This document shows positions 1-64,000 of a DNA stretch of 64,000 nt, in pieces; position 1 is the first letter of the stretch, and each line of letters starts with the position of its first letter. The notes beneath the pieces were generated by a model. It searched no databases. It saw only the letters and a list, made by a program, of their open reading frames with translations, and was not told the origin of the DNA. The DNA is taken from the NCBI GenBank assembly GCA_001822835.1, contig MHSS01000008.1:9039-73038 (forward strand), read 5' to 3'. The translations under genes were made by a program, and so were the position numbers. The DNA is from Candidatus Terrybacteria bacterium RIFCSPHIGHO2_01_FULL_48_17. Its GTDB lineage: Bacteria; Patescibacteriota; Minisyncoccia; Terrybacterales; 2-01-FULL-58-14.

Positions 1-2
1 TC

Positions 3-176
3 ACCGCCATCGGCCTTTTGATAAACGTTGCCGCGTTTTCGATATTTCAGGGGTTTGCTTCAGAAAATAAATTTTGGGTTGGTATTCTCGCACCTGGTTT
101 TGCGACACTACTGTCCGCAGTATGGGATTTCTTCTCTTATAAACTGATAGTATTTAAGCCAAAACAGGAAGATTAA
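3..176 (+). CDS. 3' end of a CDS entering from upstream of the window; hydrophobic tail ...FWVGILAPGFATLLSAVWDFFSYKLIVFKPKQED*, possibly a GtrA-like membrane protein
   Basis: Frame 3 is open from the window edge to TAA at 174-176; the sequence is hydrophobic; no start codon in window. Confidence 0.4.
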   Translation, partial: TAIGLLINVAAFSIFQGFASENKFWVGILAPGFATLLSAVWDFFSYKLIVFKPKQED

Positions 177-213
177 CCGCCGCGTTTTTGGACATGCCAT
201 TATATACGAGATA

Positions 214-240
214 GCCCGCGCAGCGGGATTTTTTATTGCT
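214..240 (+). terminator. rho-independent terminator-like hairpin (CCCGC-gca-GCGGG) followed by a T-run
   Basis: Sequence agCCCGCgcaGCGGGattttttattgctttttt lies directly after the upstream CDS stop. Confidence 0.6.
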
Positions 241-275
241 TTTTTGACTTTTTAGCTTTAAAATTCGTAGTATTC

Positions 276-1430
276 ATGGCATTAGTTTTATATCGTAAAT
301 ACCGTCCTAAAAGCTTTAATGAGCTAGTAGGGCAAGAACACATTGTAACCACCCTTACGAATGCCTTGGCGGCCAATCGGGTTGGGCATGCGTATCTTTT
401 TGCGGGACCGCGCGGCACTGGAAAAACGACCGTTGCGCGACTTTTGGCAAAAGCAGTGGTGTGCGAGGAATCAGGGGACAGGGGACAGGGTACGGGGTAC
501 AGGGGACAGGGGGCAGGATTTACCGAAGCATGTAATGTCTGTATCCATTGCGCGGCCATATTAGAAGGAAAGCATCCAGATTTGGTTGAAATTGATGCTG
601 CATCAAACCGCGGCATAGACGAGATCCGGCAGCTTAAAGAAAGCGTAAGGGTGGCACCCATGCAAGCCCGCATGAAAATATATATTATCGATGAGACACA
701 CATGCTCACCGAGCCGGCATTTAATGCATTACTTAAAACAATTGAAGAGCCGCCCGCGCATGCGCTTTTTATTTTGGCGACGACAGAAATTAATAAGGTT
801 CCGGCAACCATTCAGTCGCGCACCCAGCGATTTGATTTCAAAACCATACCATTGCCACAAATTGTTGGGCGGCTTGGGACAATCGTTGCTGCCGAACAGG
901 TCAAGGTTTCTTTAGAGGCGCTCGAACTTATTGCGCAAACGGCTGACGGTTCGATACGCGATGCCGAATCAATGCTTGAGCAGGTACTCGCATTTTCCCA
1001 AGGGGCAATTGGCGCACAAGAAACGATTGCTATTTTGGGGCTTGCCGATACCGCGCTTGTTCAAGCGATTGCAGAAGCACTTTCCAAAAAAGATTCCGGC
1101 AAAGCCATTGCCATTATTAACGACGCGGTTTCGCGCGGGGTCGACGCTCTCCATCTTACTGCGGGGCTTGCGTCGTATCTACGAGATATATTGCTTTTAT
1201 CTATTGATCCGAAACTTAAAGAATTGCTTTTGCGTCGCGCAAGCACAACCTATGTTGATACCGCACAGAAACACGCAAACGCTTTTTTGCCAGAGGAACT
1301 TACTACGATGATTCCTCAAATCATTGATGCGCTTGAATTGGCGAAGCGATCGCCGGTGCCGCAACTGCCGCTTGAGCTTGCGCTTATTACCATAATGCAA
1401 AAACATCCGGTGTCATTTAACGAAAAATAA
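276..1430 (+). CDS. dnaX: DNA polymerase III subunit gamma/tau (short gamma-only form, 384 aa)
   Basis: N-terminus YRPKSFNELVGQEHIVTTLTNA, Walker A GPRGTGKTT, Zn-module cysteines C..CNVCIHC, and the DnaX box/clamp-loader fold. A glycine-rich heptad insertion SGDRGQGTGYRGQGAG is encoded at 471-518. Confidence 0.9.
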   Translation: MALVLYRKYRPKSFNELVGQEHIVTTLTNALAANRVGHAYLFAGPRGTGKTTVARLLAKAVVCEESGDRGQGTGYRGQGAGFTEACNVCIHCAAILEGKHPDLVEIDAASNRGIDEIRQLKESVRVAPMQARMKIYIIDETHMLTEPAFNALLKTIEEPPAHALFILATTEINKVPATIQSRTQRFDFKTIPLPQIVGRLGTIVAAEQVKVSLEALELIAQTADGSIRDAESMLEQVLAFSQGAIGAQETIAILGLADTALVQAIAEALSKKDSGKAIAIINDAVSRGVDALHLTAGLASYLRDILLLSIDPKLKELLLRRASTTYVDTAQKHANAFLPEELTTMIPQIIDALELAKRSPVPQLPLELALITIMQKHPVSFNEK

Positions 1431-1433
1431 CCT

Positions 1434-2300
1434 ATGGAACACAGGGAGGACAAAAGATATTCCATGGATCCGTCGGCTCTTGAGCGTATTCGGCGGGAAA
1501 GTAAGGAAATGATGGATAGCCGTCTGGCAAAAGCCAGTTTCGAGCATCTTTTGGAGGCCGCGCCGAAGGACGAACAAAGGGCCCTCCTTGAGGAAGGGGA
1601 CTTGCATGCGGCATTGCTTGGCGTAAGGCCCGCGGCACGGTTTACGCAAAGCCCTGAAATGGCTGAACGTATTACGAATCGCCTGATGGCAGACGAGATA
1701 TTTGGCAAGAAATTTAGAGTTGCAACGGCGAGAGGTTTTATCTATAATCCCGAAGCCACACAGCAGATTATCGATAAAAACCAAGAGATATTTACAGCCC
1801 TTGGCTACAATCCCAGCGACTACGAGGCACTTTTAGAAAAAGCACTCGCGGATCCTGAAAGCTCTGGCCGCAGGATAGAAGTTGGTCTGTTGGTTGGTCA
1901 CCCAAAACTAGATGTGTTGTGTGAAGCCGCGTTTTTTGATGATCAAGGTTGGAAGAAAGCCCGTAACATCCTAACACCAGATGTTGCCGCACAGATTGAA
2001 GAGGTCGTAGAAAAACGCAAACAGGAAATGGTTGATCCAAAATATGCGGATCTACCCAAAAGTAAAGGCGTGGTTCGAAGACATAATATCCCGGGCGTAC
2101 ATAGAGTAGATATACGCAATACAGGATGGAATGAGTGGGAGGAATCGTTGGAGGGAACGCGCCTTAAAAACCGTATCGCAAATACGTATGAAAATTCAGG
2201 TTTTGACGATCTTATTACTCGTTGGCGCAGACGCTATCCGGATTTATTTCCGAAAGAAGAGCCGCCGGAATGGTTAAAGAAAACAACAAAAGCAAAATGA
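1434..2300 (+). CDS. hypothetical protein (288 aa, charged, no recognisable motif)
   Basis: Long ORF beginning 3 nt after the dnaX stop. Its stop (TGA at 2298-2300) overlaps the ATG of the next gene (ATGA). Confidence 0.55.
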   Translation: MEHREDKRYSMDPSALERIRRESKEMMDSRLAKASFEHLLEAAPKDEQRALLEEGDLHAALLGVRPAARFTQSPEMAERITNRLMADEIFGKKFRVATARGFIYNPEATQQIIDKNQEIFTALGYNPSDYEALLEKALADPESSGRRIEVGLLVGHPKLDVLCEAAFFDDQGWKKARNILTPDVAAQIEEVVEKRKQEMVDPKYADLPKSKGVVRRHNIPGVHRVDIRNTGWNEWEESLEGTRLKNRIANTYENSGFDDLITRWRRRYPDLFPKEEPPEWLKKTTKAK

Positions 2301-2707
2301 AATCTTGGCTTTTTCCTCTTACAATCGCAGTGATTTTATGGGGTATTGCAGCGTTTCTTCGCAAGAAGGCGGTTTTTTTCTTGCCCCCTCAAAGTGCATT
2401 AACCTTTGAAATTTTTGGAGGGGTGCTTATGGTTATTATCATCCTTGCGCTTACGGGCGGGCAGCTCGTGCGTGAGCCGCGCGGTGCGTTCTTTGGTGTG
2501 CTCACCGGCCTTCTTGCGGTAGGCGGTACGTTTTTTATCTTTCGTGCCTTAAAAGAGGGCCCGGTGTCAATTATCACGTCTTTCACCGCGCTTGCTATAG
2601 TGATTACCGTAGTTCTTGGCGTAACAGTGCTTCACGAAAAACTGCTGCCGCATCATATTGCCGGAATCGCCATGGGTATTGCCGCCGCCATTCTGTTGAG
2701 TTTTTAG
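2297..2707 (+). CDS. small EamA/DMT-family membrane protein (four TM helices, 136 aa from internal ATG)
   Basis: Hydrophobic profile MKSWLFPLTIAVILWGIAAF...LHEKLLPHHIAGIAMGIAAAILLSF is typical of a half-size EamA domain. The listed ORF start at 2222 overlaps the upstream gene, so ATG 2297 is preferred. Confidence 0.7.
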   Translation: MKSWLFPLTIAVILWGIAAFLRKKAVFFLPPQSALTFEIFGGVLMVIIILALTGGQLVREPRGAFFGVLTGLLAVGGTFFIFRALKEGPVSIITSFTALAIVITVVLGVTVLHEKLLPHHIAGIAMGIAAAILLSF

Positions 2708-2744
2708 AAATTAGAGATTGAAGAGTAGGAATTAGGAATTATAT

Positions 2745-2815
2745 TGCGGGGTCGTCTAACGGTAGGACAGGGGCCTTTGAAGCCCTCAATGAAGGTTCGA
2801 CTCCTTCCCCCGCAG
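2745..2815 (+). tRNA. tRNA-Gln (anticodon UUG)
   Basis: Hand-folded cloverleaf. Acceptor TGCGGGG/CCCCGCA with U1-A72 (bacterial tRNA-Gln hallmark). D-stem GTCT/GGAC. Anticodon stem GGGGC/GCCCT with loop CTTTGAA. T-arm GAAGG-TTCGACT-CCTTC. Discriminator G. No encoded CCA. Confidence 0.8.
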
Positions 2816-2825
2816 TACGAAATTT

Positions 2826-2925
2826 TCCCGCGAGCACAGCCAAGTCCCGAGCTTGCCGAGGGGCGAGTGGTTGAAAATTTCAGTATCCCGAGCGACCGGA
2901 GGGAGTCCCGAGCATCGCGAGGGAG
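2826..2925 (+). repeat. GC-rich direct repeats: three copies of TCCCGAGC-N5-GAGGG(G/A) plus a degenerate fourth copy
   Basis: ttcccgcgagc (2826); tcccgagcttgccgagggg (2845); tcccgagcgaccggaggga (2886); tcccgagcatcgcgaggga (2906). They lie between tRNA-Gln and the GIY-YIG start; coordinates +/-2. Confidence 0.7.
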
Positions 2926-2931
2926 AGAGAA

Positions 2932-3210
2932 ATGACGAGGGACTACAATATGTGGTACGTCTATATTCTTGAATGTAACGACGGAAGTTTTTATACAGGT
3001 ACTACGGATAATATCCAACGAAGGTTTTTGGAACACAGGACCGGGCAAGGAGGAAAATACACACGGTCAAAAGGGGGCGCGAAGAGGTTGGTCTACACGG
3101 AAAAACATCAAACACGCAAAAGCGCTATGCAACGCGAAGCCGAGATAAAATCGTGGCGCAGAAAGAAAAAACTCAATCTAATCAAATTCAGTAATCCTAT
3201 TTTAAAATAA
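2932..3210 (+). CDS. GIY-YIG nuclease-superfamily small protein (UPF0213/YhbQ-like, 92 aa)
   Basis: Motifs YVYILECNDGSFYTGTTDNIQRRFLEH, KYTRSKG, KLVYTEKHQTRKSAMQREAEIKSWRRKKK match a GIY-YIG domain. The gene sits next to a tRNA, as is common for this family. Confidence 0.8.
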   Translation: MTRDYNMWYVYILECNDGSFYTGTTDNIQRRFLEHRTGQGGKYTRSKGGAKRLVYTEKHQTRKSAMQREAEIKSWRRKKKLNLIKFSNPILK

Positions 3211-3229
3211 CCAGACGGGTTAACAAATC

Positions 3230-3335
3230 GTGTCCGAGATGCGTCGGGGTACTAAAATAAGAACACCCCAGGAATCCTTACGGGGCACTGCGGAGAAATC
3301 TCGGAGACCAAGCCGGCCAGCCGCAATAACTCAGC
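3230..3335 (+). promoter_or_regulatory. candidate structured 5' leader upstream of the DUF2196 gene (nested and alternative GC-rich hairpins)
   Basis: Outer inverted repeat CCGAGAT (3234-3240) / ATCTCGG (3298-3304). Inside it, GGGGT...ACCCC and CCCC...GGGG form mutually exclusive stems sharing the CCCC tract. The region is GC-rich in an AT-rich genome. Confidence 0.35.
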
Positions 3336-3554
3336 ATGCAAAACGACTACGACAATCCCAATCCGCCCACGCGAGATCAGATAAAAATTGGCGAAGCCGT
3401 ATGGATCATCGAAAAAGAACATTACGGAACGGATAATTTTAAGCAAGGGTTTGTGCAGCAAATTCTCACCTCTAAAGCAAGCCATCCGCGCGGCATTAAG
3501 GTACGTTTGACCGACGGCTCCGTTGGCCGCGTCCAATGGATTATGACATCGTAG
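3336..3554 (+). CDS. YwbE/DUF2196-family small protein (72 aa)
   Basis: C-terminal signature HPRGIKVRLTDGSVGRV is characteristic of the DUF2196/YwbE family. Confidence 0.7.
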   Translation: MQNDYDNPNPPTRDQIKIGEAVWIIEKEHYGTDNFKQGFVQQILTSKASHPRGIKVRLTDGSVGRVQWIMTS

Positions 3555-3563
3555 GGCATCTGG

Positions 3564-3929
3564 ATGCACAACGGCATTATGATACGAACTACTTTTATTC
3601 TTTTGCTTACCTTGCTGAATTGGGGCATTATACTTAGCGCGCTTTCATTGGTGCGCGACATGCCCCGACCGCTCTTCGTGTTTTTTCATTATGGCCTCAA
3701 TATTATAGTATTTGGGTTGGTGTTTGGCCTCTTTTATAAATATATAGGGTCCCCTAATCCTTTCACCACAACGATAACTGCCATGGCGGGACTGTTTTTG
3801 TACGAATTCGTGTTTTGGAAATTTGTGTATTCGGGAGATCCCATGCAATACCTCACGTTTATTGATTGGATTGTTCCTGCCTTTCTTATCGCAAGTACTA
3901 TTTATCTAGTTGGAATATACCTTAGTTGA
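3564..3929 (+). CDS. hypothetical integral membrane protein (121 aa, about 4 TM)
   Basis: Long ORF with strongly hydrophobic segments; no recognisable motif. Confidence 0.5.
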   Translation: MHNGIMIRTTFILLLTLLNWGIILSALSLVRDMPRPLFVFFHYGLNIIVFGLVFGLFYKYIGSPNPFTTTITAMAGLFLYEFVFWKFVYSGDPMQYLTFIDWIVPAFLIASTIYLVGIYLS

Positions 3930-3938
3930 TCAAACGGC

Positions 3939-4265
3939 ATGGCAAAAATCGTTTGGGTATTAGTGAACTGCAATAACAAAAAAGAGGCGCAATATATTGG
4001 TATGGCGGCATTGAAGGCACGAATGTGTTCCTGTTTTGATATTATGCCGCGTCTTCAAGCATCATACTTTTGGCCGCCCAGGAAAAATAAAATCGAGCAT
4101 ACCAAAGGAGTAATGCTTATTTTAGAAACCGTAAAAAACAACGTATCGTTACTCCGAAATCTTATTAAAAAAGTCCACAGTGATACGCTTCCTTTTTTAG
4201 GCGTTCTTGAAATCGATGTTGAACAATCGTATGCTACGTGGGTTCGCAATGAAATAAGATCGTGA
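3939..4265 (+). CDS. cutA: divalent-cation tolerance protein CutA
   Basis: 108 aa; pattern VWVLVNCNNKKEAQYIG...SCFDIMPRLQASYFWPPRKNKIEHTKGVMLILETVKN...EIDVEQSYATWVRNEI matches the CutA1 fold and length. Confidence 0.7.
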   Translation: MAKIVWVLVNCNNKKEAQYIGMAALKARMCSCFDIMPRLQASYFWPPRKNKIEHTKGVMLILETVKNNVSLLRNLIKKVHSDTLPFLGVLEIDVEQSYATWVRNEIRS

Positions 4266-4975
4266 CCATGAAACAATTTTTCTGGAAAAACAAAACAGTG
4301 CTTGCAGTAAACGCACACCCAGATGATTTACATTTTATGGCAGGCGCAACGCTTGCGAAGGCCTCGCAAGAGGGCGCGCGTGTGTATTGCGCGGTGTTTA
4401 CAAACGGAAACAAAGGCAATGCGGGGAATCGAAAATTGCGCTCATCACAGTTGGTAACAGTCAGAAGAAAAGAGCAGTTGCGTGCCGCAAAAGTTCTTGG
4501 TGTTGCTAAAGTATTTTTCTTTGGATACCCCGATTGTGAATTGACCCCGACTATGACGGCAAAAAAGAAACTGGTGCGGCTTATCCGTCGCCTGAAGCCG
4601 GACACAGTGATAGGCCTTGACCCTTCTCGTTATTACTCGCCCCTGCAGAACATGGTGCATCATGCCGATCATCGGGCAGCGGGCGAAATTACTCTGGATG
4701 CTTGTTATCCTTTATGCCGAGATCGTTTGTGTATGCCGGATGCAGGGCCGCCCCATAATATCCCTTATGTATTTTTGGTGACGCTCGACGACGCAAATTA
4801 TTTTGAGAATATTACCAAGACGTTAGATACAAAAATACAGGCACTTTCCGCACACAAAAGCCAAATCGCTGATATGCAACAGATGCCACGATTTGTAAGG
4901 CGATGGGCGGCACAGTGTGGGAAAAAATCAAAAAAATACCGTTTCGCCGAATCATTCCGACGTATCTCGTTTTGA
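4262..4975 (+). CDS. PIG-L / LmbE-family N-acetylglucosaminyl deacetylase
   Basis: AHPDDLHF motif, HHADHRAAG metal-binding motif, and a length of about 237 aa. Confidence 0.8.
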   Translation: MTMKQFFWKNKTVLAVNAHPDDLHFMAGATLAKASQEGARVYCAVFTNGNKGNAGNRKLRSSQLVTVRRKEQLRAAKVLGVAKVFFFGYPDCELTPTMTAKKKLVRLIRRLKPDTVIGLDPSRYYSPLQNMVHHADHRAAGEITLDACYPLCRDRLCMPDAGPPHNIPYVFLVTLDDANYFENITKTLDTKIQALSAHKSQIADMQQMPRFVRRWAAQCGKKSKKYRFAESFRRISF

Positions 4976-5093
4976 TGGATCCGCACTATAAAGCGATACC
5001 TCATCTTGTTGCGCACAGTCCTTGATTTTATTGCCCCGCGGTACACGACGGGGCTTGCGCTCTATAAGGACAAGGAATATCCTAAGAGCACGC

Positions 5094-5828
5094 ATGCTTT
5101 TACTCAAAAACCTCAATATCACCGTACAAGAAAAAGAGATCGTACACGATATCTCATTGGAAATTCATCCAAAAGAACTTCATGTTCTTATGGGCCCCAA
5201 CGGGTCAGGGAAATCGTCCCTTGCGATGGCGCTTGCTGGGCATCCTCATTATCAAATAACAGGGGGCTTAGCATCCTTTCTGGGAAAAGATATTTCCCGC
5301 CTATCTGCGGATGAGCGGGCTCGACTTGGCCTCTTTACTCTTTTTCAGAAACCGCCACCGATCCCAGGAATTCCGGTTGCTTCTTTTATCCAAACGGCTT
5401 TACAGGCACGAAGTACCAAAAAAATTGCACCCCGTACCACCCGTTCTGTCGTGGCTTCTGCCTCTCAACGATTTGGGCTTCCCGGCACCATGGGGGATCG
5501 TGAGCTTTTTGTTGGGTTTTCAGGAGGAGAAACAAAACGCATGGAACTTGCAATACTTTCCGTTTTGGGGGCAAAGATCGCAATTTTGGATGAACCGGAT
5601 TCGGGGCTTGATATTGACGGTATGAAGCTTATTGCAGATGAGATAGTAAAATATTTGCAAGAGGGCTTGGGTATACTTTTTATTACCCATAATCCTCGAA
5701 TGCTGGAATACATTTTACCGAATCGCGTACATGTGATGATACAAGGAGCTTTCGCGCAAAGCGGTGATATCGCGCTTGCGCGCGACATCGAACACAAGGG
5801 CTTTGCCCCTTTTATGCCGCGCGTTTAA
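5094..5828 (+). CDS. sufC: Fe-S cluster assembly ATPase SufC
   Basis: Walker [14 protein letters not shown] signature FSGGETKR, Walker [13 protein letters not shown]. Start taken at internal ATG 5094 (MLLLKNLNI...). Confidence 0.9.
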
Positions 5829-5853
5829 CTCGGTAATTATTCTCGTCATTATT

Positions 5854-7242
5854 ATGTCTTTCACGCCTCCCACATATCAATATGGGTTTTGGGTGAAAGA
5901 CCGTCCTTATTTTCGTTCTCCACATGGTCTTACAAAAAAAGCGGTTGAAGAATTATCTTTTCAAAAAAACGAACCTGAATGGATGCTCAAAAAACGTCTT
6001 GAGGCATTTGATATCTTTTTTAAAAAAGACATGCCTGAATGGGGCGCCGATCTTTCCGGAATCAGATTTCAAGATATTATATCCTATTTAAAGCCAACGG
6101 CAGAACAATCAAAGCGATGGGAAGACGTTCCGGAAGGTATTAAGTATACCTTTGATCGTCTTGGCATTCCCGAAGCTGAACGAAAATTTCTTGCAGGAGT
6201 TTCTGCACAATTTGATTCCGAGGTTGTATACCATAAGATAAAAAAGAAGTTGGAGCAACAAGGGGTTATCTTTTGCGATACCGACTCGGCCATACGCAAC
6301 TATCCCGAGTTTTTCCAAGAATATTTTGGGAAATTAATTCCCGCAGCCGACAATAAATTTGCCGCACTCAATACGGCCTTCTGGTCCGGAGGATCGTTTG
6401 TATATATTCCGCAGGGGATTCATGTTGATATTCCGTTACAGGCCTATTTCCGCATTAACGCCCGCAATATGGGGCAGTTTGAACGAACGCTTATTATCGC
6501 AGAGCCAGGGTCGTCGGTACATTATATTGAAGGATGCACGGCACCCGTTTACTCCCAAGATGCCTTGCACGCTGCCGTAGTGGAAATTGTTGTGAAAAAG
6601 AATGCCCGCGTGCAATATACTACCATTCAAAATTGGTCTAACGATGTGTACAATCTTGTAACCAAACGTGCTTTTGTAGAGGAAGAAGGAGAAATGTTGT
6701 GGATTGACGGGAATTTAGGAAGCAAGGTAACCATGAAATACCCTTCGGTATTTTTGAAGGGCCAAAAAGCCCGGGGAGAAATACTTTCGCTTGCCGTTGC
6801 GGGTCGCGCCCAGCACCAAGACGCAGGAGGTAAGGCCATACATATAGCCCCCGAAACCTCTTCGCTTATTACTTCAAAATCTGTAAGCCATACCGGAGGC
6901 AGAACCTCGTATCGCGGGCTTGTTCGTGTTACGCCAAATGCAAAACGAGCCCGCTCACATGTACAATGCGATGCGCTTATCCTCGATAAAGATTCTCGAT
7001 CGGATACGTATCCTACGACCCAAACGAATGAAGCATCGGCGCGGCTCTCGCATGAAGCGACCGTTACTAAGCTTTCGGATGAACAGCTTTTCTATCTTAA
7101 AGCCCGTGGTTTAAAAGAAGCCGATGCCCGTTCTATGATTGTGAATGGCTTTTTGGAGCCGGTCGTAAAAACATTACCACTGGAATATGCAATTGAATTA
7201 AACCGTCTCATTGAACTTCAAATGGAAGGGGCGGTGGGGTGA
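5854..7242 (+). CDS. sufB: Fe-S cluster assembly protein SufB
   Basis: Matches typical SufB motifs throughout ([28 protein letters not shown]...HYIEGCTAP...TYPTTQ). Start at internal ATG 5854. Confidence 0.9.
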
Positions 7243-7766
7243 GTTATATGGAGATAGTTATTCGCAGACCACAAACACAAAAATTAAAATATCAATGGAG
7301 AGGAAGGAAAGCGCACAATATAATAATTCGACTGGTGGCGGCAAAGGCCGGCGTTGAGCTTTCGGGAACCTTTATTGCCAAAAAAAATGATTCGTTACCC
7401 ATTTCCATATCTATTCACCACGAAGCACCCGAAACCAAAAGCCGGATTTTTGTGCGTGGAATAGCGCAAGACCGTAGCGTAGTTTCTTTCCGGGCAAATG
7501 CTCGGCTGAAAAAAGGTGCAAGAAAAGCGGATGCGGCCATTAACGCAAAAGCACTTTTGTTATCTCAAAATGCGCGTTGCGAACTGCAGCCGGATCTGGA
7601 AATTGACGAACAAGAAGTACGCGCAACCCATACAACCTTTGTGGGTCCGCTAGATGAAGAAGAAATTTTTTATTTACAGAGCAGAGGAGTGTCCGAAGAA
7701 AAAGCTAAGGAACTTTTGATCAAAGGGTTTCTCAACATAGCGCAGCACGTTAAGCAAGTTAAGTAA
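7239..7766 (+). CDS. sufD: short SufD-like protein (SufBD C-terminal beta-helix domain only, 175 aa)
   Basis: Overlaps sufB by 4 nt. Motifs [48 protein letters not shown] parallel the SufB/SufD C-terminus. Confidence 0.7.
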
Positions 7767-7771
7767 ATTAG

Positions 7772-7800
7772 GCGAGTTAAGCTTTACTCGCTTAACTCGC
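7772..7800 (+). repeat. perfect 11-bp hairpin GCGAGTTAAGC-tttactc-GCTTAACTCGC with flanking TAACTCGC/GTTAAG word repeats
   Basis: Located between the sufD stop (7766) and sufS ATG (7837). No U-run follows, so it is not a classical terminator. Confidence 0.65.
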
Positions 7801-7836
7801 TGTAACTCGCTTAACTTGCTTTATAAGCTCAAAGCC

Positions 7837-9081
7837 ATGTTTGATGTTTCAAAAATCAGAGAGGATTTCCCGATTCTAAAACGCTTAGTCCATGGCAAAC
7901 CATTGGCCTATCTTGACACTGCCGCTTCTGCACAAAAACCAAAACAAGTTATTGAAGCGCAAAGGGAATTTGAAGAAAATTCGTATGCAAATGTACACCG
8001 CGGAATCCATACGCTTTCGGAAAACGCAACAGCTCTTTTTGAAAAAGCTCGAAACACTATTGCTGATTTTCTGGGCAGCAACGATTCTGGAGAAATTGTT
8101 TTTGTACGCAATGCCACTGAAGGGATAAATCTTATTGCGTATTCTTGGGGAGAATCGAATATAGCCGCTGGGGATGAAATTTTAGTAACGCGCATGGAGC
8201 ATCATGCAAATTTTGTACCATGGCTAAGAATAACTCAAAAACAAAATGCCAAACTAGTGATTGCGGAACTCACATCGTCTGGAGAACTCGATCTTGAGGA
8301 TTTTTCCAGAAAACTCTCAAAAAAAACAAGAGTTATTGCCATAACCCTTATGTCCAATGTGTTGGGTACGATCAACCCAATTGAAAATATTGTTGAAATG
8401 GTTAAACGCAACTATGCCACAAATCTCGACTCTTTTCCTCTAATCGTAATTGATGCCGCTCAAGCCGTTCCACATTTCAAAGTCAATGTAAAAACTCTTG
8501 AATGCGACGCTCTTGTTTTCTCCGGCCATAAACTGTATGGCCCTACGGGAATAGGAGTGTTGTGGATGAAAAAGAAGTTGCTAGATGACATGCCCCCATT
8601 TCTTGTGGGCGGACAAATGATACGGACTGTCTACAACGATCGGGTGGAATATAATGATGTTCCCTGGAAATTTGAGGCGGGAACACCGGATATCACGGGC
8701 GCAATAGGATTGGCTACTGCGATACAATATTTAAAAACTCTTGGTATCGATGCGATTTTTGAACACGAAAAGGGAATAACTGCATATGCTTTAGAAAAAA
8801 TGAGGTCGCTCAAGGACCTAACGCTTTTTGGACCACCAAATCCCGAAAAGCGCGGAGGACTTCTCTCGTTTGTACACAAGACCTTGCATGCGCATGATAT
8901 TGCAAGCTTGCTTGACGAAGAAGGAATCGCTATTCGTGCCGGCCATCATTGCACCATGCCTCTTCATGCCAAATTAGAAGTTGCCGCTACTGCTCGCGCA
9001 AGTTTTGGTATCTATACTACCAAAGAAGAGGTGGAAATTTTTTATAACGTCCTTAAACATATCATCAAACGTTTCGCGTAG
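7837..9081 (+). CDS. sufS: cysteine desulfurase SufS (class V aminotransferase)
   Basis: PLP-lysine context SGHKLYGPTGIGVLW, active-site Cys loop AIRAGHHCTMPLH, N-terminus FDVSKIREDFPIL. Confidence 0.9.
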   Translation: MFDVSKIREDFPILKRLVHGKPLAYLDTAASAQKPKQVIEAQREFEENSYANVHRGIHTLSENATALFEKARNTIADFLGSNDSGEIVFVRNATEGINLIAYSWGESNIAAGDEILVTRMEHHANFVPWLRITQKQNAKLVIAELTSSGELDLEDFSRKLSKKTRVIAITLMSNVLGTINPIENIVEMVKRNYATNLDSFPLIVIDAAQAVPHFKVNVKTLECDALVFSGHKLYGPTGIGVLWMKKKLLDDMPPFLVGGQMIRTVYNDRVEYNDVPWKFEAGTPDITGAIGLATAIQYLKTLGIDAIFEHEKGITAYALEKMRSLKDLTLFGPPNPEKRGGLLSFVHKTLHAHDIASLLDEEGIAIRAGHHCTMPLHAKLEVAATARASFGIYTTKEEVEIFYNVLKHIIKRFA

Positions 9082-9107
9082 ATAAGAATGTTATTTACCA
9101 ATCTCGT

Positions 9108-9518
9108 ATGTCTTCTCTTTATCGCGAAGAAATTCTTGCGCATGCACGACACCCTCAACATAGGGGAACATTGGAACCTGCGGATATTATTGCATCGCTT
9201 ACAAATACCACGTGTGGCGATGAAATAACCATCTATATCAAAACGAAAAGCCCGTCGACTAATGAGCAAATAATCGATGAAGTTAGATTTGAAGGAGAGG
9301 GTTGTATCATAAGCCAAGCTGCAGCAGATCTTTTTTCAGAATATATAACTGGGAAAACTCTCAAAAACGTTTCAACAATGACTATTGAAGGAATGCTTTC
9401 GTTGTTCAATGCTTCGATCACAGAAAGCAGAAAGCCGTGCGCCCTTTTAGCATATGAAGCATTGAAACGAAAAACGCAGCGCGTAGAATACAACAACCAA
9501 CAAGAATCCTCTCAATAA
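9108..9518 (+). CDS. sufU: SUF Fe-S scaffold SufU (NifU/IscU-like)
   Basis: NPRHRGTLE-like N-terminus HARHPQHRGTLEPADI, then CGDEITIY and GEGCIISQAAAD cysteines. Confidence 0.85.
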   Translation: MSSLYREEILAHARHPQHRGTLEPADIIASLTNTTCGDEITIYIKTKSPSTNEQIIDEVRFEGEGCIISQAAADLFSEYITGKTLKNVSTMTIEGMLSLFNASITESRKPCALLAYEALKRKTQRVEYNNQQESSQ

Positions 9519-9552
9519 TAATTCGTATCTATACAATATTTTCATTGTTGAT

Positions 9553-9780
9553 ATGATTACCAAAGATACCAATCTCGGTGAGCTTGTGGACAAATATCCT
9601 GCTCTTGCTCAATTTCTTTATAAGGAGTACGGCCTCCATTGCGTCAATTGTATTGCCAACGCCTCTGATACCTTAGAAACGGGCATGAAATTGCACGGCT
9701 ACGGCGATAATGCTATTAAAGATGCCGCCAGGGCCGTCAATACATTTGTTTCTCGATTAAACCAAGAAGCGGCTTTATGA
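9553..9780 (+). CDS. DUF1858-like small protein (75 aa)
   Basis: Pattern LGELVDKYPALAQFLYKEYGLHCVNCIANASDTLE matches the DUF1858 family, which is often found near Fe-S assembly genes. Confidence 0.6.
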   Translation: MITKDTNLGELVDKYPALAQFLYKEYGLHCVNCIANASDTLETGMKLHGYGDNAIKDAARAVNTFVSRLNQEAAL

Positions 9781-9844
9781 TGCCGCGGAGGCCATACTGC
9801 CGTGGTCTTCGTAAGCCCTCTCATGGTATAGTGAATATGTCTTT

Positions 9845-12187
9845 ATGAAAAAATTCCTTATTTTTCCTATGCCGCAACAAATTCTTATAGGACTTGTCTT
9901 TCTGTTGCCTCTTTTATGGGTTCCTTTCACGGCAGATGTATTGGAATTCAATAAACAGGCGATTTTATTGGTCGCAGCCCCTCTTTTGTTGTTTTTATGG
10001 CTTCTTAAGAGCGTACGCGAAAAAGAAATTTCTTTTTCCTTAACTGCTCCGATTCTTGCAAGTATTGTTTTTGTAGTTATTTTAGGCGGTGCAGCGCTTT
10101 TATCCCAAGACCGTTGGCGAAGCATAATCGGTTTTGGGGCTGAATCCCACGAGAGTTTTGCCACAATATTGGCTGTGGCCATTATCGCGTTTAGCGCCGT
10201 TACAATACTTAAAGAAAAAAGCATTCTTTTGAAAATTTTAAGTTCTTTTTCTGTTTCAGCCGGCCTTGTTGCAATCATTGCTCTTGTCGCAGCTTTTGGA
10301 GGATTACAAGGTCTTTCCTTTCCGCCTGGTTTTAATACAATTGGTACACTCAGCGGCTTTACTGTTTTCCTTGCTGCTGCCTTTTTGGTTTCCTTTGGAC
10401 TTATACATATAACTCGAGGGGTTATTCGTGCCATATTATTGCTGGTATTGATTACGCAATTTATAGCATTATTTATTTTAGGAACTGCGATTGGATGGCT
10501 GCTTGTTGCGGTCGGTGCTGCGGTTTATTTTGTGACGCTTTTGCGCAATAATCCCGATGTGGTGCCATCTATACCGTGGTGGTTTAGTCCTCCGTTGATT
10601 GTGGGTCTTGCATTGGCATTCATGATTCTGCAGCCCCGATCCATTGTCCGTATCACGAATATTCCTCCTGAAATTTCTCCCAGTAACTCAGCAAGTGCTT
10701 ATATTGCCGCTCAAACCCTAAAAGAACGGCCGCTTTTAGGGTCAGGTCCTGGAACATGGATATACGATTATTCGAAATTTCGGCGTCCACAACCAATCAA
10801 TAGCACCTCTTTCTGGAATCTTCGTTTCGCCGAGGGGAGCTCAAAAATACTAAGCATGCTTGCGACTCATGGGATGCTCGGATGGCTCTCGTGGATAGGA
10901 GTGTTGGGTGTCGTATTGCTAGGTATTATAAGGACGCTACGACGTGCCACGCCTTCATTTTCGCCTGCCGCAAGCGGCGCTTTAACGCTATGGATAACTC
11001 TTGGTGTTGCGCAATTTGTTACCACCTCGAATATCACGCTTGAATTTCTCTTCTGGCTTGCAACCGCTGCAGTAATTGCCCATATCGATTCCTCAGTATT
11101 GCATTTCAGTTTACCGAAGGCCTCGGCACGCGCAGCTGTAGTAGGTATGGGGGCATCATTTGTTGCAGTATTACTCTTGGTCTCGTTATATGGCGTGGGA
11201 ACTCGGTATGTAGCTGCCATACAATATACTCGAGGAATTAGGGATATCCAAAACAATGATATTGAGGGGGCAATCGCCGCCATTTCCCGGTCGGCAACCT
11301 TCGATTCGCAAAATGATCTTTATTGGAGATCTTTATCCGATGTGTGGCTATTGCGTCTCGCACAACATATTCAGCAATCTCAACAAAAAAGCGACATAAA
11401 TCAAGAAATCGAAACGGCAGTAAATTCTATGCTTCAAGCAGCAACTCGCGCAACTATAATTGCGCCCCACAATGTTGCCAACTGGACACAACTTGCCGTG
11501 GTGCGCACAAATCTTATCCCGCTTGGGTCGCCAGCAGCTATACCGCAGATAGTAGAGCCGGCCATTGCATCATGGCAAAAAGCACAAGAGCTTGAGCCAT
11601 CAAACCCATTTTTACCAACCCAACGGGCAATTGTATACCTAAATGCCGCAGATATTGTACAAAACGTGGGTGAGCAAGCGAAGAGCCAACGAGAACAATA
11701 TTTAACACAAGCAGCTGCAGCACTCGAAGAAGCATTGAAACTCAAGGCAGATTATGCCCCCGCGCATTTTCAGCGAGCGCTTCTTGCTATGCGCCAAGGC
11801 AAGACCCAGGAAGCCATTTCAGACCTTGAGATTGCCCAAAAATTACAGCCGCAGGATATAACTATAGCTGCACAATTAGGGGTGCTGTATTTTAATGCGG
11901 GACGACTGGCGGGGGCCGAAAGCTTACTTGCGGCAGTACTTAAAGCAGCGCAGGCCACTGGACAGGATCACGCAAATGCACGCTATTTCTTAGGCCTTAT
12001 TGCCGATCAGCAAGGAGAAAAGGAAGTTGCGAAGCAACATTTTGAACGTATTCTTGAACTCAATCCAGGCAATGTCTTGATAGAAAAAATCCTTACTAAT
12101 CTTCGAGATCAAAAACCGGCATTAGAGGGTCTTGAAAGCGCACCGGGCCTTGTTCCTGCTGTGGCAGTTTCCGAGGACGAATCATAA
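9845..12187 (+). CDS. polytopic membrane protein with an O-antigen-ligase/Wzy-like core and C-terminal TPR repeats (780 aa)
   Basis: About 10-12 TM helices in the first 430 aa and a large periplasmic loop. The soluble C-terminal region carries TPR-like repeats (LKADYAPAHFQRALLAMRQGKTQEAISDLEIAQKLQP...). Confidence 0.6.
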   Translation: MKKFLIFPMPQQILIGLVFLLPLLWVPFTADVLEFNKQAILLVAAPLLLFLWLLKSVREKEISFSLTAPILASIVFVVILGGAALLSQDRWRSIIGFGAESHESFATILAVAIIAFSAVTILKEKSILLKILSSFSVSAGLVAIIALVAAFGGLQGLSFPPGFNTIGTLSGFTVFLAAAFLVSFGLIHITRGVIRAILLLVLITQFIALFILGTAIGWLLVAVGAAVYFVTLLRNNPDVVPSIPWWFSPPLIVGLALAFMILQPRSIVRITNIPPEISPSNSASAYIAAQTLKERPLLGSGPGTWIYDYSKFRRPQPINSTSFWNLRFAEGSSKILSMLATHGMLGWLSWIGVLGVVLLGIIRTLRRATPSFSPAASGALTLWITLGVAQFVTTSNITLEFLFWLATAAVIAHIDSSVLHFSLPKASARAAVVGMGASFVAVLLLVSLYGVGTRYVAAIQYTRGIRDIQNNDIEGAIAAISRSATFDSQNDLYWRSLSDVWLLRLAQHIQQSQQKSDINQEIETAVNSMLQAATRATIIAPHNVANWTQLAVVRTNLIPLGSPAAIPQIVEPAIASWQKAQELEPSNPFLPTQRAIVYLNAADIVQNVGEQAKSQREQYLTQAAAALEEALKLKADYAPAHFQRALLAMRQGKTQEAISDLEIAQKLQPQDITIAAQLGVLYFNAGRLAGAESLLAAVLKAAQATGQDHANARYFLGLIADQQGEKEVAKQHFERILELNPGNVLIEKILTNLRDQKPALEGLESAPGLVPAVAVSEDES

Positions 12188-12273
12188 ACCCTTCCATCAG
12201 GATCAGCCAAAAAACAATAATATGGTATTATAGAAAAGCATTATTGAAACACAGCTCAAAAGACAACAAAAGT

Positions 12274-13134
12274 ATGGCATACGTACATGATGAAAAACTA
12301 AAGAAACTTGAAGAAACCGCAGCTACAATCCGTAGCGATACGATCGAATCTGTAATTATCGCAAAGTCGGGACACATTGCCGGACCGCTCGATATGGCAG
12401 ATGTTTTCACCGCCATGTATTTTCATGTCCTCAAACATGATCCCAAAAACCCTCTTTGGGAAGAGCGAGACCGTCTTGTTCTTTCAAACGGCCATATTGT
12501 ACCGGTACAGTACGCCGCGTTAGCTCATGCGGGGTATTTCCCAGTGGAAGAATTGAAAACGCTTCGCCAATTTGGAACGCGCCTGCAAGGACACCCTCAC
12601 CGTCCCACGCTTCCTGGTCTTGAAACAACATCGGGTCCTTTGGGTTCCGGACTTTCACAAGCGGTAGGAATGGCTTTGGGGTTTAAAATGGATGGCAAAT
12701 CAAATCAGGTATATTGCTTGATGTCGGACGCAGAACAAGAAACCGGAAATATTTGGGAAGCAGTAATGCTTGCCGGAAAGCATAAACTGGATAATCTTAC
12801 CGGAATTATTGACCGTAACAATATCCAAATTGACGGAATGACTGAAGATATTATGCCGCTTGAGCCGCTACGCGAAAAATATGAGGCCTTTAATTGGCAC
12901 GTGCTTGATGTTGACGGACATAATATCCGTGAAATTATCGAAGCGTGCGAAGAAGCGCGGGCAATCTATGAAAAACCCGTACTGATCATTGCGCATACTA
13001 TTGCGGGAAAGGGAGTCGATTTTATGGAATTCAAATACGAATGGCATTCAAAACCCTTCACGCCGGAAGAAGCAAAAGAAGCGCTTCATGAGTTACGGAC
13101 CCTCGGGGGTAAAATTCAAAGCGAACATCAATAA
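12274..13134 (+). CDS. transketolase, N-terminal (TPP-binding) subunit
   Basis: Motifs SGHIAGPLDMADVF and GHIVPVQYAAL. A GHPHRP variant of GHPE is present. Length matches split tkt N-halves. Start taken at internal ATG 12274; the listed ORF start 12244 is an alternative. Confidence 0.9.
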   Translation: MAYVHDEKLKKLEETAATIRSDTIESVIIAKSGHIAGPLDMADVFTAMYFHVLKHDPKNPLWEERDRLVLSNGHIVPVQYAALAHAGYFPVEELKTLRQFGTRLQGHPHRPTLPGLETTSGPLGSGLSQAVGMALGFKMDGKSNQVYCLMSDAEQETGNIWEAVMLAGKHKLDNLTGIIDRNNIQIDGMTEDIMPLEPLREKYEAFNWHVLDVDGHNIREIIEACEEARAIYEKPVLIIAHTIAGKGVDFMEFKYEWHSKPFTPEEAKEALHELRTLGGKIQSEHQ

Positions 13135-13345
13135 TAGTGGGTTATTAATAATTATTTATAAATTAGCTATGGATGACTTTTTTATACTGTCCTCAACGCT
13201 TCTTTTACTTGCTTCACTTCTTCTCTTTCACTAATTATGGAAACAATATTTACCCTTATGGGCATCACCTCAACGCTCCTGGTATGGTTAAGCTGGGAGT
13301 ATGAACGTGTTCGCCGCAACGACTAAGCTCTCATAAGATTGCGTC

Positions 13346-14353
13346 ATGTTACGGGAAGAAGCACAACTTGTTTCGAAAGACGTTTTTTCTCAAGATCGCT
13401 CATGCGCTCAATTAATTGCGTTGCGTGATGGTTTTGGAAAGGGCGTTGTCCGCGCAGGAGAAAAAAATCCAAATGTAATGGTTATTTGTGCGGATCTGTC
13501 AGAATCCACCCGATCGCTTTGGTTTAAGGAAAAATTTCCGGAACGATTCCTGCAAATAGGAGTAGCGGAACAGAACATGGCCGCAGTTGCTTCAGGCCTG
13601 GCTGCGGTAGGAAAAATTCCTTTTATTGCCTCCTACGCCATGTTCTCACCGGGGCGAAATTGGGAGCAAATCCGTACCACGATTTGTTATAACAATCAAA
13701 ACGTAAAAATTGCCGGTGCGCATGCAGGAATTTCCGTAGGACCCGATGGAGCAACCCATCAGGCAATTGAGGACGTAGCAATCACGCGACCCATCGCAAA
13801 TATGACTGTTATTATTCCTGCGGATGCGATCGAAGCCGAAAAGGCAACATTTGCCGCAGCACAAATAGATGGTCCCGTATATATCCGATATGCGCGGGAA
13901 AAAACGCCGGTGATCACCACAGAGAGAACTCCGTTTGAAATTGGCCGAGCCGAAGTATATTACGACGGGACAGATGTGGCTTTAGTTGCATCGGGGCCTT
14001 TGGTTTATGAGGCGCTACGAGCAGCGTATATTCTTAAAGAAAAAGGAATTTCAGCGCGCGTGATCAATAATCATACAGTCAAACCGATTGACGAAAAAAC
14101 CATTGCGCAAGCGGCACAAGAGTGCGGCGCAATAGTAACCGCAGAAGAACACCAAGTACAAGGAGGCATGGGATCTGCAGTTGCAGAGATTGTTGTAAAG
14201 ACCCATGCGGTTCCTATGGAGTTTGTCGGGGTGCAAAACCGTTTTGGCGAATCAGGCCCCCCTGATCTGCTAATGGATAAATTTGGTTTAAGAGATAGTA
14301 ATATTGTTGAGGCAGCGCAAAAGGCAATAAAACGAAAGAAACGGCCAGCGTAG
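13346..14353 (+). CDS. transketolase, C-terminal (pyrimidine-binding) subunit
   Basis: Motifs FLQIGVAEQNMAAVASGLA and FIASYAMFSPGRNWEQIR, with a C-terminal domain typical of tkt C-halves. Confidence 0.9.
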   Translation: MLREEAQLVSKDVFSQDRSCAQLIALRDGFGKGVVRAGEKNPNVMVICADLSESTRSLWFKEKFPERFLQIGVAEQNMAAVASGLAAVGKIPFIASYAMFSPGRNWEQIRTTICYNNQNVKIAGAHAGISVGPDGATHQAIEDVAITRPIANMTVIIPADAIEAEKATFAAAQIDGPVYIRYAREKTPVITTERTPFEIGRAEVYYDGTDVALVASGPLVYEALRAAYILKEKGISARVINNHTVKPIDEKTIAQAAQECGAIVTAEEHQVQGGMGSAVAEIVVKTHAVPMEFVGVQNRFGESGPPDLLMDKFGLRDSNIVEAAQKAIKRKKRPA

Positions 14354-14355
14354 AT

Positions 14356-14985
14356 ATGTATGATGCTCGGCTTTTCGAATTTATTAAAAAAGCACGAGGT
14401 GAAGGACAAACTGATACGCAAATCCAGGAACGATTAAAAAACTCCGGTTGGTCAAATCAGGCCATTGCCGATGCTTTTGGGGGCAAGTTACCTTACGACC
14501 CGAATAGCACCAAACCCCGCGCAAAAGGGGTTCGTCTTTTTAAAAATATTATTCTGCTCATCGGGGGTTTTGGCGCTATAGTTCTTGCTCTTCTTGTTGC
14601 ATTAATACCTCTTGTGCTTTTTTCATTAAACGCCGCACGCGCACAGGCAAGAGATACGCGTCGCATTTCAGATATTTCTCTTTTGCGCAATGCAATTAAT
14701 GCATTTCATATCCAATATGGCACATACCCGGAAGGGCAAGGTCCGTTATCAACAGGGGTATTAGATGTCTTAATAACAGAACACATGCTAGAAAAGATTC
14801 CCACAGATCCCGGAGAATATTTTTATTTCTATTGCTCAGATCCAAATCGACACTCTTTTGTTCTTGGCGCAACGCTTGAACAAGAAAATTTAAGCATACT
14901 ATACGTTGATCTCGATGGAGACCAGTATTGCCAATCGGAAACGCACCAATGCGATGATCCAGCGCTTTGTGTAGGACCGAAGTAA
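14356..14985 (+). CDS. membrane-anchored protein with a pilin/pseudopilin-like extracytoplasmic domain but a non-canonical N-terminus
   Basis: Cytoplasmic 60 aa, then a single TM, then ARAQARDTRRISDISLLRNAINAFHIQYGTYP (pilin-like) with cysteines near the C-terminus. No G|F(T/E)L prepilin leader is present. Confidence 0.45.
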   Translation: MYDARLFEFIKKARGEGQTDTQIQERLKNSGWSNQAIADAFGGKLPYDPNSTKPRAKGVRLFKNIILLIGGFGAIVLALLVALIPLVLFSLNAARAQARDTRRISDISLLRNAINAFHIQYGTYPEGQGPLSTGVLDVLITEHMLEKIPTDPGEYFYFYCSDPNRHSFVLGATLEQENLSILYVDLDGDQYCQSETHQCDDPALCVGPK

Positions 14986-15000
14986 CCGCCGCAATATTTT

Positions 15001-15957
15001 TTGTATTTTATGCCAATACTGGGCATGCTCGTGGGCCTAATCCTATGGGGCGGTATTTCATTAACCTTATTTTTACATTCAACTCCGTATCCGAAACCAA
15101 TTGATTTTCTTGGTATTCCCGCCTTTTTATGGAATGCCGATACGATTTTACAAAACTGGTGGCCCTGGCCCCTTGTTGTTTGGCAAGTTCTTGCATACGG
15201 CGGAGCGCTCGCATTTGGAATGCTTGCGTATGCCTTAATCCATGAAGGAAAATCTCGTGGCATGCGATACATGGGACGAATTGCCTCTGCATGGATTCTG
15301 GCTATTGGAATCATTCTGTTCTTTTATTTTATATCAAGCTTAATCCGACTTAACCTTGAGGAGAAAAGATACTTTGAAGAAGCAGTATTTTATACGGCTT
15401 TTGGCATCGTACTGGGGATCATCGGTATTCTCTCGTTTTATTTTCTCCGAGGACGGACGTCACAAGAAACCTACTCTTTTTTTTCCTCTCCCATAACCCA
15501 AAAAACTCTTGCTGTTACCCTATTAGTTTTTTTCCTAACGACCTTTATCACTATTATATATATGCACGCGGTTCCGGGCACTTTTGCTTCTTTACGATTT
15601 CCTGGAATAATTTTTGGTCAAGACGCCTGGGCGCATAAACCATGGGAGCTTTTTTTATATGACCTATTTTTGGGAGTAACATTTGTAGCACTTATATGCG
15701 CATCCCTTTCTCTCATATTTATAAAAAATCTCCTGTGGCGGATACTAGGAACAGTGGCCGCGGTTTTGGGAATGTTTACCGTAAGCACAGGTATTGTTAC
15801 CGTCTTTTTCAACAAGGAAAACTTTATACTTTTTAGGGATGGGCTTTGGATTATTTTTGCAATACTTGGTGCTATCGGAATTCTTTTTTTGTTGGCGCTT
15901 TGTTCACACTTTCGATTTCGATATATATATGACGGAAAAGCTGGAAAAAAGAGGTGA
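15001..15957 (+). CDS. hypothetical polytopic membrane protein (318 aa)
   Basis: About 8 hydrophobic helices; no conserved motif recognised. Confidence 0.5.
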   Translation: MYFMPILGMLVGLILWGGISLTLFLHSTPYPKPIDFLGIPAFLWNADTILQNWWPWPLVVWQVLAYGGALAFGMLAYALIHEGKSRGMRYMGRIASAWILAIGIILFFYFISSLIRLNLEEKRYFEEAVFYTAFGIVLGIIGILSFYFLRGRTSQETYSFFSSPITQKTLAVTLLVFFLTTFITIIYMHAVPGTFASLRFPGIIFGQDAWAHKPWELFLYDLFLGVTFVALICASLSLIFIKNLLWRILGTVAAVLGMFTVSTGIVTVFFNKENFILFRDGLWIIFAILGAIGILFLLALCSHFRFRYIYDGKAGKKR

Positions 15958-16651
15958 GCCAAAACACCGCCCTGGCGGTGGAATATTGCGAGATGCAGTA
16001 TATGCAGCACACGACGGAATTATTACTACGTTTGCAGTTGTTGCGGGCGTCATTGGTGCAGATTTATCTGGTGGCATTGTGCTTGTTTTAGGTATTGCAA
16101 ATCTTATTGCCGATGGTATATCGATGGGTGCTGGAAATTTCCTTGGGTTACGTTCGGAACAAACATTTATTAAAAGTGAGCATGCGGCAGAAAAACAAGA
16201 AATTGAAGATGTGCCCGAAGAAGAACAAAACGAAATTCGGGAAATCTATCGGGAAAAAGGATTTGAAGGCGCTTTGCTTGAACAAATTGTTAATACCATC
16301 ACGGCAGACAAGGAGCGATGGGCACATATCATGTTGCACGAAGAACTGGGATTGTCGCATCCCGAAGACATTCGCCCGATGCGCAATGCCCTTGTAACCT
16401 TCCTTTCATTTCTTATGGCTGGTACGGTACCCCTTGTTCCATACCTTATACCATGGTTTGAAGATATGCGTTTTCCGGCAAGTATCTTTTTTACGGCCTT
16501 TGCTTTATTTTTTGTAGGAGGCATACGCACAATCGTTATGCGTGGGAATATAATGCTTAATGCCCTAGAGGTTTTATTGATAGGTTCGCTTTCTGGAATC
16601 GCTGCGTACGTTATCGGATTTGCACTTCGCTCATTGGTTAATGCCGCATGA
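15929..16651 (+). CDS. VIT1/CCC1-family (iron/manganese transporter-like) membrane protein
   Basis: Motifs LRDAVYAAHDGIITTFAVVAGV and GIANLIADGISMGAGNFLG, an acidic middle region, and C-terminal TM helices. Start at ATG 15929 overlaps the upstream gene by 29 nt. Confidence 0.75.
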   Translation: MTEKLEKRGEPKHRPGGGILRDAVYAAHDGIITTFAVVAGVIGADLSGGIVLVLGIANLIADGISMGAGNFLGLRSEQTFIKSEHAAEKQEIEDVPEEEQNEIREIYREKGFEGALLEQIVNTITADKERWAHIMLHEELGLSHPEDIRPMRNALVTFLSFLMAGTVPLVPYLIPWFEDMRFPASIFFTAFALFFVGGIRTIVMRGNIMLNALEVLLIGSLSGIAAYVIGFALRSLVNAA

Positions 16652-16658
16652 TATCCTT

Positions 16659-16686
16659 TTAGAATCAATTGTTTGTATGATATAAT
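16659..16686 (+). promoter_or_regulatory. sigma70-like promoter TTAGAA-16 nt-TATAAT with the -10 ending 8 nt before the ATG (near-leaderless transcript)
   Basis: ttagaa (16659-64), tataat (16681-86), ATG at 16695. Confidence 0.45.
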
Positions 16687-16694
16687 GCACCCGT

Positions 16695-16934
16695 ATGAAG
16701 GTTACTCTGTATACGACCCCCACATGTGTTTATTGCCGATTGGCTAAACAGTTTTTCCAAGATCATAATGTTGAATATACAGAATACGATGTCACTCGAA
16801 ACGAGGCGGCGCGTGATGATTTAATCGAAAAATCAGGACAGCTAGGTGTTCCGGTTATTGATATCGACGGAAATATCGTTATTGGCTTTAACAAAGAAAA
16901 GCTTGTGCAACTTCTCAATATTTCTTCTCACTAA
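16695..16934 (+). CDS. glutaredoxin-like / NrdH-type small thioredoxin-fold protein
   Basis: 79 aa with CVYC active site, followed by GQLGVPVIDIDG. Confidence 0.8.
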   Translation: MKVTLYTTPTCVYCRLAKQFFQDHNVEYTEYDVTRNEAARDDLIEKSGQLGVPVIDIDGNIVIGFNKEKLVQLLNISSH

Positions 16935-16946
16935 AATAAAGAAATT

Positions 16947-17972
16947 ATGATTCGTGTTGCTATCAATGGATTTGGTCGTATCGGAAGAGCATTCTTTCGT
17001 CAAGCATTTGATCGAACGGATATAGAAATTGTGGCCATTAATGATCTCGGCGATTTTAACAATCTTGCCTATCTTCTTAAATATGACACGGTGTATGGAC
17101 GTTGGAATAAAGTTATCGAAACAATTCCAGACGGAAATAATCCTTCACTCATCATTCAAGGCAAAAAAATCTTAACTTTTGCTGAGCGGGAACCCGAAAA
17201 GCTCCCATGGAAAGAGCTTGAAATTGACGTTGTAGTTGAGGCAACAGGCGTTTTTGCATCAGAAGAAGGTGGGAAAAAACATCTTGCGGCTGGGGCAAAA
17301 CGAGTAGTTATTTCTGCGCCGGCAAAAGGCAACGTGGAGCATGTGCTCATTGGTGCCAATGATGAAAGATTTCAAGATACGACCTTGGGCGCAATTACTG
17401 CAAACGCATCCTGTACCACCAACGCATCAGTACCTCCCATGGCAGTACTTATGGAATATCCAGGGGTCGCAAAAGGGATTTTACAGACCGTACATGCCTA
17501 TACGGCAACGCAAACGATAGTGGATGGGCCCGGCGGTAAGGGTGATTTTCGCAGGGGACGAGCTGCTGCTCAAAATATTATTCCGGCACACACCGGTGCC
17601 GCTGATGCAGTAGTAAAATCATTACCATCGCTGGATGGAATTTTTGATGGCCTTGCGATTCGCGTACCAGTTCCGGTAGGATCCCTTTCGATGCTTACGA
17701 TCCTCGCAAAGCGGAAAACAAGTGTTGACGAAATAAATAATCATTTCCGCAAGGCCGTACAACAGCCCCGATGGAAAGGGATACTTGAAATAACCGAGGA
17801 GCAGATCGTATCCTCGGATATTATCGGCACAACCGCCGCAGCCATTGTTGACCTTACATTTACGCGCGTGGTTGACGGCGACCTGGTCACCGTATTCTCT
17901 TGGTATGATAACGAATGGGCATACTCCCATACTTTAATAGAACATGTATTAAGGGTTGGAAAACGTCTTTGA
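16947..17972 (+). CDS. gap: type I glyceraldehyde-3-phosphate dehydrogenase
   Basis: INGFGRIGR Rossmann motif and catalytic ASCTTNA motif. Confidence 0.9.
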   Translation: MIRVAINGFGRIGRAFFRQAFDRTDIEIVAINDLGDFNNLAYLLKYDTVYGRWNKVIETIPDGNNPSLIIQGKKILTFAEREPEKLPWKELEIDVVVEATGVFASEEGGKKHLAAGAKRVVISAPAKGNVEHVLIGANDERFQDTTLGAITANASCTTNASVPPMAVLMEYPGVAKGILQTVHAYTATQTIVDGPGGKGDFRRGRAAAQNIIPAHTGAADAVVKSLPSLDGIFDGLAIRVPVPVGSLSMLTILAKRKTSVDEINNHFRKAVQQPRWKGILEITEEQIVSSDIIGTTAAAIVDLTFTRVVDGDLVTVFSWYDNEWAYSHTLIEHVLRVGKRL

Positions 17973-17986
17973 GCATAATCCTGCCT

Positions 17987-19279
17987 ATGAAATATATTTC
18001 ATTTTTATTGCTTTGCCTTTTCGTTGTTTCGAGTGCGGCATCAGCGTCTTCTCCCGTCACGCCCGAAACCATACCGAGCCAAACACTGGGACAAAACCAA
18101 TACTATTCCGTAGTATTTGACGCCGAAGGAGAAGCTGCTGTAGCTGCAAAACTCACCTTTGAAAATACTACTGAGACGGCGCTCTCTGAAATCTCGTTTG
18201 AAATTCCGGGCACATCAGTTCGAATTATAAATACGGTAGAGGAAGTTTCAAAAACGCAAAAATGCCTTCGATATGATTATTCGGGATGCGAACCCGACTC
18301 TTCGGGAAAAGAATCATGCGCGTATCCGTGTCTGCAGTACGGATATGATTATCCGGCACCTAATTATTATTTGCTTACCCCCCGTAGCGAGCAGCTTTCT
18401 TCATCAATGAAAGTAACCATACCGCTTATCGCCGCGGTAAGACCCCAGGAACAGTTTTCGATCTTACTCTATTACAAGGCAGAAGGTTATGCGGATAAAA
18501 AACTTGGAGTATTTAAGTTTTCTTTTGAAACGGTAAAAATTCCCTATGATGTACAAAGTGTACGAGTTGCGATCAACGTCCAAGAGGGGCTTTCTTTGGC
18601 AGGAGGCGGGGCGGAAACAAATTATCGCCCTAATTTTTCTGCGGTGGAGAGTGTTGCCCTTCCGGCTGCTGGCGCGCCGGATGCTTCGTTAAACGATTTC
18701 TCACAACGCATCATTTATGAGCAGGGCTTTGTAAAACAAACCTCGGGACTTGACCCTTGGGAATCATTTTCTGTTGACGGAAAATATGCTTCAAATAGCA
18801 TCCTGCTTGCGCTTCCTGTTTTGCTCAATGCGTTGATAGGAATTGCGGTTGTTGCCGTTGTTGTATGGTTCGTTTTTAAAAAAATGCGTCGCGTCATGAT
18901 TCAAAAGCGCGTTTCTAGCACCCTCACATCTCAAACATTTTTCGGAACCCCATGGGTACAAGCGAGTGCCGCAGGTTTTGGGGTGGCATTTATAACTGCG
19001 GTATTCTCGCTTCTTTTAGTTTGGTTTGGAGAGAATATTAACCGTTATGTTTCGTATGGAGCATTTTCAGGGCTTTTTACGGCCTTAATGTTTCTTTCAC
19101 TTATAGGATTCAACCTTCTCGTCTTTTTCGGCGTCCCTCTTTTCTTCTTGCGAAAATACCGTTGGCCGACCGCATTATTAACGCTTACAATAGAGCTCGG
19201 CGCGCTGTTTGTTTTATCGCTTCTATTTCTCTTGCTTCTTAATTCTTTTTCGGGTAATTATCCAGTTCCTTTATATTAA
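17987..19279 (+). CDS. hypothetical secreted/membrane protein (signal peptide plus four C-terminal TM helices)
   Basis: N-terminal MKYISFLLLCLFVVSSAASA, a Cys-containing extracytoplasmic domain, and a hydrophobic C-terminus. Start at ATG 17987. Confidence 0.5.
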   Translation: MKYISFLLLCLFVVSSAASASSPVTPETIPSQTLGQNQYYSVVFDAEGEAAVAAKLTFENTTETALSEISFEIPGTSVRIINTVEEVSKTQKCLRYDYSGCEPDSSGKESCAYPCLQYGYDYPAPNYYLLTPRSEQLSSSMKVTIPLIAAVRPQEQFSILLYYKAEGYADKKLGVFKFSFETVKIPYDVQSVRVAINVQEGLSLAGGGAETNYRPNFSAVESVALPAAGAPDASLNDFSQRIIYEQGFVKQTSGLDPWESFSVDGKYASNSILLALPVLLNALIGIAVVAVVVWFVFKKMRRVMIQKRVSSTLTSQTFFGTPWVQASAAGFGVAFITAVFSLLLVWFGENINRYVSYGAFSGLFTALMFLSLIGFNLLVFFGVPLFFLRKYRWPTALLTLTIELGALFVLSLLFLLLLNSFSGNYPVPLY

Positions 19280-19302
19280 CCAATCAACGAAAACGTTTCG
19301 AC

Positions 19303-19806
19303 ATGAAAATCTATCTAGCTGCTGATCATAACGGTTTCGCCCTTAAAGAAAAAATTAAAAAATGGCTTAATGCATGGGAATATGAATATGAAGACATTGG
19401 TCCGTTCGTATTCGACCCCAAAGACGATTACCCGGATTTCATAATTCCCGCGGCTCGAGCGGTAGCACAAGATCCAGATACCAGACGCGCGATTATTCTG
19501 GGTTTTAGCGGACAAGCAGAAGCAATGACTGCCAACCGCATGAAAAACGTTCGAGCTTCTGTATACTACGGTGAGCCTTCCGCATTATCGGATGTGGGAG
19601 GAAAGCGTACGGACAAACCAAGGGATTTGCTTGTGCTCACAAGAGAAGATAACGATTCAAACATACTCTCGCTTGGTGCCGGATTTCTTTCAGAAAAACA
19701 GGTAAAAGAAGCAATTACGCGATGGCTGAAAGCGCCCTTTACGGGACAAGAACGCCATATCCGGCGCATCAACAAAATAGATCAAGGAATAGGGAATAGG
19801 GAATAG
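19303..19806 (+). CDS. rpiB: ribose-5-phosphate isomerase B (LacAB_rpiB family)
   Basis: MKIYLAADHNGFALKEKI N-terminus. The C-terminal tail QGIGNRE* is encoded by a GGGAATA tandem repeat. Confidence 0.8.
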   Translation: MKIYLAADHNGFALKEKIKKWLNAWEYEYEDIGPFVFDPKDDYPDFIIPAARAVAQDPDTRRAIILGFSGQAEAMTANRMKNVRASVYYGEPSALSDVGGKRTDKPRDLLVLTREDNDSNILSLGAGFLSEKQVKEAITRWLKAPFTGQERHIRRINKIDQGIGNRE

Positions 19807-19844
19807 GGAACACAGCAATTTTTCTTATACCTCATACCTTATAC
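19786..19844 (+). repeat. two adjacent heptamer tandem arrays: (GGGAATA)x3-4 at 19786-19812 and (CTYATAC)x3 at 19824-19844
   Basis: ggaatagggaatagggaatagggaaca overlaps the rpiB stop codon. cttatacctcataccttatac lies just before the rpe start. Confidence 0.8.
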
Positions 19845-19853
19845 TTCAGGCCT

Positions 19854-20516
19854 GTGACCGAGATAATTCCTACCATTCTTGTAAAAACACAAGAAGAAGC
19901 AATGCAGCGCATTAAGATAATCGAAGGGCGACTTCCATGGATGCAAATTGATGTTGTTGATGGCAAATTCGCCCCAAATATTACATGGAGTGATCCTGAT
20001 TTTATTAAAATGCTTGATACCGCAATCCGTTTTGAAATTGATCTTATGGTCGTCGATCCAGAAATACATATAAAACAATGGTCAAAAGCGATTCCCCGAA
20101 TAGGCCGTATATACTTCCATCAAGAAACAGCAGGAAATCGCACGCACATTATTATTGATCAAATTCAAAAAGTAGGAATCGAGGCCGGCATGAGCATTAA
20201 TCCTAAAACAAGAATTGATGTACTATATCCTTTCGCCAAACGGCTTGATGCCGTGTTATTATTAGGGGTAGAACCGGGATTTAATGCTGCTCCCTTTAAT
20301 GAGAAAACGATCAAGAAGGTACAACAATTTCACAAAAAATTTCCAGAGCTTCCTATAACAGTCGACGGAGGAGTAAAACCGAGGATCGCAAAAAAGCTTG
20401 TTGAGGCAGGAGCCACACGCCTTGCTGTTGGCAGCTTTATCTGGAATGGGACAAATCCTCTTATACAACTTAAGGCCCTTCAAGAAGATATTCAACAAGT
20501 AGATCAAAACAAATAA
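19854..20516 (+). CDS. rpe: ribulose-phosphate 3-epimerase
   Basis: (beta/alpha)8 signature IDVVDGKFAPNITWS and ITVDGGV. GTG start. Confidence 0.8.
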   Translation: MTEIIPTILVKTQEEAMQRIKIIEGRLPWMQIDVVDGKFAPNITWSDPDFIKMLDTAIRFEIDLMVVDPEIHIKQWSKAIPRIGRIYFHQETAGNRTHIIIDQIQKVGIEAGMSINPKTRIDVLYPFAKRLDAVLLLGVEPGFNAAPFNEKTIKKVQQFHKKFPELPITVDGGVKPRIAKKLVEAGATRLAVGSFIWNGTNPLIQLKALQEDIQQVDQNK

Positions 20517-20533
20517 CATTTTCTTTATACATT

Positions 20534-21538
20534 ATGGCATACGACATTGTTACTATCGGATCTGCAACGCGCGACGTGTTCATGCGTGCCAAGGATCTTA
20601 TGGTTATTAAGGATGCACGGTTTAAAACGGGCGCTGCCGAATGTATGACGCTTGGCTCGAAAGTAGAAATTTCAGAAATTTTCTATACCATTGGAGGATC
20701 TGCAGCAAATACTGCAATGACTTTTGTTCGCCAAGGTCTTAAAACTGCATGTATCACAAAAGTCGGAAAAGATATTCGGGGAGACGAAATAACCAGAGTG
20801 CTTTTGCGAGCTCGTATTGATACAAGATTCATCAAAAAAGATTCGCGTCATATGAGCCCTTATTCTGTGGTTCTTTTGACCTCAACTGGAGAACGTTCAA
20901 TCTTGGTATATCGTGGAGCCGGCGAATATTTACAAGGAAAAGATATTCCCCAATCCGCGTTTCAAGCGAAATGGTTATATATAACCCACCTTGGAGGAAA
21001 ATCCGCAGAGGCGTTTCCGTGGCTCATTCATAAAGCAAAAAAGCATAACGTAAAAATCGCCATAAATCCCGGCGCAACGCAATTACGGATGCCTCCCAAT
21101 AAACTCCGGCCGCTCCTTAGTTTGATCGATGCGCTTATTTTAAACCGCGAAGAAGCATCGTACCTTACAAAAATACCCTTTCAAAAACCTCATTTAATAT
21201 TTGAAAAACTTAATCGGTGGGTGGGAGGTCTTATTGTGATGACGGATGGACCGAATGGTCTTGTGGTTTCTAACGGAAAATATCGCTGGCACGCAGGCAT
21301 TCTTCATGAACAAAAACGCATAGACCGTACTGGTGCTGGAGACGCATTCGGCTCAGGTTTTATCGCTGGGCTTTCCCAAGGAAAAGATATTCCCCATGCA
21401 ATACAGCTAGGATCAGCAAACGCAACAAGCGTTCTTGAATACATGGGAGCGCAACCCGGTATTCTTTATAAACACGACTCCATTTACAAATGGGGACGAC
21501 TTAAAATTCAAAAAGAAACCATAAAAAACGAAAACTAA
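20534..21538 (+). CDS. PfkB-family carbohydrate kinase (ribokinase / possible PfkB-type phosphofructokinase)
   Basis: IGSATRDVF, GGSAANTA, and C-terminal TGAGDAFGSGFIAGL (anion hole / DTxGAGD). Confidence 0.8.
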   Translation: MAYDIVTIGSATRDVFMRAKDLMVIKDARFKTGAAECMTLGSKVEISEIFYTIGGSAANTAMTFVRQGLKTACITKVGKDIRGDEITRVLLRARIDTRFIKKDSRHMSPYSVVLLTSTGERSILVYRGAGEYLQGKDIPQSAFQAKWLYITHLGGKSAEAFPWLIHKAKKHNVKIAINPGATQLRMPPNKLRPLLSLIDALILNREEASYLTKIPFQKPHLIFEKLNRWVGGLIVMTDGPNGLVVSNGKYRWHAGILHEQKRIDRTGAGDAFGSGFIAGLSQGKDIPHAIQLGSANATSVLEYMGAQPGILYKHDSIYKWGRLKIQKETIKNEN

Positions 21539-21550
21539 GAGGATTTTTAT

Positions 21551-22852
21551 ATGGCTTTGGCTATTCAAAAACTTGCCCAAATCTTAAGAACTCGAGAAGA
21601 AATACTTGAAACATTTGGTATCGCCATGAACAAATTGGTCGGAATAAAGAATGTTTTTGAAGAAATAGCAGAAGAGAACGATTCGCAAGTACGTAGAGCA
21701 CTAGGAGACCTTGGTTTTTCAAAAGATAGTTCGGCCGAAGATGTGTATCATGCGCTTATTACCAAATTGCGACAAACCGATGAAAAAATATCGCAATTTC
21801 TTAATACGCCCACATGCGCGACGCCCTCCGGTTGCAAAACCGTAATCGACTTAGCAAAAACGATCAAAGGAACAACCACTGGTTATTTTTTAAAAAAGGA
21901 AATCGCAGAAACGTTACTACGAAAGAATCCTCCCCAAAATCTCCTAAAGGAACTTGGGGAAAAAACAATCGACGAGCTTTTGCAAGAAAGCTCTGTTTCT
22001 GAAATTTTTCCGGCAATCCGTTTTGCTGAAGACCCCCGCTGGCTCAATGATGTATTTTTTCGACCATACGCATTTTTGACCCCGGATGATTTTGAAGAGC
22101 GCGAGGTATCGATCACCATACTCCCAGAACGTTGGAGAGACATTGGGAAAAAATTTGTCGGAAAAAAACTACACCATATCAGTCATCTTAAAGAATTAGG
22201 CATCATTTTTGTTTTGCCGATTTCTGAAGAAAATCATGGCGGTACTCCCGCAGGAACAACGCTGGAGATATTAACGCTTCTTCTCCATTATCTAAACGAA
22301 GTGCCCTTTTACTCACGAATTTTCAAAAGATTTGCAAAAGATCCAAAGCATTTTGCGTCCCATCTTACCTCTGCGCTCCGTGGTGATGTGCGCGATCATA
22401 TCCCCGACGGGGAACGAGCAGAGAGGCGCTTTCTTATTGTGCAAAGATATCTTGCGAAAGATGATCCATCTGATCCGCGGCTTTTTATTCCACATCTTAA
22501 TCCCGAAGCGGTTCATTGGTCATATGTTATGCGCTCACTTACTGAATTTGGAAAATCGCATCCTGAGCTTGGTTTTGGGTTTTGGGATGGCCTGGACCAC
22601 ATTGGAGATTTTTTCCCTCTTTCAGCAGCTAAAGAGGAAAATATGATGCGGGGAGTTTCAGAAGAAATTTTAGTGCCATTCAATTTTATTGATACACTCA
22701 TTTCACACAATCGTTACTCATCCGTGTTTACAAAATATCTCTACCATCAACAAGAAGCGCTTTGGAACCGCCTATTTAGCGGGTGGCTTGGTAAAGCAAG
22801 AATGGAAGGGATGGTCGAAGATAATTTAGAAAAAGGGTATATAGAAATATAA
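21551..22852 (+). CDS. hypothetical protein (433 aa) embedded in a sugar-phosphate operon
   Basis: Long ORF in the same orientation and tightly packed between the PfkB kinase and fba. No motif recognised. Confidence 0.55.
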   Translation: MALAIQKLAQILRTREEILETFGIAMNKLVGIKNVFEEIAEENDSQVRRALGDLGFSKDSSAEDVYHALITKLRQTDEKISQFLNTPTCATPSGCKTVIDLAKTIKGTTTGYFLKKEIAETLLRKNPPQNLLKELGEKTIDELLQESSVSEIFPAIRFAEDPRWLNDVFFRPYAFLTPDDFEEREVSITILPERWRDIGKKFVGKKLHHISHLKELGIIFVLPISEENHGGTPAGTTLEILTLLLHYLNEVPFYSRIFKRFAKDPKHFASHLTSALRGDVRDHIPDGERAERRFLIVQRYLAKDDPSDPRLFIPHLNPEAVHWSYVMRSLTEFGKSHPELGFGFWDGLDHIGDFFPLSAAKEENMMRGVSEEILVPFNFIDTLISHNRYSSVFTKYLYHQQEALWNRLFSGWLGKARMEGMVEDNLEKGYIEI

Positions 22853-22875
22853 AGGACGACTGGTCCAATGTTCAT

Positions 22876-23742
22876 ATGCACGTAAAAGAATTATTCGCAA
22901 AAGCACATCACGAAAAATTTGCTATCGGTGCATTCAACGTCGCCAATATTGAAACAATGAGAGCAATAGTTGAGGCAGCCGCAGAACTTGCTTCGCCTGT
23001 TCTTATAGAATCGTCTCCCGGAGAAACAAAATGGATGGGGGCACGTAATGTTATTTCGGTTGCGCGAAATTTCTCTTCTGAATATGGTATTCCTATTTTT
23101 GTTAATCTTGACCACGCAGAGACGTTTGATGAGTGCATGGTTGGCATCGAAGCAGGATATGATCTGATCCATTTTGACGGATCGGCTCTTTCTTATAAAG
23201 AGAATATGGAAATTACTAAAAAAGTTGTGTCGGAGGCACACGCAAAAGATCTAATGGTAGAAGCAGAAATTGATCGTATGGCCAGAAAATCTTCCGAGGT
23301 TTACAAAGAACAAATAACTATAGAAGAATTAAAAAAGACATTCTCCGATCCGCAAAAAGTTCGGGAATTTGTTCAAGCAACGAATGTCGATACCATGGCA
23401 ACGCTTTTTGGAAATATCCATGGTATTTTCCCGACACAACCACCACTTGATATTGGGCTTTTACAAAAAATTTGCGAGGTGATACCTGATACCTTCTTAT
23501 CATTACATGGTGGTTCAGGCATTCCAGATTCCCAAGTACAGCAAGCTATAAAAATTGGTGGTGTAGTAAAAGTAAATATTAATACAGAAATGCGATTGGC
23601 CTTTCGACAAACGCTCGAAAAGACATTGCAGGAAAACACCAAAGAGCTTGCGATGTATAAGGTGTTGCCGCCAGTGATTGATGCGGTAAAAGGAGTTGTC
23701 AGAAAAAAAATTAAAATATTTGGGTCGGCAAACAAAATATAG
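22876..23742 (+). CDS. fba: class II fructose-bisphosphate aldolase
   Basis: AFNVANIETMRAIVEAAAELASPVLIESSPGE, NLDHAETFDEC, HGGSGIP motifs. Confidence 0.85.
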   Translation: MHVKELFAKAHHEKFAIGAFNVANIETMRAIVEAAAELASPVLIESSPGETKWMGARNVISVARNFSSEYGIPIFVNLDHAETFDECMVGIEAGYDLIHFDGSALSYKENMEITKKVVSEAHAKDLMVEAEIDRMARKSSEVYKEQITIEELKKTFSDPQKVREFVQATNVDTMATLFGNIHGIFPTQPPLDIGLLQKICEVIPDTFLSLHGGSGIPDSQVQQAIKIGGVVKVNINTEMRLAFRQTLEKTLQENTKELAMYKVLPPVIDAVKGVVRKKIKIFGSANKI

Positions 23743-23858
23743 ATGAAATATGAATTTTACCATCAATACCCTGGAAGGATTTCTAATTCTCTGCGGTGTT
23801 GTCATTTTGCTTGTGAGCGGTGTGCTTTTGTGGGTTCAGCTTAGCATTTTTTAACCTT

Positions 23859-24827
23859 ATGAAGATTTTTATCACCAGACAAATTCCAGAAGATGGCCCA
23901 AAGCTTCTTCGGGAACAAGGTCATGAAGTTATTGTTGCATCCCAGGATGCAGTAATCTCCCGCCCTGCCCTTATTCAAAGCGTTAAAGGGATTGATGCCT
24001 TATTGTCTCTTCTTACTGATAAAATTGACGCCGAGGTCATGGATGCTGCGGGAAAACAGCTAAAAATCATTGCAAACTATGCTGTTGGTTTTGACAACAT
24101 TGACGTTGTGGCCGCACAAGAGCGGGGAATTGTGATCACCAACACACCTGATGTTCTTTCCGAAACCGTGGCAGAACATACCTTTGCCCTTATGCTTGCG
24201 ATTGCTCATCGCATTCCAGAAGCCGATCGTTTCACGCGCGCTGGAAAATATCGTGGCTGGGAACCGATGCTTCTTTTGGGCCGCGACCTTTCACATAAAA
24301 TATTGGGTATTGTCGGTCTTGGAAGAATTGGATCGCTGGTGGCAAAGCATGCCGTAAAGGGATTTGATATGCGCGCACAGTATTATGATGTCAAGCCAAA
24401 TTCTGATTTTGAAAAAGAATACGGAGCCACATATATGCAACTTGAAGATTTATTAAGAGAGGCGGATTTCGTTTCCATTCATGTACCCCTTGTTCCCGCC
24501 ACGCGTCATCTAATTAATGCGGAGCGTCTCAAGATTATGAAATCAAGCGCTTATCTCATTAATACTTCACGAGGTCCAGTAATTGAAGAGATGGTATTAG
24601 TAGAAGCATTGCGGAAGGGAACGATTGCTGGTGCGGCGTTGGATGTATTTGAAAACGAACCTTCGCTAACTTCCGGACTCGCCAACCTTGAAAACGTTAT
24701 CTTGACACCTCACACCGCATCTGCCACAATAGAAACCCGCGGAAGAATGGCTGAGCTTGCCGCACAAAATATTATTGCCGTGCTGTCTGGGAAAGAACCT
24801 CTTACGGCCGTCAAACTAAAATCCTAG
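23859..24827 (+). CDS. D-isomer-specific 2-hydroxyacid dehydrogenase (glycerate/hydroxypyruvate-reductase-like)
   Basis: NAD motif GIVGLGRIGSLVAKHA and catalytic His context LTPHTASAT. Start at internal ATG. Confidence 0.85.
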   Translation: MKIFITRQIPEDGPKLLREQGHEVIVASQDAVISRPALIQSVKGIDALLSLLTDKIDAEVMDAAGKQLKIIANYAVGFDNIDVVAAQERGIVITNTPDVLSETVAEHTFALMLAIAHRIPEADRFTRAGKYRGWEPMLLLGRDLSHKILGIVGLGRIGSLVAKHAVKGFDMRAQYYDVKPNSDFEKEYGATYMQLEDLLREADFVSIHVPLVPATRHLINAERLKIMKSSAYLINTSRGPVIEEMVLVEALRKGTIAGAALDVFENEPSLTSGLANLENVILTPHTASATIETRGRMAELAAQNIIAVLSGKEPLTAVKLKS

Positions 24828-24839
24828 GGCAATTAAGCT

Positions 24840-25541
24840 ATGTTGAGTTTATCAGTAAAACCAAGAGAAGTAGGTAAAAAACTCGGCAACCTTCGAGCCG
24901 CAGGGGATATTCCCGCTGTGGTTTATGGACGTGGCCTTGAAACAAAACCAATAACATTACCCAAAAAAGAATTTTTTAAAGTCCTCAAAGAGGCGGGCGA
25001 ATCAACTCTTATAGAGCTTTTGGGGAACAAAGGAGACAAAAAACAAACAGTTCTTATACGCGAAGTGCAAACACATCCGGCCACGGATGAAATTCTCCAT
25101 GTCGATCTCTATGCGGTACGCATGGATGAAAAGATTCGCGTAACTGTTCCGCTTGAATATGAAAATGAGGCACCTGCGGTAGAGAGAGGAGAGGGTGTAT
25201 TGGTAAAAAATATTCACGAAGTAGAAATAGAAGCGCTTCCTGCATCGCTACCACACAACCTTATAATTGACCTCTCGATTCTTGAGGCGGTGAACGATGC
25301 GATTCGGATAAAAAATATTCCTCTCCCTGCAGGGGTTAAAATATTAGAAGATCTGGAGGAAATTGTTACCATTGTGGCACCGGCAATGTCGGAAGAAGAG
25401 CTTGCGGCATTGGAAACCCCTCCGGAAGAGAAGGTTGAAGAAGTTGAAGTTATTGGAGAAAAAGAGCCCAAAGAGGCAAAAGAAGAAGAAACGGCCGAAA
25501 AAGAACCCACATCAGCAGCCCCAGAAACCAAAGAGCAATGA
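24840..25541 (+). CDS. rplY: 50S ribosomal protein L25 / general stress protein Ctc with acidic C-terminal tail
   Basis: N-terminus REVGKKLGNLRAAGDIPAVVYGRG; low-complexity E/K-rich tail. Confidence 0.8.
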   Translation: MLSLSVKPREVGKKLGNLRAAGDIPAVVYGRGLETKPITLPKKEFFKVLKEAGESTLIELLGNKGDKKQTVLIREVQTHPATDEILHVDLYAVRMDEKIRVTVPLEYENEAPAVERGEGVLVKNIHEVEIEALPASLPHNLIIDLSILEAVNDAIRIKNIPLPAGVKILEDLEEIVTIVAPAMSEEELAALETPPEEKVEEVEVIGEKEPKEAKEEETAEKEPTSAAPETKEQ

Positions 25542-26845
25542 CATTTTCAAAGATCTTATTTCGTGTAAGCTTTCTTGCCCTCACGCTATTTTTTGTGGGG
25601 GCTTTCGTATTTTTTTCACTGGATGCACAAGCCCAGCAAGATAAAATCGAACTTAAACAAAATCTTGAACAAATTGATCAGGAAATTTTGACGCTGCGTT
25701 CAACGATACAAGAATTACAATCGCGCGCTGCGACGCTTGAAGATGAATTATTTCTCCTTGCCCAACAAATTAAACAAACAGAGTTAGAAATTGAGCGAAT
25801 ACAAAAAGATATTGGATTACTTGATGAAAAAATTACCGCTCTTCAGGCCTCAATTACTCAACGAGAACAAAATATTGATCAAAAAAAGAAAGCCATGGCT
25901 TTCTTTTTGCGTGAACTCAATGCGTACGATGCTGTGCCGCCTTTGATACGTATTGCCGGAAGCCCAACATTGCAAAACATTTTTTTAGAAACAACGGCAT
26001 TAGAACAATCGCAGGAAAAACTCATTCTGGGGATTGAAGACATTCGCGAAGAAACCCAAGCGCTTTTACAAGAGCGGGGGCTACTTGAGGAAAAACGTGG
26101 ACAGCAAGAAGAGCTTTTACGTATTGCTGAGCTTGCCGAAGAAGATCTCCGCGTCAAACAATTTAATCGGGAGACCCTTATTGCCGAAACAAAAGGATCT
26201 GAAACAGCCTTTCGACGTCTTGTCTCTCAAAAAACGCAGCAAGCCATATCGATACGTACAGCTCTTTATCTTTTAGAAGATATCGGTGCCAAATTACAAT
26301 TTGGTGAAGCGTATACTATTGCACAACAATATGCTCAGAAAACAAATGTCAGAGCAGCTTTTTTGCTTGCGGTATTACAGAAAGAATCTCGATTAGGAGC
26401 TCGGGTGGGTACCGGAAATTGGCAAACGGATATGCATCCTCGAGATTGGCCGGCTTTTATGGCGATTACTGCTGAGTTGGGGCTCGATCCAAATCAAACA
26501 CCCGTTTCTAAAAAACCTTCATATGGATGGGGAGGCGCTATGGGTCCTGCGCAATTTTTACCCTCCACATGGCTTTCTTGGGAAAGCCGAATTAGCGAAT
26601 TAACCGGCCATAACCCTCCCTCCCCATGGAACGTTGAAGATTCCCTCGCAGCTGCTGCCTTAAAGCTTGCAGCGGCAGGGGCCGATCAACAAACATTTGA
26701 AAACGAGTGGAAAGCGGCTATGATTTATTTTGCAGGCAGCAATTGGGATAATCCCGCCTTTGCCTTCTACGGAGATAGCGTAATGGCACTTTCACATCAA
26801 TTTGAAGAACAAATAAAAATACTTGAAGCCGAAACTTCAAGATGA
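25538..26845 (+). CDS. membrane-anchored coiled-coil protein with C-terminal MltB-like lytic transglycosylase domain
   Basis: N-terminal TM, about 250 aa of heptad repeats, then LQKESRLG...GAMGPAQFLPSTW resembling MltB/Slt35 catalytic motifs. Confidence 0.6.
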   Translation: MTFSKILFRVSFLALTLFFVGAFVFFSLDAQAQQDKIELKQNLEQIDQEILTLRSTIQELQSRAATLEDELFLLAQQIKQTELEIERIQKDIGLLDEKITALQASITQREQNIDQKKKAMAFFLRELNAYDAVPPLIRIAGSPTLQNIFLETTALEQSQEKLILGIEDIREETQALLQERGLLEEKRGQQEELLRIAELAEEDLRVKQFNRETLIAETKGSETAFRRLVSQKTQQAISIRTALYLLEDIGAKLQFGEAYTIAQQYAQKTNVRAAFLLAVLQKESRLGARVGTGNWQTDMHPRDWPAFMAITAELGLDPNQTPVSKKPSYGWGGAMGPAQFLPSTWLSWESRISELTGHNPPSPWNVEDSLAAAALKLAAAGADQQTFENEWKAAMIYFAGSNWDNPAFAFYGDSVMALSHQFEEQIKILEAETSR

Positions 26846-26870
26846 CATGATCCCTTTATGCTCAATTCTG

Positions 26871-27899
26871 CTAGGATGATGATTTAGGAATTTTAAAGTT
26901 TTGTAATTCTTGCAAAATAGGAAGAATATCGCCGTTGAGTATCTTGGCAAGGTTGTGCCAGGATTTTTTTATACGATGATCGGTAACGCGATCTTGCGGG
27001 AAATTATATGTTCTGATTTTTTCCGCCCGTTCCCCAGAACCAATTTGCGTGCGGCGCGTATCGCCTCGTTGTTGAGAGCGCCGATCTGCTTCAAGCGCTG
27101 CAACCTTTGCGCGCAACATCTTCATTGCTTGTTCCCTGTTTGCTAACTGTGTTCGTGCGGTTTGCGAAGAGACCACAATATTTGTAGAAAAATGAGTAAT
27201 ACGCACCGCACTTTCTCTTCGATTCACAAATTGCCCGCCAGGGCCGGAAGCACGCATCGTATCTATGCGAATGTCTTGCGGCCGTATATTAATTTCTTTT
27301 TCTTCTGGCTCCGGTAATACCGCAATGGTAACCGTAGAGGTATGAATGCGTCCTGATTTTTCGGTAGATGGAATGCGCTGCACGCGATGTACGCCCGCCT
27401 CCGATAAAAGAAGAGAGGCAGCGGCTGTTCCGGCCACTGCAAGCGTAATGGATTTAACGCCTCCTAATTCCGTTAAGCTTTCATCGAGTACCGCCATCTC
27501 CCATTTTTGTTTTTGCGCAAACTGAAGATACATTCGGGTAAGATCATATGCAAAAAGCGCCGCCTCGTCTCCTCCAGTACCCGGTCGTATCTCAATAATA
27601 ATTCGCTCCTTCTTCCCCGCATTATTTGCGTAAGTTTGCTCTTGTTTTTGTATTTCCGCAAGCTCCTGCTCTGCAAGTAATCGGAGGTCAGGATCTTGCG
27701 ATTCTGCCAATATTTGAGACGCTTCTTGCTTTCTTTTTTTTAAGTCATGCTGCATCTCATAGGTGGCAATAGTTTCGGTAACTTCTTTGAACTGCTTCGA
27801 AAGTTCTCTTAATTTATCCGGTTGCGAAAGAAGTTCGGGGGAAACGAGCTTCTGGGACAATTCCTGTGCTTGTTTTTTAAGGTCGTCAAGCACACTCAT
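26871..27899 (-). CDS. prfA: peptide chain release factor 1
   Basis: GGQ motif GPGGQFVN, codon-recognition region RIPSTEKSGRIHTS (RF1-like), tail RAKVAAL. Confidence 0.9.
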   Translation of the reverse strand: MSVLDDLKKQAQELSQKLVSPELLSQPDKLRELSKQFKEVTETIATYEMQHDLKKRKQEASQILAESQDPDLRLLAEQELAEIQKQEQTYANNAGKKERIIIEIRPGTGGDEAALFAYDLTRMYLQFAQKQKWEMAVLDESLTELGGVKSITLAVAGTAAASLLLSEAGVHRVQRIPSTEKSGRIHTSTVTIAVLPEPEEKEINIRPQDIRIDTMRASGPGGQFVNRRESAVRITHFSTNIVVSSQTARTQLANREQAMKMLRAKVAALEADRRSQQRGDTRRTQIGSGERAEKIRTYNFPQDRVTDHRIKKSWHNLAKILNGDILPILQELQNFKIPKSSS

Positions 27900-28192
27900 G
27901 CGCTCTCAACACGCTTTGCCCTGCGTTCTTTGCGAACGACATCTTTTGTTTTACGTGTCTTTTTGCTCCCTCGCATTTGTGCAATTTTTTCTTGTGCTGC
28001 TGCACGTTCACGAAAACGATCAACCCGCCCAGCGGTATCTACAAGCTTTCCCTTGCCGGTATAAAAAGGATGACAATTCGCACATACCTCAAGCTCAATT
28101 TCTTTAAGCGTTGAGCCGATATTATATTCGGCGCCACAAACGCACGTCACTTTCGCATTCGGGTGATATTGCGGATGGATATTCTGTTTCAT
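27896..28192 (-). CDS. rpmE: 50S ribosomal protein L31 (Zn-ribbon type) with basic C-terminal extension
   Basis: MKQNIHPQYH...CVCG...CANCHPFYTG signature. Overlaps prfA by 4 nt. Confidence 0.85.
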   Translation of the reverse strand: MKQNIHPQYHPNAKVTCVCGAEYNIGSTLKEIELEVCANCHPFYTGKGKLVDTAGRVDRFRERAAAQEKIAQMRGSKKTRKTKDVVRKERRAKRVESA

Positions 28193-28235
28193 AATAATAA
28201 AGTATAACGCACATGCGTTGATAATGCAAATGGTA

Positions 28236-28257
28236 AACTCCGCCTAACAGGCGGAGT
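28236..28257 (-). terminator. hairpin ACTCCGCC-taaca-GGCGGAGT overlapping the stop of the upstream minus-strand gene; T-run on the plus-strand side
   Basis: Sits between the membrane-protein gene (stop at 28244-28246, in the loop) and the rpmE start. Confidence 0.5.
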
Positions 28258-29209
28258 TTTTGTCTTCTTCGTTTCTTTTGAAAACAACCTTCACCAATGG
28301 TTCTTCAAGGAGGTATCGAAATACCCCGCTTATCAACATAACAAGAAGAGTAATCGCATAAAAAGCGAAAAGTGCTGAAGGAATACGGACCAACATATTT
28401 GTTCCTGCAAAGACAACAAGCAGTGCCGCAAAGAACAAATAAACGCCGAAAGCAACTATGTGTCCCGGCCTTTTTTGCCGTACATTGGGACACAAGATAC
28501 TCAACATCACATTATGGCTGGCGTAACTGGCGAGAATAATGAGATACGACCAAGAAAGGTCTTCAGGGAATACGGCGCGCCCTCGCGCATCCTGCACCAA
28601 AACAGCCATAATGGTGATTGTGGAAACAACACACAAAAAGAGAAGCACGTTGTTGTGTGCGACACGAGGACGGTACGGCACGCTCACCAATTTTGCAATT
28701 GACGATGCCGCGAGAATCCCCACCGTAACATCGAGTACCACAAACATTTCTTTGGGATTAAGCTTAAATGTAATATCGTCCCACCCAAAGGGTAGAGGGG
28801 CTGTTATACGATAAGCGACAAGCGCGGGAATCAAAAGAGTAAGAGTTGCGACAGCCGCTCCGACATATTCTCCCAATCGCCAAATGCCAGCTTTTTGATA
28901 TCCGTCGTTGGTCTTGCTTTCTGCTTCAATGCGCACGCGGTGACGATGGAAAACGCTTTGCCATGTGCTATACACAATATCGCTTAAAACATATGCCGCG
29001 GCACAGGTAGGAAGCACAAAGACCGCAACAAATGCATTGCCGGTTGACGCAACCGTAATAAAATATGCGACAAGAACCGAAAGAACAATCATTCCCAAAA
29101 ATGCGACAGAGCCCACATCATTAGCCTGTGCTCTTGGGTGAATACCAAGAAACGCACGAAATCCCTGAAGACAGGAAGAAACAGACCGAGAGAACATTGA
29201 TCTCACCAC
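28244..29209 (-). CDS. hypothetical polytopic membrane protein (321 aa)
   Basis: About 8 TM helices; no motif recognised. Confidence 0.5.
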   Translation of the reverse strand: MVRSMFSRSVSSCLQGFRAFLGIHPRAQANDVGSVAFLGMIVLSVLVAYFITVASTGNAFVAVFVLPTCAAAYVLSDIVYSTWQSVFHRHRVRIEAESKTNDGYQKAGIWRLGEYVGAAVATLTLLIPALVAYRITAPLPFGWDDITFKLNPKEMFVVLDVTVGILAASSIAKLVSVPYRPRVAHNNVLLFLCVVSTITIMAVLVQDARGRAVFPEDLSWSYLIILASYASHNVMLSILCPNVRQKRPGHIVAFGVYLFFAALLVVFAGTNMLVRIPSALFAFYAITLLVMLISGVFRYLLEEPLVKVVFKRNEEDKNSAC

Positions 29210-29272
29210 CTCTTCTTTTGTTAAGGTTTTTTAATTATACCATGCCTTTCTACTTCACGCAAGAGCCATGTC

Positions 29273-29300
29273 TTGCATATTCATAGCGTTACGTTATAGT
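29273..29300 (+). promoter_or_regulatory. sigma70-like promoter TTGCAT-16 nt-TATAGT ending 9 nt upstream of the rpsB ATG
   Basis: ttgcat (29273-78), tatagt (29295-300), rpsB ATG at 29310. Confidence 0.45.
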
Positions 29301-29309
29301 ATTTATGGT

Positions 29310-30017
29310 ATGACTAAGGACATAGACAACATCGTACAAGAGCTTGTAAAAGCAGGGGCGCATATCGGGCATCGACCGTCATTTAGGCATCCTCGCATGA
29401 AACCCTTTATTTTTGGTGTGCGCGGCGCAGTTGAGCTTATCGATGTTCGAAAAACAGCAGAAGCGCTCCAAAAGGCAAAAGAGTTTGTTGAAGAGCTTGC
29501 GGCAAATCATAAGATTATTTTATTTGTGGGAACAAAACCCCAAATGCAAGAATTGACTAAAAATATTGCACGTGCCTGTGATATGCCTTATGTGATCAGA
29601 CGATGGCTGGGAGGAACTATTACTAATTTTGCGGTTGTCGCCAAACGCTTAGAAGCATTTCGGGGTTTGGAAAAATCGATAGCGAATCAGCAAGAGATGG
29701 AAAAATATACCAAAGCAGAACAGCTACGACTTCGCAGAAAATACGAACATCTGGAAGAAGAAATTGGTGGATTGAAAGAATTGCGAAAGCCACCAGATGC
29801 GCTTATCCTTGCTTCTCTTCATTCAGAGGCATTACCTGCAAAAGAAGCGCGTATGAGAAATATTCCCACAATCGCCATTGTAGATTCAAATACCGATCCA
29901 TCGCTTGTTGATTATCCTATTCCGGGAAACGATGACGCGCTTTCCGCACTTAACTATATATTCTCCCGATTGGCAGAAGGAATTACGGAAGGCCAAAAGA
30001 AACAAAAAACAAAATAA
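29310..30017 (+). CDS. rpsB: 30S ribosomal protein S2
   Basis: LVKAGAHIGHRPSFRHPRMKPFIFGVRGAVELIDVRKT N-terminal signature. Start at internal ATG 29310. Confidence 0.9.
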   Translation: MTKDIDNIVQELVKAGAHIGHRPSFRHPRMKPFIFGVRGAVELIDVRKTAEALQKAKEFVEELAANHKIILFVGTKPQMQELTKNIARACDMPYVIRRWLGGTITNFAVVAKRLEAFRGLEKSIANQQEMEKYTKAEQLRLRRKYEHLEEEIGGLKELRKPPDALILASLHSEALPAKEARMRNIPTIAIVDSNTDPSLVDYPIPGNDDALSALNYIFSRLAEGITEGQKKQKTK

Positions 30018-30039
30018 TAATTACTTGTTCCTTATTTTT

Positions 30040-30627
30040 ATGAATATTGCCTTGGTTAAAGAATTACGGGCGCGTACCCAAGCATCACTAAGCGATTGTC
30101 AAAGGACACTGCAAGAAGCAGGGGGTGACCTTGAAAAAGCGATAAAATTACTTCGAACCCGTGGGAAGACGATTGCTGCACAAAAAATGGGAAGAACCGC
30201 ATCTTCCGGAATTATTGAAGCATACATACATGGCACAGGCGCCTTGGGGGTGCTTGTAGAACTGCGTACGGAAACTGACTTCGTGGCTCGTTCAGAACAA
30301 TTTAAAGCGCTGGCCCACGATCTTGCGTTACATATTGCAGCAGCAGCGCCGCACTATATGCACCGCGAAGATATCCCGCGAGAAATTATTGATGAAGAAA
30401 AGAAAATAATCGCACAAGAATTTGAAAAGTCGGGAAAATCTTCACAGGTTATTGAAAAAATAGCTGAAGGAAAAATAGCAGCGCTTGCCAAAGAAATTGT
30501 GCTTATGGAACAAGAGTTCGTAAAAAATCCCGACCAAACAGTGTCAGAAGTTATTGCTGAAGCTGTTGGTAAATTTGGAGAAAAAATCGAGATAGGGCGC
30601 TTCGCACGAATAGCAGTAGGGGAGTAA
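30040..30627 (+). CDS. tsf: elongation factor Ts (short form, 195 aa)
   Basis: N-terminal UBA-like ALVKELRARTQASLSDCQRTLQEAGGDLEKAIKLLRTRG and dimerisation core. Lies downstream of rpsB in the conserved rpsB-tsf order. Confidence 0.85.
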   Translation: MNIALVKELRARTQASLSDCQRTLQEAGGDLEKAIKLLRTRGKTIAAQKMGRTASSGIIEAYIHGTGALGVLVELRTETDFVARSEQFKALAHDLALHIAAAAPHYMHREDIPREIIDEEKKIIAQEFEKSGKSSQVIEKIAEGKIAALAKEIVLMEQEFVKNPDQTVSEVIAEAVGKFGEKIEIGRFARIAVGE

Positions 30628-30628
30628 T

Positions 30629-31165
30629 ATGTTTGTGATTCTTTTTGGGATATTTTGCCTCCTTTTTGGAATCTCCTTGGTTTTGGTCGTGCTTATTAGA
30701 AAATTGCCTGTTCTGGGAGAATTTAGCGCACCTTCTCCAAAGGTCAAGCTTACGATACCCAAAATAATACCATTAAAAATAGATTTCCGAGCAGCACAAC
30801 GTCGATCATTCGGGGCCCTTGAAATTGCCATGCAGGGTTTGCGAACTGCGCTCTTTGCGTTCTTGCGTATAAGTGACCGTCTTCTGCGTCTCGCGCAAAA
30901 AAAAGCGGGAAAGAAGAATGTGGAAATGCTCCCACAATTTCTGTTTCGCACGAAAAGAAGAAAAGCATATCTTGAAGAAGAAAAAAAGTTACTTGAATGG
31001 ATTGAAAATCACCACGACGATGTTGCGGCATACAAACGCCTAGGGAATCTTTATAGTGTTGCCGGAAATATTGATGAGGCACGGACTGCATTTCAACAGG
31101 CCCTCAAGCTTGCGCCCGACGATGACGAAATAAAACGCCGATTGGATGAGCTTGCAAGTTTATAG
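30629..31165 (+). CDS. membrane-anchored TPR-repeat protein (178 aa)
   Basis: N-terminal TM helix plus C-terminal TPR-like YKRLGNLYSVAGNIDEARTAFQQALKLAPDDDE. Confidence 0.5.
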   Translation: MFVILFGIFCLLFGISLVLVVLIRKLPVLGEFSAPSPKVKLTIPKIIPLKIDFRAAQRRSFGALEIAMQGLRTALFAFLRISDRLLRLAQKKAGKKNVEMLPQFLFRTKRRKAYLEEEKKLLEWIENHHDDVAAYKRLGNLYSVAGNIDEARTAFQQALKLAPDDDEIKRRLDELASL

Positions 31166-31174
31166 CTCATTATA

Positions 31175-31260
31175 GGCGCCAGGATAGCTCAGCGGCCCAG
31201 CACTAGAACAAGTTCGGTGCTGGATAAATGCCGCAGCGGTTTTGTCTGTCCGCCCTCGCC
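31175..31260 (+). other. GC-rich structured element A (hairpin CCAGCAC-TAGAACAAGTTCG-GTGCTGG at 31197-31223 inside an extended helix GCGGC...GCCGC); unidentified ncRNA candidate
   Basis: Not foldable as a canonical tRNA despite a D-arm-like ATAGCTCAGCGG. Related in inverted orientation to element B. Confidence 0.4.
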
Positions 31261-31263
31261 CAA

Positions 31264-31335
31264 GCCTGAGTAGCTCAATGGTAGAGCAACGCTTTTGTAA
31301 AGCGTAGATTGTCGGTTCGAGTCCGACCTCAGGCT
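31264..31335 (+). tRNA. tRNA-Thr (anticodon UGU)
   Basis: Acceptor GCCTGAG/CTCAGGC, D-arm GCTC-AATGGTA-GAGC, anticodon arm ACGCT-TTTGTAA-AGCGT, T-arm GTCGG-TTCGAGT-CCGAC, discriminator T. Confidence 0.85.
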
Positions 31336-31490
31336 CTCAGGCTCAGGCGTAGGTAGGCGGGTAAACCGCAGGTCGTGGGTTTTCCCGATTTGGCCCGCGA
31401 GCGCGAATCGTTATGAAGCGTGAGCGGCTGCCAGTCGCAATCCCGTACCGAACTTGTTCTGGTACGGGACGAATCCCGCTCCTGGCTTTT
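31336..31490 (+). other. GC-rich structured element B between tRNA-Thr and tRNA-Tyr (hairpin CCCGTACC-GAACTTGTTCT-GGTACGGG at 31442-31468, CGGGA-cgaa-TCCCG tetraloop hairpin, several short GC helices); unidentified ncRNA, tRNA remnant or MITE-like repeat
   Basis: 155 nt of much higher GC than the genome. The 5' GCGGGTA and 3' ATCCCGCTCC ends weakly resemble the acceptor halves of tRNA-Gly, but no D/T arms are recognisable. Confidence 0.35.
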
Positions 31491-31574
31491 GCTGGGGTAC
31501 CGAAGCGGCCAAACGGGTGTGGCTGTAAACCACATGGCTTTATGCCTTCGGGGGTTCGAATCCCTCCCCCAGCA
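31491..31574 (+). tRNA. tRNA-Tyr (anticodon GUA, long variable arm)
   Basis: GCTGGGG acceptor; D-loop AGCGGCCAAA; anticodon arm TGTGG-CTGTAAA-CCACA; variable arm TGGCTTTATGCC; T-arm GGTTCGAATCC; CCCCAGC + A. Closely parallels E. coli tRNA-Tyr. Confidence 0.85.
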
Positions 31575-31765
31575 CAATCGCTCGTTCTGCGTCGCAAGTT
31601 TTTACGCCTTTATAGATAATTTTATTTCTGATCCCACTGCCAATCCGATGAAAACTTGCGTCACGAACTCGTTGAAAAATATAACGCAACGACCACGATT
31701 AATACCTTGACTCCTGTTATACTAAGTGATACAAAAAATAATAGTACGAGGAAAGGAGAAAAATG

Positions 31766-31983
31766 TGGATACCGAAGCAAAGCTGACTTTCGGAGAGCTT
31801 AAAGTAGGCGATAGATTCATCGCATTCCCGCTTCCGGGGGATAACAAAGGCCATGGCGGATACAAAGGAATCCATTACATTTGCCAGAAAAAACAAAAAC
31901 TGATATTGTTAAATTACGTTACGCTGTGTTCTGGCGTTGAAGGTCATATGCCAGAGAACGCACCGGTAATAAAAGTCAGATAA
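31766..31983 (+). CDS. small hypothetical protein (about 72 aa, GTG start with AGGAAAGGAG RBS)
   Basis: The only clear Shine-Dalgarno in the window (aggaaaggag) lies 6 nt upstream of GTG 31766. Sequence ...KVGDRFIAFPLPGDNKGHGGYKGIHYICQKK.... Confidence 0.5.
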
Positions 31984-32052
31984 CCGCCCAAAAAAGCGGT
32001 TTTTCTTTACGGTTATTGCAAAATAACCAATTCCGTCTATGCTAAAATAAGA

Positions 32053-33477
32053 ATGAAAAGAGAAGATTTTAAGGGCAAAAAAGTGCTGGTAATGGGTTTA
32101 GGGACACACGGCGGGGGAGCAGGAACCGCACGTTTTTTAAGCGATAGTGGGGCAAAGGTCACTGTAACTGATCTTAAATCCGAAAAAGACCTCGGGGAAC
32201 CGCTCAATGAACTTCGCGGATTATCTATCCATTATGTGTTGAATGGACATCATGAAGATGATTTTAAAAACACCGATCTTATTATAAGAAACCCCGGTGT
32301 TCCCGTGCATTCGCCGTATCTTGCAATTGCCCAAAAACAATCGGTACCTATTGAAACGGATGGTTCCTTATTCTTAAAACTTTGCCCTTCGTTCACTATT
32401 GGTATTACGGGCACCAAAGGAAAGTCAACCACTACTGCCCTTACTACGGCGATGTTACGAAAAGGAGGAGTTGATGCAAAAGCATGTGGCCTTCCTGGAA
32501 CCTCATTATTAGAAGCACTAGAAGACCTTAAAGGAAAAAGCGTTGCGGTTGCAGAGCTTTCTTCATGGCAGCTTGAAGGTATTACGCATGAAGGAAAGGG
32601 GCCTCGCGTGGCAGTAATTACCAACGTATTTGCAGATCATCTCAAAGATTATCCTTCGTTTGAGGCATATCGCGAAGCAAAATCTCGCATTCTGTTATAT
32701 CAAAACAGAAAAGATGTTGCTGTATTGAACCTTGATGATCCGAATACGCCCGTACTCTTAAAAAAAATAAGGGGCGAATGTTCATTCTTTTCTGGTATAT
32801 CGTGTGAAAAAATGACTGGACAGAAAGGCATATGCATTAGTCATGATAATATTTTCTTCGAAGACGGAGGTCAGGAACATATGTTTTCTTTTATACAATC
32901 AGAATTATCTCTTCGTGGACCGCACAACATTTCAAATATTGCCGCAGCGCTTTGTGCTATTTTTTCTGCAACACGACATTCGCAGTGGGAGAACGTCCCT
33001 TTCGATCCATCTGCTTATCAAAGAGCAATAAAAGTTTTTCCTGGATTGGAAGGAAGATTAGAATTTATTGGAATGAAAGAAGGCGTTACCTATATCAACG
33101 ATACTGCTGCCACAAATCCTGGAGCTGTTGAAGCAGCATTAAAATCTATACCACAAGACACAAAAATTATATTGATCTGCGGAGGGCAAGATAAAGGATT
33201 AGAATATCACAAACTCGCAGAACGTATAATGCAGCGGGTAAAATATGTGATTTTCCTTGGAGGCACGGCCACAGAAAAGTTGTACGCGGCTTTGCAAAAA
33301 TTAAATTTTATTCGTACATCCCAGGTTTTTTCTGATATGCAGTCGGCCGTTCAAGCAGCGAAACAACTTGCTGAAAGGGGAGACATTATATTGCTCTCTC
33401 CAGGCGCTGCTTCCTTTAATCTTTTTGCAGATGAATTCGCTCGGGGTAGAGCTTTTAAAAATGCCGTCGGCTTATGA
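32053..33477 (+). CDS. murD: UDP-N-acetylmuramoyl-L-alanine--D-glutamate ligase
   Basis: N-terminal Rossmann VLVMGLGTHGGGAGTARFL, P-loop GITGTKGKSTTTAL, Mur ligase C-terminal domain. Confidence 0.9.
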   Translation: MKREDFKGKKVLVMGLGTHGGGAGTARFLSDSGAKVTVTDLKSEKDLGEPLNELRGLSIHYVLNGHHEDDFKNTDLIIRNPGVPVHSPYLAIAQKQSVPIETDGSLFLKLCPSFTIGITGTKGKSTTTALTTAMLRKGGVDAKACGLPGTSLLEALEDLKGKSVAVAELSSWQLEGITHEGKGPRVAVITNVFADHLKDYPSFEAYREAKSRILLYQNRKDVAVLNLDDPNTPVLLKKIRGECSFFSGISCEKMTGQKGICISHDNIFFEDGGQEHMFSFIQSELSLRGPHNISNIAAALCAIFSATRHSQWENVPFDPSAYQRAIKVFPGLEGRLEFIGMKEGVTYINDTAATNPGAVEAALKSIPQDTKIILICGGQDKGLEYHKLAERIMQRVKYVIFLGGTATEKLYAALQKLNFIRTSQVFSDMQSAVQAAKQLAERGDIILLSPGAASFNLFADEFARGRAFKNAVGL

Positions 33478-34610
33478 CCCGCAAAACACAAAAAATCCCT
33501 GCCGATCCAGATAAACCACTTCTGGTTACTATTCTTATTTTAACCATCTTCGGCTTAGTGATATTGGCAAGCGCTTCTTCTGCAATTTCACAAGTTGAAC
33601 ATGGTAATCCTTATTATTTTGTAAGCCGACAAATTGCACTGGGTATCGGCGGAGGTATTCTTTTGGGCGGTCTTTTGTTCATCCTGCCGCATCAACTCTT
33701 AAAAACCCTTGCAATACCAGGTCTTATGGGGGCACTTGCCGCAATGCTTGCGGTATTCATTCCAGGAATTGGCCTTGGATCGGGAGGAGCGCATCGCTGG
33801 ATCGGTCTTGGTCCAATTACGGTTCAACCGGCAGAAATTCTTAAAATTGCCGTGGTCATATATCTTGCGGCGTGGTTTACCCAGAGGAAAGATTCCACCA
33901 TCTCTTTCCGTGAAGGATATCTTCCTTTTCTTGGTATCGTAGGGCTAGTTGGGTTTTTTTTGATATTGCAACCGGATATCTCAAGTTTAGGTGTAATCGC
34001 TTTTACGGCCCTTGCGATGTATTTTGCCGCTGGTGCACGTATCCATTATGTCGCCACAACGGTAATGATGGGAATGGGAGCACTGCTTCTGCTCATACGT
34101 ATTGCGCCATATCGCGTAAACCGCATTCTTGCGTTCCTTAATCCAGGTAGTGACCCATTGGGCATCGGTTGGCAGGTAAACCAGGCAATGCTTGCTATTG
34201 GTTCGGGGGGATTATTTGGAAGGGGATTGGGATTCTCGCGCGAGAAACTTTTTTGGTTACCAGAAGCATTTGGGGATACAATCTTTGCGGTGCTTTCTGA
34301 AGAACTTGGTTTTATTGGAGGTATAACAGTTATAGGCCTTTTTATTTTTCTTGGATGGCGAGGACTGCGAATCGCACGTTCGTTAAAGGATCCCTTCTTA
34401 AGTAATCTTGCTTTTGGGCTCACGTTCCTTATACTTATTCAGGCATTTTTAAATATTAGTGGAGTTGTTGCCTTATTGCCGCTTATGGGTATTACGCTTC
34501 CGTTTTTCAGTTACGGATCCTCTTCCCTGGCGATAACCATTGGAGCTGCGATGCTGCTTCTTTCGCTTTCTCGCGCAACGCACAAAAATTTAATTCCTAC
34601 GCAAAAATAG
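33474..34610 (+). CDS. ftsW: FtsW/RodA/SpoVE-family peptidoglycan glycosyltransferase
   Basis: 10-TM SEDS profile, conserved GSGGAHRWIGLGPITVQPAE and LPEAFGDTIFAVLSEELGFIGG loops. Confidence 0.9.
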   Translation: MTRKTQKIPADPDKPLLVTILILTIFGLVILASASSAISQVEHGNPYYFVSRQIALGIGGGILLGGLLFILPHQLLKTLAIPGLMGALAAMLAVFIPGIGLGSGGAHRWIGLGPITVQPAEILKIAVVIYLAAWFTQRKDSTISFREGYLPFLGIVGLVGFFLILQPDISSLGVIAFTALAMYFAAGARIHYVATTVMMGMGALLLLIRIAPYRVNRILAFLNPGSDPLGIGWQVNQAMLAIGSGGLFGRGLGFSREKLFWLPEAFGDTIFAVLSEELGFIGGITVIGLFIFLGWRGLRIARSLKDPFLSNLAFGLTFLILIQAFLNISGVVALLPLMGITLPFFSYGSSSLAITIGAAMLLLSLSRATHKNLIPTQK

Positions 34611-34623
34611 TAGGATTTATTGT

Positions 34624-35736
34624 ATGCGTATTCTCTTTACGGGGGGGGGGACTGGAGGTCACATCTTTCCCATTCTCGCTATTTTCCGTTCGCTTAAAAA
34701 TCGATTGCCTAAAGAAACTGAATACTATTTTGTTGGACCAAAAACAGATGGTTTAGAAACGCTTACGCAAGAAGGAATTCGCGTATATGCCATCATCGCT
34801 GGAAAGTTGCCAAGGTATATTACAGCTCGAATTGTTGTAGAACTTATAAAAATCCCCACAGGTATGGTTTTGGCAATTATAGCATTATGGCGTACCATGC
34901 CCGACATTGTTTTTGGCAAGGGTGGTTATGGAACTGTACCAATAGTACTTGCTGCCCGCTTATTTGGTATTCCGGTCATAATCCATGAATCGGATGCTAT
35001 CCCAGGGGTCGCAACAAGAATCGCTGCGCGTTTTGCGAGTGCGATTGCGATTTCGTTTACAGATACCCTTGCGTGGTTTCCGAAAGCCCGCATTACCGGC
35101 AATCCAGTTCGCGTTACGATCAAGCAAGGATCCCGTCCCCAAGCTCAAGCCCGATGGCACATAGCGCTTGGTGAAGTTATTTTGGTTCTTGGGGGAAGTC
35201 AAGGTGCCTGGCAATTAAATCAGACGATATTGGAGGCAGCGCCAACGTTGCTAGAAAAAACAGAAATCATCCTTCAATGCGGCGCAAAAACACATCATAC
35301 TACCCTTGAGCTTGCACGACGCATCTTGCAGAAAACGCCGCACCTTGCCACCTTACTTCATATCGACAAATTTCTTGACGAAAAAGAACTTGCAGATGCA
35401 TATGCTATTTCTTCATTGGTTGTCTCTCGCGCAGGATCGGGTACATTATACGAAAATGCGCTTGCGGCAAAACCAATGCTCCTTATACCCCTTGAAAGTG
35501 CAGCAGCGAATCACCAAAAGGTCAATGCAGCTATTTTTGCAAAAGCAGGAGGGGCGGAAATCATAACGCAAGAGAATCTTGCACCTCATCTTTTTTCAAA
35601 AAAAATCCTTACGTTATTGCAAAACAGACCAAAACTTCACCAAATGTCCCAAATTGTACAACATCTTGCCCTCCCAAATGCTGCTGATGACGTGGCTTCT
35701 ATGATCATTGAAAACATTCCGAAAGCACTATCATGA
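34624..35736 (+). CDS. murG: undecaprenyldiphospho-muramoylpentapeptide beta-N-acetylglucosaminyltransferase
   Basis: ILFTGGGTGGHIFPILAI G-loop and GT-B C-terminal domain. A G10 homopolymer lies at 34641-34650 inside the GGGTGG codons. Confidence 0.9.
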   Translation: MRILFTGGGTGGHIFPILAIFRSLKNRLPKETEYYFVGPKTDGLETLTQEGIRVYAIIAGKLPRYITARIVVELIKIPTGMVLAIIALWRTMPDIVFGKGGYGTVPIVLAARLFGIPVIIHESDAIPGVATRIAARFASAIAISFTDTLAWFPKARITGNPVRVTIKQGSRPQAQARWHIALGEVILVLGGSQGAWQLNQTILEAAPTLLEKTEIILQCGAKTHHTTLELARRILQKTPHLATLLHIDKFLDEKELADAYAISSLVVSRAGSGTLYENALAAKPMLLIPLESAAANHQKVNAAIFAKAGGAEIITQENLAPHLFSKKILTLLQNRPKLHQMSQIVQHLALPNAADDVASMIIENIPKALS

Positions 35737-37310
35737 TTCCTCATCTTACCCAACCACAAAAAATATTCATCCCGCCTCCAATTCTCCCCGGCAAAATACG
35801 AGTACGAATCGCGCCGTCTCCAACTGGCGCTCTGCATTTGGGTACGGCACGTTCCGCCTTATTTAATTATCTTTTTGCAAAAAAATATCAAGGAGTATTT
35901 ATACTCCGAATTGAAGATACCGATGTCGAGCGATCTGATCCAAAATTTGAAAAAGATATTGTCGAAGGTCTTCAATGGTTGGGTTTAGGATGGGATGAAG
36001 GAGTCCGGATAGGAGGAGAATACGCCCCGTATCGACAATCGGAACGTATTTATATTTATACCAAATATCTTGATCGGCTTTTGAAAGAAGAAAAGGCATA
36101 TTGGTGTTTTTGTACACCAAATGAGCTCGCAAAGGAACGTCTCAAACAAAAAAAGGCGGGCCTTGCGATTCGATATTCTAGAAAATGTGCAGTACTTTCT
36201 TCGGCCGAGATTAAAAAACATCGATCCGAAGGCAAATCCAGTATCCTGCGTCTTCGCATTCCTGACAAAGAAACTACTTTTTACGATCTTATTCGTGGAC
36301 CAATTACATTTCATACAAACCTTTTGGGCGATATCGCCATCGCCAAGAATATCTCAACGCCACTTTATAATTTTGCAGCAGTCATTGATGATTATGAAAT
36401 GGCAATCACGCATATTCTGCGCGGGGAAGATCATATCGCTAACACCCCAAAACAAATTGCTATTGCAGAAGCTCTGGAGATACAAAGCCCGCAATTTGGT
36501 CATTTCCCTCTCATTTTGGGAAAGGATCGAACGAAACTTTCAAAACGACATGGTGCTGCTTCTGTTCAGGATTTACGGAATCTAGGATATCTCCCTGAAG
36601 CAGTTATTAATTTTCTTGCCTTGTTAGGCTGGAACCCAAAGGATAATCGAGAGATTTTTTCACTTGATGAGCTTATTGAGGCGTTTTCTCTTGAGGGCAT
36701 ACAACACGGGGGAGCGATTTGGGGTCAAGAAAAATTAGACTGGTTTAATACACAATTCATGCGACATTCTGAAAAACGATGGCTTAATGATCGCAAATCC
36801 CTTCCTAATGAGCTTATTGAGTATATGACGTCTCTGGTAAAAAAAGCTGTGGTTAAAGAAGATCCGACATTTATACGAAAGCGTTGTTCCGATATTGTAT
36901 ATTTGGTGCTAGAACGGCTTCCTCTTTCAAATCTTGAAAAGGACTTTATGTCAGAATTTGGTTTCTTTTTCGGCTTACCACAAATAAAATCAGAATTGCT
37001 ATTTTGGAAAAATATGAATGTTGCAGATATTCGCCAAGCTTTAAAAGATATATTTATTATATTAGAAAAGATTCCGGCGGAAGAGTGGGAAATAAAAATA
37101 ATTCGCAAAATGATTTTTCATCATGCAGAAAAAACAAATGATCGAGGAAGGATATTGTGGCCACTTAGAATAGCCCTCTCCGGCCAACAAAAATCTCCTG
37201 GTCCTCATGAAATTGCTTCCATTTTAGGAAAAGAGGAAACACTGACACGGATTAAAAAAGCAATAACTGTTTTAAAAGAAAATGGCAAGAATGAAAAACC
37301 TATGAGATAA
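35733..37310 (+). CDS. gltX: glutamyl-tRNA synthetase
   Basis: HIGH-class motif PSPTGALHLGTAR and KMSKS variant KLSKRHG; 525 aa. Confidence 0.9.
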   Translation: MIPHLTQPQKIFIPPPILPGKIRVRIAPSPTGALHLGTARSALFNYLFAKKYQGVFILRIEDTDVERSDPKFEKDIVEGLQWLGLGWDEGVRIGGEYAPYRQSERIYIYTKYLDRLLKEEKAYWCFCTPNELAKERLKQKKAGLAIRYSRKCAVLSSAEIKKHRSEGKSSILRLRIPDKETTFYDLIRGPITFHTNLLGDIAIAKNISTPLYNFAAVIDDYEMAITHILRGEDHIANTPKQIAIAEALEIQSPQFGHFPLILGKDRTKLSKRHGAASVQDLRNLGYLPEAVINFLALLGWNPKDNREIFSLDELIEAFSLEGIQHGGAIWGQEKLDWFNTQFMRHSEKRWLNDRKSLPNELIEYMTSLVKKAVVKEDPTFIRKRCSDIVYLVLERLPLSNLEKDFMSEFGFFFGLPQIKSELLFWKNMNVADIRQALKDIFIILEKIPAEEWEIKIIRKMIFHHAEKTNDRGRILWPLRIALSGQQKSPGPHEIASILGKEETLTRIKKAITVLKENGKNEKPMR

Positions 37311-37319
37311 TATATATAT

Positions 37320-38573
37320 ATGAACAAAGCGCAACGGACTATATTTCAAGTTGCTTCTTTCATGATTGCGTTTGCTTTTCTAGGAAGTGTTATTGATTAT
37401 GTGGGAGCAGCCCCCGATATTGAGGACTTAAAAATAGAAATCAATAAACGTTCCGAAAAAATTCAAGAATTGGAAGCACAAATTCGTGAAACAAAAAACA
37501 CGATAGGGGACTTACAAAAATCAGAGCGAACGCTTGCCAATGAAATTGCCCGACTCGATGCGCAAATTAAAGCACTATATTTGGATATCGCCCTTACCGA
37601 AGAACAAATCGGATCATTAAATCTTGAGCTTGAAAGAATTTCTCTTGAAATCAAACAGCTTGAAGACAAATTATATGAAACAAAAAAACAAACGGCTGGA
37701 ATACTTCGAAGTCTTCAAGAAACAGCCGAATATGCTTCTCCGGTCACGCTTGTCTTCTCATCTGAAAGTTTTTCGGAGGTTTTTGATAATCTTACTGCCG
37801 GAGAACGTCTAGAGGCCGAACTGATACTGATTATCCGCGACTTAAAGACAACAAAGCAAACGCTTGAGGAAAAACGGATAATGACGGAAAAAAAGAAGCA
37901 GGAACTTGAAACGTTCCGAGAAACTCTGGCGGTACAAAATAGCATTCTTATATCAGAACAAGACGACAGAGAAGATCTTCTGTATACTACAAACCGCCAA
38001 GAAAATCAATTCCGGCAAACATTAAAAACTTTAGAAGTCCAACAACAAACAATTGAAAAAGAGATTATTCAATTTGATGCGCAGTTACGTCGTTTAGTTA
38101 ATCCATCTGCACTTCCGTCTAAAGGAGCGCTTTCGTGGCCAACCGATGTGGTTCGCATCACGCAATATTATGGCTCCACGGCTTCAACTGGTTTTATTAA
38201 TGATCAGTATCTTTTTCATAACGGAATTGATATAGCGCCTCCTTCAGGTATCGGAACCCCAATTAAAGCCGCAGCTTCAGGAACAATAATCGGAATGGGA
38301 AATCTCGGACGTTTGGCATATGGAAAATGGATTGCCGTGGATCATCGCAATGGCCTTATAACATTATATGCCCATCTCTCAAAGCAAGCGGCGCAGCTTG
38401 GCCAATCTGTGCAAAATGGGGATGTTATTGGATATGAAGGATCAACGGGTTTTTCTACAGGACCCCACCTTCATTTCACGGTTTATGCTTCAGAAACATT
38501 TCGCATAGAAGAACGCTCCTATGGTCTTTTGCCAGTAGGGGCTTCTCTTAATCCAATGGACTTTCTAGAATAA
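37320..38573 (+). CDS. M23-family (LytM-like) metalloendopeptidase with N-terminal coiled coil
   Basis: HNGIDIAPPSGIGTPIKAAASGTI...YAHLS...GSTGFSTGPHLHFTVY (HxxxD / HxH metal sites). Signal-anchor N-terminus. Confidence 0.85.
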   Translation: MNKAQRTIFQVASFMIAFAFLGSVIDYVGAAPDIEDLKIEINKRSEKIQELEAQIRETKNTIGDLQKSERTLANEIARLDAQIKALYLDIALTEEQIGSLNLELERISLEIKQLEDKLYETKKQTAGILRSLQETAEYASPVTLVFSSESFSEVFDNLTAGERLEAELILIIRDLKTTKQTLEEKRIMTEKKKQELETFRETLAVQNSILISEQDDREDLLYTTNRQENQFRQTLKTLEVQQQTIEKEIIQFDAQLRRLVNPSALPSKGALSWPTDVVRITQYYGSTASTGFINDQYLFHNGIDIAPPSGIGTPIKAAASGTIIGMGNLGRLAYGKWIAVDHRNGLITLYAHLSKQAAQLGQSVQNGDVIGYEGSTGFSTGPHLHFTVYASETFRIEERSYGLLPVGASLNPMDFLE

Positions 38574-38590
38574 TATAACAGATTGATTTT

Positions 38591-38929
38591 ATGATTCGAG
38601 TAATATTACTTATCTTTTTATCAATAATCTATCTATTATCGATACCCCTTCCTGGACTAGCCGATTTCCACGATGTGGCCACGCCGCAAACACCTCAGAA
38701 TCTTGAGGAAGGAGGAGAACAGGTCTTTGGGGCAATTGATATTATAAAAAAAATATGGTATTTTGTTGCTTCTATAGTTGTTATTATTCTCGAGGCAGCA
38801 AATAGGGTAATGGAAGCGTTCCAAAATGCTTTTGGACAAGGAATAATATCGCAAGATCCACAAGGGTTTATTCCCGAACGTATTAATGATACTATCGATA
38901 AGAGGTTGCCGCAGTCGCCGCAGGAATAA
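38591..38929 (+). CDS. small hypothetical membrane protein (112 aa, 2 TM)
   Basis: ORF with two hydrophobic helices; no motif. Confidence 0.4.
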   Translation: MIRVILLIFLSIIYLLSIPLPGLADFHDVATPQTPQNLEEGGEQVFGAIDIIKKIWYFVASIVVIILEAANRVMEAFQNAFGQGIISQDPQGFIPERINDTIDKRLPQSPQE

Positions 38930-39030
38930 TACGACGCAAAAGATATATTGTACGACTAATCATATCGCCTCCCCTTTACCAATAAGCCACACACAAACCA
39001 CCGACAAAGGTGCTATCAATATTAAAGAAA

Positions 39031-39408
39031 TCACTTTTTATCCAATCCAGGACAATTCCCTGCCGGTTCGTACCCGGCTCGTTCCGCCTCTACTTCACTT
39101 GAAAAGAATATTTTGTTGTCTTCTTTTATCTGTTGAGCTCCTGGGCAGTTTAAAAGATGGTATTTTGACCCTTGTTGCGAGGCAACGATCTGGTAGATGG
39201 ACGGCGCGTCTTCTGATGTATCTGAGGTTTCAGATTTCGTCTCGATAGAAATAGCTTCTGGAGGAATGTTTTGTAAAACACTCAATCTACCAAGGCCAAA
39301 AGATATCAACACTAACACAACGACTCCTCCACCAATCAAAAAATCTTGTCGATGTTCATTCCCCCCTTCTGCTGCCTTCTTGATATTTTCCCAAAATTCC
39401 TGTATCAT
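39031..39408 (-). CDS. membrane-anchored protein with extracytoplasmic Ada-like Zn-ribbon-type domain
   Basis: TM helix then KYHLLNCPGAQQIKEDNKIFFSSEVEAERAGYEPAGNC, resembling the Ada N-terminal metal-binding pattern (C...FF.S..EA..AG..PC). Confidence 0.5.
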   Translation of the reverse strand: MIQEFWENIKKAAEGGNEHRQDFLIGGGVVVLVLISFGLGRLSVLQNIPPEAISIETKSETSDTSEDAPSIYQIVASQQGSKYHLLNCPGAQQIKEDNKIFFSSEVEAERAGYEPAGNCPGLDKK

Positions 39409-39463
39409 AACAACATATCATTTTATACCGCATACTAATATTTTGCAATAACTCATATATAAT

Positions 39464-39769
39464 ATGGCAAAAACAAAAGCGACAGGATCAACACAATTAG
39501 GAAGAGATTCGATTTCAAAACGACTTGGAATAAAATTATTTGCGGGTCAACATGCCCGTCCTGGGATGATTTTGGTGCGTCAACGGGGAACGCGGTTTTT
39601 ACCTGGAATAAATGTAAAACGCGGAGGAGATGATACGCTCTACGCATTAAGTGAAGGAATGGTACAATTTCGTACCATTACGAAACGAAGGTTTGATGGT
39701 AATACCAGAAAAATAAAACGTGTTGATATATTATCACAAACTAGTGAGCAAAAGCCGAAAAAGAAATAA
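39464..39769 (+). CDS. rpmA: 50S ribosomal protein L27 with C-terminal extension
   Basis: [24 protein letters not shown]...[14 protein letters not shown]...[13 protein letters not shown]. Confidence 0.9.
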
Positions 39770-39797
39770 TTTCATTTGTATTCAGATATTATTAAAA

Positions 39798-39824
39798 GAC
39801 CTTCTTTAAACAGAAGGTTTTTTA
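39798..39824. terminator. bidirectional rho-independent terminator ACCTTCT-ttaaac-AGAAGGT flanked by an A-run and a T-run
   Basis: Lies between convergent rpmA (+) and pyrG (-); the pyrG stop falls in the loop. Confidence 0.7.
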
Positions 39825-41464
39825 TGAGCGGCTTCAATAAAAGCCAAAAAGAGAGGATGTGGATTTAAAGGACGGGAGCGAAGCTCTGGATGAAATTGGG
39901 TTCCGATAAAAAATGGGTGGTTTTTAAGTTCAATGATTTCAACAAGCTGCTTATCAGGATTGATACCAGAACATATAAGTCCTAACCGTTCGAGTTTCGA
40001 TTTAAATTCATTATTAAATTCGTAACGATGTCGATGGCGTTCATTCGCGATTACTGCGATGTTGGTTCGTTTTTTTCGGCTATACGCATGCTGAGCGAGG
40101 GTATGCGGAATAACTTTACAAGTATAATTTCCCAAGCGCATCGAACCGCCCAATATTTTCTCGTGTATTTTAGTAACTTGTTCCGGCATAATATCAATTA
40201 CAGGAAATTTTGTTTGCGGATTGATTTCAGTTGTATGAGCTTGTCGCATATTTGCGACGTTGCGAGCAAACTCTACTACGGCTAATTGCATACCAAAGCA
40301 AAGCCCAAGAAAAGGAATGTATTTTGTCCTTAAATAATGGATCGCGCCAATTTTTCCTTCCGTTCCTCGTGCGCCAAAACCACCGGGAACAATAATTCCA
40401 TCGAATTGTTTTAATTCTTTGATTTTTTGCGGAAATTGTTCATATGCTTCAGAATCCAACCATTGGATTTTTGGTGTTAATCCCCTCTCCCATGCCGCAT
40501 GTTTTATTGCTTCAATCACGGATATATAAACATCTTCGAGCACAAAAGCACCGCTGGCAAAATACTTGCCAAGAATCCCGATAGAAACTGTTTTTGTGCT
40601 CTTTTGGGAACGATGGATAAATTGCATCCAGGGCTTTTCGTAAACAGCTTTTGGCTTACGGATGGGAATGCGCATCTTCTTACATAATCTTTTCGCAAAT
40701 TCTTCTCGTTCAAATTGCAGAGGAACCTCATAGACCGAAGAAAGATTCGGCGCCGATATTACGTTTTCCTCAGCCACATTACAAAATATTGCAAGTTTCC
40801 TCTTCCGAGGCACATCTATGGGTTGGGCAGCCCTCCCGACAATAAAATCGGGCTGAAGGCCAGCTGCTTGAAGGGCATGAACTGCCTGCTGAGTTGGTTT
40901 TGTTTTCATTTCACGCAAAGCATGCGGGATAGGAAGATAGGAAACCAATACAACGGCGACATCTTGCGGGGATTCGTGCCGCATAAATCGAGCCGCCTCC
41001 AAATAAAGGATATTCTGATATTCCCCTGCCGTTCCTCCGATTTCTACTAAAAGAATATCTGCACGCGCTTGACGTGCAGCCAACTTGAGGCGTCGAATAA
41101 CTTCATTGGGAATATCTGGTACAACTTCAACGCATCGACCATTATACTCCAGGCCTCGTTCTTTACGTATAACTTCCTGAAAAATTTGCCCAGTGGTGAT
41201 AGAATTAATACCCGGAAGATCCACTCCTAAAAACCGTTCATACGTTCCAATATCCTGATCGCATTCCATTCCGTCTGAAGTGACGAATACCTCCCCATGC
41301 TCTACTGGATTCATTGTGCCAGCATCCACATTAACATAGGGATCGATTTTAACGGCAGAAACAGCATATCCGCGATTATATAAAATGCGTGCCAAAGAAG
41401 CGGCCGTCACGCCTTTCCCGATACCAGACATAACGCCGCCCACAATAAATATAAATCTGGTCAT
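39806..41464 (-). CDS. pyrG: CTP synthase
   Basis: N-terminal synthetase IFIVGGVMSGIGKG and GATase domain GLCFGMQLAVVEFARN (catalytic Cys); 552 aa. Confidence 0.9.
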   Translation of the reverse strand: MTRFIFIVGGVMSGIGKGVTAASLARILYNRGYAVSAVKIDPYVNVDAGTMNPVEHGEVFVTSDGMECDQDIGTYERFLGVDLPGINSITTGQIFQEVIRKERGLEYNGRCVEVVPDIPNEVIRRLKLAARQARADILLVEIGGTAGEYQNILYLEAARFMRHESPQDVAVVLVSYLPIPHALREMKTKPTQQAVHALQAAGLQPDFIVGRAAQPIDVPRKRKLAIFCNVAEENVISAPNLSSVYEVPLQFEREEFAKRLCKKMRIPIRKPKAVYEKPWMQFIHRSQKSTKTVSIGILGKYFASGAFVLEDVYISVIEAIKHAAWERGLTPKIQWLDSEAYEQFPQKIKELKQFDGIIVPGGFGARGTEGKIGAIHYLRTKYIPFLGLCFGMQLAVVEFARNVANMRQAHTTEINPQTKFPVIDIMPEQVTKIHEKILGGSMRLGNYTCKVIPHTLAQHAYSRKKRTNIAVIANERHRHRYEFNNEFKSKLERLGLICSGINPDKQLVEIIELKNHPFFIGTQFHPELRSRPLNPHPLFLAFIEAAHKKPSV

Positions 41465-41931
41465 GGTTCTTGTGGGTGATCAACTATCTCTTCAATAATA
41501 AGTTTAATTTGCACTTCAAGCCCGTGAGGAAATAACACATTCAACGGATATTCCCCTGCTGATTTTATTGAATCAAATTGTAATTGTTTTGTTTCAATTG
41601 GATATCCTTGTTGCTTCAATACTTCGCTCACATTCCTCGTGGTTATGGCGGCAAATAAATTCCCTCCGGGTTCAGCAACGCGTGCCGGGATCACAATCTC
41701 AAGTCCATCGATCTTAGAGGCAAGTTCTTGGGTTTGTTTTAATTCACGTTCCGCTTCCTTTGTTTCCTGCGTTTTCTTGTGAGCAAGTTCGTCCAATACA
41801 TGAGATGTTGCGGGTTTTGCCATGCCGCGGGGAATCAGAAAATTGCGCCCGAAACCATCGGCCACTTCAACAATCATATTTTTTTTCCCTATATTTTTCA
41901 CGTCCTGAAGAAGGATAACGAGCATAAACAA
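41461..41931 (-). CDS. rplI: 50S ribosomal protein L9
   Basis: N-domain VILLQDVKNIGKKNMIVEVADGFGRNFLIPRGMA and C-domain; overlaps pyrG by 4 nt. Confidence 0.85.
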   Translation of the reverse strand: MFMLVILLQDVKNIGKKNMIVEVADGFGRNFLIPRGMAKPATSHVLDELAHKKTQETKEAERELKQTQELASKIDGLEIVIPARVAEPGGNLFAAITTRNVSEVLKQQGYPIETKQLQFDSIKSAGEYPLNVLFPHGLEVQIKLIIEEIVDHPQEP

Positions 41932-41933
41932 AA

Positions 41934-42209
41934 CTAACGAATGCTAAATTCATTTATATTACCGCGTACTTTTTCCCAGTGGAAAGAAACATGGGAAACG
42001 CGAGCAAACGAAGAACCCTTATGACACCACCCTAAGAATTGATGTAAAGAATCTTTATTACCTTCAGCCATAATTTTTACTTTACCATCCGGAAGATTTT
42101 CTGCATATCCTACGATTCCAAGCTCTTCCGCTTTCTGTTTTGCAGAAATACGAAAAAATACGCCCTGTACAATCCCATCAATAACGATAGAAAGCCGCCC
42201 CTGATCCAT
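41934..42209 (-). CDS. acyP: acylphosphatase
   Basis: VIDGIVQGVFFRISAKQKAEELGIVGYAENLPDGKVKIMAEG signature. Start taken at the internal ATG to avoid overlap with ctp. Confidence 0.75.
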   Translation of the reverse strand: MDQGRLSIVIDGIVQGVFFRISAKQKAEELGIVGYAENLPDGKVKIMAEGNKDSLHQFLGWCHKGSSFARVSHVSFHWEKVRGNINEFSIR

Positions 42210-42213
42210 GCCT

Positions 42214-43401
42214 TTAAGGCAAAAGGGATTTCGCCACATCAAGTTGCGGATCAAGCCCCGCTTCCCGCTCTTCCGGTTTTATTTCAACAAGAATATCTGG
42301 ATTCAAACCTGCCTCCGCTAATGAATTTCCTGCGGGGGTACGCCACTCCCCTACTGTAATTTTTAATACGGCACCACTTTGTTTTAAGCGTATTAGTTCC
42401 TGAATTGATCCTTTGCCAAATGTTTCTGATCCAACAAGCTTTATATCACGCTCGTCTCGTAACGCACCGGCAAGAATTTCTGCTGCAGATGCGGTTCCTT
42501 CGTTCATCAAAACAACAGTCGGAAAATCGGCAAGAAGGCCTGGTCCTGATGAACGATGGATTATATCAGCTTCCCCACGCTTTCGTTCGATAACAACCAC
42601 AGAATCTTCTGGAAGAAGAAATCCCGCAACCTTAACGGCTTGATCCAGAAAACCGCCTGGATTATTTCGTAAATCAAGAATCAATCCCCTGGCATTTGCT
42701 TTAGTAATTTGTGCAGCTGCGGCTTGAAATGCAACAGCGGCTTCTGAGCTAAAACTATGAAACTGAACGGTCGCGATACCATCCTCAATTTTTAAATCCA
42801 ATGGAGGCACTACAATTTGCGCACGCGTGATAGAAATTTCTTTGGCTGCTTCCTGATTCCTCGAAATACGAAGGGTAACGATTGTTCCCGCAGGGCCCCG
42901 AATCTTGGCCACCGCCTCCTCCAGCGTTATGTCTTCGGTCGACGTATCATCAATCGCAAGGATTATATCCCTCGCTTCAAGCCCCGCCTCTTTCGCGGGA
43001 GTGCCTTCCAGAGGAGCAATTATAGCAAGCAAACCATCTCTGAAACCGATTTCCGCACCAATACCCTCAAAATGACCGCTGGTATCCTCCAAAAAACGTT
43101 TTGCTTCATCAGGATCAAAAAAGGTGGTATAGTCATCCGTTGATTCGCGCACCAAACCCCTTATTGCTCCCCATAAGAGATTCTGCTCTGAAAGATTTTC
43201 GGGATGGATATAATTATCTTTGAGAATTTGAATTGTTTCCGCTAGCAAAGAAATATCGATATTGGAATCTTCCGGATTTGCTTTCCAGGAAGATAATGAA
43301 AAGATTTTATCTCCCCATACACGCGCAATAACAGCTCCAAAAACAAACCCGGTAATAAGAAATCCGCACAGAATAAAAATGAAAATAATCTTATTTTGCA
43401 T
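42214..43401 (-). CDS. carboxyl-terminal processing protease (S41 family) with PDZ domain
   Basis: PDZ segment, catalytic region GGFLDQAVKVAGFLL...NEGTASAAEILAGALRD, and a signal anchor. Confidence 0.85.
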   Translation of the reverse strand: MQNKIIFIFILCGFLITGFVFGAVIARVWGDKIFSLSSWKANPEDSNIDISLLAETIQILKDNYIHPENLSEQNLLWGAIRGLVRESTDDYTTFFDPDEAKRFLEDTSGHFEGIGAEIGFRDGLLAIIAPLEGTPAKEAGLEARDIILAIDDTSTEDITLEEAVAKIRGPAGTIVTLRISRNQEAAKEISITRAQIVVPPLDLKIEDGIATVQFHSFSSEAAVAFQAAAAQITKANARGLILDLRNNPGGFLDQAVKVAGFLLPEDSVVVIERKRGEADIIHRSSGPGLLADFPTVVLMNEGTASAAEILAGALRDERDIKLVGSETFGKGSIQELIRLKQSGAVLKITVGEWRTPAGNSLAEAGLNPDILVEIKPEEREAGLDPQLDVAKSLLP

Positions 43402-43415
43402 GATAAAGAAAATGA

Positions 43416-44459
43416 CTATTGAGAAGTTTTAAAGATGTTTCGTATGTCCTCTTGAATTTTTGAAAAATCATCATCTTTTGGAAGCAATATATAGGATCCA
43501 TTCATGCTAGAAGAGTAAAGATATTCGCTTGTGGTATCTAATACAAGTCGGCGCGGCATCGCTTCACTAATAGTACGGCTGGTCTTAACCACATTCACGA
43601 TATCTTCGGCCGATGCATCAACGCGAACATGTTTTCCAAGAAGATCCAGAATAGATAATATTTTTGTTGGATTTGTGATAATACCAAGATTTTTTGCTTT
43701 GTTTCGCATAGCAACAAGCACCTCCTGCTGGCGGCGTGCCCGATCAAAATCGGATGTGGTAAAACGTGAACGAACATAATATAATGCAGTTTCGCCATCC
43801 ATTCTTTGCAGACCCTGCGGAACATAAAAATCGATACCACCCCATTGCTGGTTCTCCTGCAATGGTTTGGCAACGTCAACCTCAATCCCTCCAAGCACGT
43901 CATCAATAAAATCCTTAAATGCTTGAAAATCGACACTCACCGCATAATCGATATTAACCCCCACAACCTTTTCAACCGACCGCTTGGCAAGAAAGAGGCC
44001 CCCGCCCCGTGGCTGCATTCGTTCCCCTATCTGATAGGCCTCATTAATTTTCGCTTCTTGTCCGACAATCGGAATTTCGATCCAAATGTCGCGCGGAATA
44101 GAAATAAGCGCGACATCTCCCGTATCTGTTTTTATAGATACCAAGAGCAACATATCAGTAAGAAGACCGCCGTGCGGATCGCCTTCACCCCGAATCCCAA
44201 GCAAGAGGACATCAAACCGATTTTGTTCTGCGGGATCCGCTAAAGGAAGCTGTGATGGAGTTATCCCTAAAAAAGACCCGATCCGTTCAGAAACAACACT
44301 AAAAGTTACCCCCACCTTAAAAACCAAAATGCCAGCAATAATAAGGCAAAGCGCCCCCATGATGGCAATTGTTTTTGGGAGGATATGCCGTTTTTTAAGA
44401 GGCAAAATATGCCCTTGTCCTTGATTACTGCTATGAGATACGGGGGGCTTGATATCCAT
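43416..44459 (-). CDS. LytR-CpsA-Psr (LCP) family glycopolymer transferase
   Basis: RFDVLLLGIRGEGDPHGGLLTDMLLLVSIKTDTGDVALISIPRDIWIEIP conserved LCP core. The start is uncertain (alternative 44525 or 44360) because of overlap with the upstream gene. Confidence 0.8.
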   Translation of the reverse strand: MDIKPPVSHSSNQGQGHILPLKKRHILPKTIAIMGALCLIIAGILVFKVGVTFSVVSERIGSFLGITPSQLPLADPAEQNRFDVLLLGIRGEGDPHGGLLTDMLLLVSIKTDTGDVALISIPRDIWIEIPIVGQEAKINEAYQIGERMQPRGGGLFLAKRSVEKVVGVNIDYAVSVDFQAFKDFIDDVLGGIEVDVAKPLQENQQWGGIDFYVPQGLQRMDGETALYYVRSRFTTSDFDRARRQQEVLVAMRNKAKNLGIITNPTKILSILDLLGKHVRVDASAEDIVNVVKTSRTISEAMPRRLVLDTTSEYLYSSSMNGSYILLPKDDDFSKIQEDIRNIFKTSQ

Positions 44460-46149
44460 GTGTTGGGAAACGATAAGTCGCGAGAATGGCAACAAAAACA
44501 ATAAACACAATAAATACTCTATCATTTAATAGCACAACGTCAACGAGATTATAAATTGCTACCCATGCGACTAGAAAGGCGGGCAAAAATAGCCCTTTTT
44601 GCAAAGCATACACAAAAAGGTCTAAAAAAAACGCTAACGCAAGAAGTCCGGCAAAAAAACCGGCCTCTGTGGCGATATCAAGATAAAGATTGTGTGCAGA
44701 AGCACCTCGCCGTGATGCATCAACGGGTTGATTTAAAACAACCCCGTAATTGCCGAAGCCGACCCCCAAAAGAGGATTTTGCTTGATCGATTCCAAAGAA
44801 GCAAGCCAGATTTGAATGCGACTACGATTAGAAACCTCACTTATGTCGAAAATAGTTCGTGCGCGCTCAAAAGCCACTGCCTCGTCTTGCGTCAGAACGC
44901 CAGCACCCCGTGTATTAGATATCAAAAAAGAGGCGAGAGGAAACATCAAAAAGAAAAGGAGCCACAAAGATGCGGCTGTTATAAAAACGGCTTCTGCGCG
45001 TGGAGGAATATGAACGGCTTTTTGAATCAATGAAGTGATTTTGTGATGCGTCAGAATTTGAAAAAACAAAAATCCAGCACAAAGGAATAAAAAAAGGATT
45101 CCTACCCAAATAAAAAAATGTTCCGGGAGAGACAAGAATAACAAAAATCCTACGGGAGAAATAAAAAGAAGAAATGAAAAAAATACGATCATCCCAAGAA
45201 TTATACTTATTGGAGGATATTTTTTTAGAGGAAAACGGTTTCGTAAATCAACAACTCCTAAAAAGGTAACTATAGTAAAAGGAACTAAAGCTGCAATCCA
45301 GGTTCCACGGGATCCCGAAAGAAATATGCCCAACGAGGAAACTATGGCAAGAAGAAATGCTAATAAACGCGATATCCGCTGTTGAAAGCCTATCCACCAT
45401 ACTCCCACCAATATGAATATGGAAAAAAGCGCAAATGAATGTGAATCCGGGAATATCGAAAAAAGTCGTAGGGTTGGTGGAGCATCGGGGTAATACGAGA
45501 ACCATGTATTTGATTCGGAAAGTACTCGCCCAAGTTTCTCGCCGTAAAACAATGGGATAAAACCTCCGGACCATCCGTGCCAAAACTCAAAAAGCGAAGC
45601 AAACTGAACGATAATATACTGAATTAAAGCAACACCAAATACAATTATCACAGCCCCGAATAAACCCCGCAAAATTGCCTTAACATACGCAGCGCTCCTT
45701 TGAGCCAAAGATCGGATAACTGGGTACAAAAGAAGGATATTTACAATAAATAGAAGCTTTCTAAGCCCTGCCGTGGGATCTTCCGCGACCAACAGAGAAA
45801 GAACAACGGGGATTCCCAAGCTTATCGCAATCCACTCAAAACTTGTAAGTTTGGGTAATACCAATACCTTCGGACGATCCTTGATAAACCACGCGATAAA
45901 AAGCGTTAGTATCCATATGCGCCATGCCGCAAAACTTTCAAAACCCAAAAGGGGAAGTGCCGGAGCAATTGGAGCTGATGCGAGAAAAAGGACAAGTGCT
46001 TGTTCAAGCGGCAAAAAAAATAAAAGAAACGCAATACTACCTGCGAATATATATACCGCGCTATGCGGAAGGATTCCTGCAACAATCGCAAGAAGAATTA
46101 CCACTTCAAAAAACAACCACGTCCAGGGTGATCGAACAAAAGACATCAT
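44431..46149 (-). CDS. O-antigen ligase/polymerase (Wzy_C)-like polytopic membrane protein
   Basis: 12+ TM helices and an IFLSGSRGTWIA motif in a periplasmic loop typical of the Wzy_C/WaaL family. Confidence 0.65.
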   Translation of the reverse strand: MMSFVRSPWTWLFFEVVILLAIVAGILPHSAVYIFAGSIAFLLFFLPLEQALVLFLASAPIAPALPLLGFESFAAWRIWILTLFIAWFIKDRPKVLVLPKLTSFEWIAISLGIPVVLSLLVAEDPTAGLRKLLFIVNILLLYPVIRSLAQRSAAYVKAILRGLFGAVIIVFGVALIQYIIVQFASLFEFWHGWSGGFIPLFYGEKLGRVLSESNTWFSYYPDAPPTLRLFSIFPDSHSFALFSIFILVGVWWIGFQQRISRLLAFLLAIVSSLGIFLSGSRGTWIAALVPFTIVTFLGVVDLRNRFPLKKYPPISIILGMIVFFSFLLFISPVGFLLFLSLPEHFFIWVGILFLFLCAGFLFFQILTHHKITSLIQKAVHIPPRAEAVFITAASLWLLFFLMFPLASFLISNTRGAGVLTQDEAVAFERARTIFDISEVSNRSRIQIWLASLESIKQNPLLGVGFGNYGVVLNQPVDASRRGASAHNLYLDIATEAGFFAGLLALAFFLDLFVYALQKGLFLPAFLVAWVAIYNLVDVVLLNDRVFIVFIVFVAILATYRFPTHGYQAPRIS

Positions 46150-47318
46150 GGTGTCTGAAGAATCGTAGTAAGCGTTTGTTGAGCACATGATTTCCATGAG
46201 AAATCCCGTGCACGTATACGGCCTGATTCTCTCATATTTTTACGCAACCCTTCATTATTCAACACGTCACGGAATGCCCTCTCAATTGTTCCGACATCGC
46301 GCGTATTTGAAACATCATAAGCTGCATCGCCGACAACTTCGGCAAGAGAGGTGTTTTTGGTTGTAATTAAAGGAGTGCCTGCTGCCATTGCTTCAAGCGC
46401 CGGCAACCCAAACCCCTCGTAATCCGAAAGCCATACCATAGCGGTTGCTGACTGGATTATTGCAGGTAGCAATTGTGGGTCAATGAAGTCAACACGTTTT
46501 ATCGCATCTCTCCCAAGCCGATTGTTGATTTCTCTTACACGTTTATTGATATTGGCAGGAGGTCGTGTTCGATCTTTCCCCGCAATTAAAAACTGCAGGT
46601 CCTTAAATTCGTGTGCGATTCTCTCAAATGCCTGTATGCACTCGGGAATATGTCTGCGCGTGAAAATTGATCCCACAAACAAGAAAAATGGAGGCAAGAT
46701 GCTATATCGCATGCATGCCCTTTTTTTGTCTTCTTCTGTTTCATCAAAGAAAAACTCTTCCCCTGCCCCCTCGGGCGTAACGATGGTTTTCTCCTTTCGG
46801 ATATACCACACTCGTGTTATTTCGGTTTTTGTAAACTCTGAAGGCACAAATATATGCGCTGCACGCGTTGCGGACCAACGCGACAGGATCGGTAAAAAAA
46901 TACGATCAAACATTCCCGGCCAAAAATAAAGATCGGGTCGTGCCGCATAGACAATGTCATGTATAGTTACGCTAAACGGCACACTACTTAGGAGAGGCGC
47001 GACATATGCGGGATAAAAGGCATGTTCAATATGATCTTTACGCAATGCCCACGGGAAAGCGACATGAAGAAAAAAAGCGTTCGAGGGATGGCCAAAGTAC
47101 ATGGGCAGGCGTTTCAACGAAAAAGAAGGGGCTCCAAAAATTTTTGCAATATCGGACGGTATCTCTTTTTTAAAATAAAGGAAAAACTGAGCATGTATGG
47201 ACGATGTTTGTTTCCATTCCTTGAGTAATTCATAAAGATACCGGCCCACGCCGGTTCTCTCTCCTTCTAATGATCGAGCATCAATACCTATACGCATAGG
47301 ATTTTGTGCCTTATACAC
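46146..47318 (-). CDS. GT4-family glycosyltransferase (GT-B)
   Basis: C-terminal EGFGLPALEAMAAGTPLITT (E-x7-E region). Confidence 0.85.
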   Translation of the reverse strand: MYKAQNPMRIGIDARSLEGERTGVGRYLYELLKEWKQTSSIHAQFFLYFKKEIPSDIAKIFGAPSFSLKRLPMYFGHPSNAFFLHVAFPWALRKDHIEHAFYPAYVAPLLSSVPFSVTIHDIVYAARPDLYFWPGMFDRIFLPILSRWSATRAAHIFVPSEFTKTEITRVWYIRKEKTIVTPEGAGEEFFFDETEEDKKRACMRYSILPPFFLFVGSIFTRRHIPECIQAFERIAHEFKDLQFLIAGKDRTRPPANINKRVREINNRLGRDAIKRVDFIDPQLLPAIIQSATAMVWLSDYEGFGLPALEAMAAGTPLITTKNTSLAEVVGDAAYDVSNTRDVGTIERAFRDVLNNEGLRKNMRESGRIRARDFSWKSCAQQTLTTILQTP

Positions 47319-48268
47319 TATTCTTTAATTTCTCCTACCTTATGCAGCCATGCATCCCGTATGCCAAGCATAACGCCAGCAGCAAATGGGCGTTTTTCGG
47401 GCAAAAACAGCCATTTAACGGCATGCCATGCGGCTCTCGGTACACTCCACAGATAAGCAAGAATAATCTTTCCAAACGGGGCGTTGCGCAAACATAAAAA
47501 AAGACCGCCCCTCACGTGATAGCGCACATATTTCACCGATCGTTCGGGCGTGCTTGCCGCACCCTTATGCCACACCTTTGCGGCAGGAATAACGGCACAC
47601 AACCAACCTGCTTTTTTCGCACGCAGCGACCATTCGGCATCCTCGTAATATAAAAAATAGTCTTCTGGCATAAGATGGATTTCCTCAAGAATTTGTCGTC
47701 GGATCAACAAACAGCCACCGGTTGCGTATCCGGTCTCCACATACTCATGCCCATTCAACTGTCCAGAATCCATCTCGTTGACGAAGCGATGTTTTCCTCT
47801 CGTGTATAACCAATTGATATCAGCACCCGCAAACCAAAACTGATTTGTTTTTTCCCCATTGTCTTTCATTCGATATATTTTAGGATTTGCCAAGCCAATA
47901 GTATGATGCTTTTCCATCACGTCAAGCATCTGTTTTAAGAACCCGGGGTCCACGATAGTATCGTTATTCAATAAAAGGACATAGCCAGCACCTTTGTGGT
48001 AGGCAATTTTAATGCCTATATTATTGCCGCCGGCAAAACCGAGGTTCTCCTTGTTGGCAATCAGGGTATAGGGTACAGGGTACAGATCCTTATTTTTATC
48101 GATAAATTCTTGGATTTTCGTTACGGACTCATCTTCTGATCCGTTATCAACGACAAGTACTTCAAAAACGGGCTCTTTGACAACCAAAAGCGACTCGAGG
48201 CATCGCAAGGTGTCTTTCCATCCATTCCAATTCAAGACAATTATGGTGGTTTTAGTCGGTTTTTCCAT
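47318..48268 (-). CDS. GT2-family glycosyltransferase (GT-A)
   Basis: TIIVLNWNGWKDTLRCLESL...VVDNGSEDES (DxD) N-terminal domain. Contains an in-frame GGGTAYA x3 repeat encoding YPVPYTL. Confidence 0.85.
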   Translation of the reverse strand: MEKPTKTTIIVLNWNGWKDTLRCLESLLVVKEPVFEVLVVDNGSEDESVTKIQEFIDKNKDLYPVPYTLIANKENLGFAGGNNIGIKIAYHKGAGYVLLLNNDTIVDPGFLKQMLDVMEKHHTIGLANPKIYRMKDNGEKTNQFWFAGADINWLYTRGKHRFVNEMDSGQLNGHEYVETGYATGGCLLIRRQILEEIHLMPEDYFLYYEDAEWSLRAKKAGWLCAVIPAAKVWHKGAASTPERSVKYVRYHVRGGLFLCLRNAPFGKIILAYLWSVPRAAWHAVKWLFLPEKRPFAAGVMLGIRDAWLHKVGEIKE

Positions 48269-48430
48269 ATTTTTTACGAGCGCGTAGTGCTTCGAGCGGG
48301 TTACGAGGCCGGAGCGGCCATGGTTCCCGCTTCAATAAAAATTATAATCGTACGCGGGAGAGCGAAAGCCGAGTCCCCGAGTTCCGCTCGGTGGGCGGAA
48401 CGAGGAAAGCAAGAAGCACTACCGCGAGTA
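48269..48430 (-). promoter_or_regulatory. GC-rich structured intergenic region upstream of the GT2-led glycopolymer operon (long-range inverted repeat CGCGTAGTGCTTC/GAAGCACTACCGCG enclosing hairpins, e.g. CCGAG-ttccg-CTCGG)
   Basis: 162 nt between the hydrolase stop and GT2 start. Shares the word GAGTCCC(C)GAG with the repeats at 2845-2925. Contains an internal TATAAT. Confidence 0.35.
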
Positions 48431-51106
48431 TCATTCCCATACTTTTTGTACCACGGTTCCGGGATAATACGTCGTTACAATTGTAGCCGCTACTGAACCA
48501 AGCTCTGCCATTTTGCGAGCACCTGCAGCATCAAGACCAATGCAATGCACTGCTCCGCCACAGGAAGTATATTTATATGTCGTGCCTTCCGGATCCCCTA
48601 CCCCGCCTTTAAGATATTGGTATGCCGCCTCGCAAAATTTTCCGCCCCAAAGCATGCAGGCATTTAGTGTTGGTCCGGGAGCTCCCGAAGAATACGCAGA
48701 AAGTACCGGAGTACCAATATACATTGCAACCATGCCTCGTGTTGCTACAACCGCCGCAACCGGGTCTTTGGCGCGCAGTTCAAAATTATATCCCTTGTAC
48801 CACTGGTCTGCGGTAGTGCGACGAATATGGAATGGCTCCTCTGCCCTTTTGCCCCCTTTCTTAATATAGTGATATGCGTATGAACGCGTAGTAATAGCAA
48901 ACGCTTTAGCGTATTCAGGATTCTCACCGTTAATGGTCTCGGCAATTCCTTTCAGATAACTTTCAATAGGCAATTCATTAATAAACCAAAAAGTGCCCGT
49001 ATTGTCTTGTCTTAATTCAATAATGCCACGAAAACGGTTATCGTTTAAACCGTTCCATGCAGGATCTGTATAAGGCGCAATAGTGGCAATACCCTCCACG
49101 TGTGGCTCAAATCGCCAGATCTCGGCGTTTTGCGGGATAACGCTATATGTCGTTCCTCCTACTTGGGTCGAAACCGTGGTTCCGTTTTTCTTTACGGAAT
49201 ATAAGACATCATAAGAGATATCAATTTGATTACCAGAAGCTACAGTCGCAAGCCCCACGCGCATCGTTGGCTCCACCGCCCCGCTATTTGTTTGGTTTTG
49301 CTGTTCTTGCTGTTGTTGATTGGCCTGGTTCTGTTGTTGACTGACAGCCACGGGTTCTTGCGTAGCATCGGCTGCCGAAATAATGGGTTGTGCTTCCGGA
49401 TATGCGGAAAGTTCCGAAAGGGTAACCGATCGTATGGCATCCCAACGGAAATTCAACGCCAGAAAAACATCCGGAGTTTGTATCCAACGGCGAAATCCTT
49501 TTTGTACAACGTAAACAGCCCCGCTGCCTTCGGTCCTGATAAGCGACCCGTCCGGCCATGTCACATACTGACCCTGTGAATAGTAGGATGAAAGCTCCTG
49601 ATCAGAAACCGTTCTGATATCATCCCATCTGAAATTTTTGGCGACAAACAAGGCAGCAGAAGCAAAGGGACGTTTCAGGCCATTTTCTAAAAGATATACT
49701 GTGGGTGCAGCACCCTTCACAAGAGAACCTGACGGAAAAAGCATAGGATCTGCTTTAGCGTAACCTGAAAGATCTTGATCGAGTAACGATTTAATAGCAG
49801 ACCAAGCATAACGCAACGCAGTAAAAAGCGGTGCTGAGGAAATGTGGCGGAGTTTCCCTGATTCGAATATATAAACCCTTTCGTCTGATCCTTTAACTAA
49901 TGTCCCGTCGGGGTATGGAAGTGGGTTGCCAATGCGCCAAAGCGACAATTCACGGTCAGATGCCTCTTGTATCGCATCCCATCGAAAACCCGAGGCGACA
50001 AAAAGATCTGCCGTAGGTATGGCGCGACGTATTCCCTGCTCGATTTTATATACCCTAGGACGGGTAAACGATTTTACTAAAGATCCGTCAGGCAAACTCG
50101 AAAGTGTTGCGCGGGGGAAAAGCGTTAATTGGGTACGCGCGATCAAAAATGCTAAAACGGCCGAAGCATTACGATCGTGTAATGCTCCCTCTTGTATCGC
50201 AAACACGCCCTGCATATTTTGTGCCTGATAAAACATCCCAGCGAAAGTTTGTACATATGGCGTCGCAGCAATACGGGCCGGAGCCATATCATAAGTATCG
50301 GAATTGCCCGACTCAATATCCCCATGGGATGCGAGCGTTGGCCCTACAAAAGAAGAACCGAAAGAACCAGAAGCAACATCGCACGAACCGTCACTGCGTT
50401 TCTGGTTTTGCCAAACCGTCGTGGTGACGTTCATTGCCGCAGGGTCAAAACCGTTTGCCGCACCAAGCCAAGCGGCAAGTCGCGCAACAGAATCCTCCTG
50501 CTCTTGGCTCATTAAACCTGCCCGCCAATCCCCCAACAACAGCACGCCGGCTGTTCCAATATTAAAATTTTGGCACGTTGCATCTTTATAAAGATGAGCC
50601 GCCCGGGAACCGTTGCCGCCATAACGCCCCTCGTATATCCTCCCCTGCCGATCAATGATATAGTTATATCCAATATCGCCCCACCCGCGCGTTACACTAT
50701 GATAGCGGTAGATATTTTGAATCGTGGAAATCGGATATTGGGTTGCGTTTTCAGTACAGCGTTCAGGATTCAAGCATCCCTGATCATGCAACACTATGCG
50801 TTCCACACGGCTATAATCAGGAGGGCTAGTGCTTTGGGCATCTGGAAGCCAGGTTAAAAGATTTTTCAGATCTTGTGTATTTTCCCATGTCCCGCGGGAG
50901 TAAACTAAAGGAACATCGCTGCCGGAATACGTTGTTTCTGTAGAAAGAGAGGTTCCGCTTGTTTCGGAAGGTATTGTTTGCGGGTCGGCTTCATTTGATC
51001 CGGCCTCCTGCGCAATCGCCACAAACATCCCCGGCAATACAAAAATCGCCACCAGCAAAATGGCAGTCGCTAAAAGCATTATTACGATACCGCGCATAGG
51101 GACCAC
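48431..51106 (-). CDS. secreted multidomain peptidoglycan hydrolase: amidase_2/PGRP-like domain, four about 70-aa tandem repeats, and a C-terminal SpoIID/LytB-like domain (891 aa)
   Basis: Signal peptide. Amidase_2-like HDQGC...YHSVTRGWGDIGYNYIIDRQGRIYEGRYGG. Repeats G(S/T)L(V/I)K..(A/S)..VY......R.I....F.A..FRWD.I..VS..ELS.Y. C-terminus HCIGLDAAGARKMAELGSVAATIVTTYYPGT resembling SpoIID. Confidence 0.8.
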   Translation of the reverse strand: MVPMRGIVIMLLATAILLVAIFVLPGMFVAIAQEAGSNEADPQTIPSETSGTSLSTETTYSGSDVPLVYSRGTWENTQDLKNLLTWLPDAQSTSPPDYSRVERIVLHDQGCLNPERCTENATQYPISTIQNIYRYHSVTRGWGDIGYNYIIDRQGRIYEGRYGGNGSRAAHLYKDATCQNFNIGTAGVLLLGDWRAGLMSQEQEDSVARLAAWLGAANGFDPAAMNVTTTVWQNQKRSDGSCDVASGSFGSSFVGPTLASHGDIESGNSDTYDMAPARIAATPYVQTFAGMFYQAQNMQGVFAIQEGALHDRNASAVLAFLIARTQLTLFPRATLSSLPDGSLVKSFTRPRVYKIEQGIRRAIPTADLFVASGFRWDAIQEASDRELSLWRIGNPLPYPDGTLVKGSDERVYIFESGKLRHISSAPLFTALRYAWSAIKSLLDQDLSGYAKADPMLFPSGSLVKGAAPTVYLLENGLKRPFASAALFVAKNFRWDDIRTVSDQELSSYYSQGQYVTWPDGSLIRTEGSGAVYVVQKGFRRWIQTPDVFLALNFRWDAIRSVTLSELSAYPEAQPIISAADATQEPVAVSQQQNQANQQQQEQQNQTNSGAVEPTMRVGLATVASGNQIDISYDVLYSVKKNGTTVSTQVGGTTYSVIPQNAEIWRFEPHVEGIATIAPYTDPAWNGLNDNRFRGIIELRQDNTGTFWFINELPIESYLKGIAETINGENPEYAKAFAITTRSYAYHYIKKGGKRAEEPFHIRRTTADQWYKGYNFELRAKDPVAAVVATRGMVAMYIGTPVLSAYSSGAPGPTLNACMLWGGKFCEAAYQYLKGGVGDPEGTTYKYTSCGGAVHCIGLDAAGARKMAELGSVAATIVTTYYPGTVVQKVWE

Positions 51107-51147
51107 GCCCTTATTCTACTATAAAAGACGTTACAGCACAATGGTTC

Positions 51148-52593
51148 TTACCGTTTGCGTCTCGTCCCCTGCATCATATTTAGAAGTTTTTGTGCAACGC
51201 GCCACTGGTCACCCGCACCAACCGCTAACAGGATGGCGTTTTGAGGAAGTATGTTGCGGAGCACCTGCGCGGCCTCTTGGTGTGTTGCAAAATGAGGCGC
51301 CCGCAGAGTTTTTGCAAGCTCCCTTGATCCTATTTTCCCCTTCCGCTCGCGCGCAGAACCGTATGTAGTAAGGATATACACCCTATCCGCAAGATGAAGC
51401 GCTTTTACAAAATCACGGAAAAGCGCTTGAGTACGTGAGAAAGTATGCGGCTGGAAAAGTATATGTACCGGCCGCCTGGGAAAAGCTTGTCTTGCTGCCC
51501 TTATGGTTACTGCAATTTCCGTTGGGTGATGCGCATAATCATCAATCACTACAGGGGATAAGGTGTGGGGGACAAAACGATGAGGAGAGAGAATTTCGAA
51601 ACGGCGACGAGTGCCCTGAAATGTTTTAAGTGCTTTTTTGATATGTAAAAATGGATAGCCGAGTGCCAAGCCGCACGCAATTGCTGCTACAGCATTATAT
51701 GCGTGGTGTTCGCCAAATAATTGAAGCGTCACTGCGCCAAGGCGTTTTTTATTGAAAAACACAGAAAACAATGTTCCCCGGGGGCCGACCGTAATGTTGG
51801 CGACACGAACCACGCTTCGGGGGTGTTTACCGAACGAGAAAACTTTGTGCTGCTGCTGTTGCGCCACGCGCCATGCTACCCTGTTATCTCGTGGAACGAT
51901 AATTATTCCCCTTGTTTTGAGCCGTCCGATAAACTTTTTGAATGCCCAGGCATATTTCGCAAAACTAGGAAACACATCGGGGTGATCCCATTCTACGTTC
52001 GTCAAAACTATCATATTTGGTTGATAGTGAAGAAACGCGTTTTTATATTCATCGGCCTCCAAGACAAAGTAGGGCTTAGTGCTAAGCGTTGAGTGCTTAG
52101 TAACACGCGCATTCGATTCCCAATTAAGAACCTCTGCCCCAATAAGCGCGGTTGGGTCGGCGCCGAGTTTCTCCAACATCACTCCAATCATTGCTGCAGT
52201 AGTTGATTTACCATGAGTGCCAGCAACTGCAATACCAAAAGAATTATTGAATAACTCCCCCACCGCTTCAGGATACGATAATACCGGAATGCTCCTTCTC
52301 TTCGCCTCTCGCACTTCACCGTAACCTGATCCCTTGTCCCTGGTCCTTGGTCCCTGCATATACGCATTCGACGCAACCACAAAATCCGCACCCCTTACGT
52401 TCTTTGGAGAAAACCTCTCTAGTACCGAAATACCCAACCGTTTTAAAATCGCGTCAGTATAAAATTTTTCTTTCGTGTCTGATCCCTGTACTCTATACCC
52501 CAATCCCTTCAGTATCTGCGCCAATCCCGCCATACCGGCGCCCTTAATGCCAACCATCCATATTTTTGCGTTCTTCCTAAAAACCATATGCAT
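51148..52593 (-). CDS. murC: UDP-N-acetylmuramate--L-alanine ligase
   Basis: MVGIKGAGMAGLAQIL, P-loop GTHGKSTTAAM, Mur ligase middle and C domains. Carries the in-frame insertion GPRTRDKGSG (52327-52356). Confidence 0.9.
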   Translation of the reverse strand: MHMVFRKNAKIWMVGIKGAGMAGLAQILKGLGYRVQGSDTKEKFYTDAILKRLGISVLERFSPKNVRGADFVVASNAYMQGPRTRDKGSGYGEVREAKRRSIPVLSYPEAVGELFNNSFGIAVAGTHGKSTTAAMIGVMLEKLGADPTALIGAEVLNWESNARVTKHSTLSTKPYFVLEADEYKNAFLHYQPNMIVLTNVEWDHPDVFPSFAKYAWAFKKFIGRLKTRGIIIVPRDNRVAWRVAQQQQHKVFSFGKHPRSVVRVANITVGPRGTLFSVFFNKKRLGAVTLQLFGEHHAYNAVAAIACGLALGYPFLHIKKALKTFQGTRRRFEILSPHRFVPHTLSPVVIDDYAHHPTEIAVTIRAARQAFPRRPVHILFQPHTFSRTQALFRDFVKALHLADRVYILTTYGSARERKGKIGSRELAKTLRAPHFATHQEAAQVLRNILPQNAILLAVGAGDQWRVAQKLLNMMQGTRRKR

Positions 52594-52594
52594 A

Positions 52595-53362
52595 TTATCG
52601 CAACCGGGTTGCGATAGATTGTCTTAAAATCAAAATCGGAAATATAATCGCTGCCCGGAATATGCGCGGAAAACGTCTCGGTTGTGTGCTTAAACGCCAC
52701 AACCACTCAAGACCTAGGATGCGTAAAATCCTAGGGGCGCGTACTGCGGTTCCTGCCCAATAATCAATAGCTCCGCCAATACCCATCGCAAGACGGAGCG
52801 AGGATAATTGCGGCGCTACCCGCGCAATCCAGAACTCTTGCTTTGGAGCCCCAAAAGCTACGAGTAAGATCCGTGGCATGAAATGCCGGATTCTGGAAAT
52901 AATTTCCTGCTCAAGGCCTTTTTCTTCCGTCTCCCCCCCCGTCTTAACTCCTAAACTGCCGTTTTGTGGTTCGGCGTGGATAGAAAGACCCGGATATTTC
53001 TCTACGAGTTTCGCCGCGGCCTTCTGTACAACTCCTTCTCTTCCACCCACCAGTACAACCCGTTCGCCATGCCACGCCGCATGAGTAATAAGATCAAGGG
53101 CAAAATCCACGCCGCTTATCCTTCCCGGAAGAGTTCTGCCTATCATTTTGCTTGCAAGAACCACCCCAATGCTATCCGGTAAAGAAAGGTCTGCGCTATT
53201 CAACACATCACGATATGCCCGGCTTTTTCGTGCCTCAAGCAATATCTCGGCATTGGGAGTAAATATAAAATGCGTTGTGTTACTGTGGAGAAAATCGACG
53301 GCTTGTGCTAAAACCTCGCGACGACTGAGTGAACTTATCGAAACGTCAAAAATCTTGATCAT
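52595..53362 (-). CDS. tagA: WecB/TagA/CpsF-family glycosyltransferase (UDP-ManNAc(A) transferase of a glycopolymer linkage unit)
   Basis: IFDVSISSLSRREVLAQAVDFLHSNTTHFIFTPNAEILLEARKSRAYRDVLNSADLSLPDSIGVV, typical GT26. Start at the internal ATG overlapping the ligT stop by 4 nt. A G8 run lies at 52933-52940. Confidence 0.8.
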   Translation of the reverse strand: MIKIFDVSISSLSRREVLAQAVDFLHSNTTHFIFTPNAEILLEARKSRAYRDVLNSADLSLPDSIGVVLASKMIGRTLPGRISGVDFALDLITHAAWHGERVVLVGGREGVVQKAAAKLVEKYPGLSIHAEPQNGSLGVKTGGETEEKGLEQEIISRIRHFMPRILLVAFGAPKQEFWIARVAPQLSSLRLAMGIGGAIDYWAGTAVRAPRILRILGLEWLWRLSTQPRRFPRIFRAAIIFPILILRQSIATRLR

Positions 53363-53940
53363 GACGCCGTCATAACAAAAGGATAAGCGTTTACGGTTTC
53401 GTATTCTGCCCCGCTTTTTCGCAAATGGCTCTCCATAAGATCTAGGGTTTTGGGCATAAAATCGAAGGAGGGCATAATACCGATTTCTGGTTTTTTGCTG
53501 CCAAATTTCCGGCGCCATTCGTGTTCTTTCATTCTTCCGATCGTAATATGGGGCAAAAGATCACGACGTTCGAGCTCAAATGAAACCTCTAAGCGCTGTA
53601 ACGATTCTCCCAGGGCTTCTTTTAATATAGAGAGCTCCCGCGATGAATTTGCGTAAAGCCAAAACATCCTTGGCAAATCCCGTGGCGGTCCGTAATCTAT
53701 ACTGGTGAAATGGATTGAGGGTGGCGCGGACATGCGCGCAATGTTGCGTACCGCCGCTTCAATCACGCCAACGTGTCGAGGTATAACCCAACCTATAAAA
53801 AGAACGGTTATATGAAGATTTTTAGGACTGGTCCAACGAACCGGAAAATCCCATACTTTCTGTTGCCATATTCCAACCCGTTGCTTCAAATCATTGGAAA
53901 GGTTTATTGCAACAAAAAGACGTCGTTTTTTCTCCTCCAT
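53359..53940 (-). CDS. thpR: RNA 2',3'-cyclic phosphodiesterase (2H family; LigT/ThpR)
   Basis: Two H-x-T/S-x motifs: LHITVLFIG and PHITIGRM. Confidence 0.8.
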   Translation of the reverse strand: MEEKKRRLFVAINLSNDLKQRVGIWQQKVWDFPVRWTSPKNLHITVLFIGWVIPRHVGVIEAAVRNIARMSAPPSIHFTSIDYGPPRDLPRMFWLYANSSRELSILKEALGESLQRLEVSFELERRDLLPHITIGRMKEHEWRRKFGSKKPEIGIMPSFDFMPKTLDLMESHLRKSGAEYETVNAYPFVMTAS

Positions 53941-53981
53941 TAAGAGTATAATAGCATTATAGATTAGGGGCTTGCCATTAT

Positions 53982-55847
53982 ATGTTTGTCGATGTGCTTC
54001 CTGTAATCGGAATTGGTTTTGGGATCAAGGCGCTGCTTACATATCGTAGTCAAAAATCCTTACACGAGGGGGCGCTCGTTATTGTTCCATTTGGACCACG
54101 ACGTATACCCGCCTTCGTGGTTTCATTAAGAAAATCGAAACCGCCCTTTCTGAAGATACGCGATATTGAAAAAACTGTAACCTCCTCTCCATTTCTCATC
54201 AAATCCCAATGGAAAATGCTTTTGTGGCTCGCGGAAGCGACGGCTACGCCACCAGGACAGGTTGCTCGGCTTTTTGTGCCGCCTTGGGTGATGGGTGAAA
54301 CAGAACATCTCAAAAATCCTTCCCAATCCTTTAAACCACGCAAAGGACAAAGAAAAACTGTCTTTGACTTTGGAAATAATCGAAAAATGCGGAAGGCAAT
54401 CCAAAGATCGCTTCTGGCAAAAAGGCAGGTACTTGTTTTGGCACCAACCAATGCACTCGCTGAAAATTTAGCCGAATACCTAAGACATTTCCAACCGACG
54501 CTTTATTTTGGAGGTAACCGAACGAAGGAAAGGGATCTTTGGAATGATATTCGTATAGGAAAAAGCGCATTGATAATCGGAAGTCGGTCAGCGCTATTTC
54601 TCCCTTTTTCCAATCTTGATCTCCTTGCCATAACAGATGAAACAAATCCTTTGTATTTTCATGAATTTACAAGACCCAAATTCCATATTCCTACTGCAGC
54701 AAAATTTCTTGCACAAAAAGTTCATGCCACGCTTCTTTTGACCGGAACTGTACCTTCCCTTGATACGTGGCGACGATATGAAAAAGCCATATCCCTCACG
54801 CTCCCACAACGCAATATACAAATTCTGGATCTAAAGAAAAGAAAACGCCTTCAGGTATTCACAAAAGACGCCTTGATGCTGATCGACAAGACCATTAACA
54901 ATGGAGGAAAGATATTTATCTTTGCCGCGCGTCGGGGAGAGGCGTCTGTGGTTGTCTGTCGCGACTGCGGTGCGGCGCTGGTATGTCCGCGCTGCGAAGC
55001 CCCGATGCCCGTTTTCCGAAAGAATTATAAATCAGGAGAAATAGTATTAAGATGTCGGCATTGCGGCCAAGAACTGCGCATGGCATTGGCTTGTCCGGTC
55101 TGCAGAAGCTTACGCCTTACGCCACGGGGCATAGCTGCCCAAGCCATTGCCTCAGACCTTGCCCACCATTTTCCGCATGCAGCCCTCTTTGAATTAAGTA
55201 GTGATGCGACTTCGAATCAAAAGGCCCAAAAAAAGATCCTCGACGAGTTTGCAAAAACACCCAAAAGCATACTTATCGCAACGCATATGGCATTGGCTAT
55301 GAATGTACCGCAAACCGATCTTATTATTGTTGCAACAGCAGAACAATTAGTTGCAATGCAAGATTTCCGTGCCGAAGAACGTTTTTTTGAAACAATAATC
55401 CGTCTTAAGGGCATGCTGGAAAAAACAGGTACGCTCGCAATTCAGGCGTGGCGTACCCAAAATACCCTCCTGGACACCGCGGCGCGGGGCGATTGGAACC
55501 ATTTTGCGAAACAGGAATTAATATTGCGCAAATCGCTTGCGTGGCCTCCATTTCGTCGTATTGCAAAATTGACGCTTGAAAATAAAAACGCCGAAGTGGC
55601 GGAACGGCAATCCCAAAAACTTATTTTACAATTAAAAAAATCTTTATCCCTTATCCCTTATCCCATCTCCCCCGAAGTAATCGGCCCTTCCCCCGGTCTT
55701 ATTCCTCGCCCGCGCGGGAAGCATATACGTATCCTTATTGTAAAATGGAAGCCGGGAGGAGAATTTGATACATTGGTTGAGAGAAAAATAATAAAAATTA
55801 CTCCCCCAGAATGGGAGATCACTATCAATCCTTCATCAATTATATAA
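53982..55847 (+). CDS. priA: primosomal protein N' (PriA) homolog with degenerate Walker A/B but intact Cys4-Cys4 zinc module
   Basis: Motif Ia QVLVLAPTNALAENL and motif V/VI regions align with PriA. Zn module CRDCGAALVCPRCEAPM...CRHCG...CPVCRS. Position of GxGKT reads FGNNRKMRK; position of DEEH reads DETN. Confidence 0.8.
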   Translation: MFVDVLPVIGIGFGIKALLTYRSQKSLHEGALVIVPFGPRRIPAFVVSLRKSKPPFLKIRDIEKTVTSSPFLIKSQWKMLLWLAEATATPPGQVARLFVPPWVMGETEHLKNPSQSFKPRKGQRKTVFDFGNNRKMRKAIQRSLLAKRQVLVLAPTNALAENLAEYLRHFQPTLYFGGNRTKERDLWNDIRIGKSALIIGSRSALFLPFSNLDLLAITDETNPLYFHEFTRPKFHIPTAAKFLAQKVHATLLLTGTVPSLDTWRRYEKAISLTLPQRNIQILDLKKRKRLQVFTKDALMLIDKTINNGGKIFIFAARRGEASVVVCRDCGAALVCPRCEAPMPVFRKNYKSGEIVLRCRHCGQELRMALACPVCRSLRLTPRGIAAQAIASDLAHHFPHAALFELSSDATSNQKAQKKILDEFAKTPKSILIATHMALAMNVPQTDLIIVATAEQLVAMQDFRAEERFFETIIRLKGMLEKTGTLAIQAWRTQNTLLDTAARGDWNHFAKQELILRKSLAWPPFRRIAKLTLENKNAEVAERQSQKLILQLKKSLSLIPYPISPEVIGPSPGLIPRPRGKHIRILIVKWKPGGEFDTLVERKIIKITPPEWEITINPSSII

Positions 55848-55853
55848 TATCTT

Positions 55854-56420
55854 ATGGCACAAACTGATATCGTACCCTATACAAACCGCCGTATTCGACG
55901 GAAAGGCGAAGCGCTTCCAAAATCCACAGATGTTGCCGTGCTTGTTGAACAAATGAGAAAAGCCATGAAAATACATGATGGTATTGGTATTGCGGCACCG
56001 CAAATTGGCGAGGCGGTACGAGTTTTTATAATAGAAAAAAAGCTTTTCCCCGGCGCCGATCTCCCATCAGACGTGTTTATCAACCCCAAAATACTAAGAA
56101 AGGGATTTAAACGAGAGATCTCGGAAGAAGGATGTCTTTCGGTGCCCAACGTATTCGGACAGGTTTCGCGAAGCCTAAAAATTACCATTGAGGCCTTCGA
56201 TCAAAATTGGAAAAGGTTTCGTCTATCCACGCAAGAACTTCTTGCGCGAGTCCTGCAACACGAACTTGACCATCTTGATGGAACGCTTTTTATTGATAAA
56301 GCAGACGCCGATACGCTACATGAGGTGGTATATGACAAAGAAGGAAAACCGACATTGCGTCCTTGGACGCAAAAATCCAAAATCCAAAATCCAAATGATA
56401 AAACAAATTCTAATTTCTAA
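55854..56420 (+). CDS. def: peptide deformylase
   Basis: GIGIAAPQIG, EGCLSVP, HELDHLDG motifs. The C-terminal tail KSKIQNPND is encoded by an AAAATCC x3 repeat. Confidence 0.9.
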   Translation: MAQTDIVPYTNRRIRRKGEALPKSTDVAVLVEQMRKAMKIHDGIGIAAPQIGEAVRVFIIEKKLFPGADLPSDVFINPKILRKGFKREISEEGCLSVPNVFGQVSRSLKITIEAFDQNWKRFRLSTQELLARVLQHELDHLDGTLFIDKADADTLHEVVYDKEGKPTLRPWTQKSKIQNPNDKTNSNF

Positions 56421-56474
56421 AACGGACGGGTGTTAATAAATTTTTGATTTTGATATTGTTTTGGATTTTGAGCT

Positions 56475-57413
56475 TTGAAATTTGAATCTATGACAAACAT
56501 TGTTTTTTTCGGCACTCCGCATTTTGTCATTCCCGTTCTTGAAACGCTGGTTTCCCTTCCCTATCGTTTGGCGGCTGTAGTAACGGTTCCTGATAAACCG
56601 CAAGGCAGAAAACAAGGCCTTGTTCCGCCGCCGGTAAAAGAGTGGGCACAAAACCATACCATTATTGCGTTTCAACCAGAAAAGCTCGATGGCATATTCG
56701 TCGCTACATTACAAAAACTCAACCCGACCATTGGCATAATTGCTGCATATGGATGCATAATTCCCAAGTCCGTGCTTGATGTTTTTCCAAAGGGCGTGCT
56801 CAACATTCATCCCTCACTGCTTCCCCGCTGGCGTGGACCCTCTCCTGTTCAAACGGCGATTGCTGCCGGCGATACTACGACGGGTGTATCCATTATGCTG
56901 ACAGATGAGTATATGGATCATGGGCCAGTACTTATACAGCAGGAAACCGCTCTTAACGGAACAGAAACCGGGAGCGAGCTTACGGAAAAGCTTTTTCGAT
57001 CAGGCGCAGAACTTTTAAAACAAACGCTGCCCCGTTGGCTTGACGGCAAGATAGTTCCGCGCGAACAAGATCATGCGCAGATGACTTCTACAAAAATACT
57101 TAAACGAGAGAATGGACGTCTTGATTTTTCAAAATCCGCAGAAGAACTTAGGCGGCTCGTACGTGCCTATACGCCCTGGCCCGGCACCTTTTTTGAGCTG
57201 CCAAAAATAGGACGAATAAAAGTCCTCACTGCATGGTTAAAAAAAGAAAAACCCGACAAGCCGCCGGGAACATTCATTAAAACAGACGATGGATTTGCGA
57301 TTGTATGCAAAGAAGAGATGCTATTTCCATCCGTGATACAACAGGAGGGTCGCAAACCCATCTCTGCAAATGTTTTTGCAAAAGGGCATCCGGATTTGTT
57401 TATTGAAGGATAA
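56475..57413 (+). CDS. fmt: methionyl-tRNA formyltransferase
   Basis: IVFFGTPHFVIPVLETL, NIHPSLLPRWRGPSPVQTAI (SLLP motif), C-terminal domain. Confidence 0.9.
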   Translation: MKFESMTNIVFFGTPHFVIPVLETLVSLPYRLAAVVTVPDKPQGRKQGLVPPPVKEWAQNHTIIAFQPEKLDGIFVATLQKLNPTIGIIAAYGCIIPKSVLDVFPKGVLNIHPSLLPRWRGPSPVQTAIAAGDTTTGVSIMLTDEYMDHGPVLIQQETALNGTETGSELTEKLFRSGAELLKQTLPRWLDGKIVPREQDHAQMTSTKILKRENGRLDFSKSAEELRRLVRAYTPWPGTFFELPKIGRIKVLTAWLKKEKPDKPPGTFIKTDDGFAIVCKEEMLFPSVIQQEGRKPISANVFAKGHPDLFIEG

Positions 57414-57831
57414 AACCGTCCACCGAGAACGCACCGCCACCCAAAAATACAAGGGCGATGGAGGCCGCAAAAATCACAAGATCAAACTCATATCCCCCCA
57501 CAAGCCCTTGTCGTAATTTTATGGCAAGGGTTGTTCCTATCATTTCAAGAGCAAAAAGTGCTGCAACAAGCGAAGTAAGATATCCAACGAAAAGAAAGAT
57601 GCCTCCCAATACTTCAAGGGTTCCTACAAATACTGCGATCAATATCGGGGCAGGAATACGTAAGGACCTTAAAAATTCTGCGGTCTGCTGCGGCCCCTCA
57701 CCAACCAACTTTGGAAAACCATGCACCACAAAGATAATTCCTAAAACTAACCGCAAAGCCAAGCTTGCAAGCGTCGCCGATTCTGCGGTAATTGGCCCAA
57801 AAATGGTGGGGTCGAGGAGAAGTTGGGGCAC
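57400..57831 (-). CDS. DoxX-family membrane protein
   Basis: RLVLGIIFVVHGFPKL, four TM helices, 143 aa. GTG start; convergent 14-nt overlap with fmt. Confidence 0.7.
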   Translation of the reverse strand: MPQLLLDPTIFGPITAESATLASLALRLVLGIIFVVHGFPKLVGEGPQQTAEFLRSLRIPAPILIAVFVGTLEVLGGIFLFVGYLTSLVAALFALEMIGTTLAIKLRQGLVGGYEFDLVIFAASIALVFLGGGAFSVDGFILQ

Positions 57832-57904
57832 AGGGTTAAAATATCTAATTAGCTTAATTGATCTAATTGATCTAACATGGATTTCGGAAATTGATAAATT
57901 AGGA

Positions 57905-57940
57905 TTTCTTTAGAGTAATTAGAAATTAGGTCAATTCTCG
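57905..57940 (-). repeat. copy 1 of a conserved 30-nt AT-rich motif TTAGAGTAATTAGA-N-ATTAGGT-N-AATTC overlapping the MBL-hydrolase stop codon
   Basis: 28/30 identical to the copy at 63110-63145. Lies in the 94-nt CTAATT-rich spacer between MBL and DoxX. Confidence 0.75.
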
Positions 57941-58561
57941 AAATGGAATTTGCGGAACGGGGATTTCGACAGGAACGGAAGAGAGCTGTTTGAAAATTTC
58001 GGCGTCAGAAGGCTTCCCTACTACAAAACCATAATGCATGGGGATTGCGCGCTGCGCTTGTATTTTTTGGGCCGCTTCTGCGGCTTCTTTTGCATCCATG
58101 GTGTAGGTGCCGCCGATAGGCAAAAGCGCGGTTTGAGGCGCTAAATCTTCCATTTCAGGAATCAAGTCCGTATCCCCTGCATGATACCATTTCTGGCCAT
58201 CAATTTCGATAACATAACCCACCCAATTGTTCTTTTTTGGATGGAAGGATTTATCAATATTATATGCAGGCACCGCCTTAATCCCCGAGCCCATAACTTC
58301 TTGCTCCTCTCCTGGTGCAATGGCGAGCGCCCCTTCTCCCAATTCTTCCGCAACGTCTGCTGGCGCAACAATAATCGTTTTATCGGTCCGCAGTCGGTTA
58401 ATCGTTGCCGTATCAAAATGGTCGTAGTGCGCATGGGTAATTAAAATCGCATCTGCTTTCGGCTCTCCATCCGGTACCTCCCATGGATCAATATAAAGAA
58501 GCTTGCCTCCTGGAAGATCAAAACGGAAACTGGATTGTTTGTACCAGAGAACTTCGTTCAT
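57926..58561 (-). CDS. MBL-fold metallo-hydrolase
   Basis: THAHYDHFD metal-binding motif plus downstream His/Asp ligands; 211 aa. Confidence 0.8.
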   Translation of the reverse strand: MNEVLWYKQSSFRFDLPGGKLLYIDPWEVPDGEPKADAILITHAHYDHFDTATINRLRTDKTIIVAPADVAEELGEGALAIAPGEEQEVMGSGIKAVPAYNIDKSFHPKKNNWVGYVIEIDGQKWYHAGDTDLIPEMEDLAPQTALLPIGGTYTMDAKEAAEAAQKIQAQRAIPMHYGFVVGKPSDAEIFKQLSSVPVEIPVPQIPFRELT

Positions 58562-58568
58562 ATGCTAA

Positions 58569-59711
58569 TCATTTATATGATACCAAATTCGACACCCTTA
58601 ATCCAAGCAGACGAATTTTCTTATGCTGCGGGTTTTCGCGGCGATCAAGAAACGGCAAAAGAAGCGCCATGCCGACCCGTTCAAGCACTGCTGTGCTCTT
58701 CTCTGCTTGTGGTAATGTCTTTGCGCGCGTTTTCGTGATAAATCCTTCGGACCGTATTTTTAACTCAATGGTTCTAAATGATATGTTTTCTTCTTTTGTA
58801 TCCCTTGCAACCATTGCCGCCAGTTTTTTTATTGTTGCAATTAACTCTTGCGCATCAAAAGTATCCTCATCAAACGTATGCTCGCGGCCTATAGATTTTG
58901 TTTCGTGAAATTCCCTTACAGGCCGATTATCCTTGCCGCGCGCTGCAGTATATATGCCTTCTCCCCATTTCCCAAACCATGCGATAAGATTGTCACGCGA
59001 GATTTTTCGAAGCGCCGCAACCGTACGAATTCCTCTTTTCTCAAACAGTAAATTTGCTTTAGGACCAATGCCGGGAATTTTCAAAACCGGCATAGGATCC
59101 AAAAATTCTTGTACTTTTTCCGGTGGCACCACAGTCAAGCCGTCTGGTTTTTTGAAGTCCGAAGCAATTTTTGCCACCAATTTATTTGGCCCGATCCCAA
59201 TGGAACAAATCAGCTTAGTTTGTTGCTTTATTTGCCGCTTGATTTCTTTTGCAACTTGCGTTGCTTTCTTCCGCCATTTGGTCATTGGGGTTTGGTCATT
59301 GGGATTTAACTCAATATATGCCTCATCTATCCCTGCCTGCTCAAAATTCTCACTGTATGTACGGATAATTGCCATCACTTTCGTTGATTCGCGCCCATAT
59401 TTCTCAAAGTTCCCTTCAAAAAATATGCACGGCTTGCCGCCTTTCGCTTCCCCTTCCTTACATAATTGCCACGCCTTTGAAATTGGCTGCGCTGAATGAA
59501 CCCCGTATTTACGCGCTGCATAGTTTGCGGTTGAAACCACTCCTCGCCCCGTAGGGCGAAGCTCGCCCCGCGGGGCGGCCCTTACTGCTTTCGGATCGGC
59601 ACCCACCACAACAGGAAAACCCCGAAACGCTGGGTGGTCCCGTTCCTCAACCGCAGCAAAAAATGCATCCAAATCGATATGCAGAACAACACGATCGCTT
59701 GCTTTTTCCAT
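58569..59711 (-). CDS. dinB: DNA polymerase IV (Y-family)
   Basis: HIDLDAFFAAVEERDHP, SIGIGPNKLVAKIASD, little-finger domain. In-frame 14-mer x2 insertion at 59277-59304. Confidence 0.9.
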   Translation of the reverse strand: MEKASDRVVLHIDLDAFFAAVEERDHPAFRGFPVVVGADPKAVRAAPRGELRPTGRGVVSTANYAARKYGVHSAQPISKAWQLCKEGEAKGGKPCIFFEGNFEKYGRESTKVMAIIRTYSENFEQAGIDEAYIELNPNDQTPMTKWRKKATQVAKEIKRQIKQQTKLICSIGIGPNKLVAKIASDFKKPDGLTVVPPEKVQEFLDPMPVLKIPGIGPKANLLFEKRGIRTVAALRKISRDNLIAWFGKWGEGIYTAARGKDNRPVREFHETKSIGREHTFDEDTFDAQELIATIKKLAAMVARDTKEENISFRTIELKIRSEGFITKTRAKTLPQAEKSTAVLERVGMALLLPFLDRRENPQHKKIRLLGLRVSNLVSYK

Positions 59712-59758
59712 AGGGCACCGATATTATAACAAATACACCCAAAAGAAAGGCGGGTGCT

Positions 59759-60268
59759 TTGTCAAACGAAAAACCAATTTCGGATCTTATTCCCTGCGAA
59801 TGTTTCAATGGCCTTGCAAACCAAGAGGTTGATTTCATTTGCGAATTCGGGCCGTGGGTATTGATGCTGAATCACCAGCAAAACTTTCTTGGGAGAACGT
59901 TGGCGATACTAAAACGTCATGCAGTAGATTTTGGGGAAATTACTCCCCACGAGCTTATACCATTGCTTTCAGCATACCGCCATTGGAAAGCAGCGATAGA
60001 TAAGGCATTCAAGCCAGATAAATATAATCTTGCACTGTTAGGGAACGAGGAATATTTACACGGCGGGCATGTACATTTCCATTTTGTGCCGCGCTATCGT
60101 AGGCCCGTCACGTTTGCCAGCGAATCCTTCCAGCATGATACGCCCGAAACCACTACCCAAAACTACTCACGCGTCGACCGAAAACAGATTTATCCCATAA
60201 AAATCAGAAGAAAAATTAAACACAAAATCCTGCGGTCTTGGCCAAAACATCTTGCAATAAAGAAATAA
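59759..60268 (+). CDS. HIT-family (histidine triad) hydrolase
   Basis: Histidine triad GGHVHFHFVPRY; 169 aa. Confidence 0.75.
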   Translation: MSNEKPISDLIPCECFNGLANQEVDFICEFGPWVLMLNHQQNFLGRTLAILKRHAVDFGEITPHELIPLLSAYRHWKAAIDKAFKPDKYNLALLGNEEYLHGGHVHFHFVPRYRRPVTFASESFQHDTPETTTQNYSRVDRKQIYPIKIRRKIKHKILRSWPKHLAIKK

Positions 60269-60292
60269 TCCGCCCATTCGGCGGATTTTTTA
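60268..60292. terminator. bidirectional rho-independent terminator ATCCGCC-cattc-GGCGGAT + T6 between convergent HIT and nth
   Basis: Canonical GC stem and T-run directly at the HIT stop. Confidence 0.75.
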
Positions 60293-60316
60293 TTCCCTAC
60301 TTTCTATTCCCTACTT
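60291..60316. repeat. tandem 12-mer TATTCCCTACTT x2 (period 14) containing TATTCCC, the reverse complement of the GGGAATA unit
   Basis: tattccctactt-tc-tattccctactt; the second copy overlaps the nth stop codon. Confidence 0.75.
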
Positions 60317-60940
60317 TATTGGACATTTCGAATGATCGTGGGGCCGCGCAGGACAATATTGCCTTCCATATTCAATGAGGCAATACGTAAAATCAAACCA
60401 TTCTTTTTTTGGTAAAAGCCGCATAAGATCCCGCTCGATCTTTACTGGATCGTCATTGTTTGTGAAACCAAGTTTTTTTGAAAGTCGGCGGACGTGTGTA
60501 TCAACGGCAATGCCCTCAACCACGCCATAAGCATTACCCAACACAACGTTTGCGGTTTTGCGCGCAACGCCCGGTAATTTTAAAATATCTTCCATAGTAC
60601 GCGGTACTTTCCCGCTAAAATCTTTCTTAATCATTTTTGCAGCCGTAATTATATTACGCGCCTTTGCGCGGTAAAAACCGGTTGACCTTATTTCCTGTTC
60701 AAATTTTTTAGGATTGGCGCGAGCAAAATCATCGACTGTTTTATATTTTTTAAATAGCTTTTCCGTTACTTCATTCACTTTTTTATCTGTGCACTGCGCC
60801 GAAAGGATAACCGCAACCAAAAGTTGAATGTTATTACCGCAACGAAGGGAGATTTTTGCTTTGGGAAAGAGTTTTTTGAGCTTTCGGACAACCTCAAGTA
60901 CTTTTGTCTTGCGTTTTTCATCAATTTTTCTTAGCGTCAT
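60311..60940 (-). CDS. nth: endonuclease III (HhH-GPD base-excision glycosylase)
   Basis: ELVAVILSAQCTDKKVN, HhH LPGVARKTANVVLG, catalytic Lys/Asp context, C-terminal Cys cluster. Confidence 0.85.
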   Translation of the reverse strand: MTLRKIDEKRKTKVLEVVRKLKKLFPKAKISLRCGNNIQLLVAVILSAQCTDKKVNEVTEKLFKKYKTVDDFARANPKKFEQEIRSTGFYRAKARNIITAAKMIKKDFSGKVPRTMEDILKLPGVARKTANVVLGNAYGVVEGIAVDTHVRRLSKKLGFTNNDDPVKIERDLMRLLPKKEWFDFTYCLIEYGRQYCPARPHDHSKCPIK

Positions 60941-60944
60941 ACGC

Positions 60945-61325
60945 CTAATAAACCCTAATTACGTTCCCCCCAAGATCAAGCTCTACAAAATGGCGCGCCC
61001 TGCCCTCGCGAAAAGCCGAACATTGGTTTTGCGGGTCATCATCAACGGCTTGCCTAGGTGAATGCGCAATGTCAATAATCCAGTCCGAGAAACGTTCCGC
61101 ATTGTCCAGGCAGGGTCCTTGCGAAAAATCGGTTCCTGTCGTTTGTTTTTGGGAAAAAAGCTCCTTTGCATATGCTGCTACCTGCTCATTTATCGTTGGT
61201 GTAGATTCTGTGCCTCCGGGAGACCGCCTTAAAAGCCATAATCCGGCACCCAAAGCGAACCCAACCAAAAGAATTGCGGTTAAAAGACACGGAAAACACA
61301 CCTTTCTATTATTTTTGACTAACAT
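60945..61325 (-). CDS. hypothetical signal-anchored protein (126 aa)
   Basis: N-terminal TM then a soluble domain with two Cys; no motif. Confidence 0.45.
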   Translation of the reverse strand: MLVKNNRKVCFPCLLTAILLVGFALGAGLWLLRRSPGGTESTPTINEQVAAYAKELFSQKQTTGTDFSQGPCLDNAERFSDWIIDIAHSPRQAVDDDPQNQCSAFREGRARHFVELDLGGNVIRVY

Positions 61326-61541
61326 AGAAATTATTTTTAGGGAAAAACGCTAGAATTTGAAACATACAACCCAATATGATCAATGCCTCTTTTTGACGAA
61401 ACTCTTATTTTATTATCTTTTACACTATTTCCACGAGTTATCCACAGCTGATTAAATTTTATTAAATTATCTGCCTAAAAACTCTTATCCAATAAAGGGT
61501 TTTGGACGCCGATCAGCTTTTTCACTATATTAAAGCCCTTG

Positions 61542-62015
61542 CTATACAAGGGCCCTTCGAGGCGGAAGTTCTCCCACCACCTCAATTTTTTTGACTTTAT
61601 TGTCTTCATCGATTCGCGCAATTGCCAAAATAATTTTAAGGTAAGCAAATCGCGAATCTTCCTGCAGCATAACACCTGCACGTGCAAGGTTTGCACGATG
61701 CGCCTGTTCTTCTTTTATAGGATCCCCCATGCCGTACGCCCCGCATTTGTTGTCATGGTCCACCAATACCAAAGCATTGATGTGATGCAATTTCTGGGAG
61801 GTCTCAATATGCCACAACAGAGATTCACGAAGGGCAGGAATTTGCGGCTCAACCAGGGCCTTTGAAACGCCGGCAGCCACCAAAACATCACATTCAACAA
61901 TACCAAGCACGTCTTGAACTAAGCTAATGGCCTGTGGGGCATCTTTTTGGTACAACCGCCAATCCATGCAAAACACTACAGCGGCAGCTATGACATGTGG
62001 TTTTTCGTTAGTCAT
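61542..62015 (-). CDS. hypothetical protein with beta-carbonic-anhydrase-like metal motif spacing (C-x-D-x-R ... H-x-x-x-C-G)
   Basis: CMDWRL and VLVDHDNKCGAYG; weak resemblance only; 157 aa from internal ATG. Confidence 0.45.
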   Translation of the reverse strand: MTNEKPHVIAAAVVFCMDWRLYQKDAPQAISLVQDVLGIVECDVLVAAGVSKALVEPQIPALRESLLWHIETSQKLHHINALVLVDHDNKCGAYGMGDPIKEEQAHRANLARAGVMLQEDSRFAYLKIILAIARIDEDNKVKKIEVVGELPPRRALV

Positions 62016-62088
62016 ATATAACCCTCTTTTCAATTATCCTTCTTTTTGATACATTAAGGATAGTAATTTGTAAAGCGAGAGGATAACA

Positions 62089-62595
62089 ATGGAACGGCTT
62101 GCGGGAAAACCAGTTTCCGATTCGGCATTTGAACACCGGGAACGAGTGTTCCCACATCATTTGAATCCTGGCAATATCCTATATGGCGGCTGGATACCTT
62201 TTTGGGCAGACAGCGTTGCGGCACTCTGCGCCGAGCGACATTGCGGTATACCTATTGTGACTGCCGTAATGGATGGCATTCACCTTTTATGTCCGGTTAC
62301 CAAAAACGATGTGTTGCTCTTTAAGGCATCAGTAAACAGAGTATGGGATAGTTCCTGCGAGGTTGGGGTAAAAATATATGCGGAAAATCCTTATACGCGC
62401 CACCTTCGACACGTCGCAACAGGATATTTTGTTATGGTAAGCATGGCGCTTGGCCCTGACGGAAAACGGATATCTATGCCCAAAGTAATTCCAGAAACAG
62501 AAGACGAAAAACGCCGCTTCAAACAAGCAGCTGTGCGCAATAGAAGGCGAAAAGCGGAACGCAAAAAAATGTTAAAAGAAAATCAAACGGCCTAA
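62089..62595 (+). CDS. hotdog-fold acyl-CoA thioesterase (YciA/BFIT-like)
   Basis: HHLNPGNILYGGWIPFWADSVAALCA...TAVMDGIHLLCPV signature; basic C-terminal tail. Confidence 0.7.
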   Translation: MERLAGKPVSDSAFEHRERVFPHHLNPGNILYGGWIPFWADSVAALCAERHCGIPIVTAVMDGIHLLCPVTKNDVLLFKASVNRVWDSSCEVGVKIYAENPYTRHLRHVATGYFVMVSMALGPDGKRISMPKVIPETEDEKRRFKQAAVRNRRRKAERKKMLKENQTA

Positions 62596-62633
62596 CGACC
62601 GTTTGCCCCGCACAGTATTGTCCGGGGTTTTTC

Positions 62634-63095
62634 TTATTCTTGTTGAATTCCTGTCTGACCACGAGCTTTGCGGCGGCGAGCAACATGGAGCTGCGAAAGT
62701 GCGCGCTCAAATGCTGCGGTTGCCTCTGCAAATTTTTCAGAGTCCGTGGTTTTATATTCCTCCATTGCTTTTTTCGCCCTTTGCCGAGCTTGTTCTGCTT
62801 CTACTTCTTCAATCTCTTCCACGCGCACAGCAGAATCAGCCAAAATAGTTGCACGCGTATCGTGCGGCTCGCCTTTGAGTTCCCTGCGCACCTCCAAAAA
62901 TCCTCCGGCAACGGCGAAATACAGTTCCTCGCCGTCTTTTTTCACGCGCACCTCTCCCGGCGCAACAGGTACAACCAAGGGAATATGGTTATTTAAAATC
63001 GTTAACTCGCCTACTTGCGTCATGGCGGTTACGGAATCAACCTCATCTTTCACAAACTGGCGTTCGGGAGTAGTAATTTCAAAATGGATTTTCAT
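62634..63095 (-). CDS. atpC: F0F1 ATP synthase subunit epsilon
   Basis: N-terminal beta-sandwich HFEITTPERQFVKDEVDSVTAMTQVGELTILNNHIPLV plus C-terminal helical hairpin. Lies downstream of atpD. Confidence 0.85.
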   Translation of the reverse strand: MKIHFEITTPERQFVKDEVDSVTAMTQVGELTILNNHIPLVVPVAPGEVRVKKDGEELYFAVAGGFLEVRRELKGEPHDTRATILADSAVRVEEIEEVEAEQARQRAKKAMEEYKTTDSEKFAEATAAFERALSQLHVARRRKARGQTGIQQE

Positions 63096-63109
63096 AACAG
63101 AACGCAATT

Positions 63110-64000
<891 letters not shown>

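Follow-up and report, generated by a model that had tools for sequence, protein, structure and literature searches.

A 64,000-nucleotide stretch of the genome of Candidatus Terrybacteria bacterium RIFCSPHIGHO2_01_FULL_48_17 (hereafter referred to as the window) carries G-rich heptamer repeats within housekeeping genes such as dnaX, which raises the question of what these repeats are and how they came to lie inside essential coding sequences. A preliminary description of the window interpreted them as a dispersed, sequence-related family that forms G-quadruplex (G4) motifs, and named G4 structure, contingency or slippage loci and a repeat-seeding mechanism as possible explanations. Here we show that heptamer tandem repeats occur in this Parcubacteria-like groundwater CPR bacterium at about ten times the chance expectation, many of them in essential genes at loops or tails that tolerate change, and that the arrays belong to the known class of bacterial heptamer microsatellites found in Xanthomonas, Nostoc and Beggiatoaceae, rather than to a new or dedicated G4 system. 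Heptanucleotide repeats are the commonest long bacterial microsatellite class and have been recognised as such since 2007. On balance, the arrays are heptanucleotide SSRs that probably arise by slippage with a 7-nt register and are filtered by selection.

TRF recovered the dnaX array that had been described at 474–517, with the described sequence, as a 6.6-copy repeat beginning two nucleotides earlier, together with all of the arrays listed in GT2, murC, priA, the rpiB tail, dinB, the def tail and two intergenic sites. Pfam searches confirmed the identities of the host genes (dnaX, murC, priA, def, dinB, rpiB and GT2). The principal features are as follows.

276–1,430, + strand: dnaX, 384 amino acids, a gamma-length clamp-loader subunit (Pfam DNA_pol3_delta2, DNAX_ATPase_lid and DNA_pol3_gamma3)
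472–517, + strand: dnaX array, GGGGACA × 6.6 (TRF period 7, score 64), with the G-rich strand as sense
19,786–19,810, + strand: rpiB tail array, GGAATAG × 3.6 (unit GGGAATA; TRF), with the TAG stop codon inside the third unit
19,827–19,848, + strand: intergenic array between rpiB and rpe, CTYATAC × 3 (TRF)
48,062–48,085, − strand: array in the GT2 glycosyltransferase gene, sense CTGTACC × 3.4, + strand unit GGGTACA (TRF, Pfam)
52,325–52,356, − strand: murC array, sense CAGGGAC/CAAGGAC, about 4.6 copies (TRF, translation)
55,644–55,673, + strand: priA array, TTATCCC × 3 followed by ATCTCCCCC, with four sense C-tracts, so that the opposite strand carries a G4 motif
56,372–56,395, + strand: array in the def C-terminal tail, AAAATCC × 3.4, encoding KSKIQNP and ending 25 nt before the stop codon
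56,460–56,483, + strand: counterpart, in inverted orientation, of the array in the def tail (inverted repeat I2, 24 nt, 79% complementary)
59,276–59,307, − strand: dinB array, a 14-mer × 2.3, sense AATCCCA ATGACCA (two alternating heptamers; TRF)
60,287–60,317, no strand assigned: 14-mer × 2.2, minus strand GGGAATA+GAAAGTA, overlapping the 3′ end of an nth-like gene

The arrays are far more numerous than the composition of the window predicts. TRF detected 13 period-7 arrays; 100 dinucleotide shuffles averaged 1.28, with none reaching 13, and this bears out the proposal of a dispersed, non-random set. The top shuffle score was 41 and the leading observed period-7 scores were 64, 50, 48, 43, 42 and 41, and period-14 arrays were likewise in excess (3 observed, 0.25 expected from dinucleotide shuffles). 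Exact heptamer runs of at least three copies numbered three in the window, whereas other bacterial loci, 1.15 Mb in all, gave 0.22 per 64 kb (Poisson P = 0.0015); these background loci, retrieved by a DnaX-alignment search of genome contigs, are the relatives at 39–52%, from all phyla, among the matches listed. Strong arrays per 10 kb amounted to 0.12 in non-CPR loci, 0.46 in CPR loci, 0.94 in the window, 1.21 in the sister species and 4.95 in the related CPR contig L120, placing the window at about eight times the density of other bacterial loci. A random density was one of the concerns raised at the outset, and the arrays exceed chance. Another, assembly error, is answered by their recurrence: at least 20 contigs, which come from different samples and different assemblers, contain the array sequences at 99.5–100% identity; because they are present in so many independent assemblies, the arrays are not artefacts. 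They are heptanucleotide SSRs in the sense of Mrazek 2007, that is, head-to-tail 7-nt units in runs longer than chance.

The strong units are related to one another. Five of the six contain a G3 tract (GGGGACA, GGGTACA, GGGACCA, GGGATAA and GGGAATA; P = 2e-4), and 9 of the 15 pairs of strong units differ by at most two mismatches, against 2.8 expected (P = 0.002), defining a family that can be written GGGNAYA. The claim of a sequence-related family thus stands for the strong units. The setting had been pictured as an AT-rich genome in which G-runs are otherwise rare, but the window has a G+C content of 44% and contains 187 GGGG occurrences as compared with 142 expected. Outside the arrays, the single motif GGGNANA occurs 157 times, exactly the 157 expected, and because it stands at the expected frequency, an abundance of single-copy seeds was rejected as the source of the arrays.

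Six of the 15 arrays fall in spacers or no more than 25 nt from a stop codon, although such positions make up only 11% of the sequence (P = 0.004). At the same time, four of the six strong arrays in the window are internal to genes, as are 12 of 18 in the lineage (long open reading frames), whereas the gene-internal share in other loci is 53/178 (~30%; Fisher P = 0.003). This high share probably reflects a compact, 92%-coding CPR genome combined with weak purifying selection. Comparison with other orthologues or solved homologues revealed that the internal arrays are insertions, as had been supposed.

The dnaX array illustrates this best. Positions 474–517 read GGGGACA GGGGACA GGGTAC GGGGTACA GGGGACA GGGGGCA GG, and the array encodes residues 66 to 81, SGDRGQGTGYRGQGAG, a repeat of the form GDRGQGT/GYRGQGA, in a protein with PDB matches to E. 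coli gamma/tau. Relative to E. coli gamma, it adds 14 residues (six units) between the equivalents of C64 and C73. The insert had been placed between the Walker A region and the zinc-binding cysteines; it actually lies inside the zinc module, after the first cysteine, C63, and before C86, C89 and C92. The Cys63–Cys86 spacing is 22 residues in the window and 15 in L002, a 73%-identical relative that also uses a GGGGACA unit, whereas the equivalent spacing is 8–9 residues in E. coli and in orthologues that lack the insert, P0005 and P0006 among them, so that the differences correspond to +6 units in the window and +3 units in L002. Another dnaX relative carries an unrelated insert. Residues 68 to 80 form a low-confidence coil (AF2 pLDDT < 50) in an otherwise confident model, and the zinc-module loop that receives the insert is accordingly predicted to be disordered.

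The remaining arrays show that sites persist between species while their units change. The sister species carries arrays at four of the six orthologous sites (murC, dinB, def and priA; P = 1.5e-6), often with other units; for the GT2, priA and def arrays, the comparison covered the sister species only, and a concatenated PriA-C, Def and RpiB query returned no close relatives. The murC array encodes QGPRTRDKGSG in a variable loop, with nine residues more than E. coli MurC (2f00); the sister species has ACAGGGA × 2.3 plus GGGATCGGGGATCAGG at this site, and the loop in the more distant L120 contains AAAGTTC × 4.9 and AAAACAA × 3.7. In priA, the sister species has CTACTCA × 2.9 at the same codons, with length and register unchanged, and in def it keeps a decayed orthologous array. 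The GT2 array encodes LYPVPYT, and the corresponding site in the sister species is non-repetitive, with a different sequence of other length. The dinB array encodes NPNDQTPMTK, eight residues more than in DinB 7yll, and the sister species has GGGAATA × 5.4 beginning at the identical codon. Judged from these sequences, the dinB arrays with their unrelated units may reflect either shared ancestry or independent birth in a permissive loop.

Direct evidence of slippage comes from the rpiB tail. The TAG stop codon of rpiB, at 19,804–19,806, lies within the array and is supplied by its GGGAATA unit, which contains TAG. Contig L102 is 100% identical to the window over 4.9 kb except that exactly one unit is missing from this tail; the stop codon is thereby lost, RpiB gains 34 residues and the open reading frame runs into rpe, which also makes such arrays a hazard for gene calling. 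It is the one length variant among eight assemblies, and the rpiB tail is the only array at which ongoing slippage is documented. Whole-unit length changes between strains or species were found here and in dnaX (L002); apart from these, the internal arrays do not vary from one near-clonal assembly to the next. The preservation of reading frame, which had been presented as a property of the arrays, is survivorship in essential genes; the sole natural length variant does shift the frame.

These observations fit a mechanism in two parts. The arrays would originate by replication strand slippage, with this lineage, like many bacteria, favouring a 7-nt register, and selection then decides where they survive. 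They persist in spacers and gene tails, positions that can bear a change of one unit (the rpiB tail varies naturally by one), and in protein surface loops that are disordered or variable. Since 7 is coprime with 3, only net changes of three units (21 nt, seven residues) keep the frame, and the +6 and +3 units of dnaX fit such three-unit steps. A 7-nt array specifies one and the same cyclic 7-residue peptide in any frame, and therefore a sense-strand array must either be stop-free or end the gene. Once established, arrays outlast species-level divergence at fixed sites, as the orthologous sites show, with unit sequences turning over, presumably by mutation and homogenisation through further slippage. 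Also in favour of this reading, an exact (GGGAATA)3 array is present in 120 or more metagenome contigs, which span 32–72% G+C and contain many further heptamer arrays.

Both the heptamer excess and the hypothesis of slippage in a 7-nt register go back to the survey by Mrazek, Guo and Shah (2007), which, as summarised in PMC4692102 and PMC4679880, found heptanucleotides to be the most abundant class, as they are in our background loci, where period 7 exceeds periods 6, 8 and 9, and proposed slippage with a 7-nt polymerase footprint as their cause. According to the same summaries, such repeats occur mainly in large, high-G+C genomes and gene-internal units are 3n long, whereas the window, at 44% G+C, belongs to a streamlined genome and has 7-nt units inside genes. 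The closest counterparts are the units described by Rehm et al. 2015 (PMC4692102) in Xanthomonas (GGGAATC) and Nostoc (GGGGACT and GGGGATT), which, like those in the window, consist of 7 nt with a G3–4 tract and an A-rich remainder; the five strong units with a G3 tract are of the published kind (a G3+ tract every 7 nt, GGGNATC/GGGGAYT type) as one-base variants, none of them identical, and GGGAATA and GGGGACA are each one base away from a published unit. Common to both are dispersal through the genome in arrays of typically 3–6 copies, enrichment at gene ends with some arrays overlapping stop codons, and variation in length and sequence between related species at conserved positions. However, the Xanthomonas and Nostoc repeats are strongly under-represented in coding DNA, whereas four of six strong arrays here are gene-internal; their hosts are free-living with large genomes, as opposed to a small-genome CPR bacterium; and the window shows no four-unit preference and includes non-G units in its family. 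MacGregor 2015 (PMC4679880) describes TAACTGA direct repeats in marine Beggiatoaceae and in some cyanobacteria; these, too, are a genome-specific heptamer in many 2–6-copy arrays, uncorrelated with single-copy number and with no known mechanism of spreading, but most of them closely precede a start codon and all repeat one exact unit, whereas the window has a cloud of units, many of them gene-internal.

A cyanobacterial origin, with STRR-like units, was rejected, as the HIP1 octamer GCGATCGC occurs only once in the window and all protein matches are to Patescibacteria/Parcubacteria. The cyanobacterial heptamer STRR1, reportedly described by Mazel et al. in 1990, belongs to the G-rich heptamer class as well. 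Our literature search found no paper linking Patescibacteria with heptanucleotide repeats.

Slippage in its generic form leaves the genome-specific clouds of related units unexplained, and does not account for a 7-nt period over 6 or 9 inside genes, where 7 is costly. The clouds differ between genomes, with GGGNAYA in the window, AAAGTTC/AAAACAA in L120 and GGGAGTA/GGGAACA/GGGACTA in contigs picked by GGGAATA. In the GGGAATA-selected contigs, 44% of 141 other heptamer arrays are within two mismatches of GGGAATA. Such families, along with the unenriched single copies and the differing arrays in identical loops of different species, are what would be expected if arrays were seeded sequence-specifically, by templated addition of a genome-specific heptamer at breaks or stalled forks, ectopic copying from existing arrays or a 7-bp target-duplicating element, with slippage acting later. 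We nevertheless consider this unlikely: no candidate enzyme or template was found, no shared flanking sequence was obvious in an informal view, the units of a single genome range widely, from GGGGACA to AAAATCC, and array ends merge into their flanks by microhomology, as slippage predicts (the dnaX array, for example, is bounded by CAGG on either side).

A stronger version, in which an activity encoded by the genome itself adds templated 7-nt units or copies arrays, and inverted pairs at gene junctions perhaps act as hairpins, is improbable on present evidence. If true, such seeding would explain the genome-specific clouds, the unenriched single copies and the different arrays in shared loops, and the hairpins at def/fmt, rpiB/rpe and several L120 pairs could couple the translation of adjacent genes. 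There is partial complementarity between the intergenic CTYATAC array and the array of the rpiB tail, and the inverted partner of the def array lies in the spacer just upstream of fmt (window ~56,490; position inferred from the L105 gene table). Both pairs are formed in the minimum free energy (MFE) fold, but with energies no better than shuffles (z = −0.96 and −0.77, respectively), and stable hairpins at these two junctions in the window were rejected; significant folding is limited to the def/fmt region of the sister species, which has a like arrangement (z = −2.55), and to the inverted pairs of L120.

The dnaX array makes the strongest case for functional G4 elements, in DNA or mRNA, that selection would maintain for pausing the host genes in replication, transcription or translation. 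Its sense strand contains six G3+ tracts, its G4Hunter score (2.0–2.2) is the maximum of the window, its GGGGACA unit is kept in the 73%-identical relative, five of six strong units carry a G3 tract, and two closely similar sequences, (GGGGACT)4 and (GGGAATC)4, adopt G4 folds in vitro (PMC4692102). Sequence predictors make it a strong candidate for G4 formation, whereas the priA array, with four tracts on the opposite strand, is a marginal one. However, the canonical motif (four G3+ tracts with N1–7 loops) occurs only at 474–517 (+) and 55,648–55,673 (−), which is 2 versus 0.5 expected (P ~0.085, not significant). GT2, murC and rpiB have three tracts each, and the def, dinB and intergenic arrays fall short of four, AAAATCC and CTYATAC having no G-tracts. 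G4 was therefore rejected as a unifying feature. In dnaX, murC and rpiB the sense strand is the G-rich one, in GT2, priA, def and dinB the antisense strand, and an informal tally against gene orientation and GC skew gave no consistent bias of the G-rich strand with respect to transcription or to the replication direction deduced from GC skew. Orthologous arrays in the sister species consist of CTACTCA or CAAAGCC, one dnaX relative has an unrelated insert, the L120 arrays are A/T-rich, and Rehm et al. saw no regulatory role for the heptamer class (PMC4692102). A selected G4 function is thus unlikely in our view, and G4 potential is a side-effect of GGGNAYA units rather than an organising principle.

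It is very unlikely that the arrays are contingency loci, at which unit gain or loss switches a non-essential gene, typically a surface or restriction-modification one. The 7-bp repeats at the H. influenzae hmw1A promoter drive phase variation (PMC8262952), and hmw1A/hmw2A share with the window whole-unit 7-nt gain and loss by slippage; a natural one-unit variant also alters the RpiB C terminus. But those repeats serve surface adhesin promoters and vary within populations, whereas dnaX, murC, priA and def are essential housekeeping genes in which a frameshift would be lethal. The internal arrays are identical in all assemblies that span them, with no length variants in the six arrays at 48–60 kb (3–10 assemblies each), and the sole variable array lies at the very end of rpiB, which it does not switch off.

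Selection only for flexible Gly/Pro/Gln-rich linkers, with the DNA periodicity as a by-product, is scarcely credible: the inserts do lie in loops predicted to be disordered, and Borg tandem repeats similarly add lineage-specific, fast-evolving disordered segments (PMC9879509), but the period here is exactly 7 nt (or 14) and in frame only in triple-unit steps, whereas Borg in-ORF units are divisible by three, arrays also occur in spacers and antisense, and one unit read in all three frames is not what selection on the peptide would produce.

With slippage and selection as the preferred reading, the lineage offers a natural experiment on 7-nt arrays within essential genes: a slip of one unit there is lethal and only three-unit changes survive, which allows mutation pressure to be read apart from selection. 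The arrays also provide one concrete route to lineage-specific disordered loop insertions in CPR proteins, in 7-residue steps, and could serve as strain markers for aquifer metagenomes.

Several smaller features complete the catalogue. The 14-mer at 60,287–60,317 follows a terminator-like hairpin at 60,267–60,287. An Rfam search of the window found only three tRNAs. Weaker arrays with TRF scores of 30–32 are the following.

2,726–2,741, no strand assigned: TAGGAAT × 2.3, upstream of the tRNA at 2,745–2,815
9,421–9,435, 22,571–22,586, 23,480–23,494, 30,000–30,014 and 55,109–55,123: five similar two-copy arrays

Taken together, these minor two-copy arrays exceed the shuffle expectation.

Heptanucleotide tandem arrays are in marked excess in the window. 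Tandem Repeats Finder (TRF) detected 13 period-7 arrays, whereas 100 shuffles that preserved dinucleotides averaged 1.28 and none reached 13; period-14 arrays number three (0.25 in shuffles). The window also has three exact heptamer runs of at least three copies, as compared with a rate of 0.22 per 64 kb in other bacteria (1.15 Mb of dnaX loci; P = 0.0015). An assembly artefact is excluded, because exact-protein look-ups recovered the window DNA at 99.5–100% identity in at least 20 contigs that differ in sample and assembler (ENA MEGAHIT, ANAN16 scaffolds, JGI and Logan), with every array present. The source organism, known from aquifer-type metagenomes, is a Parcubacteria-like bacterium of the candidate phyla radiation (CPR), and the best named relatives of its DnaX, DinB and MurC are Candidatus Terrybacteria (47–55% identity). 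It had been called AT-rich, with rare G-runs; the window is 44% G+C and contains 187 GGGG against 142 expected. The density of strong arrays varies among the loci compared.

Density of strong period-7 arrays (TRF score of 40 or more), per 10 kb
Non-CPR loci: 0.12
Other CPR loci: 0.46
Window: 0.94
Sister species: 1.21
L120, a more distant syntenic CPR contig: 4.95

The exemplar array lies in dnaX.

472–517, + strand: dnaX array; TRF period 7, 6.6 copies, score 64
276–1430, + strand: dnaX host ORF; 384-aa gamma-length clamp-loader subunit (Pfam and PDB comparison)

The sequence at 474–517 is GGGGACA GGGGACA GGGTAC GGGGTACA GGGGACA GGGGGCA GG, and the array encodes residues 66–81 of DnaX (SGDRGQGTGYRGQGAG). 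The insert is located not between Walker A and the zinc module, as first described, but within that module, with Cys63 before it and the Cys86/89/92 cluster after it. In an alignment of 27 orthologues and Escherichia coli gamma, the first and second zinc-module cysteines are spaced by 22 residues in the window DnaX and by 8–9 in E. coli and insert-free orthologues (for example, P0005 and P0006); the insert thus comprises 14 residues, or 42 nt, exactly six units. The dnaX of a 73%-identical relative (L002) also contains the GGGGACA unit, with a spacing of 15 residues, exactly three units fewer, revealing a three- and six-unit quantisation. Unrelated inserts occupy this loop in other orthologues. 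An AlphaFold2 model of DnaX is confident overall (mean pLDDT 84.8), with residues 68–80 modelled as coil (pLDDT below 50). At 384 aa, DnaX is similarly short to other CPR orthologues (about 365 aa) and accordingly has no C-terminal tau domains, through which the E. coli protein binds DnaB and Pol III alpha. The sister-species dnaX (L003, about 2580–2660) has a different in-frame insert in the zinc-module loop, which is GC-rich, spans about 78 nt, encodes ...SGKPASAGEPLTARASAEAASEGGLP... and folds into a pair of stable hairpins (−55.8 kcal/mol, z = −4.1). Peptides of this type (relevant proteins: P0004, P0010, P0035 and P0066) vary by presence or absence in close DnaX relatives (P0004 versus P0005), and the insert recalls the palindromic elements, such as those of the Rickettsia RPE type, that enter genes in frame.

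TRF and translation recovered every other array of the preliminary description in its place, and Pfam confirmed the hosts GT2, murC, priA, rpiB, def and dinB. At their arrays, MurC and DinB are longer than solved homologues by about 9 and 8 residues, respectively, in loops variable among CPR orthologues; at the priA array, the window and the sister species do not differ in length. As 7 and 3 are coprime, any frame yields one cyclic seven-residue peptide per array, such as GDRGQGT from GGGGACA and KIQNPKS from AAAATCC. The claim that every array preserves the reading frame thus reflects survivorship in essential genes. Because GGGAATA contains TAG, the rpiB array includes the stop codon of its own gene and, for the same reason, the sister dinB array carries a GGGAACA variant where TAG would fall. 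DinB (58569–59711, − strand) also contains another lineage-specific insert (aa 41–52, AVRAAPRGELRPT; about 10 residues), which is not a heptamer repeat and occurs in 0 of 16 aligned orthologues.

Only two indels were found in about 190 kb of pairwise comparison between near-clonal assemblies. One contig (L102) lacks exactly one GGAATAG unit of the rpiB tail array, a whole-unit polymorphism by which the stop codon within the array is lost and RpiB gains 34 residues, running into the beginning of rpe. The other, a 22-nt deletion (11287–11308) in one assembly (ANAN16 scaffold, L089/L097), is unrelated to the arrays and splits the gene for a 780-aa TPR protein (9845–12187) into 510-aa and 252-aa ORFs. 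The six arrays at 48–60 kb are invariant in every spanning assembly (10 of 10 for dinB, three for GT2). The G10 homopolymer (34640–34649, codons 6–9) of murG (34624–35736, Glyco_transf_28), which encodes the conserved GGGTGGH glycine motif, is likewise prone to slippage and lies in an essential gene; a C8 run (52933–52940) lies within a WecG-family gene.

The six strongest units are related, as proposed. A G3 tract is present in five of them but in only 13% of the heptamers in the window (P = 2e-4), and 9 of their 15 pairs differ by at most two mismatches (2.8 expected, P = 0.002), giving a consensus of about GGGNAYA; lone GGGNANA copies outside arrays are as frequent as expected (157 versus 157.3). 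The G-quadruplex potential proposed for the family is real, as judged from sequence, in dnaX, whose array has six G-tracts and the window maximum of G4Hunter (2.0–2.2), and is marginal at priA. It is rejected as an organising principle, because the remaining arrays have at most three tracts, canonical motifs in the window are not significantly enriched (2 versus 0.5 expected), and units of the sister species and L120 are often not G-rich.

Arrays recur at orthologous sites. In the sister species (L003, L115 and L118; about 70% protein identity), four of six genic arrays have a period-7 counterpart (chance 1.8% per site, P = 1.5e-6): murC shares the unit ACAGGGA, def retains a decayed form, priA has CTACTCA x2.9 in codons and register identical to the TTATCCC x3 of the window, and dinB has GGGAATA x5.4 beginning at the same codon position as the window 14-mer CCCAATGACCAAA. 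The L120 MurC loop holds two arrays (AAAGTTC x4.9 and AAAACAA x3.7), and KIQNSK-type peptides in DinB and MurC loops of other CPR bacteria correspond to translated AAAATYC repeats. These data fit both old arrays with unit turnover, which homogenisation would cause, and a few sites that tolerate new arrays.

Arrays are placed in loops, gene tails and spacers: 6 of 15 are located in spacers or no more than 25 nt from a stop codon, sequence that accounts for about 11% of the window (P = 0.004), in agreement with the location enrichment of Rehm et al. (PMC4692102). Twelve of 18 strong arrays of this lineage are internal to long ORFs, as compared with 53 of 178 at other loci (Fisher P = 0.003), a larger share than in published heptamer cases and the sole respect in which the finding exceeds the known pattern. 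Weak selection in a compact genome may underlie this share.

Some arrays form inverted pairs. The def tail array is 79% complementary to 56460–56483, a spacer segment immediately 5′ of the fmt start (about 56490, as called in L105). This arrangement (window 56372–56483; L118 6840–6970, − strand) is conserved in the sister species, where its fold is significant (z = −2.55); in the window genome the energy is not. The pair might fold into a hairpin close to where translation of fmt begins, and its melting by ribosomes finishing def is a possible means of translational coupling. The rpiB tail and CTYATAC arrays pair in the minimum-free-energy fold without significant energy; of three pairs tested in L120, two have significant folds (z = −3.7 and −3.1) and one does not (z = −1.5). 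Two adjacent, mutually reverse-complementary 9-mer arrays (7744–7821; AGCAAGTTA x4.3 and GCTTAACTC x4.4), between a SUFBD-core gene (7239–7766) and a cysteine-desulfurase-like aminotransferase gene (7816–9081), form a long hairpin (−38 kcal/mol, z = −6.4). The arrangement, also found in the sister species (L003 11813–11912), may be a terminator or processing element made of tandem repeats.

The best-supported account is slippage followed by selection: replication slippage with a preferred 7-nt register would generate arrays, and selection would then confine them to spacers, gene tails and disordered loops, permitting only net three-unit changes inside genes. The register hypothesis is that of Mrazek, as quoted in PMC4692102 and PMC4679880. 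A sequence-specific seeding process is a minority reading, kept alive because generic slippage leaves genome-specific clouds of units unexplained. Such clouds are widespread: (GGGAATA)3 occurs in at least 120 public metagenome contigs, and the 80 of these that were analysed (490 kb, 32–72% G+C) hold 141 further heptamer arrays, 44% of which differ from GGGAATA by no more than two mismatches (GGGAGTA, GGGAACA and GGGACTA, for example). Published genome-specific units match this pattern (GGGAATC in Xanthomonas, GGGGACT/GGGGATT in Nostoc and TAACTGA in Beggiatoaceae). The arrays are confirmed, with their earlier interpretation partly supported. They represent, in a CPR bacterium, a class of bacterial heptanucleotide repeats that is known but mechanistically unexplained, and are notable for their location inside essential genes.

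Elsewhere in the window, cumulative GC skew peaks at about 39800–40000, where mostly + genes on the left converge with mostly − genes on the right, resembling a replication terminus. Downstream of a tRNA gene (2745–2815), a long spacer (2708–3335) contains a GC-rich 20-nt tandem repeat (2886–2925, TCCCGAGCACCGCGAGGGAG) and, as called in one identical contig (L090 6996–7274, about window 2932–3210), a small GIY-YIG ORF (92 aa); in the sister species, a related 33-nt GC-rich repeat (L003 5367–5435) adjoins the GIY-YIG gene.

Follow-up and report, generated by a model that had tools for sequence, protein, structure and literature searches.

Convergent heptamer repeats spanning the rpiB stop codon in a Candidatus Terrybacteria genome

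The junction between rpiB and rpe in a genome of Candidatus Terrybacteria, Candidate Phyla Radiation (CPR), carries two heptamer simple-sequence repeats that, to judge from their sequences, are one unit, a convergent inverted pair. On sequence criteria this module belongs to the (GGGANTN)n heptamer class and brings a known class into a new host phylum; it is very probably neither a G-quadruplex (G4) element nor a phase-variation switch. The module is probably a slippage-born, essentially neutral member of that class. The window, by which we mean the whole stretch of 64,000 nucleotides that was analysed, represents a population from the Rifle aquifer, and the genome has a GC content of 44%.

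Architecture of the rpiB-rpe junction

The genes rpiB and rpe lie in the same direction at a distance of 47 nt, with GAPDH located 5' of rpiB and a PfkB kinase located 3' of rpe. The junction reads, in order, AAA ATA GAT CAA, array 1, CACAGCAATTTTT, array 2, TTCAGGCCT, and GTG ACC GAG. Its features, together with a second array of the same type, are as follows (window coordinates).

19303-19806, + strand: rpiB (ribose-5-phosphate isomerase B), 167 aa; Pfam LacAB_rpiB, 8.5e-32
19783-19785, + strand: CAA (Q) codon closing the native part of RpiB, whose final residues are ...RRINKIDQ, as placed by a 21-orthologue alignment
19786-19853, + strand: lineage-specific insertion of ~68 nt, comprising both arrays, the loop and a 9-nt tail; not in relatives
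19786-19810, + strand: array 1, GGAATAG x3.6, perfect (equivalent to GGGAATA); 5' arm of the predicted hairpin
19804-19806, + strand: rpiB stop TAG, from the third repeat unit
19811-19820, + strand: hairpin loop CACAGCAAUU, from minimum free energy (MFE) structures
19821-19848, + strand: 3' arm of the predicted hairpin including array 2, a degenerate inverted copy of array 1
19824-19844, + strand: array 2, CTTATAC CTCATAC CTTATAC, within the 3' arm
19846-19853, + strand: octamer TCAGGCCT, with the sole Shine-Dalgarno-like AGG ahead of rpe; missing in one contig (L003)
19854-20516, + strand: rpe (ribulose-phosphate 3-epimerase), GTG start; Pfam Ribul_P_3_epim, 1.1e-35
60287-60317, - strand: second GGGAATA-type array, (GTAGGGAATAGAAA)x2, whose first TAG is the stop of an nth-like gene

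Array 1 exceeds chance by far. It comprises 18 matched positions, and a shuffled window gives 0.47 period-7 runs with 9 or more matched positions. Tandem Repeats Finder (TRF) describes it as a 25-bp repeat of period 7 with 3.6 copies and 100% matches (score 50). The array codes for G-I-G-N-R-E and the TAG stop of RpiB, and contains TAG in all three frames, as three or more units of the GGGAATA heptamer always place a stop in each frame. The initial annotation took the last seven codons and the stop to be repeat-derived; the TAG is indeed so, but the codons number six, the CAA of the glutamine being native. One extra unit leaves RpiB unchanged because the stop sits in the third unit, while one unit fewer yields a 201-aa read-through product (+34 aa). 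The idea that any change in unit number would alter the end of RpiB or its stop is thus borne out for a loss and fails for a gain.

Array 2 by itself would be unremarkable; TRF reports period 7, 3.1 copies and 80% matches (score 30) at 19827-19848. It becomes significant because it has its period in common with array 1 and is complementary to it. Of the 26 positions of array 1, 22 pair with the segment 19821-19846, by 17 Watson-Crick pairs and 5 G.U pairs. Pairing with array 1 as good as this or better is found at 3 of the 64,000 window positions, the other two being registers of the 60287-60317 array, and the chance of such a partner within ~80 nt is p about 0.003. On its minus strand array 2 has the sequence (TAAGGTA)n, to be compared with (TAGGGAA)n for array 1. 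Array 2 departs from a perfect complement at nine positions, of which five are C->T, one is T->C and three are a periodic T->A present in each unit. The recurrence of the same T->A in every unit suggests that array 2 expanded from its own, already diverged unit. Two heptamer arrays spanning the rpiB stop and the spacer, as originally described, are real, one perfect and the other at 80% matches. The spacings given for them need correction, since the gap between the arrays measures 13 nt (19811-19823) rather than 12, and that between array 2 and the rpe GTG measures 9 nt (19845-19853) rather than 10.

Folding of the junction predicts that a weak, interrupted mRNA hairpin of 22 bp can form, with the rpiB stop inside its 5' arm. 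The free energy of the sense-RNA hairpin is -14.8 kcal/mol (z about -1.6; 11-16 of 200 shuffles fold as well), while the antisense RNA reaches only -5.8 kcal/mol. We also note that the C->T changes that preserve G.U pairing account for five of the nine arm differences. Translational coupling, in which a ribosome would unmask the rpe start, was not supported: the unpaired probability of 19848-19856 moves the wrong way, from 0.41 in the free RNA to 0.25 with 19790-19820 masked.

A scan of the region revealed no promoter consensus matching the module. Likewise, no Rho-independent terminator (GC-rich stem plus U-tract) was detected by scan at 19786-19853, where the 3' arm is followed by CUUCAGGCCUGUG. 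Rfam 15 at gathering score assigns no family to the module, and three tRNAs are the only matches in the whole window. The motif ATTTTCTTTAT has two exact occurrences, both directly 5' of start codons, and a near-copy at the start of array 2. It was dropped as a shared upstream motif, as allowing one mismatch gives 7 occurrences vs 5.4 expected and hence no enrichment; TTTCTTATAC, with 12 occurrences vs 5.9 expected, was dropped along with it.

Origin of the module

Comparison with relatives places the module at a former gene overlap. In two relatives, L012 and L013 (70-72% identity), the junction reads GAA CAA TGA CTG AAA TT, i.e. GAACAATGACTGAAATT, with an ATGA overlap of stop and start, and in a third, L011 (67% identity), rpiB and rpe overlap by 8 nt. 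The window reads GAT CAA [68 nt] GTG ACC GAG ATA, i.e. GATCAA[68 nt]GTGACCGAGATA. The overlap in the nearest relatives indicates that 19786-19853 is a lineage-specific insertion, the ancestral state being derived from two or three close relatives, and the reads of the two junctions place the 68-nt block exactly in the former overlap. The rpe start is affected as well: at the homologous position the relatives use the ATG of the ATGA overlap and the window uses GTG, the N-terminus V/MTEIIPTILVK aligning with MTEIIPTILVK of L013. Among adjacent rpiB-rpe pairs in control loci (mostly CPR), 32 of 46 are spaced by -8 to +6 nt, so that tight juxtaposition is the norm. An alignment of 21 RpiB orthologues bears out the suggestion that they end ahead of the tail: the proteins stop at ...RRIxKID plus ~1 residue, and GIGNRE is absent from 20 of them.

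The same junction of L023, a member of Levyibacteriota with an RpiB 46% identical to that of the window, is best regarded from its sequence features as an independent parallel. Here the array GAATTAG GAATGAA GAATAAG GAATAAG GGATAA codes for a tail ...LGMKNKE* including the stop and is followed by an inverted partner, CCCTAATTCCTAATTCATACTTCATAATTC, the hairpin having z = -3.2. In both lineages the unit resembles the conserved terminal codons of the gene itself: the window has AAA-ATA-GAT and the unit AATAGGG, and L023 has AAA-ATT-AAG and the units AATTAGG/AATAAGG. This likeness suggests seeding in place.

The window as a whole has a habit of forming heptamer arrays. It contains 7 perfect period-7 runs (at least 9 matched positions) vs 0.47 in shuffled sequence, a ~15-fold excess, and each other period from 2 to 15 has at most 2 perfect runs. 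The earlier proposal of slippage-type arrays is consistent with this specific enrichment of period 7. Control loci (1.15 Mb of genome loci, mostly CPR, with the closest match to the window at 53% identity) hold 1.29 period-7 runs per 64 kb, the enrichment being patchy and confined to some lineages. The units across the window are related on their G-rich strands, GGGAATA, GGGATAA, GGGGACA, GGGTACA and GGGACCA. Two GGGAATA-type loci (19786 and 60287) are dispersed in the 64 kb together with G-rich heptamer arrays at 472, 48062, 52325 and 55644. The array at 60287-60317 likewise begins at the stop of a gene on its own strand, the nth-like gene (60311-60313, - strand), and is followed by a terminator-like hairpin. 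Several heptamer arrays of the window are in-frame insertions within conserved genes.

Repeat-armed inverted pairs are also present at two more operon junctions in the window, sufD-sufS (z = -6.3) and def-fmt. No further copies of either arm beyond chance were found in the window, and the three junction modules have no common sequence. A dispersed mobile element of the REP or MITE type was rejected on the ground that neither arm has a second copy inside the 64-kb window.

We favour an origin at the ancestral ATGA stop/start overlap, where the ~68-nt module either was inserted or grew in situ. It would have been produced by replication slippage in 7-nt steps, a process that appears to be unusually frequent in the Terrybacteria genome, and the terminal codons of rpiB may have served as the seed. 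The second arm may have arisen as an inverted copy, through fold-back or quasi-palindrome template switching, followed by expansion. The present effect of the module would be none, or that of a weak generic intercistronic stem-loop comparable to those of other expanded CPR rpiB-rpe junctions; most likely, the module is near-neutral.

Relation to known heptamer repeats

Rehm et al. 2015 (PLoS One, PMC4692102) described GGGAATC/(GGGANTN)n heptamers in Xanthomonas, with 186 arrays in Xcc, and a counterpart in Nostoc with the unit GGGGA(C/T)T. By definition, members of the class have a GGGANTN unit repeated in tandem at least twice (at least 14 bp); they favour four units and co-directional ORFs on both sides (PMC4692102). 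The arrays are situated on the coding strand, 0-50 bp from the stop, stop overlap included, and 70 of the 186 Xanthomonas arrays are convergent inverted pairs with stem-loop potential (PMC4692102). Array 1, with 3.6 perfect units of GGGAATA over 25 bp, falls within this definition. It also occupies the position of the class, as it spans the rpiB TAG between co-directional genes, and it has a convergent partner in 19821-19846 (22/26 paired, p about 0.003).

The resemblance extends to the unit, GGGAATA being one base off GGGAATC, to the number of units (~4), to the overlap with a stop codon, to the housekeeping neighbours, and to the stem-loop potential of the convergent pair. The differences are that the partner arm in the window is strongly degenerate, that array 1 holds three G3 tracts only and so lies outside the G4-capable subset (at least four G3 tracts), and that all of its units are GGGAATA. 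The last point places it outside the Xanthomonas screening rule of at least one exact GGGAATC unit; that rule is species-specific, the Nostoc screen having used GGGGA(C/T)T (PMC4692102). The hosts differ as well: the class was described in a large high-GC proteobacterium and a cyanobacterium, whereas the window belongs to a small-genome CPR bacterium of 44% GC. Furthermore, Xanthomonas arrays are 89-93% intergenic (PMC4692102), whereas Terrybacteria arrays lie partly in frame inside essential genes. In the set of papers searched, heptamer arrays were not described for CPR.

Metagenome arrays follow the same layout. At least 120 contigs were found to carry (GGGAATA)3; those listed span 31% to 73% in GC content, and their arrays have a median of 3.9 units. 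For the 98 listed arrays that lie away from contig ends, a sense ORF (start to stop, at least 100 aa) ends at most 60 nt upstream of the array or inside it in 59% of cases, vs 10% for random-position controls. For 32 of these 98, array and stop are separate, with the stop 1-56 nt upstream, and the TAG within the unit therefore does not explain the bias. Examples among the matches listed show the order stop codon, (GGGAATA)3-6, a 10-40-nt spacer, a degenerate TAYTCCC array and the next gene, and the C-rich partner is located downstream in all 16 clearly paired cases. Only 4 of these 16 paired modules among the listed matches fold better as sense RNA, and selection on sense RNA as a class-wide feature was therefore rejected.

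Other heptamer systems share fewer features with the module. A general excess of heptanucleotide simple-sequence repeats in bacteria has been reported (Mrazek et al. 2007, as cited in PMC4692102), for which slippage tied to the polymerase active-site footprint was proposed as the cause, according to the same citing source. The over-representation of period 7 relative to other periods in the window resembles this excess, as far as it is outlined there (Mrazek et al. 2007, via PMC4692102). MacGregor 2015 (PMC4679880) reported direct repeats of the heptamer TAACTGA in Beggiatoaceae, Cyanobacteria and Bacteroidetes and proposed binding of S1, Csp or CsrA. Those arrays are similar to the present one in having 2-6 heptamer copies, an intergenic location at gene boundaries, a scattered distribution among lineages and a suspected post-transcriptional role (PMC4679880). 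They are located just 5' of start codons, with one fixed unit that is almost never inverted (PMC4679880). In contrast, the G-rich array of the window is located at a stop codon and comes with an inverted partner.

The cyanobacterial STRR heptamers of Calothrix have the units CCCCAGT, TTGGTCA and CAACAGT, and the repeat sequence of the window is different. Enterobacterial REP/BIME elements are imperfect palindromes present in many near-identical dispersed copies and tied to RAYT transposases. The module resembles them as an imperfect palindrome in an operon spacer, and by analogy protection of the mRNA 3' end or differential expression would be conceivable. Unlike REP/BIME, it occurs once in the window, and tandem repeats make up its arms.

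Alternative explanations and wider meaning

The evidence from the population bears on the possibility of a phase-variable contingency locus, in which slippage would switch the C-terminus or stop of RpiB or alter the spacing to rpe. RpiB matches, at 100% identity, a protein of a Candidatus Terrybacteria MAG from the Rifle aquifer (RIFCSPHIGHO2_01_FULL). The exact RpiB protein was found on at least 24 contigs, and ten contigs from ten samples were aligned. Their identity to the window, 99.9-100% across 1.7-10.5 kb, indicates a single near-clonal population. The variation in unit number that the initial annotation anticipated among strains is seen in neither array in these ten contigs, which are consensus assemblies of that one clonal population. 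The sole variant, L003 (JGI 3300025317), lacks the 8-nt TCAGGCCT in the interval between array 2 and the GTG; its unit number is unchanged, the hairpin is retained, and the contig has zero mismatches and one gap in 6.7 kb (99.88% identity). No read-through RpiB exists in the 90% protein cluster, which holds a single sequence, or among the homologue matches from a search of 5.8 billion clusters, the next-best homologue after the cluster itself being 72% identical. Since an extra unit leaves the protein unchanged, the exact-protein lookup would have caught variants with an extra unit. Scanning a metagenome collection for the junction with any number of units gave 0 matches, as that collection contains no Rifle contigs. 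The module is fixed and static in the sampled population. A perfect tandem repeat that spans a stop codon, with read-through upon loss of one unit, and a junction mutable enough to have suffered a deletion in one sample would suit a switch. Against these stand the absence of unit-number variants and read-through proteins in the material described above, the mere 3.6 units of array 1, the silence of an extra unit at the protein level, and the nature of rpiB and rpe, which are housekeeping genes of central metabolism, unlike the surface, host-interaction and restriction-modification genes of contingency loci. Rehm et al. 2015 likewise rated phase variation improbable for the G-rich heptamer class (PMC4692102), and we regard it as extremely unlikely here. 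A G4 regulatory element in the coding strand or the mRNA is just as hard to credit. Related GGGAATC x4 oligonucleotides do give G4 in vitro (Rehm et al. 2015, PMC4692102), and two other heptamer arrays of the window hold the only canonical G4 motifs in it, at 474-513 (+) and 55648-55673 (-). Array 1, for its part, has the tracts GG, GGG, GGG and GGG, with no further G-run within reach, and thus no canonical four-tract motif; what had been called a perfect four-tract G4 motif consists of three GGG and one GG. A both-strand regular-expression scan of the window for four tracts of at least three G with loops N1-7 finds none at array 1, and G4-aware folding of array 1 gives no quadruplex, compared with -8.4 kcal/mol for a control with four GGG tracts. 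The hairpin and a putative G4 would moreover compete for the same bases. The G4 element was rejected on tract count, scan and folding together.

A functional intercistronic RNA stem-loop, similar to REP/BIME, would either guard rpiB against 3'-5' decay or, once the ancestral translational coupling had been lost, determine the rpiB:rpe expression ratio. The arms are significantly complementary, G.U pairs keep the pairing in sense RNA (-14.8 vs -5.8 kcal/mol for antisense), and the hairpin survives the deletion in L003. Other expanded CPR rpiB-rpe spacers mostly hold strong stem-loops of unrelated sequence (z from -2.75 to -10.9, six loci), and the sufD-sufS (z = -6.3) and def-fmt junctions of the window have repeat-armed inverted pairs too. 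The asymmetry between sense and antisense folds makes selection on mRNA structure possible, which counts against neutrality. However, the hairpin folds weakly (z about -1.6), mutational drift at 44% GC is expected to produce C->T decay, the model of unmasking the rpe start is not supported, and there is no U-tract or terminator. Since the sense bias is not a property of the class (4 of the 16 paired modules among the matches listed), the asymmetry in the window may itself be C->T drift, and a functional stem-loop seems unlikely to us. Far less probable is that the arrays serve as sites for a heptad-reading protein. The omega repressor of pSM19035 is a ribbon-helix-helix protein that binds direct and inverted 7-bp heptads, and on RNA, CsrA binds GGA and HutP binds UAG-N4-UAG. 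The direct-then-inverted heptads of the module would match the architecture of omega sites on DNA, and array 1 as RNA offers UAG-N4-UAG-N4-UAG and four GGA motifs to a CsrA- or HutP-like protein. Protein binding (S1, Csp, CsrA) has, moreover, already been proposed for the TAACTGA arrays (MacGregor 2015, PMC4679880). Such a reading, by resemblance and with no candidate binder identified, has to face the fact that the heptamer unit is different at every array in the genome, so that no single binding protein would suit all of them.

Near-identical heptamers at stop codons in distant phyla hint at a common function or a generating mechanism beyond slippage. In the stronger form of this idea, GGGAAT-type arrays with a downstream inverted partner would be a distinct cross-phylum element of gene 3' ends made by a dedicated mechanism and not by random slippage, which we consider quite improbable. 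If it were true, the invariant convergent orientation could result if G-rich repeats were added to the two 3' ends of a break before these were rejoined; alternatively, it could reflect a conserved interaction, with a protein or the ribosome, at the stop codon. The same process would then make the operon-junction hairpins as well as the in-frame insertions in essential genes, among them dnaX, priA, dinB and a Mur ligase gene.

By its insertion the module uncoupled the formerly overlapping pentose-phosphate genes, gave RpiB a junk tail and altered the start of rpe, and it exemplifies how heptamer microsatellites reshape gene boundaries in a streamlined CPR genome. The GGGAAT-type class extends to CPR together with its stop-codon position, its preference for four units and its convergent pairing, and GGGAATA is common in environmental metagenomes under the same positional rule. 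The broad phylogenetic spread and the strict orientation rule sharpen the question of the function or origin of the class without answering it: why do near-identical GGGAAT arrays stand in convergent pairs at the stop codons of distant bacteria? The span proposed for GGGAAT-type arrays covers Xanthomonas, many bacteria of soil and peat, and two or more lineages of CPR.

Inverted repeat arrays at operon junctions

The sufD-sufS junction carries an array pair whose anatomy resembles that of the rpiB-rpe module, although the two are unrelated in sequence.

7744-7821: 9-mer array, AGCAAGTTA-like x4.3, followed directly by the reverse-complement array GCTTAACTC x4.4

Computed folding gives the two arrays a strong joint hairpin (-39.5 kcal/mol, z = -6.3). 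The SufD-like gene (7239-7766) has its stop within the pair, and the 3' end of the pair precedes sufS, the true start of which is likely the ATG near 7837.

A further pair is found between the genes for peptide deformylase and Fmt, and is the third operon-junction inverted pair with repeat arms in the window.

Within 56372-56483: AAAATCC x3.4, in the part of the peptide deformylase gene that encodes its C-terminal extension

The inverted partner is a TTTTGA/GGATTTT array immediately 5' of fmt, the true start of which is the ATG at 56491. The pairing between the two arrays is significant, with 19 of 24 positions in Watson-Crick pairs and a genome fraction of 2e-5.

The rpiB-rpe junction in the population and in relatives

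The near-identical contig L003 (JGI 3300025317), from the same population, has zero mismatches over 6.7 kb and carries a deletion of 8 nt, TCAGGCCT, corresponding to 19846-19853 of the window and bordered by CT microhomology. The deletion removes the only SD-like AGG, and the rpe GTG then abuts the base of the hairpin. The variant may represent either a true subpopulation or an artefact of assembly.

An independent inverted pair of heptamer arrays occupies the same junction in a Levyibacteriota MAG.

L023, 3893-3985: inverted heptamer array pair at the rpiB-rpe junction

These arrays provide the RpiB tail LGMKNKE* together with the stop codon, and the hairpin has a z of -3.2. In L012 and L013, among the nearest relatives, the RpiB C-terminus (...QIEEIEQ*) stems from a 9-nt tandem duplication, AAATTGAAG AAATTGAAC; thus the 3' end of rpiB in the sister lineage has likewise gained a short tandem duplication. 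The Spechtbacteria contigs (L014-L016) possess an ATTACTG/ATTACTT x5 array in the spacer 3' of rpe (4542-4575), and an ORF of 80-82 aa, without Pfam matches, inserted between rpiB and rpe (3518-3766).

Two conserved ORFs, neither of which has a Pfam match, are situated inside the GAPDH-rpiB-rpe-pfkB-FBA sugar-phosphate cluster of the window.

17915-19279: conserved ORF, about 430-454 aa
21551-22852: conserved ORF, 433 aa, also carried by the near relative L011

Array 2 of the rpiB-rpe module begins with ATTTTTCTTAT, a near-copy of an 11-mer, ATTTTCTTTAT, of which exact copies lie directly 5' of two start codons.

20518-20528, plus strand: ATTTTCTTTAT, 5' of the pfkB start at 20534
43403-43413, minus strand: ATTTTCTTTAT, 5' of the ORF at 42214-43401 (minus strand)

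With one mismatch permitted, the 11-mer is not enriched (7 occurrences versus 5.4 expected).

GGGAATA-type arrays at stop codons, and an array near a tRNA gene

The window contains a second GGGAATA-type array sited at a sense-strand stop.

60287-60317, minus strand: GGGAATA-type array, (GTAGGGAATAGAAA)x2

An nth-like gene (60311-60940) terminates at the first TAG of this array, and the array is followed by a hairpin common to this gene and a convergent HIT gene. Among the matches listed from metagenome contigs with (GGGAATA)>=3 (L097-L216), the C-rich partner is located downstream of the G-rich array and never upstream (16 of 16 clearly paired cases), and the hairpins of the paired arrays are strong on both strands, at -36 to -109 kcal/mol. 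One such contig, L195, has four (GGGAATA)3.9 blocks with TC between each. In the window, a TAGGAAT x2.3 array (2726-2741) ends 3 nt 5' of a tRNA gene (2745-2815).

Repeat arrays within conserved genes

Several heptamer or 14-mer arrays are located inside conserved genes.

472-517: CAGGGGA x6.6, inside dnaX (276-1430)
48062-48085: GT2 glycosyltransferase gene, encoding LYPVPYTL
52325-52356: Mur ligase gene, encoding QGPRTRDKGSG
55644-55671: PriA gene, encoding LSLIPYPISP, with a minus-strand G4 motif
59276-59307: DinB gene, encoding LNPNDQTPMTKW

The dnaX array constitutes an in-frame insertion of 16 aa, SGDRGQGTGYRGQGAG, positioned after the Walker A region and before the Zn-module cysteines. 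The coding strand of this array holds several canonical G4 motifs. The PriA_C match of PriA lacks a net insertion (95 residues versus 95 profile positions). The Pfam domains of the Mur ligase, GT2 and DinB are 15-26 residues longer than their profiles, as expected for insertions.

What the first reader, a model, noticed from the sequence alone, without database searches (positions are those of the whole stretch)
31175..31490. Two inverted hairpin elements with identical 13-nt loop and covarying stems flank tRNA-Thr; 155-nt GC-rich block fills the Thr-Tyr spacer
Element A (plus strand) has the hairpin CCAGCAC-[TAGAACAAGTTCG]-GTGCTGG. Element B, read on the minus strand, has CCCGTACC-[AGAACAAGTTCG]-GGTACGGG. 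Both elements begin with GCCAGGA.

The loops are identical. The stems differ but remain perfectly paired (compensatory changes). This argues for selection on RNA (or ssDNA) structure rather than a recent duplication.

On a single transcript the two loops are mutually complementary (GAACAAGTTC vs GAACTTGTTC). A kissing-loop interaction could therefore bracket tRNA-Thr.

Element B adds a CGGGA-cgaa-TCCCG tetraloop hairpin and several short GC helices. It occupies the slot where many bacteria carry another tRNA (e.g. Gly). Its ends (GCGGGTA ... ATCCCGCTCC) faintly resemble tRNA-Gly acceptor halves.

Candidates are an undescribed structured ncRNA family, tRNA-processing guide structures, a tRNA gene disrupted by an insertion, or a MITE with about 45-nt imperfect terminal inverted repeats carrying tRNA-Thr.
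Basis: seen in the sequence. Interest (0 to 1): 0.7.

Follow-up and report, generated by a model that had tools for sequence, protein, structure and literature searches.

The report
Hairpins inside a broken, nested tRNA-Thr gene
The two hairpins are not a new RNA family: they sit in the D arm and the T loop of a dismembered tRNA-Thr gene that has a second, intact tRNA-Thr gene inserted in its anticodon loop, an arrangement that recurs in one to three layers in related Candidate Phyla Radiation bacteria.

Summary
The hairpins are real: 8-bp stems, an identical 11-nt loop AGAACAAGTTC, and two compensatory stem pairs. The shared "GCCAGGA" is simply the two strands of a 7-bp tRNA acceptor stem.

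Window 31178-31487 is an "outer" tRNA-Thr(UGU) gene cut into four collinear, mutually complementary pieces by three inserts:
- a 33-37-nt D-arm insert carrying hairpin A, absent from the sister species;
- a 116-nt anticodon-loop insert (leader, intact tRNA-Thr 31264-31336, trailer);
- an 88-nt T-loop insert carrying hairpin B.

With these three segments deleted, ARAGORN calls a 72-nt tRNA-Thr.

Relatives (Candidatus Terrybacteria lineage) at the same locus show a plain tRNA-Thr, the same nesting, or a three-layer nest. Near-identical strains differ by its presence. In one species an HNH endonuclease ORF sits at the same junction.

Most likely a mobile, homing-type tRNA-Thr cassette invaded the resident gene and replaced its function. 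The outer gene then decays, and the hairpins are secondary palindromic inserts in it.

No other copy of the hairpin was found anywhere searched. Rfam matches only the tRNAs. Why the loops stay identical is unexplained. A functional A:B duplex (-43 kcal/mol) bracketing the tRNA is not excluded.

The parts
31178..31184 (+). Outer tRNA-Thr, acceptor stem 5' strand GCCAGGA
   Evidence: Pairs 7/7 with 31480-31486. It begins the tRNA that ARAGORN calls after the inserts are deleted. The same 5' end is present in the sister species, L108.
31185..31201 (+). Outer tRNA-Thr U8-A9 and D-arm remnant (TA GCTC AGCGGCC CAGC)
   Evidence: TAGCTCAGCGG is a 100% match to positions 8-18 of the plain tRNA-Thr of L119. 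The sister species has the intact D arm GCTC AACGGTA GAGC here.
31197..31223 (+). Hairpin A (stem 31197-31204, loop 31205-31215, stem 31216-31223)
   Evidence: Folds at -14.2 kcal/mol. Absent from the sister species.
31200..31232 (+). 33-nt insert in the outer D arm that carries most of hairpin A. Its boundaries are ambiguous by the 2-nt repeat GC. Counted against the sister species it is 37 nt (31196-31232) replacing TAGA.
   Evidence: Comparison with L105/L108. Deleting it, together with the other two inserts, lets ARAGORN call the outer tRNA.
31233..31245 (+). Outer tRNA-Thr: end of D stem, A26, anticodon stem 5' strand GCGGT (31236-31240) and loop nucleotides UUUGU (31241-31245)
   Evidence: GCAGCGGTTTTGT is 92% identical to positions 24-36 of the L119 tRNA-Thr. 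It pairs 5/5 with ACCGC at 31365-31369.
31246..31263 (+). C-rich leader of the inserted cassette
   Evidence: Pairs with the trailer (CCGCC/GGCGG, CGCC/GGCG) in the predicted fold. The duplex energy of -16.7 kcal/mol is not better than shuffles in this locus. The motif TGTxCCGCC is shared with L110, L124 and L135.
31264..31336 (+). Inner, intact tRNA-Thr(UGU); presumed to be the functional gene
   Evidence: ARAGORN. Rfam tRNA model, 74.9 bits. It is closest (83-85% identity) to the tRNA-Thr linked to the HNH ORF in L135.
31337..31360 (+). G-rich trailer of the cassette. It begins with a tandem repeat of the inner tRNA's 3' acceptor strand.
31361..31381 (+). Outer tRNA-Thr middle piece: G35 U36 A37 A38, anticodon stem 3' strand ACCGC, variable loop AGGTC, T stem 5' strand GTGGG, U54 U55
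   Evidence: 20/21 identical to positions 35-55 of the plain tRNA-Thr of L119 (E = 1.8e-6).
31382..31469 (+). 88-nt insert in the outer T loop, made of element E plus hairpin B. Part of it may itself be an older decayed tRNA-Thr fragment.
   Evidence: Deleting it restores the T loop TTCGAAT. Its first 40 nt are present in the sister species. Element E aligns with L137, L124 and L110 in either orientation.
31442..31468 (+). Hairpin B (stem 31442-31449, loop 31450-31460, stem 31461-31468).
   Evidence: Folds at -16.9 kcal/mol. In L124 the homologous stem CCCGTA..TACGGG brackets a whole nested tRNA unit. One strain carries a SNP at the closing pair (L004).
31470..31487 (+). Outer tRNA-Thr 3' piece: T loop CGAAT, T stem 3' strand CCCGC, acceptor 3' strand TCCTGGC, discriminator T
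   Evidence: Pairs 5/5 (one G.U) with GTGGG and 7/7 with GCCAGGA.
31491..31575 (+). tRNA-Tyr(GTA). This is a neighbouring gene, not part of the nest.

Best explanation
Shown: window 31178-31487 is one tRNA-Thr(UGU) gene (the 'outer' gene) cut into four collinear pieces. The pieces still pair with one another as acceptor, anticodon and T stems.

Shown: three inserts cut it.
1. A 33-37-nt insert in the D arm, holding hairpin A.
2. A 116-nt cassette at G35/U36 of the anticodon loop, made of a leader, a complete tRNA-Thr(UGU) and a trailer.
3. An 88-nt insert between U55 and C56 of the T loop, holding hairpin B.

The 'GCCAGGA' at both ends is the outer acceptor stem.

Shown in relatives: the same locus, after the gene run prfA, rpmE, an unnamed ORF, rpsB, tsf and a TPR-repeat protein gene, holds a plain tRNA-Thr, the same nest, or two to three nested layers. 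Presence or absence differs between near-identical strains. In one species an HNH endonuclease ORF lies exactly at the 5' junction, upstream of the inner tRNA.

Inferred: a mobile, homing-type tRNA-Thr cassette invades the anticodon loop of the resident tRNA-Thr gene and supplies a replacement tRNA, so no splicing is needed. It was originally driven by the HNH endonuclease, which has been lost in this window. The outer gene becomes a relic that decays. Repeated invasion produces nested, Russian-doll layers.

Inferred: hairpins A and B are secondary palindromic inserts in the relic's D and T loops. B belongs to an older element (E) shared with relatives. A is a later, species-specific, inverted relative of B.

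Inferred: on the operon transcript the two hairpins can pair into a duplex of about 23 bp. Together with the outer stems and the leader-trailer pairing, this puts the functional tRNA at the tip of a long stalk. The stalk may be neutral, or it may help to insulate or process the inner tRNA. Neither role is shown.
For: Pieces and pairing. Four segments of the plain tRNA-Thr of L119 map collinearly onto the window: 31185-31195, 31233-31245, 31361-31381 (20/21, E = 1.8e-6) and 31470-31477. The reconstructed outer tRNA is 89% identical to the L119 tRNA but only 76-78% identical to its own inner tRNA.

Objective peeling. Deleting only the annotated inner tRNA makes ARAGORN call a canonical tRNA-Thr(tgt) with a 33-34-nt 'intron' in L126 and L124. 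It calls nothing extra in the plain controls L127, L131 and L119. In the window, deleting the inner tRNA, 31382-31469 and 31200-31232, with no bases added, gives a 72-nt tRNA-Thr(tgt) with a 44-nt intron. A hand splice using the sister's D arm gives a perfect cloverleaf.

Sister species. L105/L108 have GCCAGGATAGCTCAACGGTAGAGCAGCGG, an intact D arm with no hairpin A.

Recurrence. Nests occur in L124/L126, L125, L128, L130 (three layers) and L137. Plain genes occur in L119, L127, L131-L134 and L129.

Mobility.
- L127 (plain) and L128 (nested) are 98-99.5% identical in the flanks up to 18 nt into the tRNA.
- L124 and L125 are 99.6% identical up to 14 nt into the outermost tRNA, then 79%.
- The window and its sister are 69-74% identical in the flanking genes but 99% identical over the RNA block (2 differences in 188 nt).

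Endonuclease. In L121/L135/L136 a 162-aa ORF follows the outer 5' half (...GCTGTTTTT|) and precedes a complete tRNA-Thr. It matches Pfam HNH PF01844 at 22.4 bits against a cut-off of 21.4.

Decay of outer layers.
- Stem mismatches in L124 and L125.
- A lost 3' half in L128.
- Deletions in the outermost layer of L130.
- D- and T-loop hairpin inserts in L125, L128 and L130.

Leader-trailer pairing. It is -12 to -29 kcal/mol in nested loci against -2 to -7 in plain ones.

No known RNA. Rfam reports only the tRNAs, even at E <= 10.
Against: - The window has no endonuclease gene (tblastn), so homing here is inferred only from relatives.
- The HNH match is barely above the Pfam cut-off, and its target site is untested.
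- The 99% identity of the whole block, non-tRNA parts included, against 69% in the flanks could mean strong purifying selection on the outer pieces rather than recent transfer.
- The outer acceptor, anticodon and T stems are still perfect in this window.
- Leader and trailer pair in every nested locus with unrelated sequences. This looks like selection on RNA structure and is not required by a pure relic model.
- The loops of A and B are identical (0 of 11 changed) while 5 of 16 stem bases differ with pairing kept. That hints at selection on the loop or on loop-loop complementarity.
- A looks recent because it is absent from the sister species, yet it is not an exact inverted copy of B.
- The 3' half of the sister's block, and so its hairpin B, could not be seen, because every contig ends inside the block.
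Confidence: 0.6

Rival explanations
1. The hairpins are functional RNA elements. Placed in the D-arm and T-loop regions of the outer tRNA-like fold, their complementary loops kiss or zip into a duplex of about 23 bp. This either replaces the lost D-loop/T-loop elbow contact or forms an rRNA-operon-like processing stalk, for example an RNase III site, that releases the inner tRNA-Thr.
For: - The loops are perfectly complementary on one transcript: -13.6 kcal/mol for the loops alone and -42.9 for the A:B duplex, against -31.1 for the two hairpins.
- The minimum-free-energy fold of 31170-31495 uses the long-range duplex and has z = -6.2.
- The loops are unchanged while the stems differ with compensation.
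- All nested loci place the inner tRNA on a long paired stalk.
- In L125 the D-loop and T-loop inserts also share their stem sequence.
Against: - Hairpin A is absent from the sister species, although the rest of the block is 99% identical, so the pairing is not conserved.
- No other species has this loop.
- Complementary loops are automatic for any inverted repeat.
- With only two copies, covariation rests on two base pairs.
- No RNA end data are available.
Confidence: 0.15
2. The outer gene is a working tRNA-Thr with three introns, one of which is itself a tRNA. Excision of the inner tRNA and of the D- and T-loop inserts, followed by ligation, would give a second mature tRNA-Thr. That would be a bacterial counterpart of archaeal multi-intron or split tRNAs.
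For: - All outer stems are intact, and the spliced product is a canonical cloverleaf.
- The block is 99% conserved against 69% in the flanks.
- The junctions are compatible with a U before the 5' splice site and a G as the last base of the insert.
- Patescibacteria are known to carry tRNA introns at 35/36, some with HNH genes (PMC13011429).
Against: - No group I match even at E <= 10.
- The inserts (33, 116 and 88 nt) are far below the 184-894 nt reported for tRNA group I introns.
- No bulge-helix-bulge geometry at any junction (inspection).
- In this window half of the D stem is replaced by the insert.
- Outer copies in relatives carry stem mismatches and deletions or lack a 3' half.
- RNase P and RNase Z leave ends that need trimming and a ligase not known for this role in bacteria (established knowledge).
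Confidence: 0.05
3. A and B are copies of a small mobile palindromic element (REP- or MITE-like), or they are the terminal inverted repeats of a miniature transposon carrying tRNA-Thr.
For: - A 27-29-nt inverted repeat flanks the tRNA.
- Hairpin A is an insertion relative to the sister species.
- Hairpins with an identical 12-nt apex ACAACTGCTTGT but unrelated stems occur in outer-tRNA loops of two other species, L128 and L133.
Against: - Only two copies in 64 kb, none in 33 related loci, and none among the 94 hits of the GCCAGGA-anchored scan of 185,579 genomes or the 6 viral hits.
- No target-site duplication beyond an ambiguous 2 nt.
- Deleting A..B restores nothing.
- No transposase gene nearby.
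- The stems differ, whereas transposase-bound ends are normally conserved.
Confidence: 0.07
4. The tRNA fragments are att-site remnants of integrase-type genomic islands, which target the anticodon-loop and T-loop sublocations of tRNA genes.
For: Partial tRNA copies lie next to intact tRNA genes, and the break points fall in the anticodon loop and the T loop. These are the classical integrase crossover sublocations (established knowledge; tRNA gene fragments are discussed in PMC9897764, seen but not read).
Against: - Integration leaves an intact tRNA plus one displaced partial copy, not two complementary halves flanking a different complete tRNA.
- The 'island' would be 116 nt.
- No integrase gene lies in the flanks.
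Confidence: 0.04
5. The near-palindrome GAAC-AA-GTTC is a DNA operator bound by a dimeric regulator at two sites bracketing tRNA-Thr.
For: The half-sites GAAC/GTTC are inverted, and the two identical copies lie 245 bp apart.
Against: - One site is absent from the sister species.
- No such site lies at this locus in any relative.
- No promoter-like site was called on the + strand here.
- The flanking GC stems have no role in this model.
Confidence: 0.03

Closest known systems
Group I introns in the anticodon loop of Patescibacteria tRNA genes (Nakagawa et al. 2026, mSystems, PMC13011429), including those at 35/36 that encode HNH endonucleases and the 'divergent' ones in tRNA-Thr(GGU)
   Same: - Same phylum.
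- Insertion in the anticodon loop of a tRNA gene at or next to 35/36.
- An HNH (PF01844) ORF associated in some copies.
- Most copies have lost the endonuclease gene.
- Standard tRNA finders miss the interrupted gene.
   Different: - No group I core is detected (Rfam at E <= 10).
- The insert is 116 nt, of which 73 nt are a tRNA, against 184-894 nt for group I tRNA introns.
- It carries a complete tRNA of the same isoacceptor instead of a ribozyme.
- The interrupted gene decays and gains further inserts in the D and T loops.
Intron-less homing by free-standing homing endonucleases (for example the Seg and Mob endonucleases of phage T4, with SegB in its tRNA gene cluster; my own knowledge, not checked here)
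   Same: - An endonuclease gene travels with neighbouring genes into a cut homologous site.
- Flanking sequence is co-converted.
- There is presence/absence polymorphism between close relatives.
   Different: - Here the cargo lands inside the target gene.
- The cargo is a spare copy of that gene.
- Repeated events leave nested gene halves.
- The host is a CPR bacterium, not a phage.
Archaeal tRNA genes with several bulge-helix-bulge introns at non-canonical positions, and the split tRNAs of Nanoarchaeum and Caldivirga (review PMC4090602, listed but not read; otherwise my own knowledge)
   Same: - One tRNA gene is interrupted at the D arm, the anticodon loop and the T loop.
- Complementary flanks hold the pieces together.
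   Different: - The host is bacterial.
- No bulge-helix-bulge motif is present at the junctions.
- No splicing endonuclease is known in this lineage.
- One 'intron' is a whole tRNA.
tRNA gene fragments left by integrative elements
   Same: Partial tRNA copies lie beside intact tRNA genes, with break points in the anticodon and T loops.
   Different: - Both halves of the same gene flank the intact tRNA.
- There is no integrase.
- The inserted unit is only about 116 nt.
REP/BIME-type palindromic repeats and rRNA-operon processing stems
   Same: GC-rich hairpins occur in inverted orientation, and a long-range duplex brackets a stable RNA gene.
   Different: - Only two copies exist.
- They are not conserved, even in the sister species.
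- They lie inside tRNA-derived sequence.

Membership tests
tRNA (Rfam RF00005 / ARAGORN cloverleaf): inner gene 31264-31336 | Full cloverleaf scoring above the family threshold | tested here: met
   74.9 bits against a gathering score of 29. ARAGORN calls tRNA-Thr(tgt).
tRNA: outer gene 31178-31487 as it stands | Contiguous cloverleaf, or a cloverleaf with one anticodon-loop intron, recognised by a tRNA finder | tested here: not met
   Not called by ARAGORN with introns allowed or by Rfam at E <= 10.
tRNA: outer gene after removal of the three inserts | Acceptor 7 bp, D arm, anticodon arm 5 bp with a 7-nt loop, variable loop, T arm 5 bp with TTCGAAT | tested here: met
   ARAGORN calls a 72-nt tRNA-Thr(tgt) after deletions only; the D stem has 3 bp. 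It is 89% identical to the plain tRNA-Thr of L119. The outer genes of L124/L126 are called after deleting the inner tRNA alone.
Group I intron | Conserved catalytic core (P3-P9) detectable by covariance model | tested here: not met
   No RF00028 match at E <= 10 in the window or L124, nor at E <= 1 in seven related loci. The bacterial-tRNA-intron model gpI_bact_tRNA.cm used by tFind was not available.
Group I intron | Length sufficient for a ribozyme (184-894 nt in bacterial tRNA genes, PMC13011429) | tested here: not met
   The inserts are 33-37, 116 (73 nt of it a tRNA) and 88 nt.
Group I intron | U as the last exon base and G as the last intron base | tested here: inconclusive
   Splitting the junction ..UUU|GUC...GGCGG|GUAA satisfies the rule. 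The homology-based junction G35|U36 does not. A 2-nt GU overlap makes the boundary ambiguous.
Archaeal-type bulge-helix-bulge (BHB) intron | Two 3-nt bulges on opposite strands separated by a 4-bp helix at the splice sites | tested here: not met
   By inspection of the junction sequences and the predicted fold. The anticodon junction has a 7-9 nt / 2-4 nt asymmetric internal loop. The T-loop junction has a 3 nt / 5 nt internal loop.
MITE / transposon with terminal inverted repeats | Terminal inverted repeats at the very ends, target-site duplication, multiple copies in the genome | tested here: not met
   The inverted repeat is internal (27-29 nt, 83%). There is no duplication at 31175/31490. 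No other copies were found.
   Hairpin A is absent from the sister species. The loop is absent from 33 related loci. All 94 hits of the genome-wide pattern scan are coding or chance matches, none with the element's layout.
Homing-endonuclease-driven mobile insertion | Endonuclease ORF inside the insert | tested here: not met
   None in the window (tblastn). An HNH ORF is present at the homologous junction in L121/L135/L136.
Homing-endonuclease-driven mobile insertion | Presence/absence polymorphism at one specific site between close relatives, with flanks conserved | tested here: met
   L127 against L128, and L124 against L125. The 5' junction is always after ..TTTTG(T) and the 3' junction before (G)TAAAC.
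Homing-endonuclease-driven mobile insertion | The endonuclease cuts the insert-free allele at the insertion site | not testable with these tools
   Needs a cleavage assay with the L121 HNH protein on a plain tRNA-Thr gene.

The most novel reading that the evidence does not exclude
The outer gene is not a relic but a bacterial tRNA whose 'intron' is another tRNA. RNase P and RNase Z excise the inner tRNA-Thr, the paired leader and trailer hold the halves together, and an RNA ligase joins them. One transcript would then yield two tRNA-Thr molecules. This would be a protein-dependent tRNA splicing pathway in Bacteria, with the A:B hairpin pairing rebuilding the elbow of the precursor.
Probability: 0.05. 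Interest if true: 0.92.

Novelty: new variant of a known kind. Interest (0 to 1): 0.6.

Why it matters
- Annotation. tRNA finders and Rfam see only the inner gene. The GC-rich 'spacer' and 'leader' that look like new ncRNAs are pieces of a second tRNA gene. The same trap exists in many genomes of this lineage.
- Mobile elements. If the homing reading holds, this is an endonuclease-linked element that solves the problem of landing in an essential gene by bringing a spare copy of the gene, not by self-splicing. That strategy explains nested, Russian-doll tRNA genes. It would sit beside the group I introns recently described at nearly the same site in Patescibacteria tRNA genes.
- Testability. 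The locus gives dated layers of tRNA decay and a strain-level polymorphism that can be followed in the Rifle aquifer metagenome series.
- Open observations. The paired leader and trailer, and the identical hairpin apices with unrelated stems, are unexplained and may point to a processing signal.

Tried and rejected
- Rfam at gathering and at E <= 10 on the window and on relatives gave only tRNAs; weak YrlA, sX4 and plastid hits merely overlap tRNAs.
- The genome-wide pattern GCCAGGA-N15-24-AGAACAAGTTCG in 185,579 species genomes gave 94 hits. All are coding (an ENKF peptide motif) or chance matches. Four have the loop inside an unrelated hairpin, which I put down to palindrome enrichment. The window's own species was not hit.
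- The viral-contig scan with ACNAGAACAAGTTCGGTNC gave 6 chance hits and no hairpin.
- Homologues of the downstream 85-aa ORF led to loci without synteny.
- A strain variant (L144) and seven other assemblies of the same species were identical across the block.
- tmRNA, RNase P RNA, SRP RNA and 6S RNA were considered from the sequence and dropped for lack of any ARAGORN or Rfam signal.
- A promoter or terminator role for the hairpins was dropped because no + strand call was made.
- An HNH remnant in the window was sought and not found.
- Hairpin A's arms match the tRNA-Tyr 3' and 5' ends (CCCAGCAC(TA), E = 0.08), and GTACCGAA in B matches tRNA-Tyr positions 7-14. These matches are too weak to build on.
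- I could not recover the 3' half of the sister species' block.
Full report
**Observation**

The two hairpins are in the sequence as described.
- Hairpin A is at 31197-31223 on the + strand: CCAGCACT / AGAACAAGTTC / GGTGCTGG.
- Hairpin B is at 31442-31468 and reads on the minus strand CCCGTACC / AGAACAAGTTC / GGTACGGG.

With a U.G closing pair in A, both are 8-bp stems with the same 11-nt loop. Five stem pairs are identical, two differ by compensatory double changes, and one is U.G versus C-G.

The 12-mer AGAACAAGTTCG occurs exactly at these two places in 64 kb. Allowing one mismatch gives 3 matches against 0.29 expected. The repeat finder reports a 29-nt inverted repeat, 83% complementary.

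ARAGORN and Rfam find tRNA-Thr(TGT) at 31264-31336 and tRNA-Tyr(GTA) at 31491-31575, and nothing else, even at E <= 10. The block has 57-60% G+C in a region of about 40%. At least eight independent assemblies of the same species carry the identical sequence.

The organism is a Candidate Phyla Radiation bacterium. A source names its EF-Ts protein cluster Candidatus Terrybacteria, from the Rifle aquifer.

**What the GCCAGGA ends are**

GCCAGGA (31178-31184) and TCCTGGC (31480-31486) are complementary strands of one helix. The sequence next to the first is TAGCTCAGCGG, a tRNA D-arm start. The sequence next to the second is CGAATCCCGC, the end of a T loop plus a T-stem strand.

The decisive clue came from the sister species, whose neighbouring TPR protein is 70% identical. 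At the same place it reads GCCAGGATAGCTCAACGGTAGAGCAGCGGTTTTGTC... This is an intact acceptor strand, D arm and anticodon-stem strand with no hairpin A. The same leader, tRNA-Thr and trailer follow.

A more distant relative, L119, has an ordinary tRNA-Thr(TGT) right after the TPR gene. Four segments of that tRNA map collinearly onto the window:
- positions 8-18 at 31185-31195;
- positions 24-36 at 31233-31245;
- positions 35-55 at 31361-31381 (20/21, E = 1.8e-6);
- positions 56-63 at 31470-31477.

The pieces pair with one another: acceptor 7/7, anticodon stem GCGGT/ACCGC 5/5, T stem GTGGG/CCCGC 5/5 with one G.U.

Three window segments were deleted with nothing added: the inner tRNA, 31382-31469 and 31200-31232. 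ARAGORN then calls a 72-nt tRNA-Thr(tgt) with a 44-nt anticodon-loop intron. A hand splice using the sister's D arm is a perfect cloverleaf. The reconstructed outer tRNA is 89% identical to the L119 tRNA and only 76-78% identical to its own inner tRNA.

**Anatomy**

The region 31178-31487 is therefore an outer tRNA-Thr(UGU) gene interrupted three times.
1. A 33-nt insert (31200-31232; 37 nt replacing TAGA when counted against the sister species) lies in the D arm and carries hairpin A.
2. A 116-nt cassette lies at G35/U36 of the anticodon loop, with a 2-nt GT overlap at the junction. It consists of a C-rich leader (31246-31263), a complete tRNA-Thr(UGU) and a G-rich trailer (31337-31360).
3. 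An 88-nt insert (31382-31469) lies between U55 and C56 of the T loop and carries hairpin B.

The CGGGA-CGAA-TCCCG 'tetraloop hairpin' is the end of hairpin B followed by the outer T loop and T stem.

**Relatives**

The gene order prfA, rpmE, an unnamed ORF, rpsB, tsf, TPR gene, then the tRNA block is kept across the lineage. At this locus the following states occur.
- Plain tRNA-Thr(TGT): L119, L127, L131-L134 and L129.
- The same nest with intact outer D and T arms: L124/L126. There, deleting only the annotated inner tRNA makes ARAGORN call a canonical outer tRNA-Thr with a 33-34-nt intron. Plain control loci give nothing extra.
- A nest whose outer gene has hairpin inserts in the D loop and T loop: L125.
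- A nest whose outer gene has a 95-nt D-loop insert and has lost most of its 3' half: L128.
- Three nested layers: L130.
- More fragmentary nests: L137, and around tRNA-Thr(GGT) in L133 and L124.

The 5' junction always follows ..TTTTG(T), and the 3' junction always precedes (G)TAAAC.

**Signs of mobility**

- L127 (plain) and L128 (nested) are 98-99.5% identical in their flanks up to 18 nt into the tRNA, then diverge.
- L124 and L125 are 99.6% identical up to 14 nt into the outermost tRNA, then 79%.
- The window and its sister are 69-74% identical in the flanking genes but 99% identical (2 differences in 188 nt) over the RNA block.
- In L121/L135/L136 the outer 5' half (...GCAGCTGTTTTT) is followed by a leader with the same TGTxCCGCC motif, then a 162-aa ORF, then a complete tRNA-Thr. 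The ORF matches Pfam HNH at 22.4 bits against a cut-off of 21.4.
- The window's inner tRNA is closest (83-85%) to that HNH-linked tRNA.

Patescibacteria are already known to carry group I introns at 35/36 of tRNA anticodon loops, some encoding HNH endonucleases (PMC13011429). Here, however, no group I core is detected and the insert is far too short to hold one.

**Most likely mechanism (inferred)**

A homing-type cassette, made of leader, sometimes the HNH gene, tRNA-Thr and trailer, enters the anticodon loop of the resident tRNA-Thr gene and brings a replacement tRNA, so no splicing is needed.

The outer gene then decays. Relatives show the signs:
- stem mismatches in L124 and L125;
- deletions in the outermost layer of L130;
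- a lost 3' half in L128;
- hairpin inserts in D and T loops.

A later invasion of the inner gene adds a layer. The window has no endonuclease gene, so this step rests on relatives.

**The hairpins themselves**

Hairpin B belongs to a module of about 60-90 nt, element E (CGGGATTGCGAYTGGCAGCCGCTC... on the strand opposite the tRNAs). E is shared with L137, L124 and L110, in either orientation. The base of its stem, CCCGTA..TACGGG, is the same stem that in L124 brackets an entire nested tRNA unit. The first 40 nt of E are present in the sister species.

Hairpin A is specific to this species. No other copy of the loop exists in the window, in 33 related loci, among the 94 hits of a scan of 185,579 genomes, or in viral contigs. 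That rules out a conserved ncRNA family and makes a mobile palindrome family unlikely.

On one transcript A and B can form a duplex of about 23 bp (-42.9 kcal/mol against -31.1 for the two hairpins). The predicted fold of 31170-31495 uses this duplex (z = -6.2). Together with the outer stems and the leader-trailer pairing, it puts the functional tRNA at the tip of a long stalk.

Leader-trailer pairing is a general feature of the nested loci: -12 to -29 kcal/mol against -2 to -7 in plain loci. It beats shuffles in L128, L130, L137, L133 and L124, but not in the window or L125. A role in insulating or processing the inner tRNA is therefore possible but not shown.

**What remains unexplained**

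- The loops of A and B are identical while 5 of 16 stem bases differ with pairing kept, yet A looks recent.
- The same pattern, an identical 12-nt apex ACAACTGCTTGT on unrelated stems, links hairpins in L128 and L133.
- The 99% identity of the block with the sister species could reflect co-conversion during transfer, or purifying selection on the outer pieces.
- The sister's 3' half could not be recovered.

**Comparison and verdict**

The closest known system is the group I intron, with or without an HNH gene, in Patescibacteria tRNA anticodon loops. This case shares the host phylum, the site and the endonuclease family. It fails the defining ribozyme features and instead carries a spare tRNA.

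It is not a bulge-helix-bulge intron, a MITE, an integrase att remnant or a known Rfam family. Searches of the paper library for nested tRNA genes found nothing comparable, which is not proof of novelty.

I rate it a new variant of a known kind, with interest 0.6. What lies underneath, nested tRNA genes with signs of endonuclease-linked mobility, is unusual and directly testable.

Noticed in passing
window 31154-31175 and 31594-31615: A 22-nt direct repeat (GCAAGTTTATAGCTCATTATAG / GCAAGTTTTTACGCCTTTATAG, 77%) brackets the whole tRNA block. The first copy overlaps the stop codon of the TPR gene (D2). It could be chance or an old recombination site.
   Followed up: no
window 31329-31349: The 3' acceptor strand of the inner tRNA-Thr is repeated in tandem (CTCAGGCT CTCAGGCT CAGGCG). 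This gives alternative pairings with the tRNA's 5' strand and leader (I2 and I5).
   Followed up: no
window 2744-3210: A 92-aa GIY-YIG nuclease-domain protein (2932-3210; Pfam PF01541, E = 1e-19) lies 115 nt downstream of tRNA-Gln. The spacer holds repeated TCCCGAGC motifs and the inverted repeat GAAATTTTC/GAAAATTTC. tRNA-Gln itself is not nested.
   Followed up: partly
L121 4788-5276 (the same ORF as L135 2576-3061 and L136 3119-3604): A 162-aa HNH endonuclease ORF lies between a tRNA-Thr 5' half and a complete tRNA-Thr. No 3' half of the outer gene remains downstream.
   Followed up: partly
L130 3028-3310: A three-layer nest. The outermost tRNA-Thr relic has a D-loop hairpin and a palindromic T loop (GCAATTGC). 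The middle layer is GCCGAGG..CCTCGGC and lacks its anticodon 5' strand. The inner tRNA-Thr is intact. Perfect leader-trailer helices of 11 and 13 bp separate the layers.
   Followed up: partly
L133 1490-1790, L124 3020-3285 and L125 1670-1827: tRNA-Thr(GGT) is also embedded. One or two tandem tRNA 5' halves and a GGATTGCGTTC motif lie upstream. An AT-rich leader pairs with the trailer. An anticodon-arm piece AACTCCATGG follows downstream, so the insertion site seems to be after the D arm (26/27) rather than in the anticodon loop.
   Followed up: no
L128 3077-3102 and L133 1705-1730: Two hairpins in different species share an identical 12-nt apex, ACAACTGCTTGT, on unrelated 7-bp lower stems. 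One lies in an outer D loop, the other in an outer anticodon-arm piece. This is the same pattern as hairpins A and B of the window.
   Followed up: no
L111 about 2530-2880, minus strand: By eye the sequence contains GAGGAAAGTCCGGAC and ACAGAATCCGGCTTA, which resemble the two P4 strands of bacterial RNase P RNA. Rfam reports no match at gathering threshold. It may be a divergent RNase P RNA of a CPR bacterium.
   Followed up: partly
L004 2036, L003 about 3800, and the ends of L105-L108: One strain has a SNP that breaks the closing pair of hairpin B. One scaffold has an N-run at window position 31421. All contigs of the sister species end inside the block, two of them after ...TTATGAAGCG. The block is evidently hard to assemble, or it varies in the population.
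   Followed up: no
window 31726-31983: An 85-aa ORF without a Pfam match lies downstream of tRNA-Tyr. Its distant homologues in other CPR contigs sit next to an RNase H gene, not next to tRNAs.
   Followed up: partly
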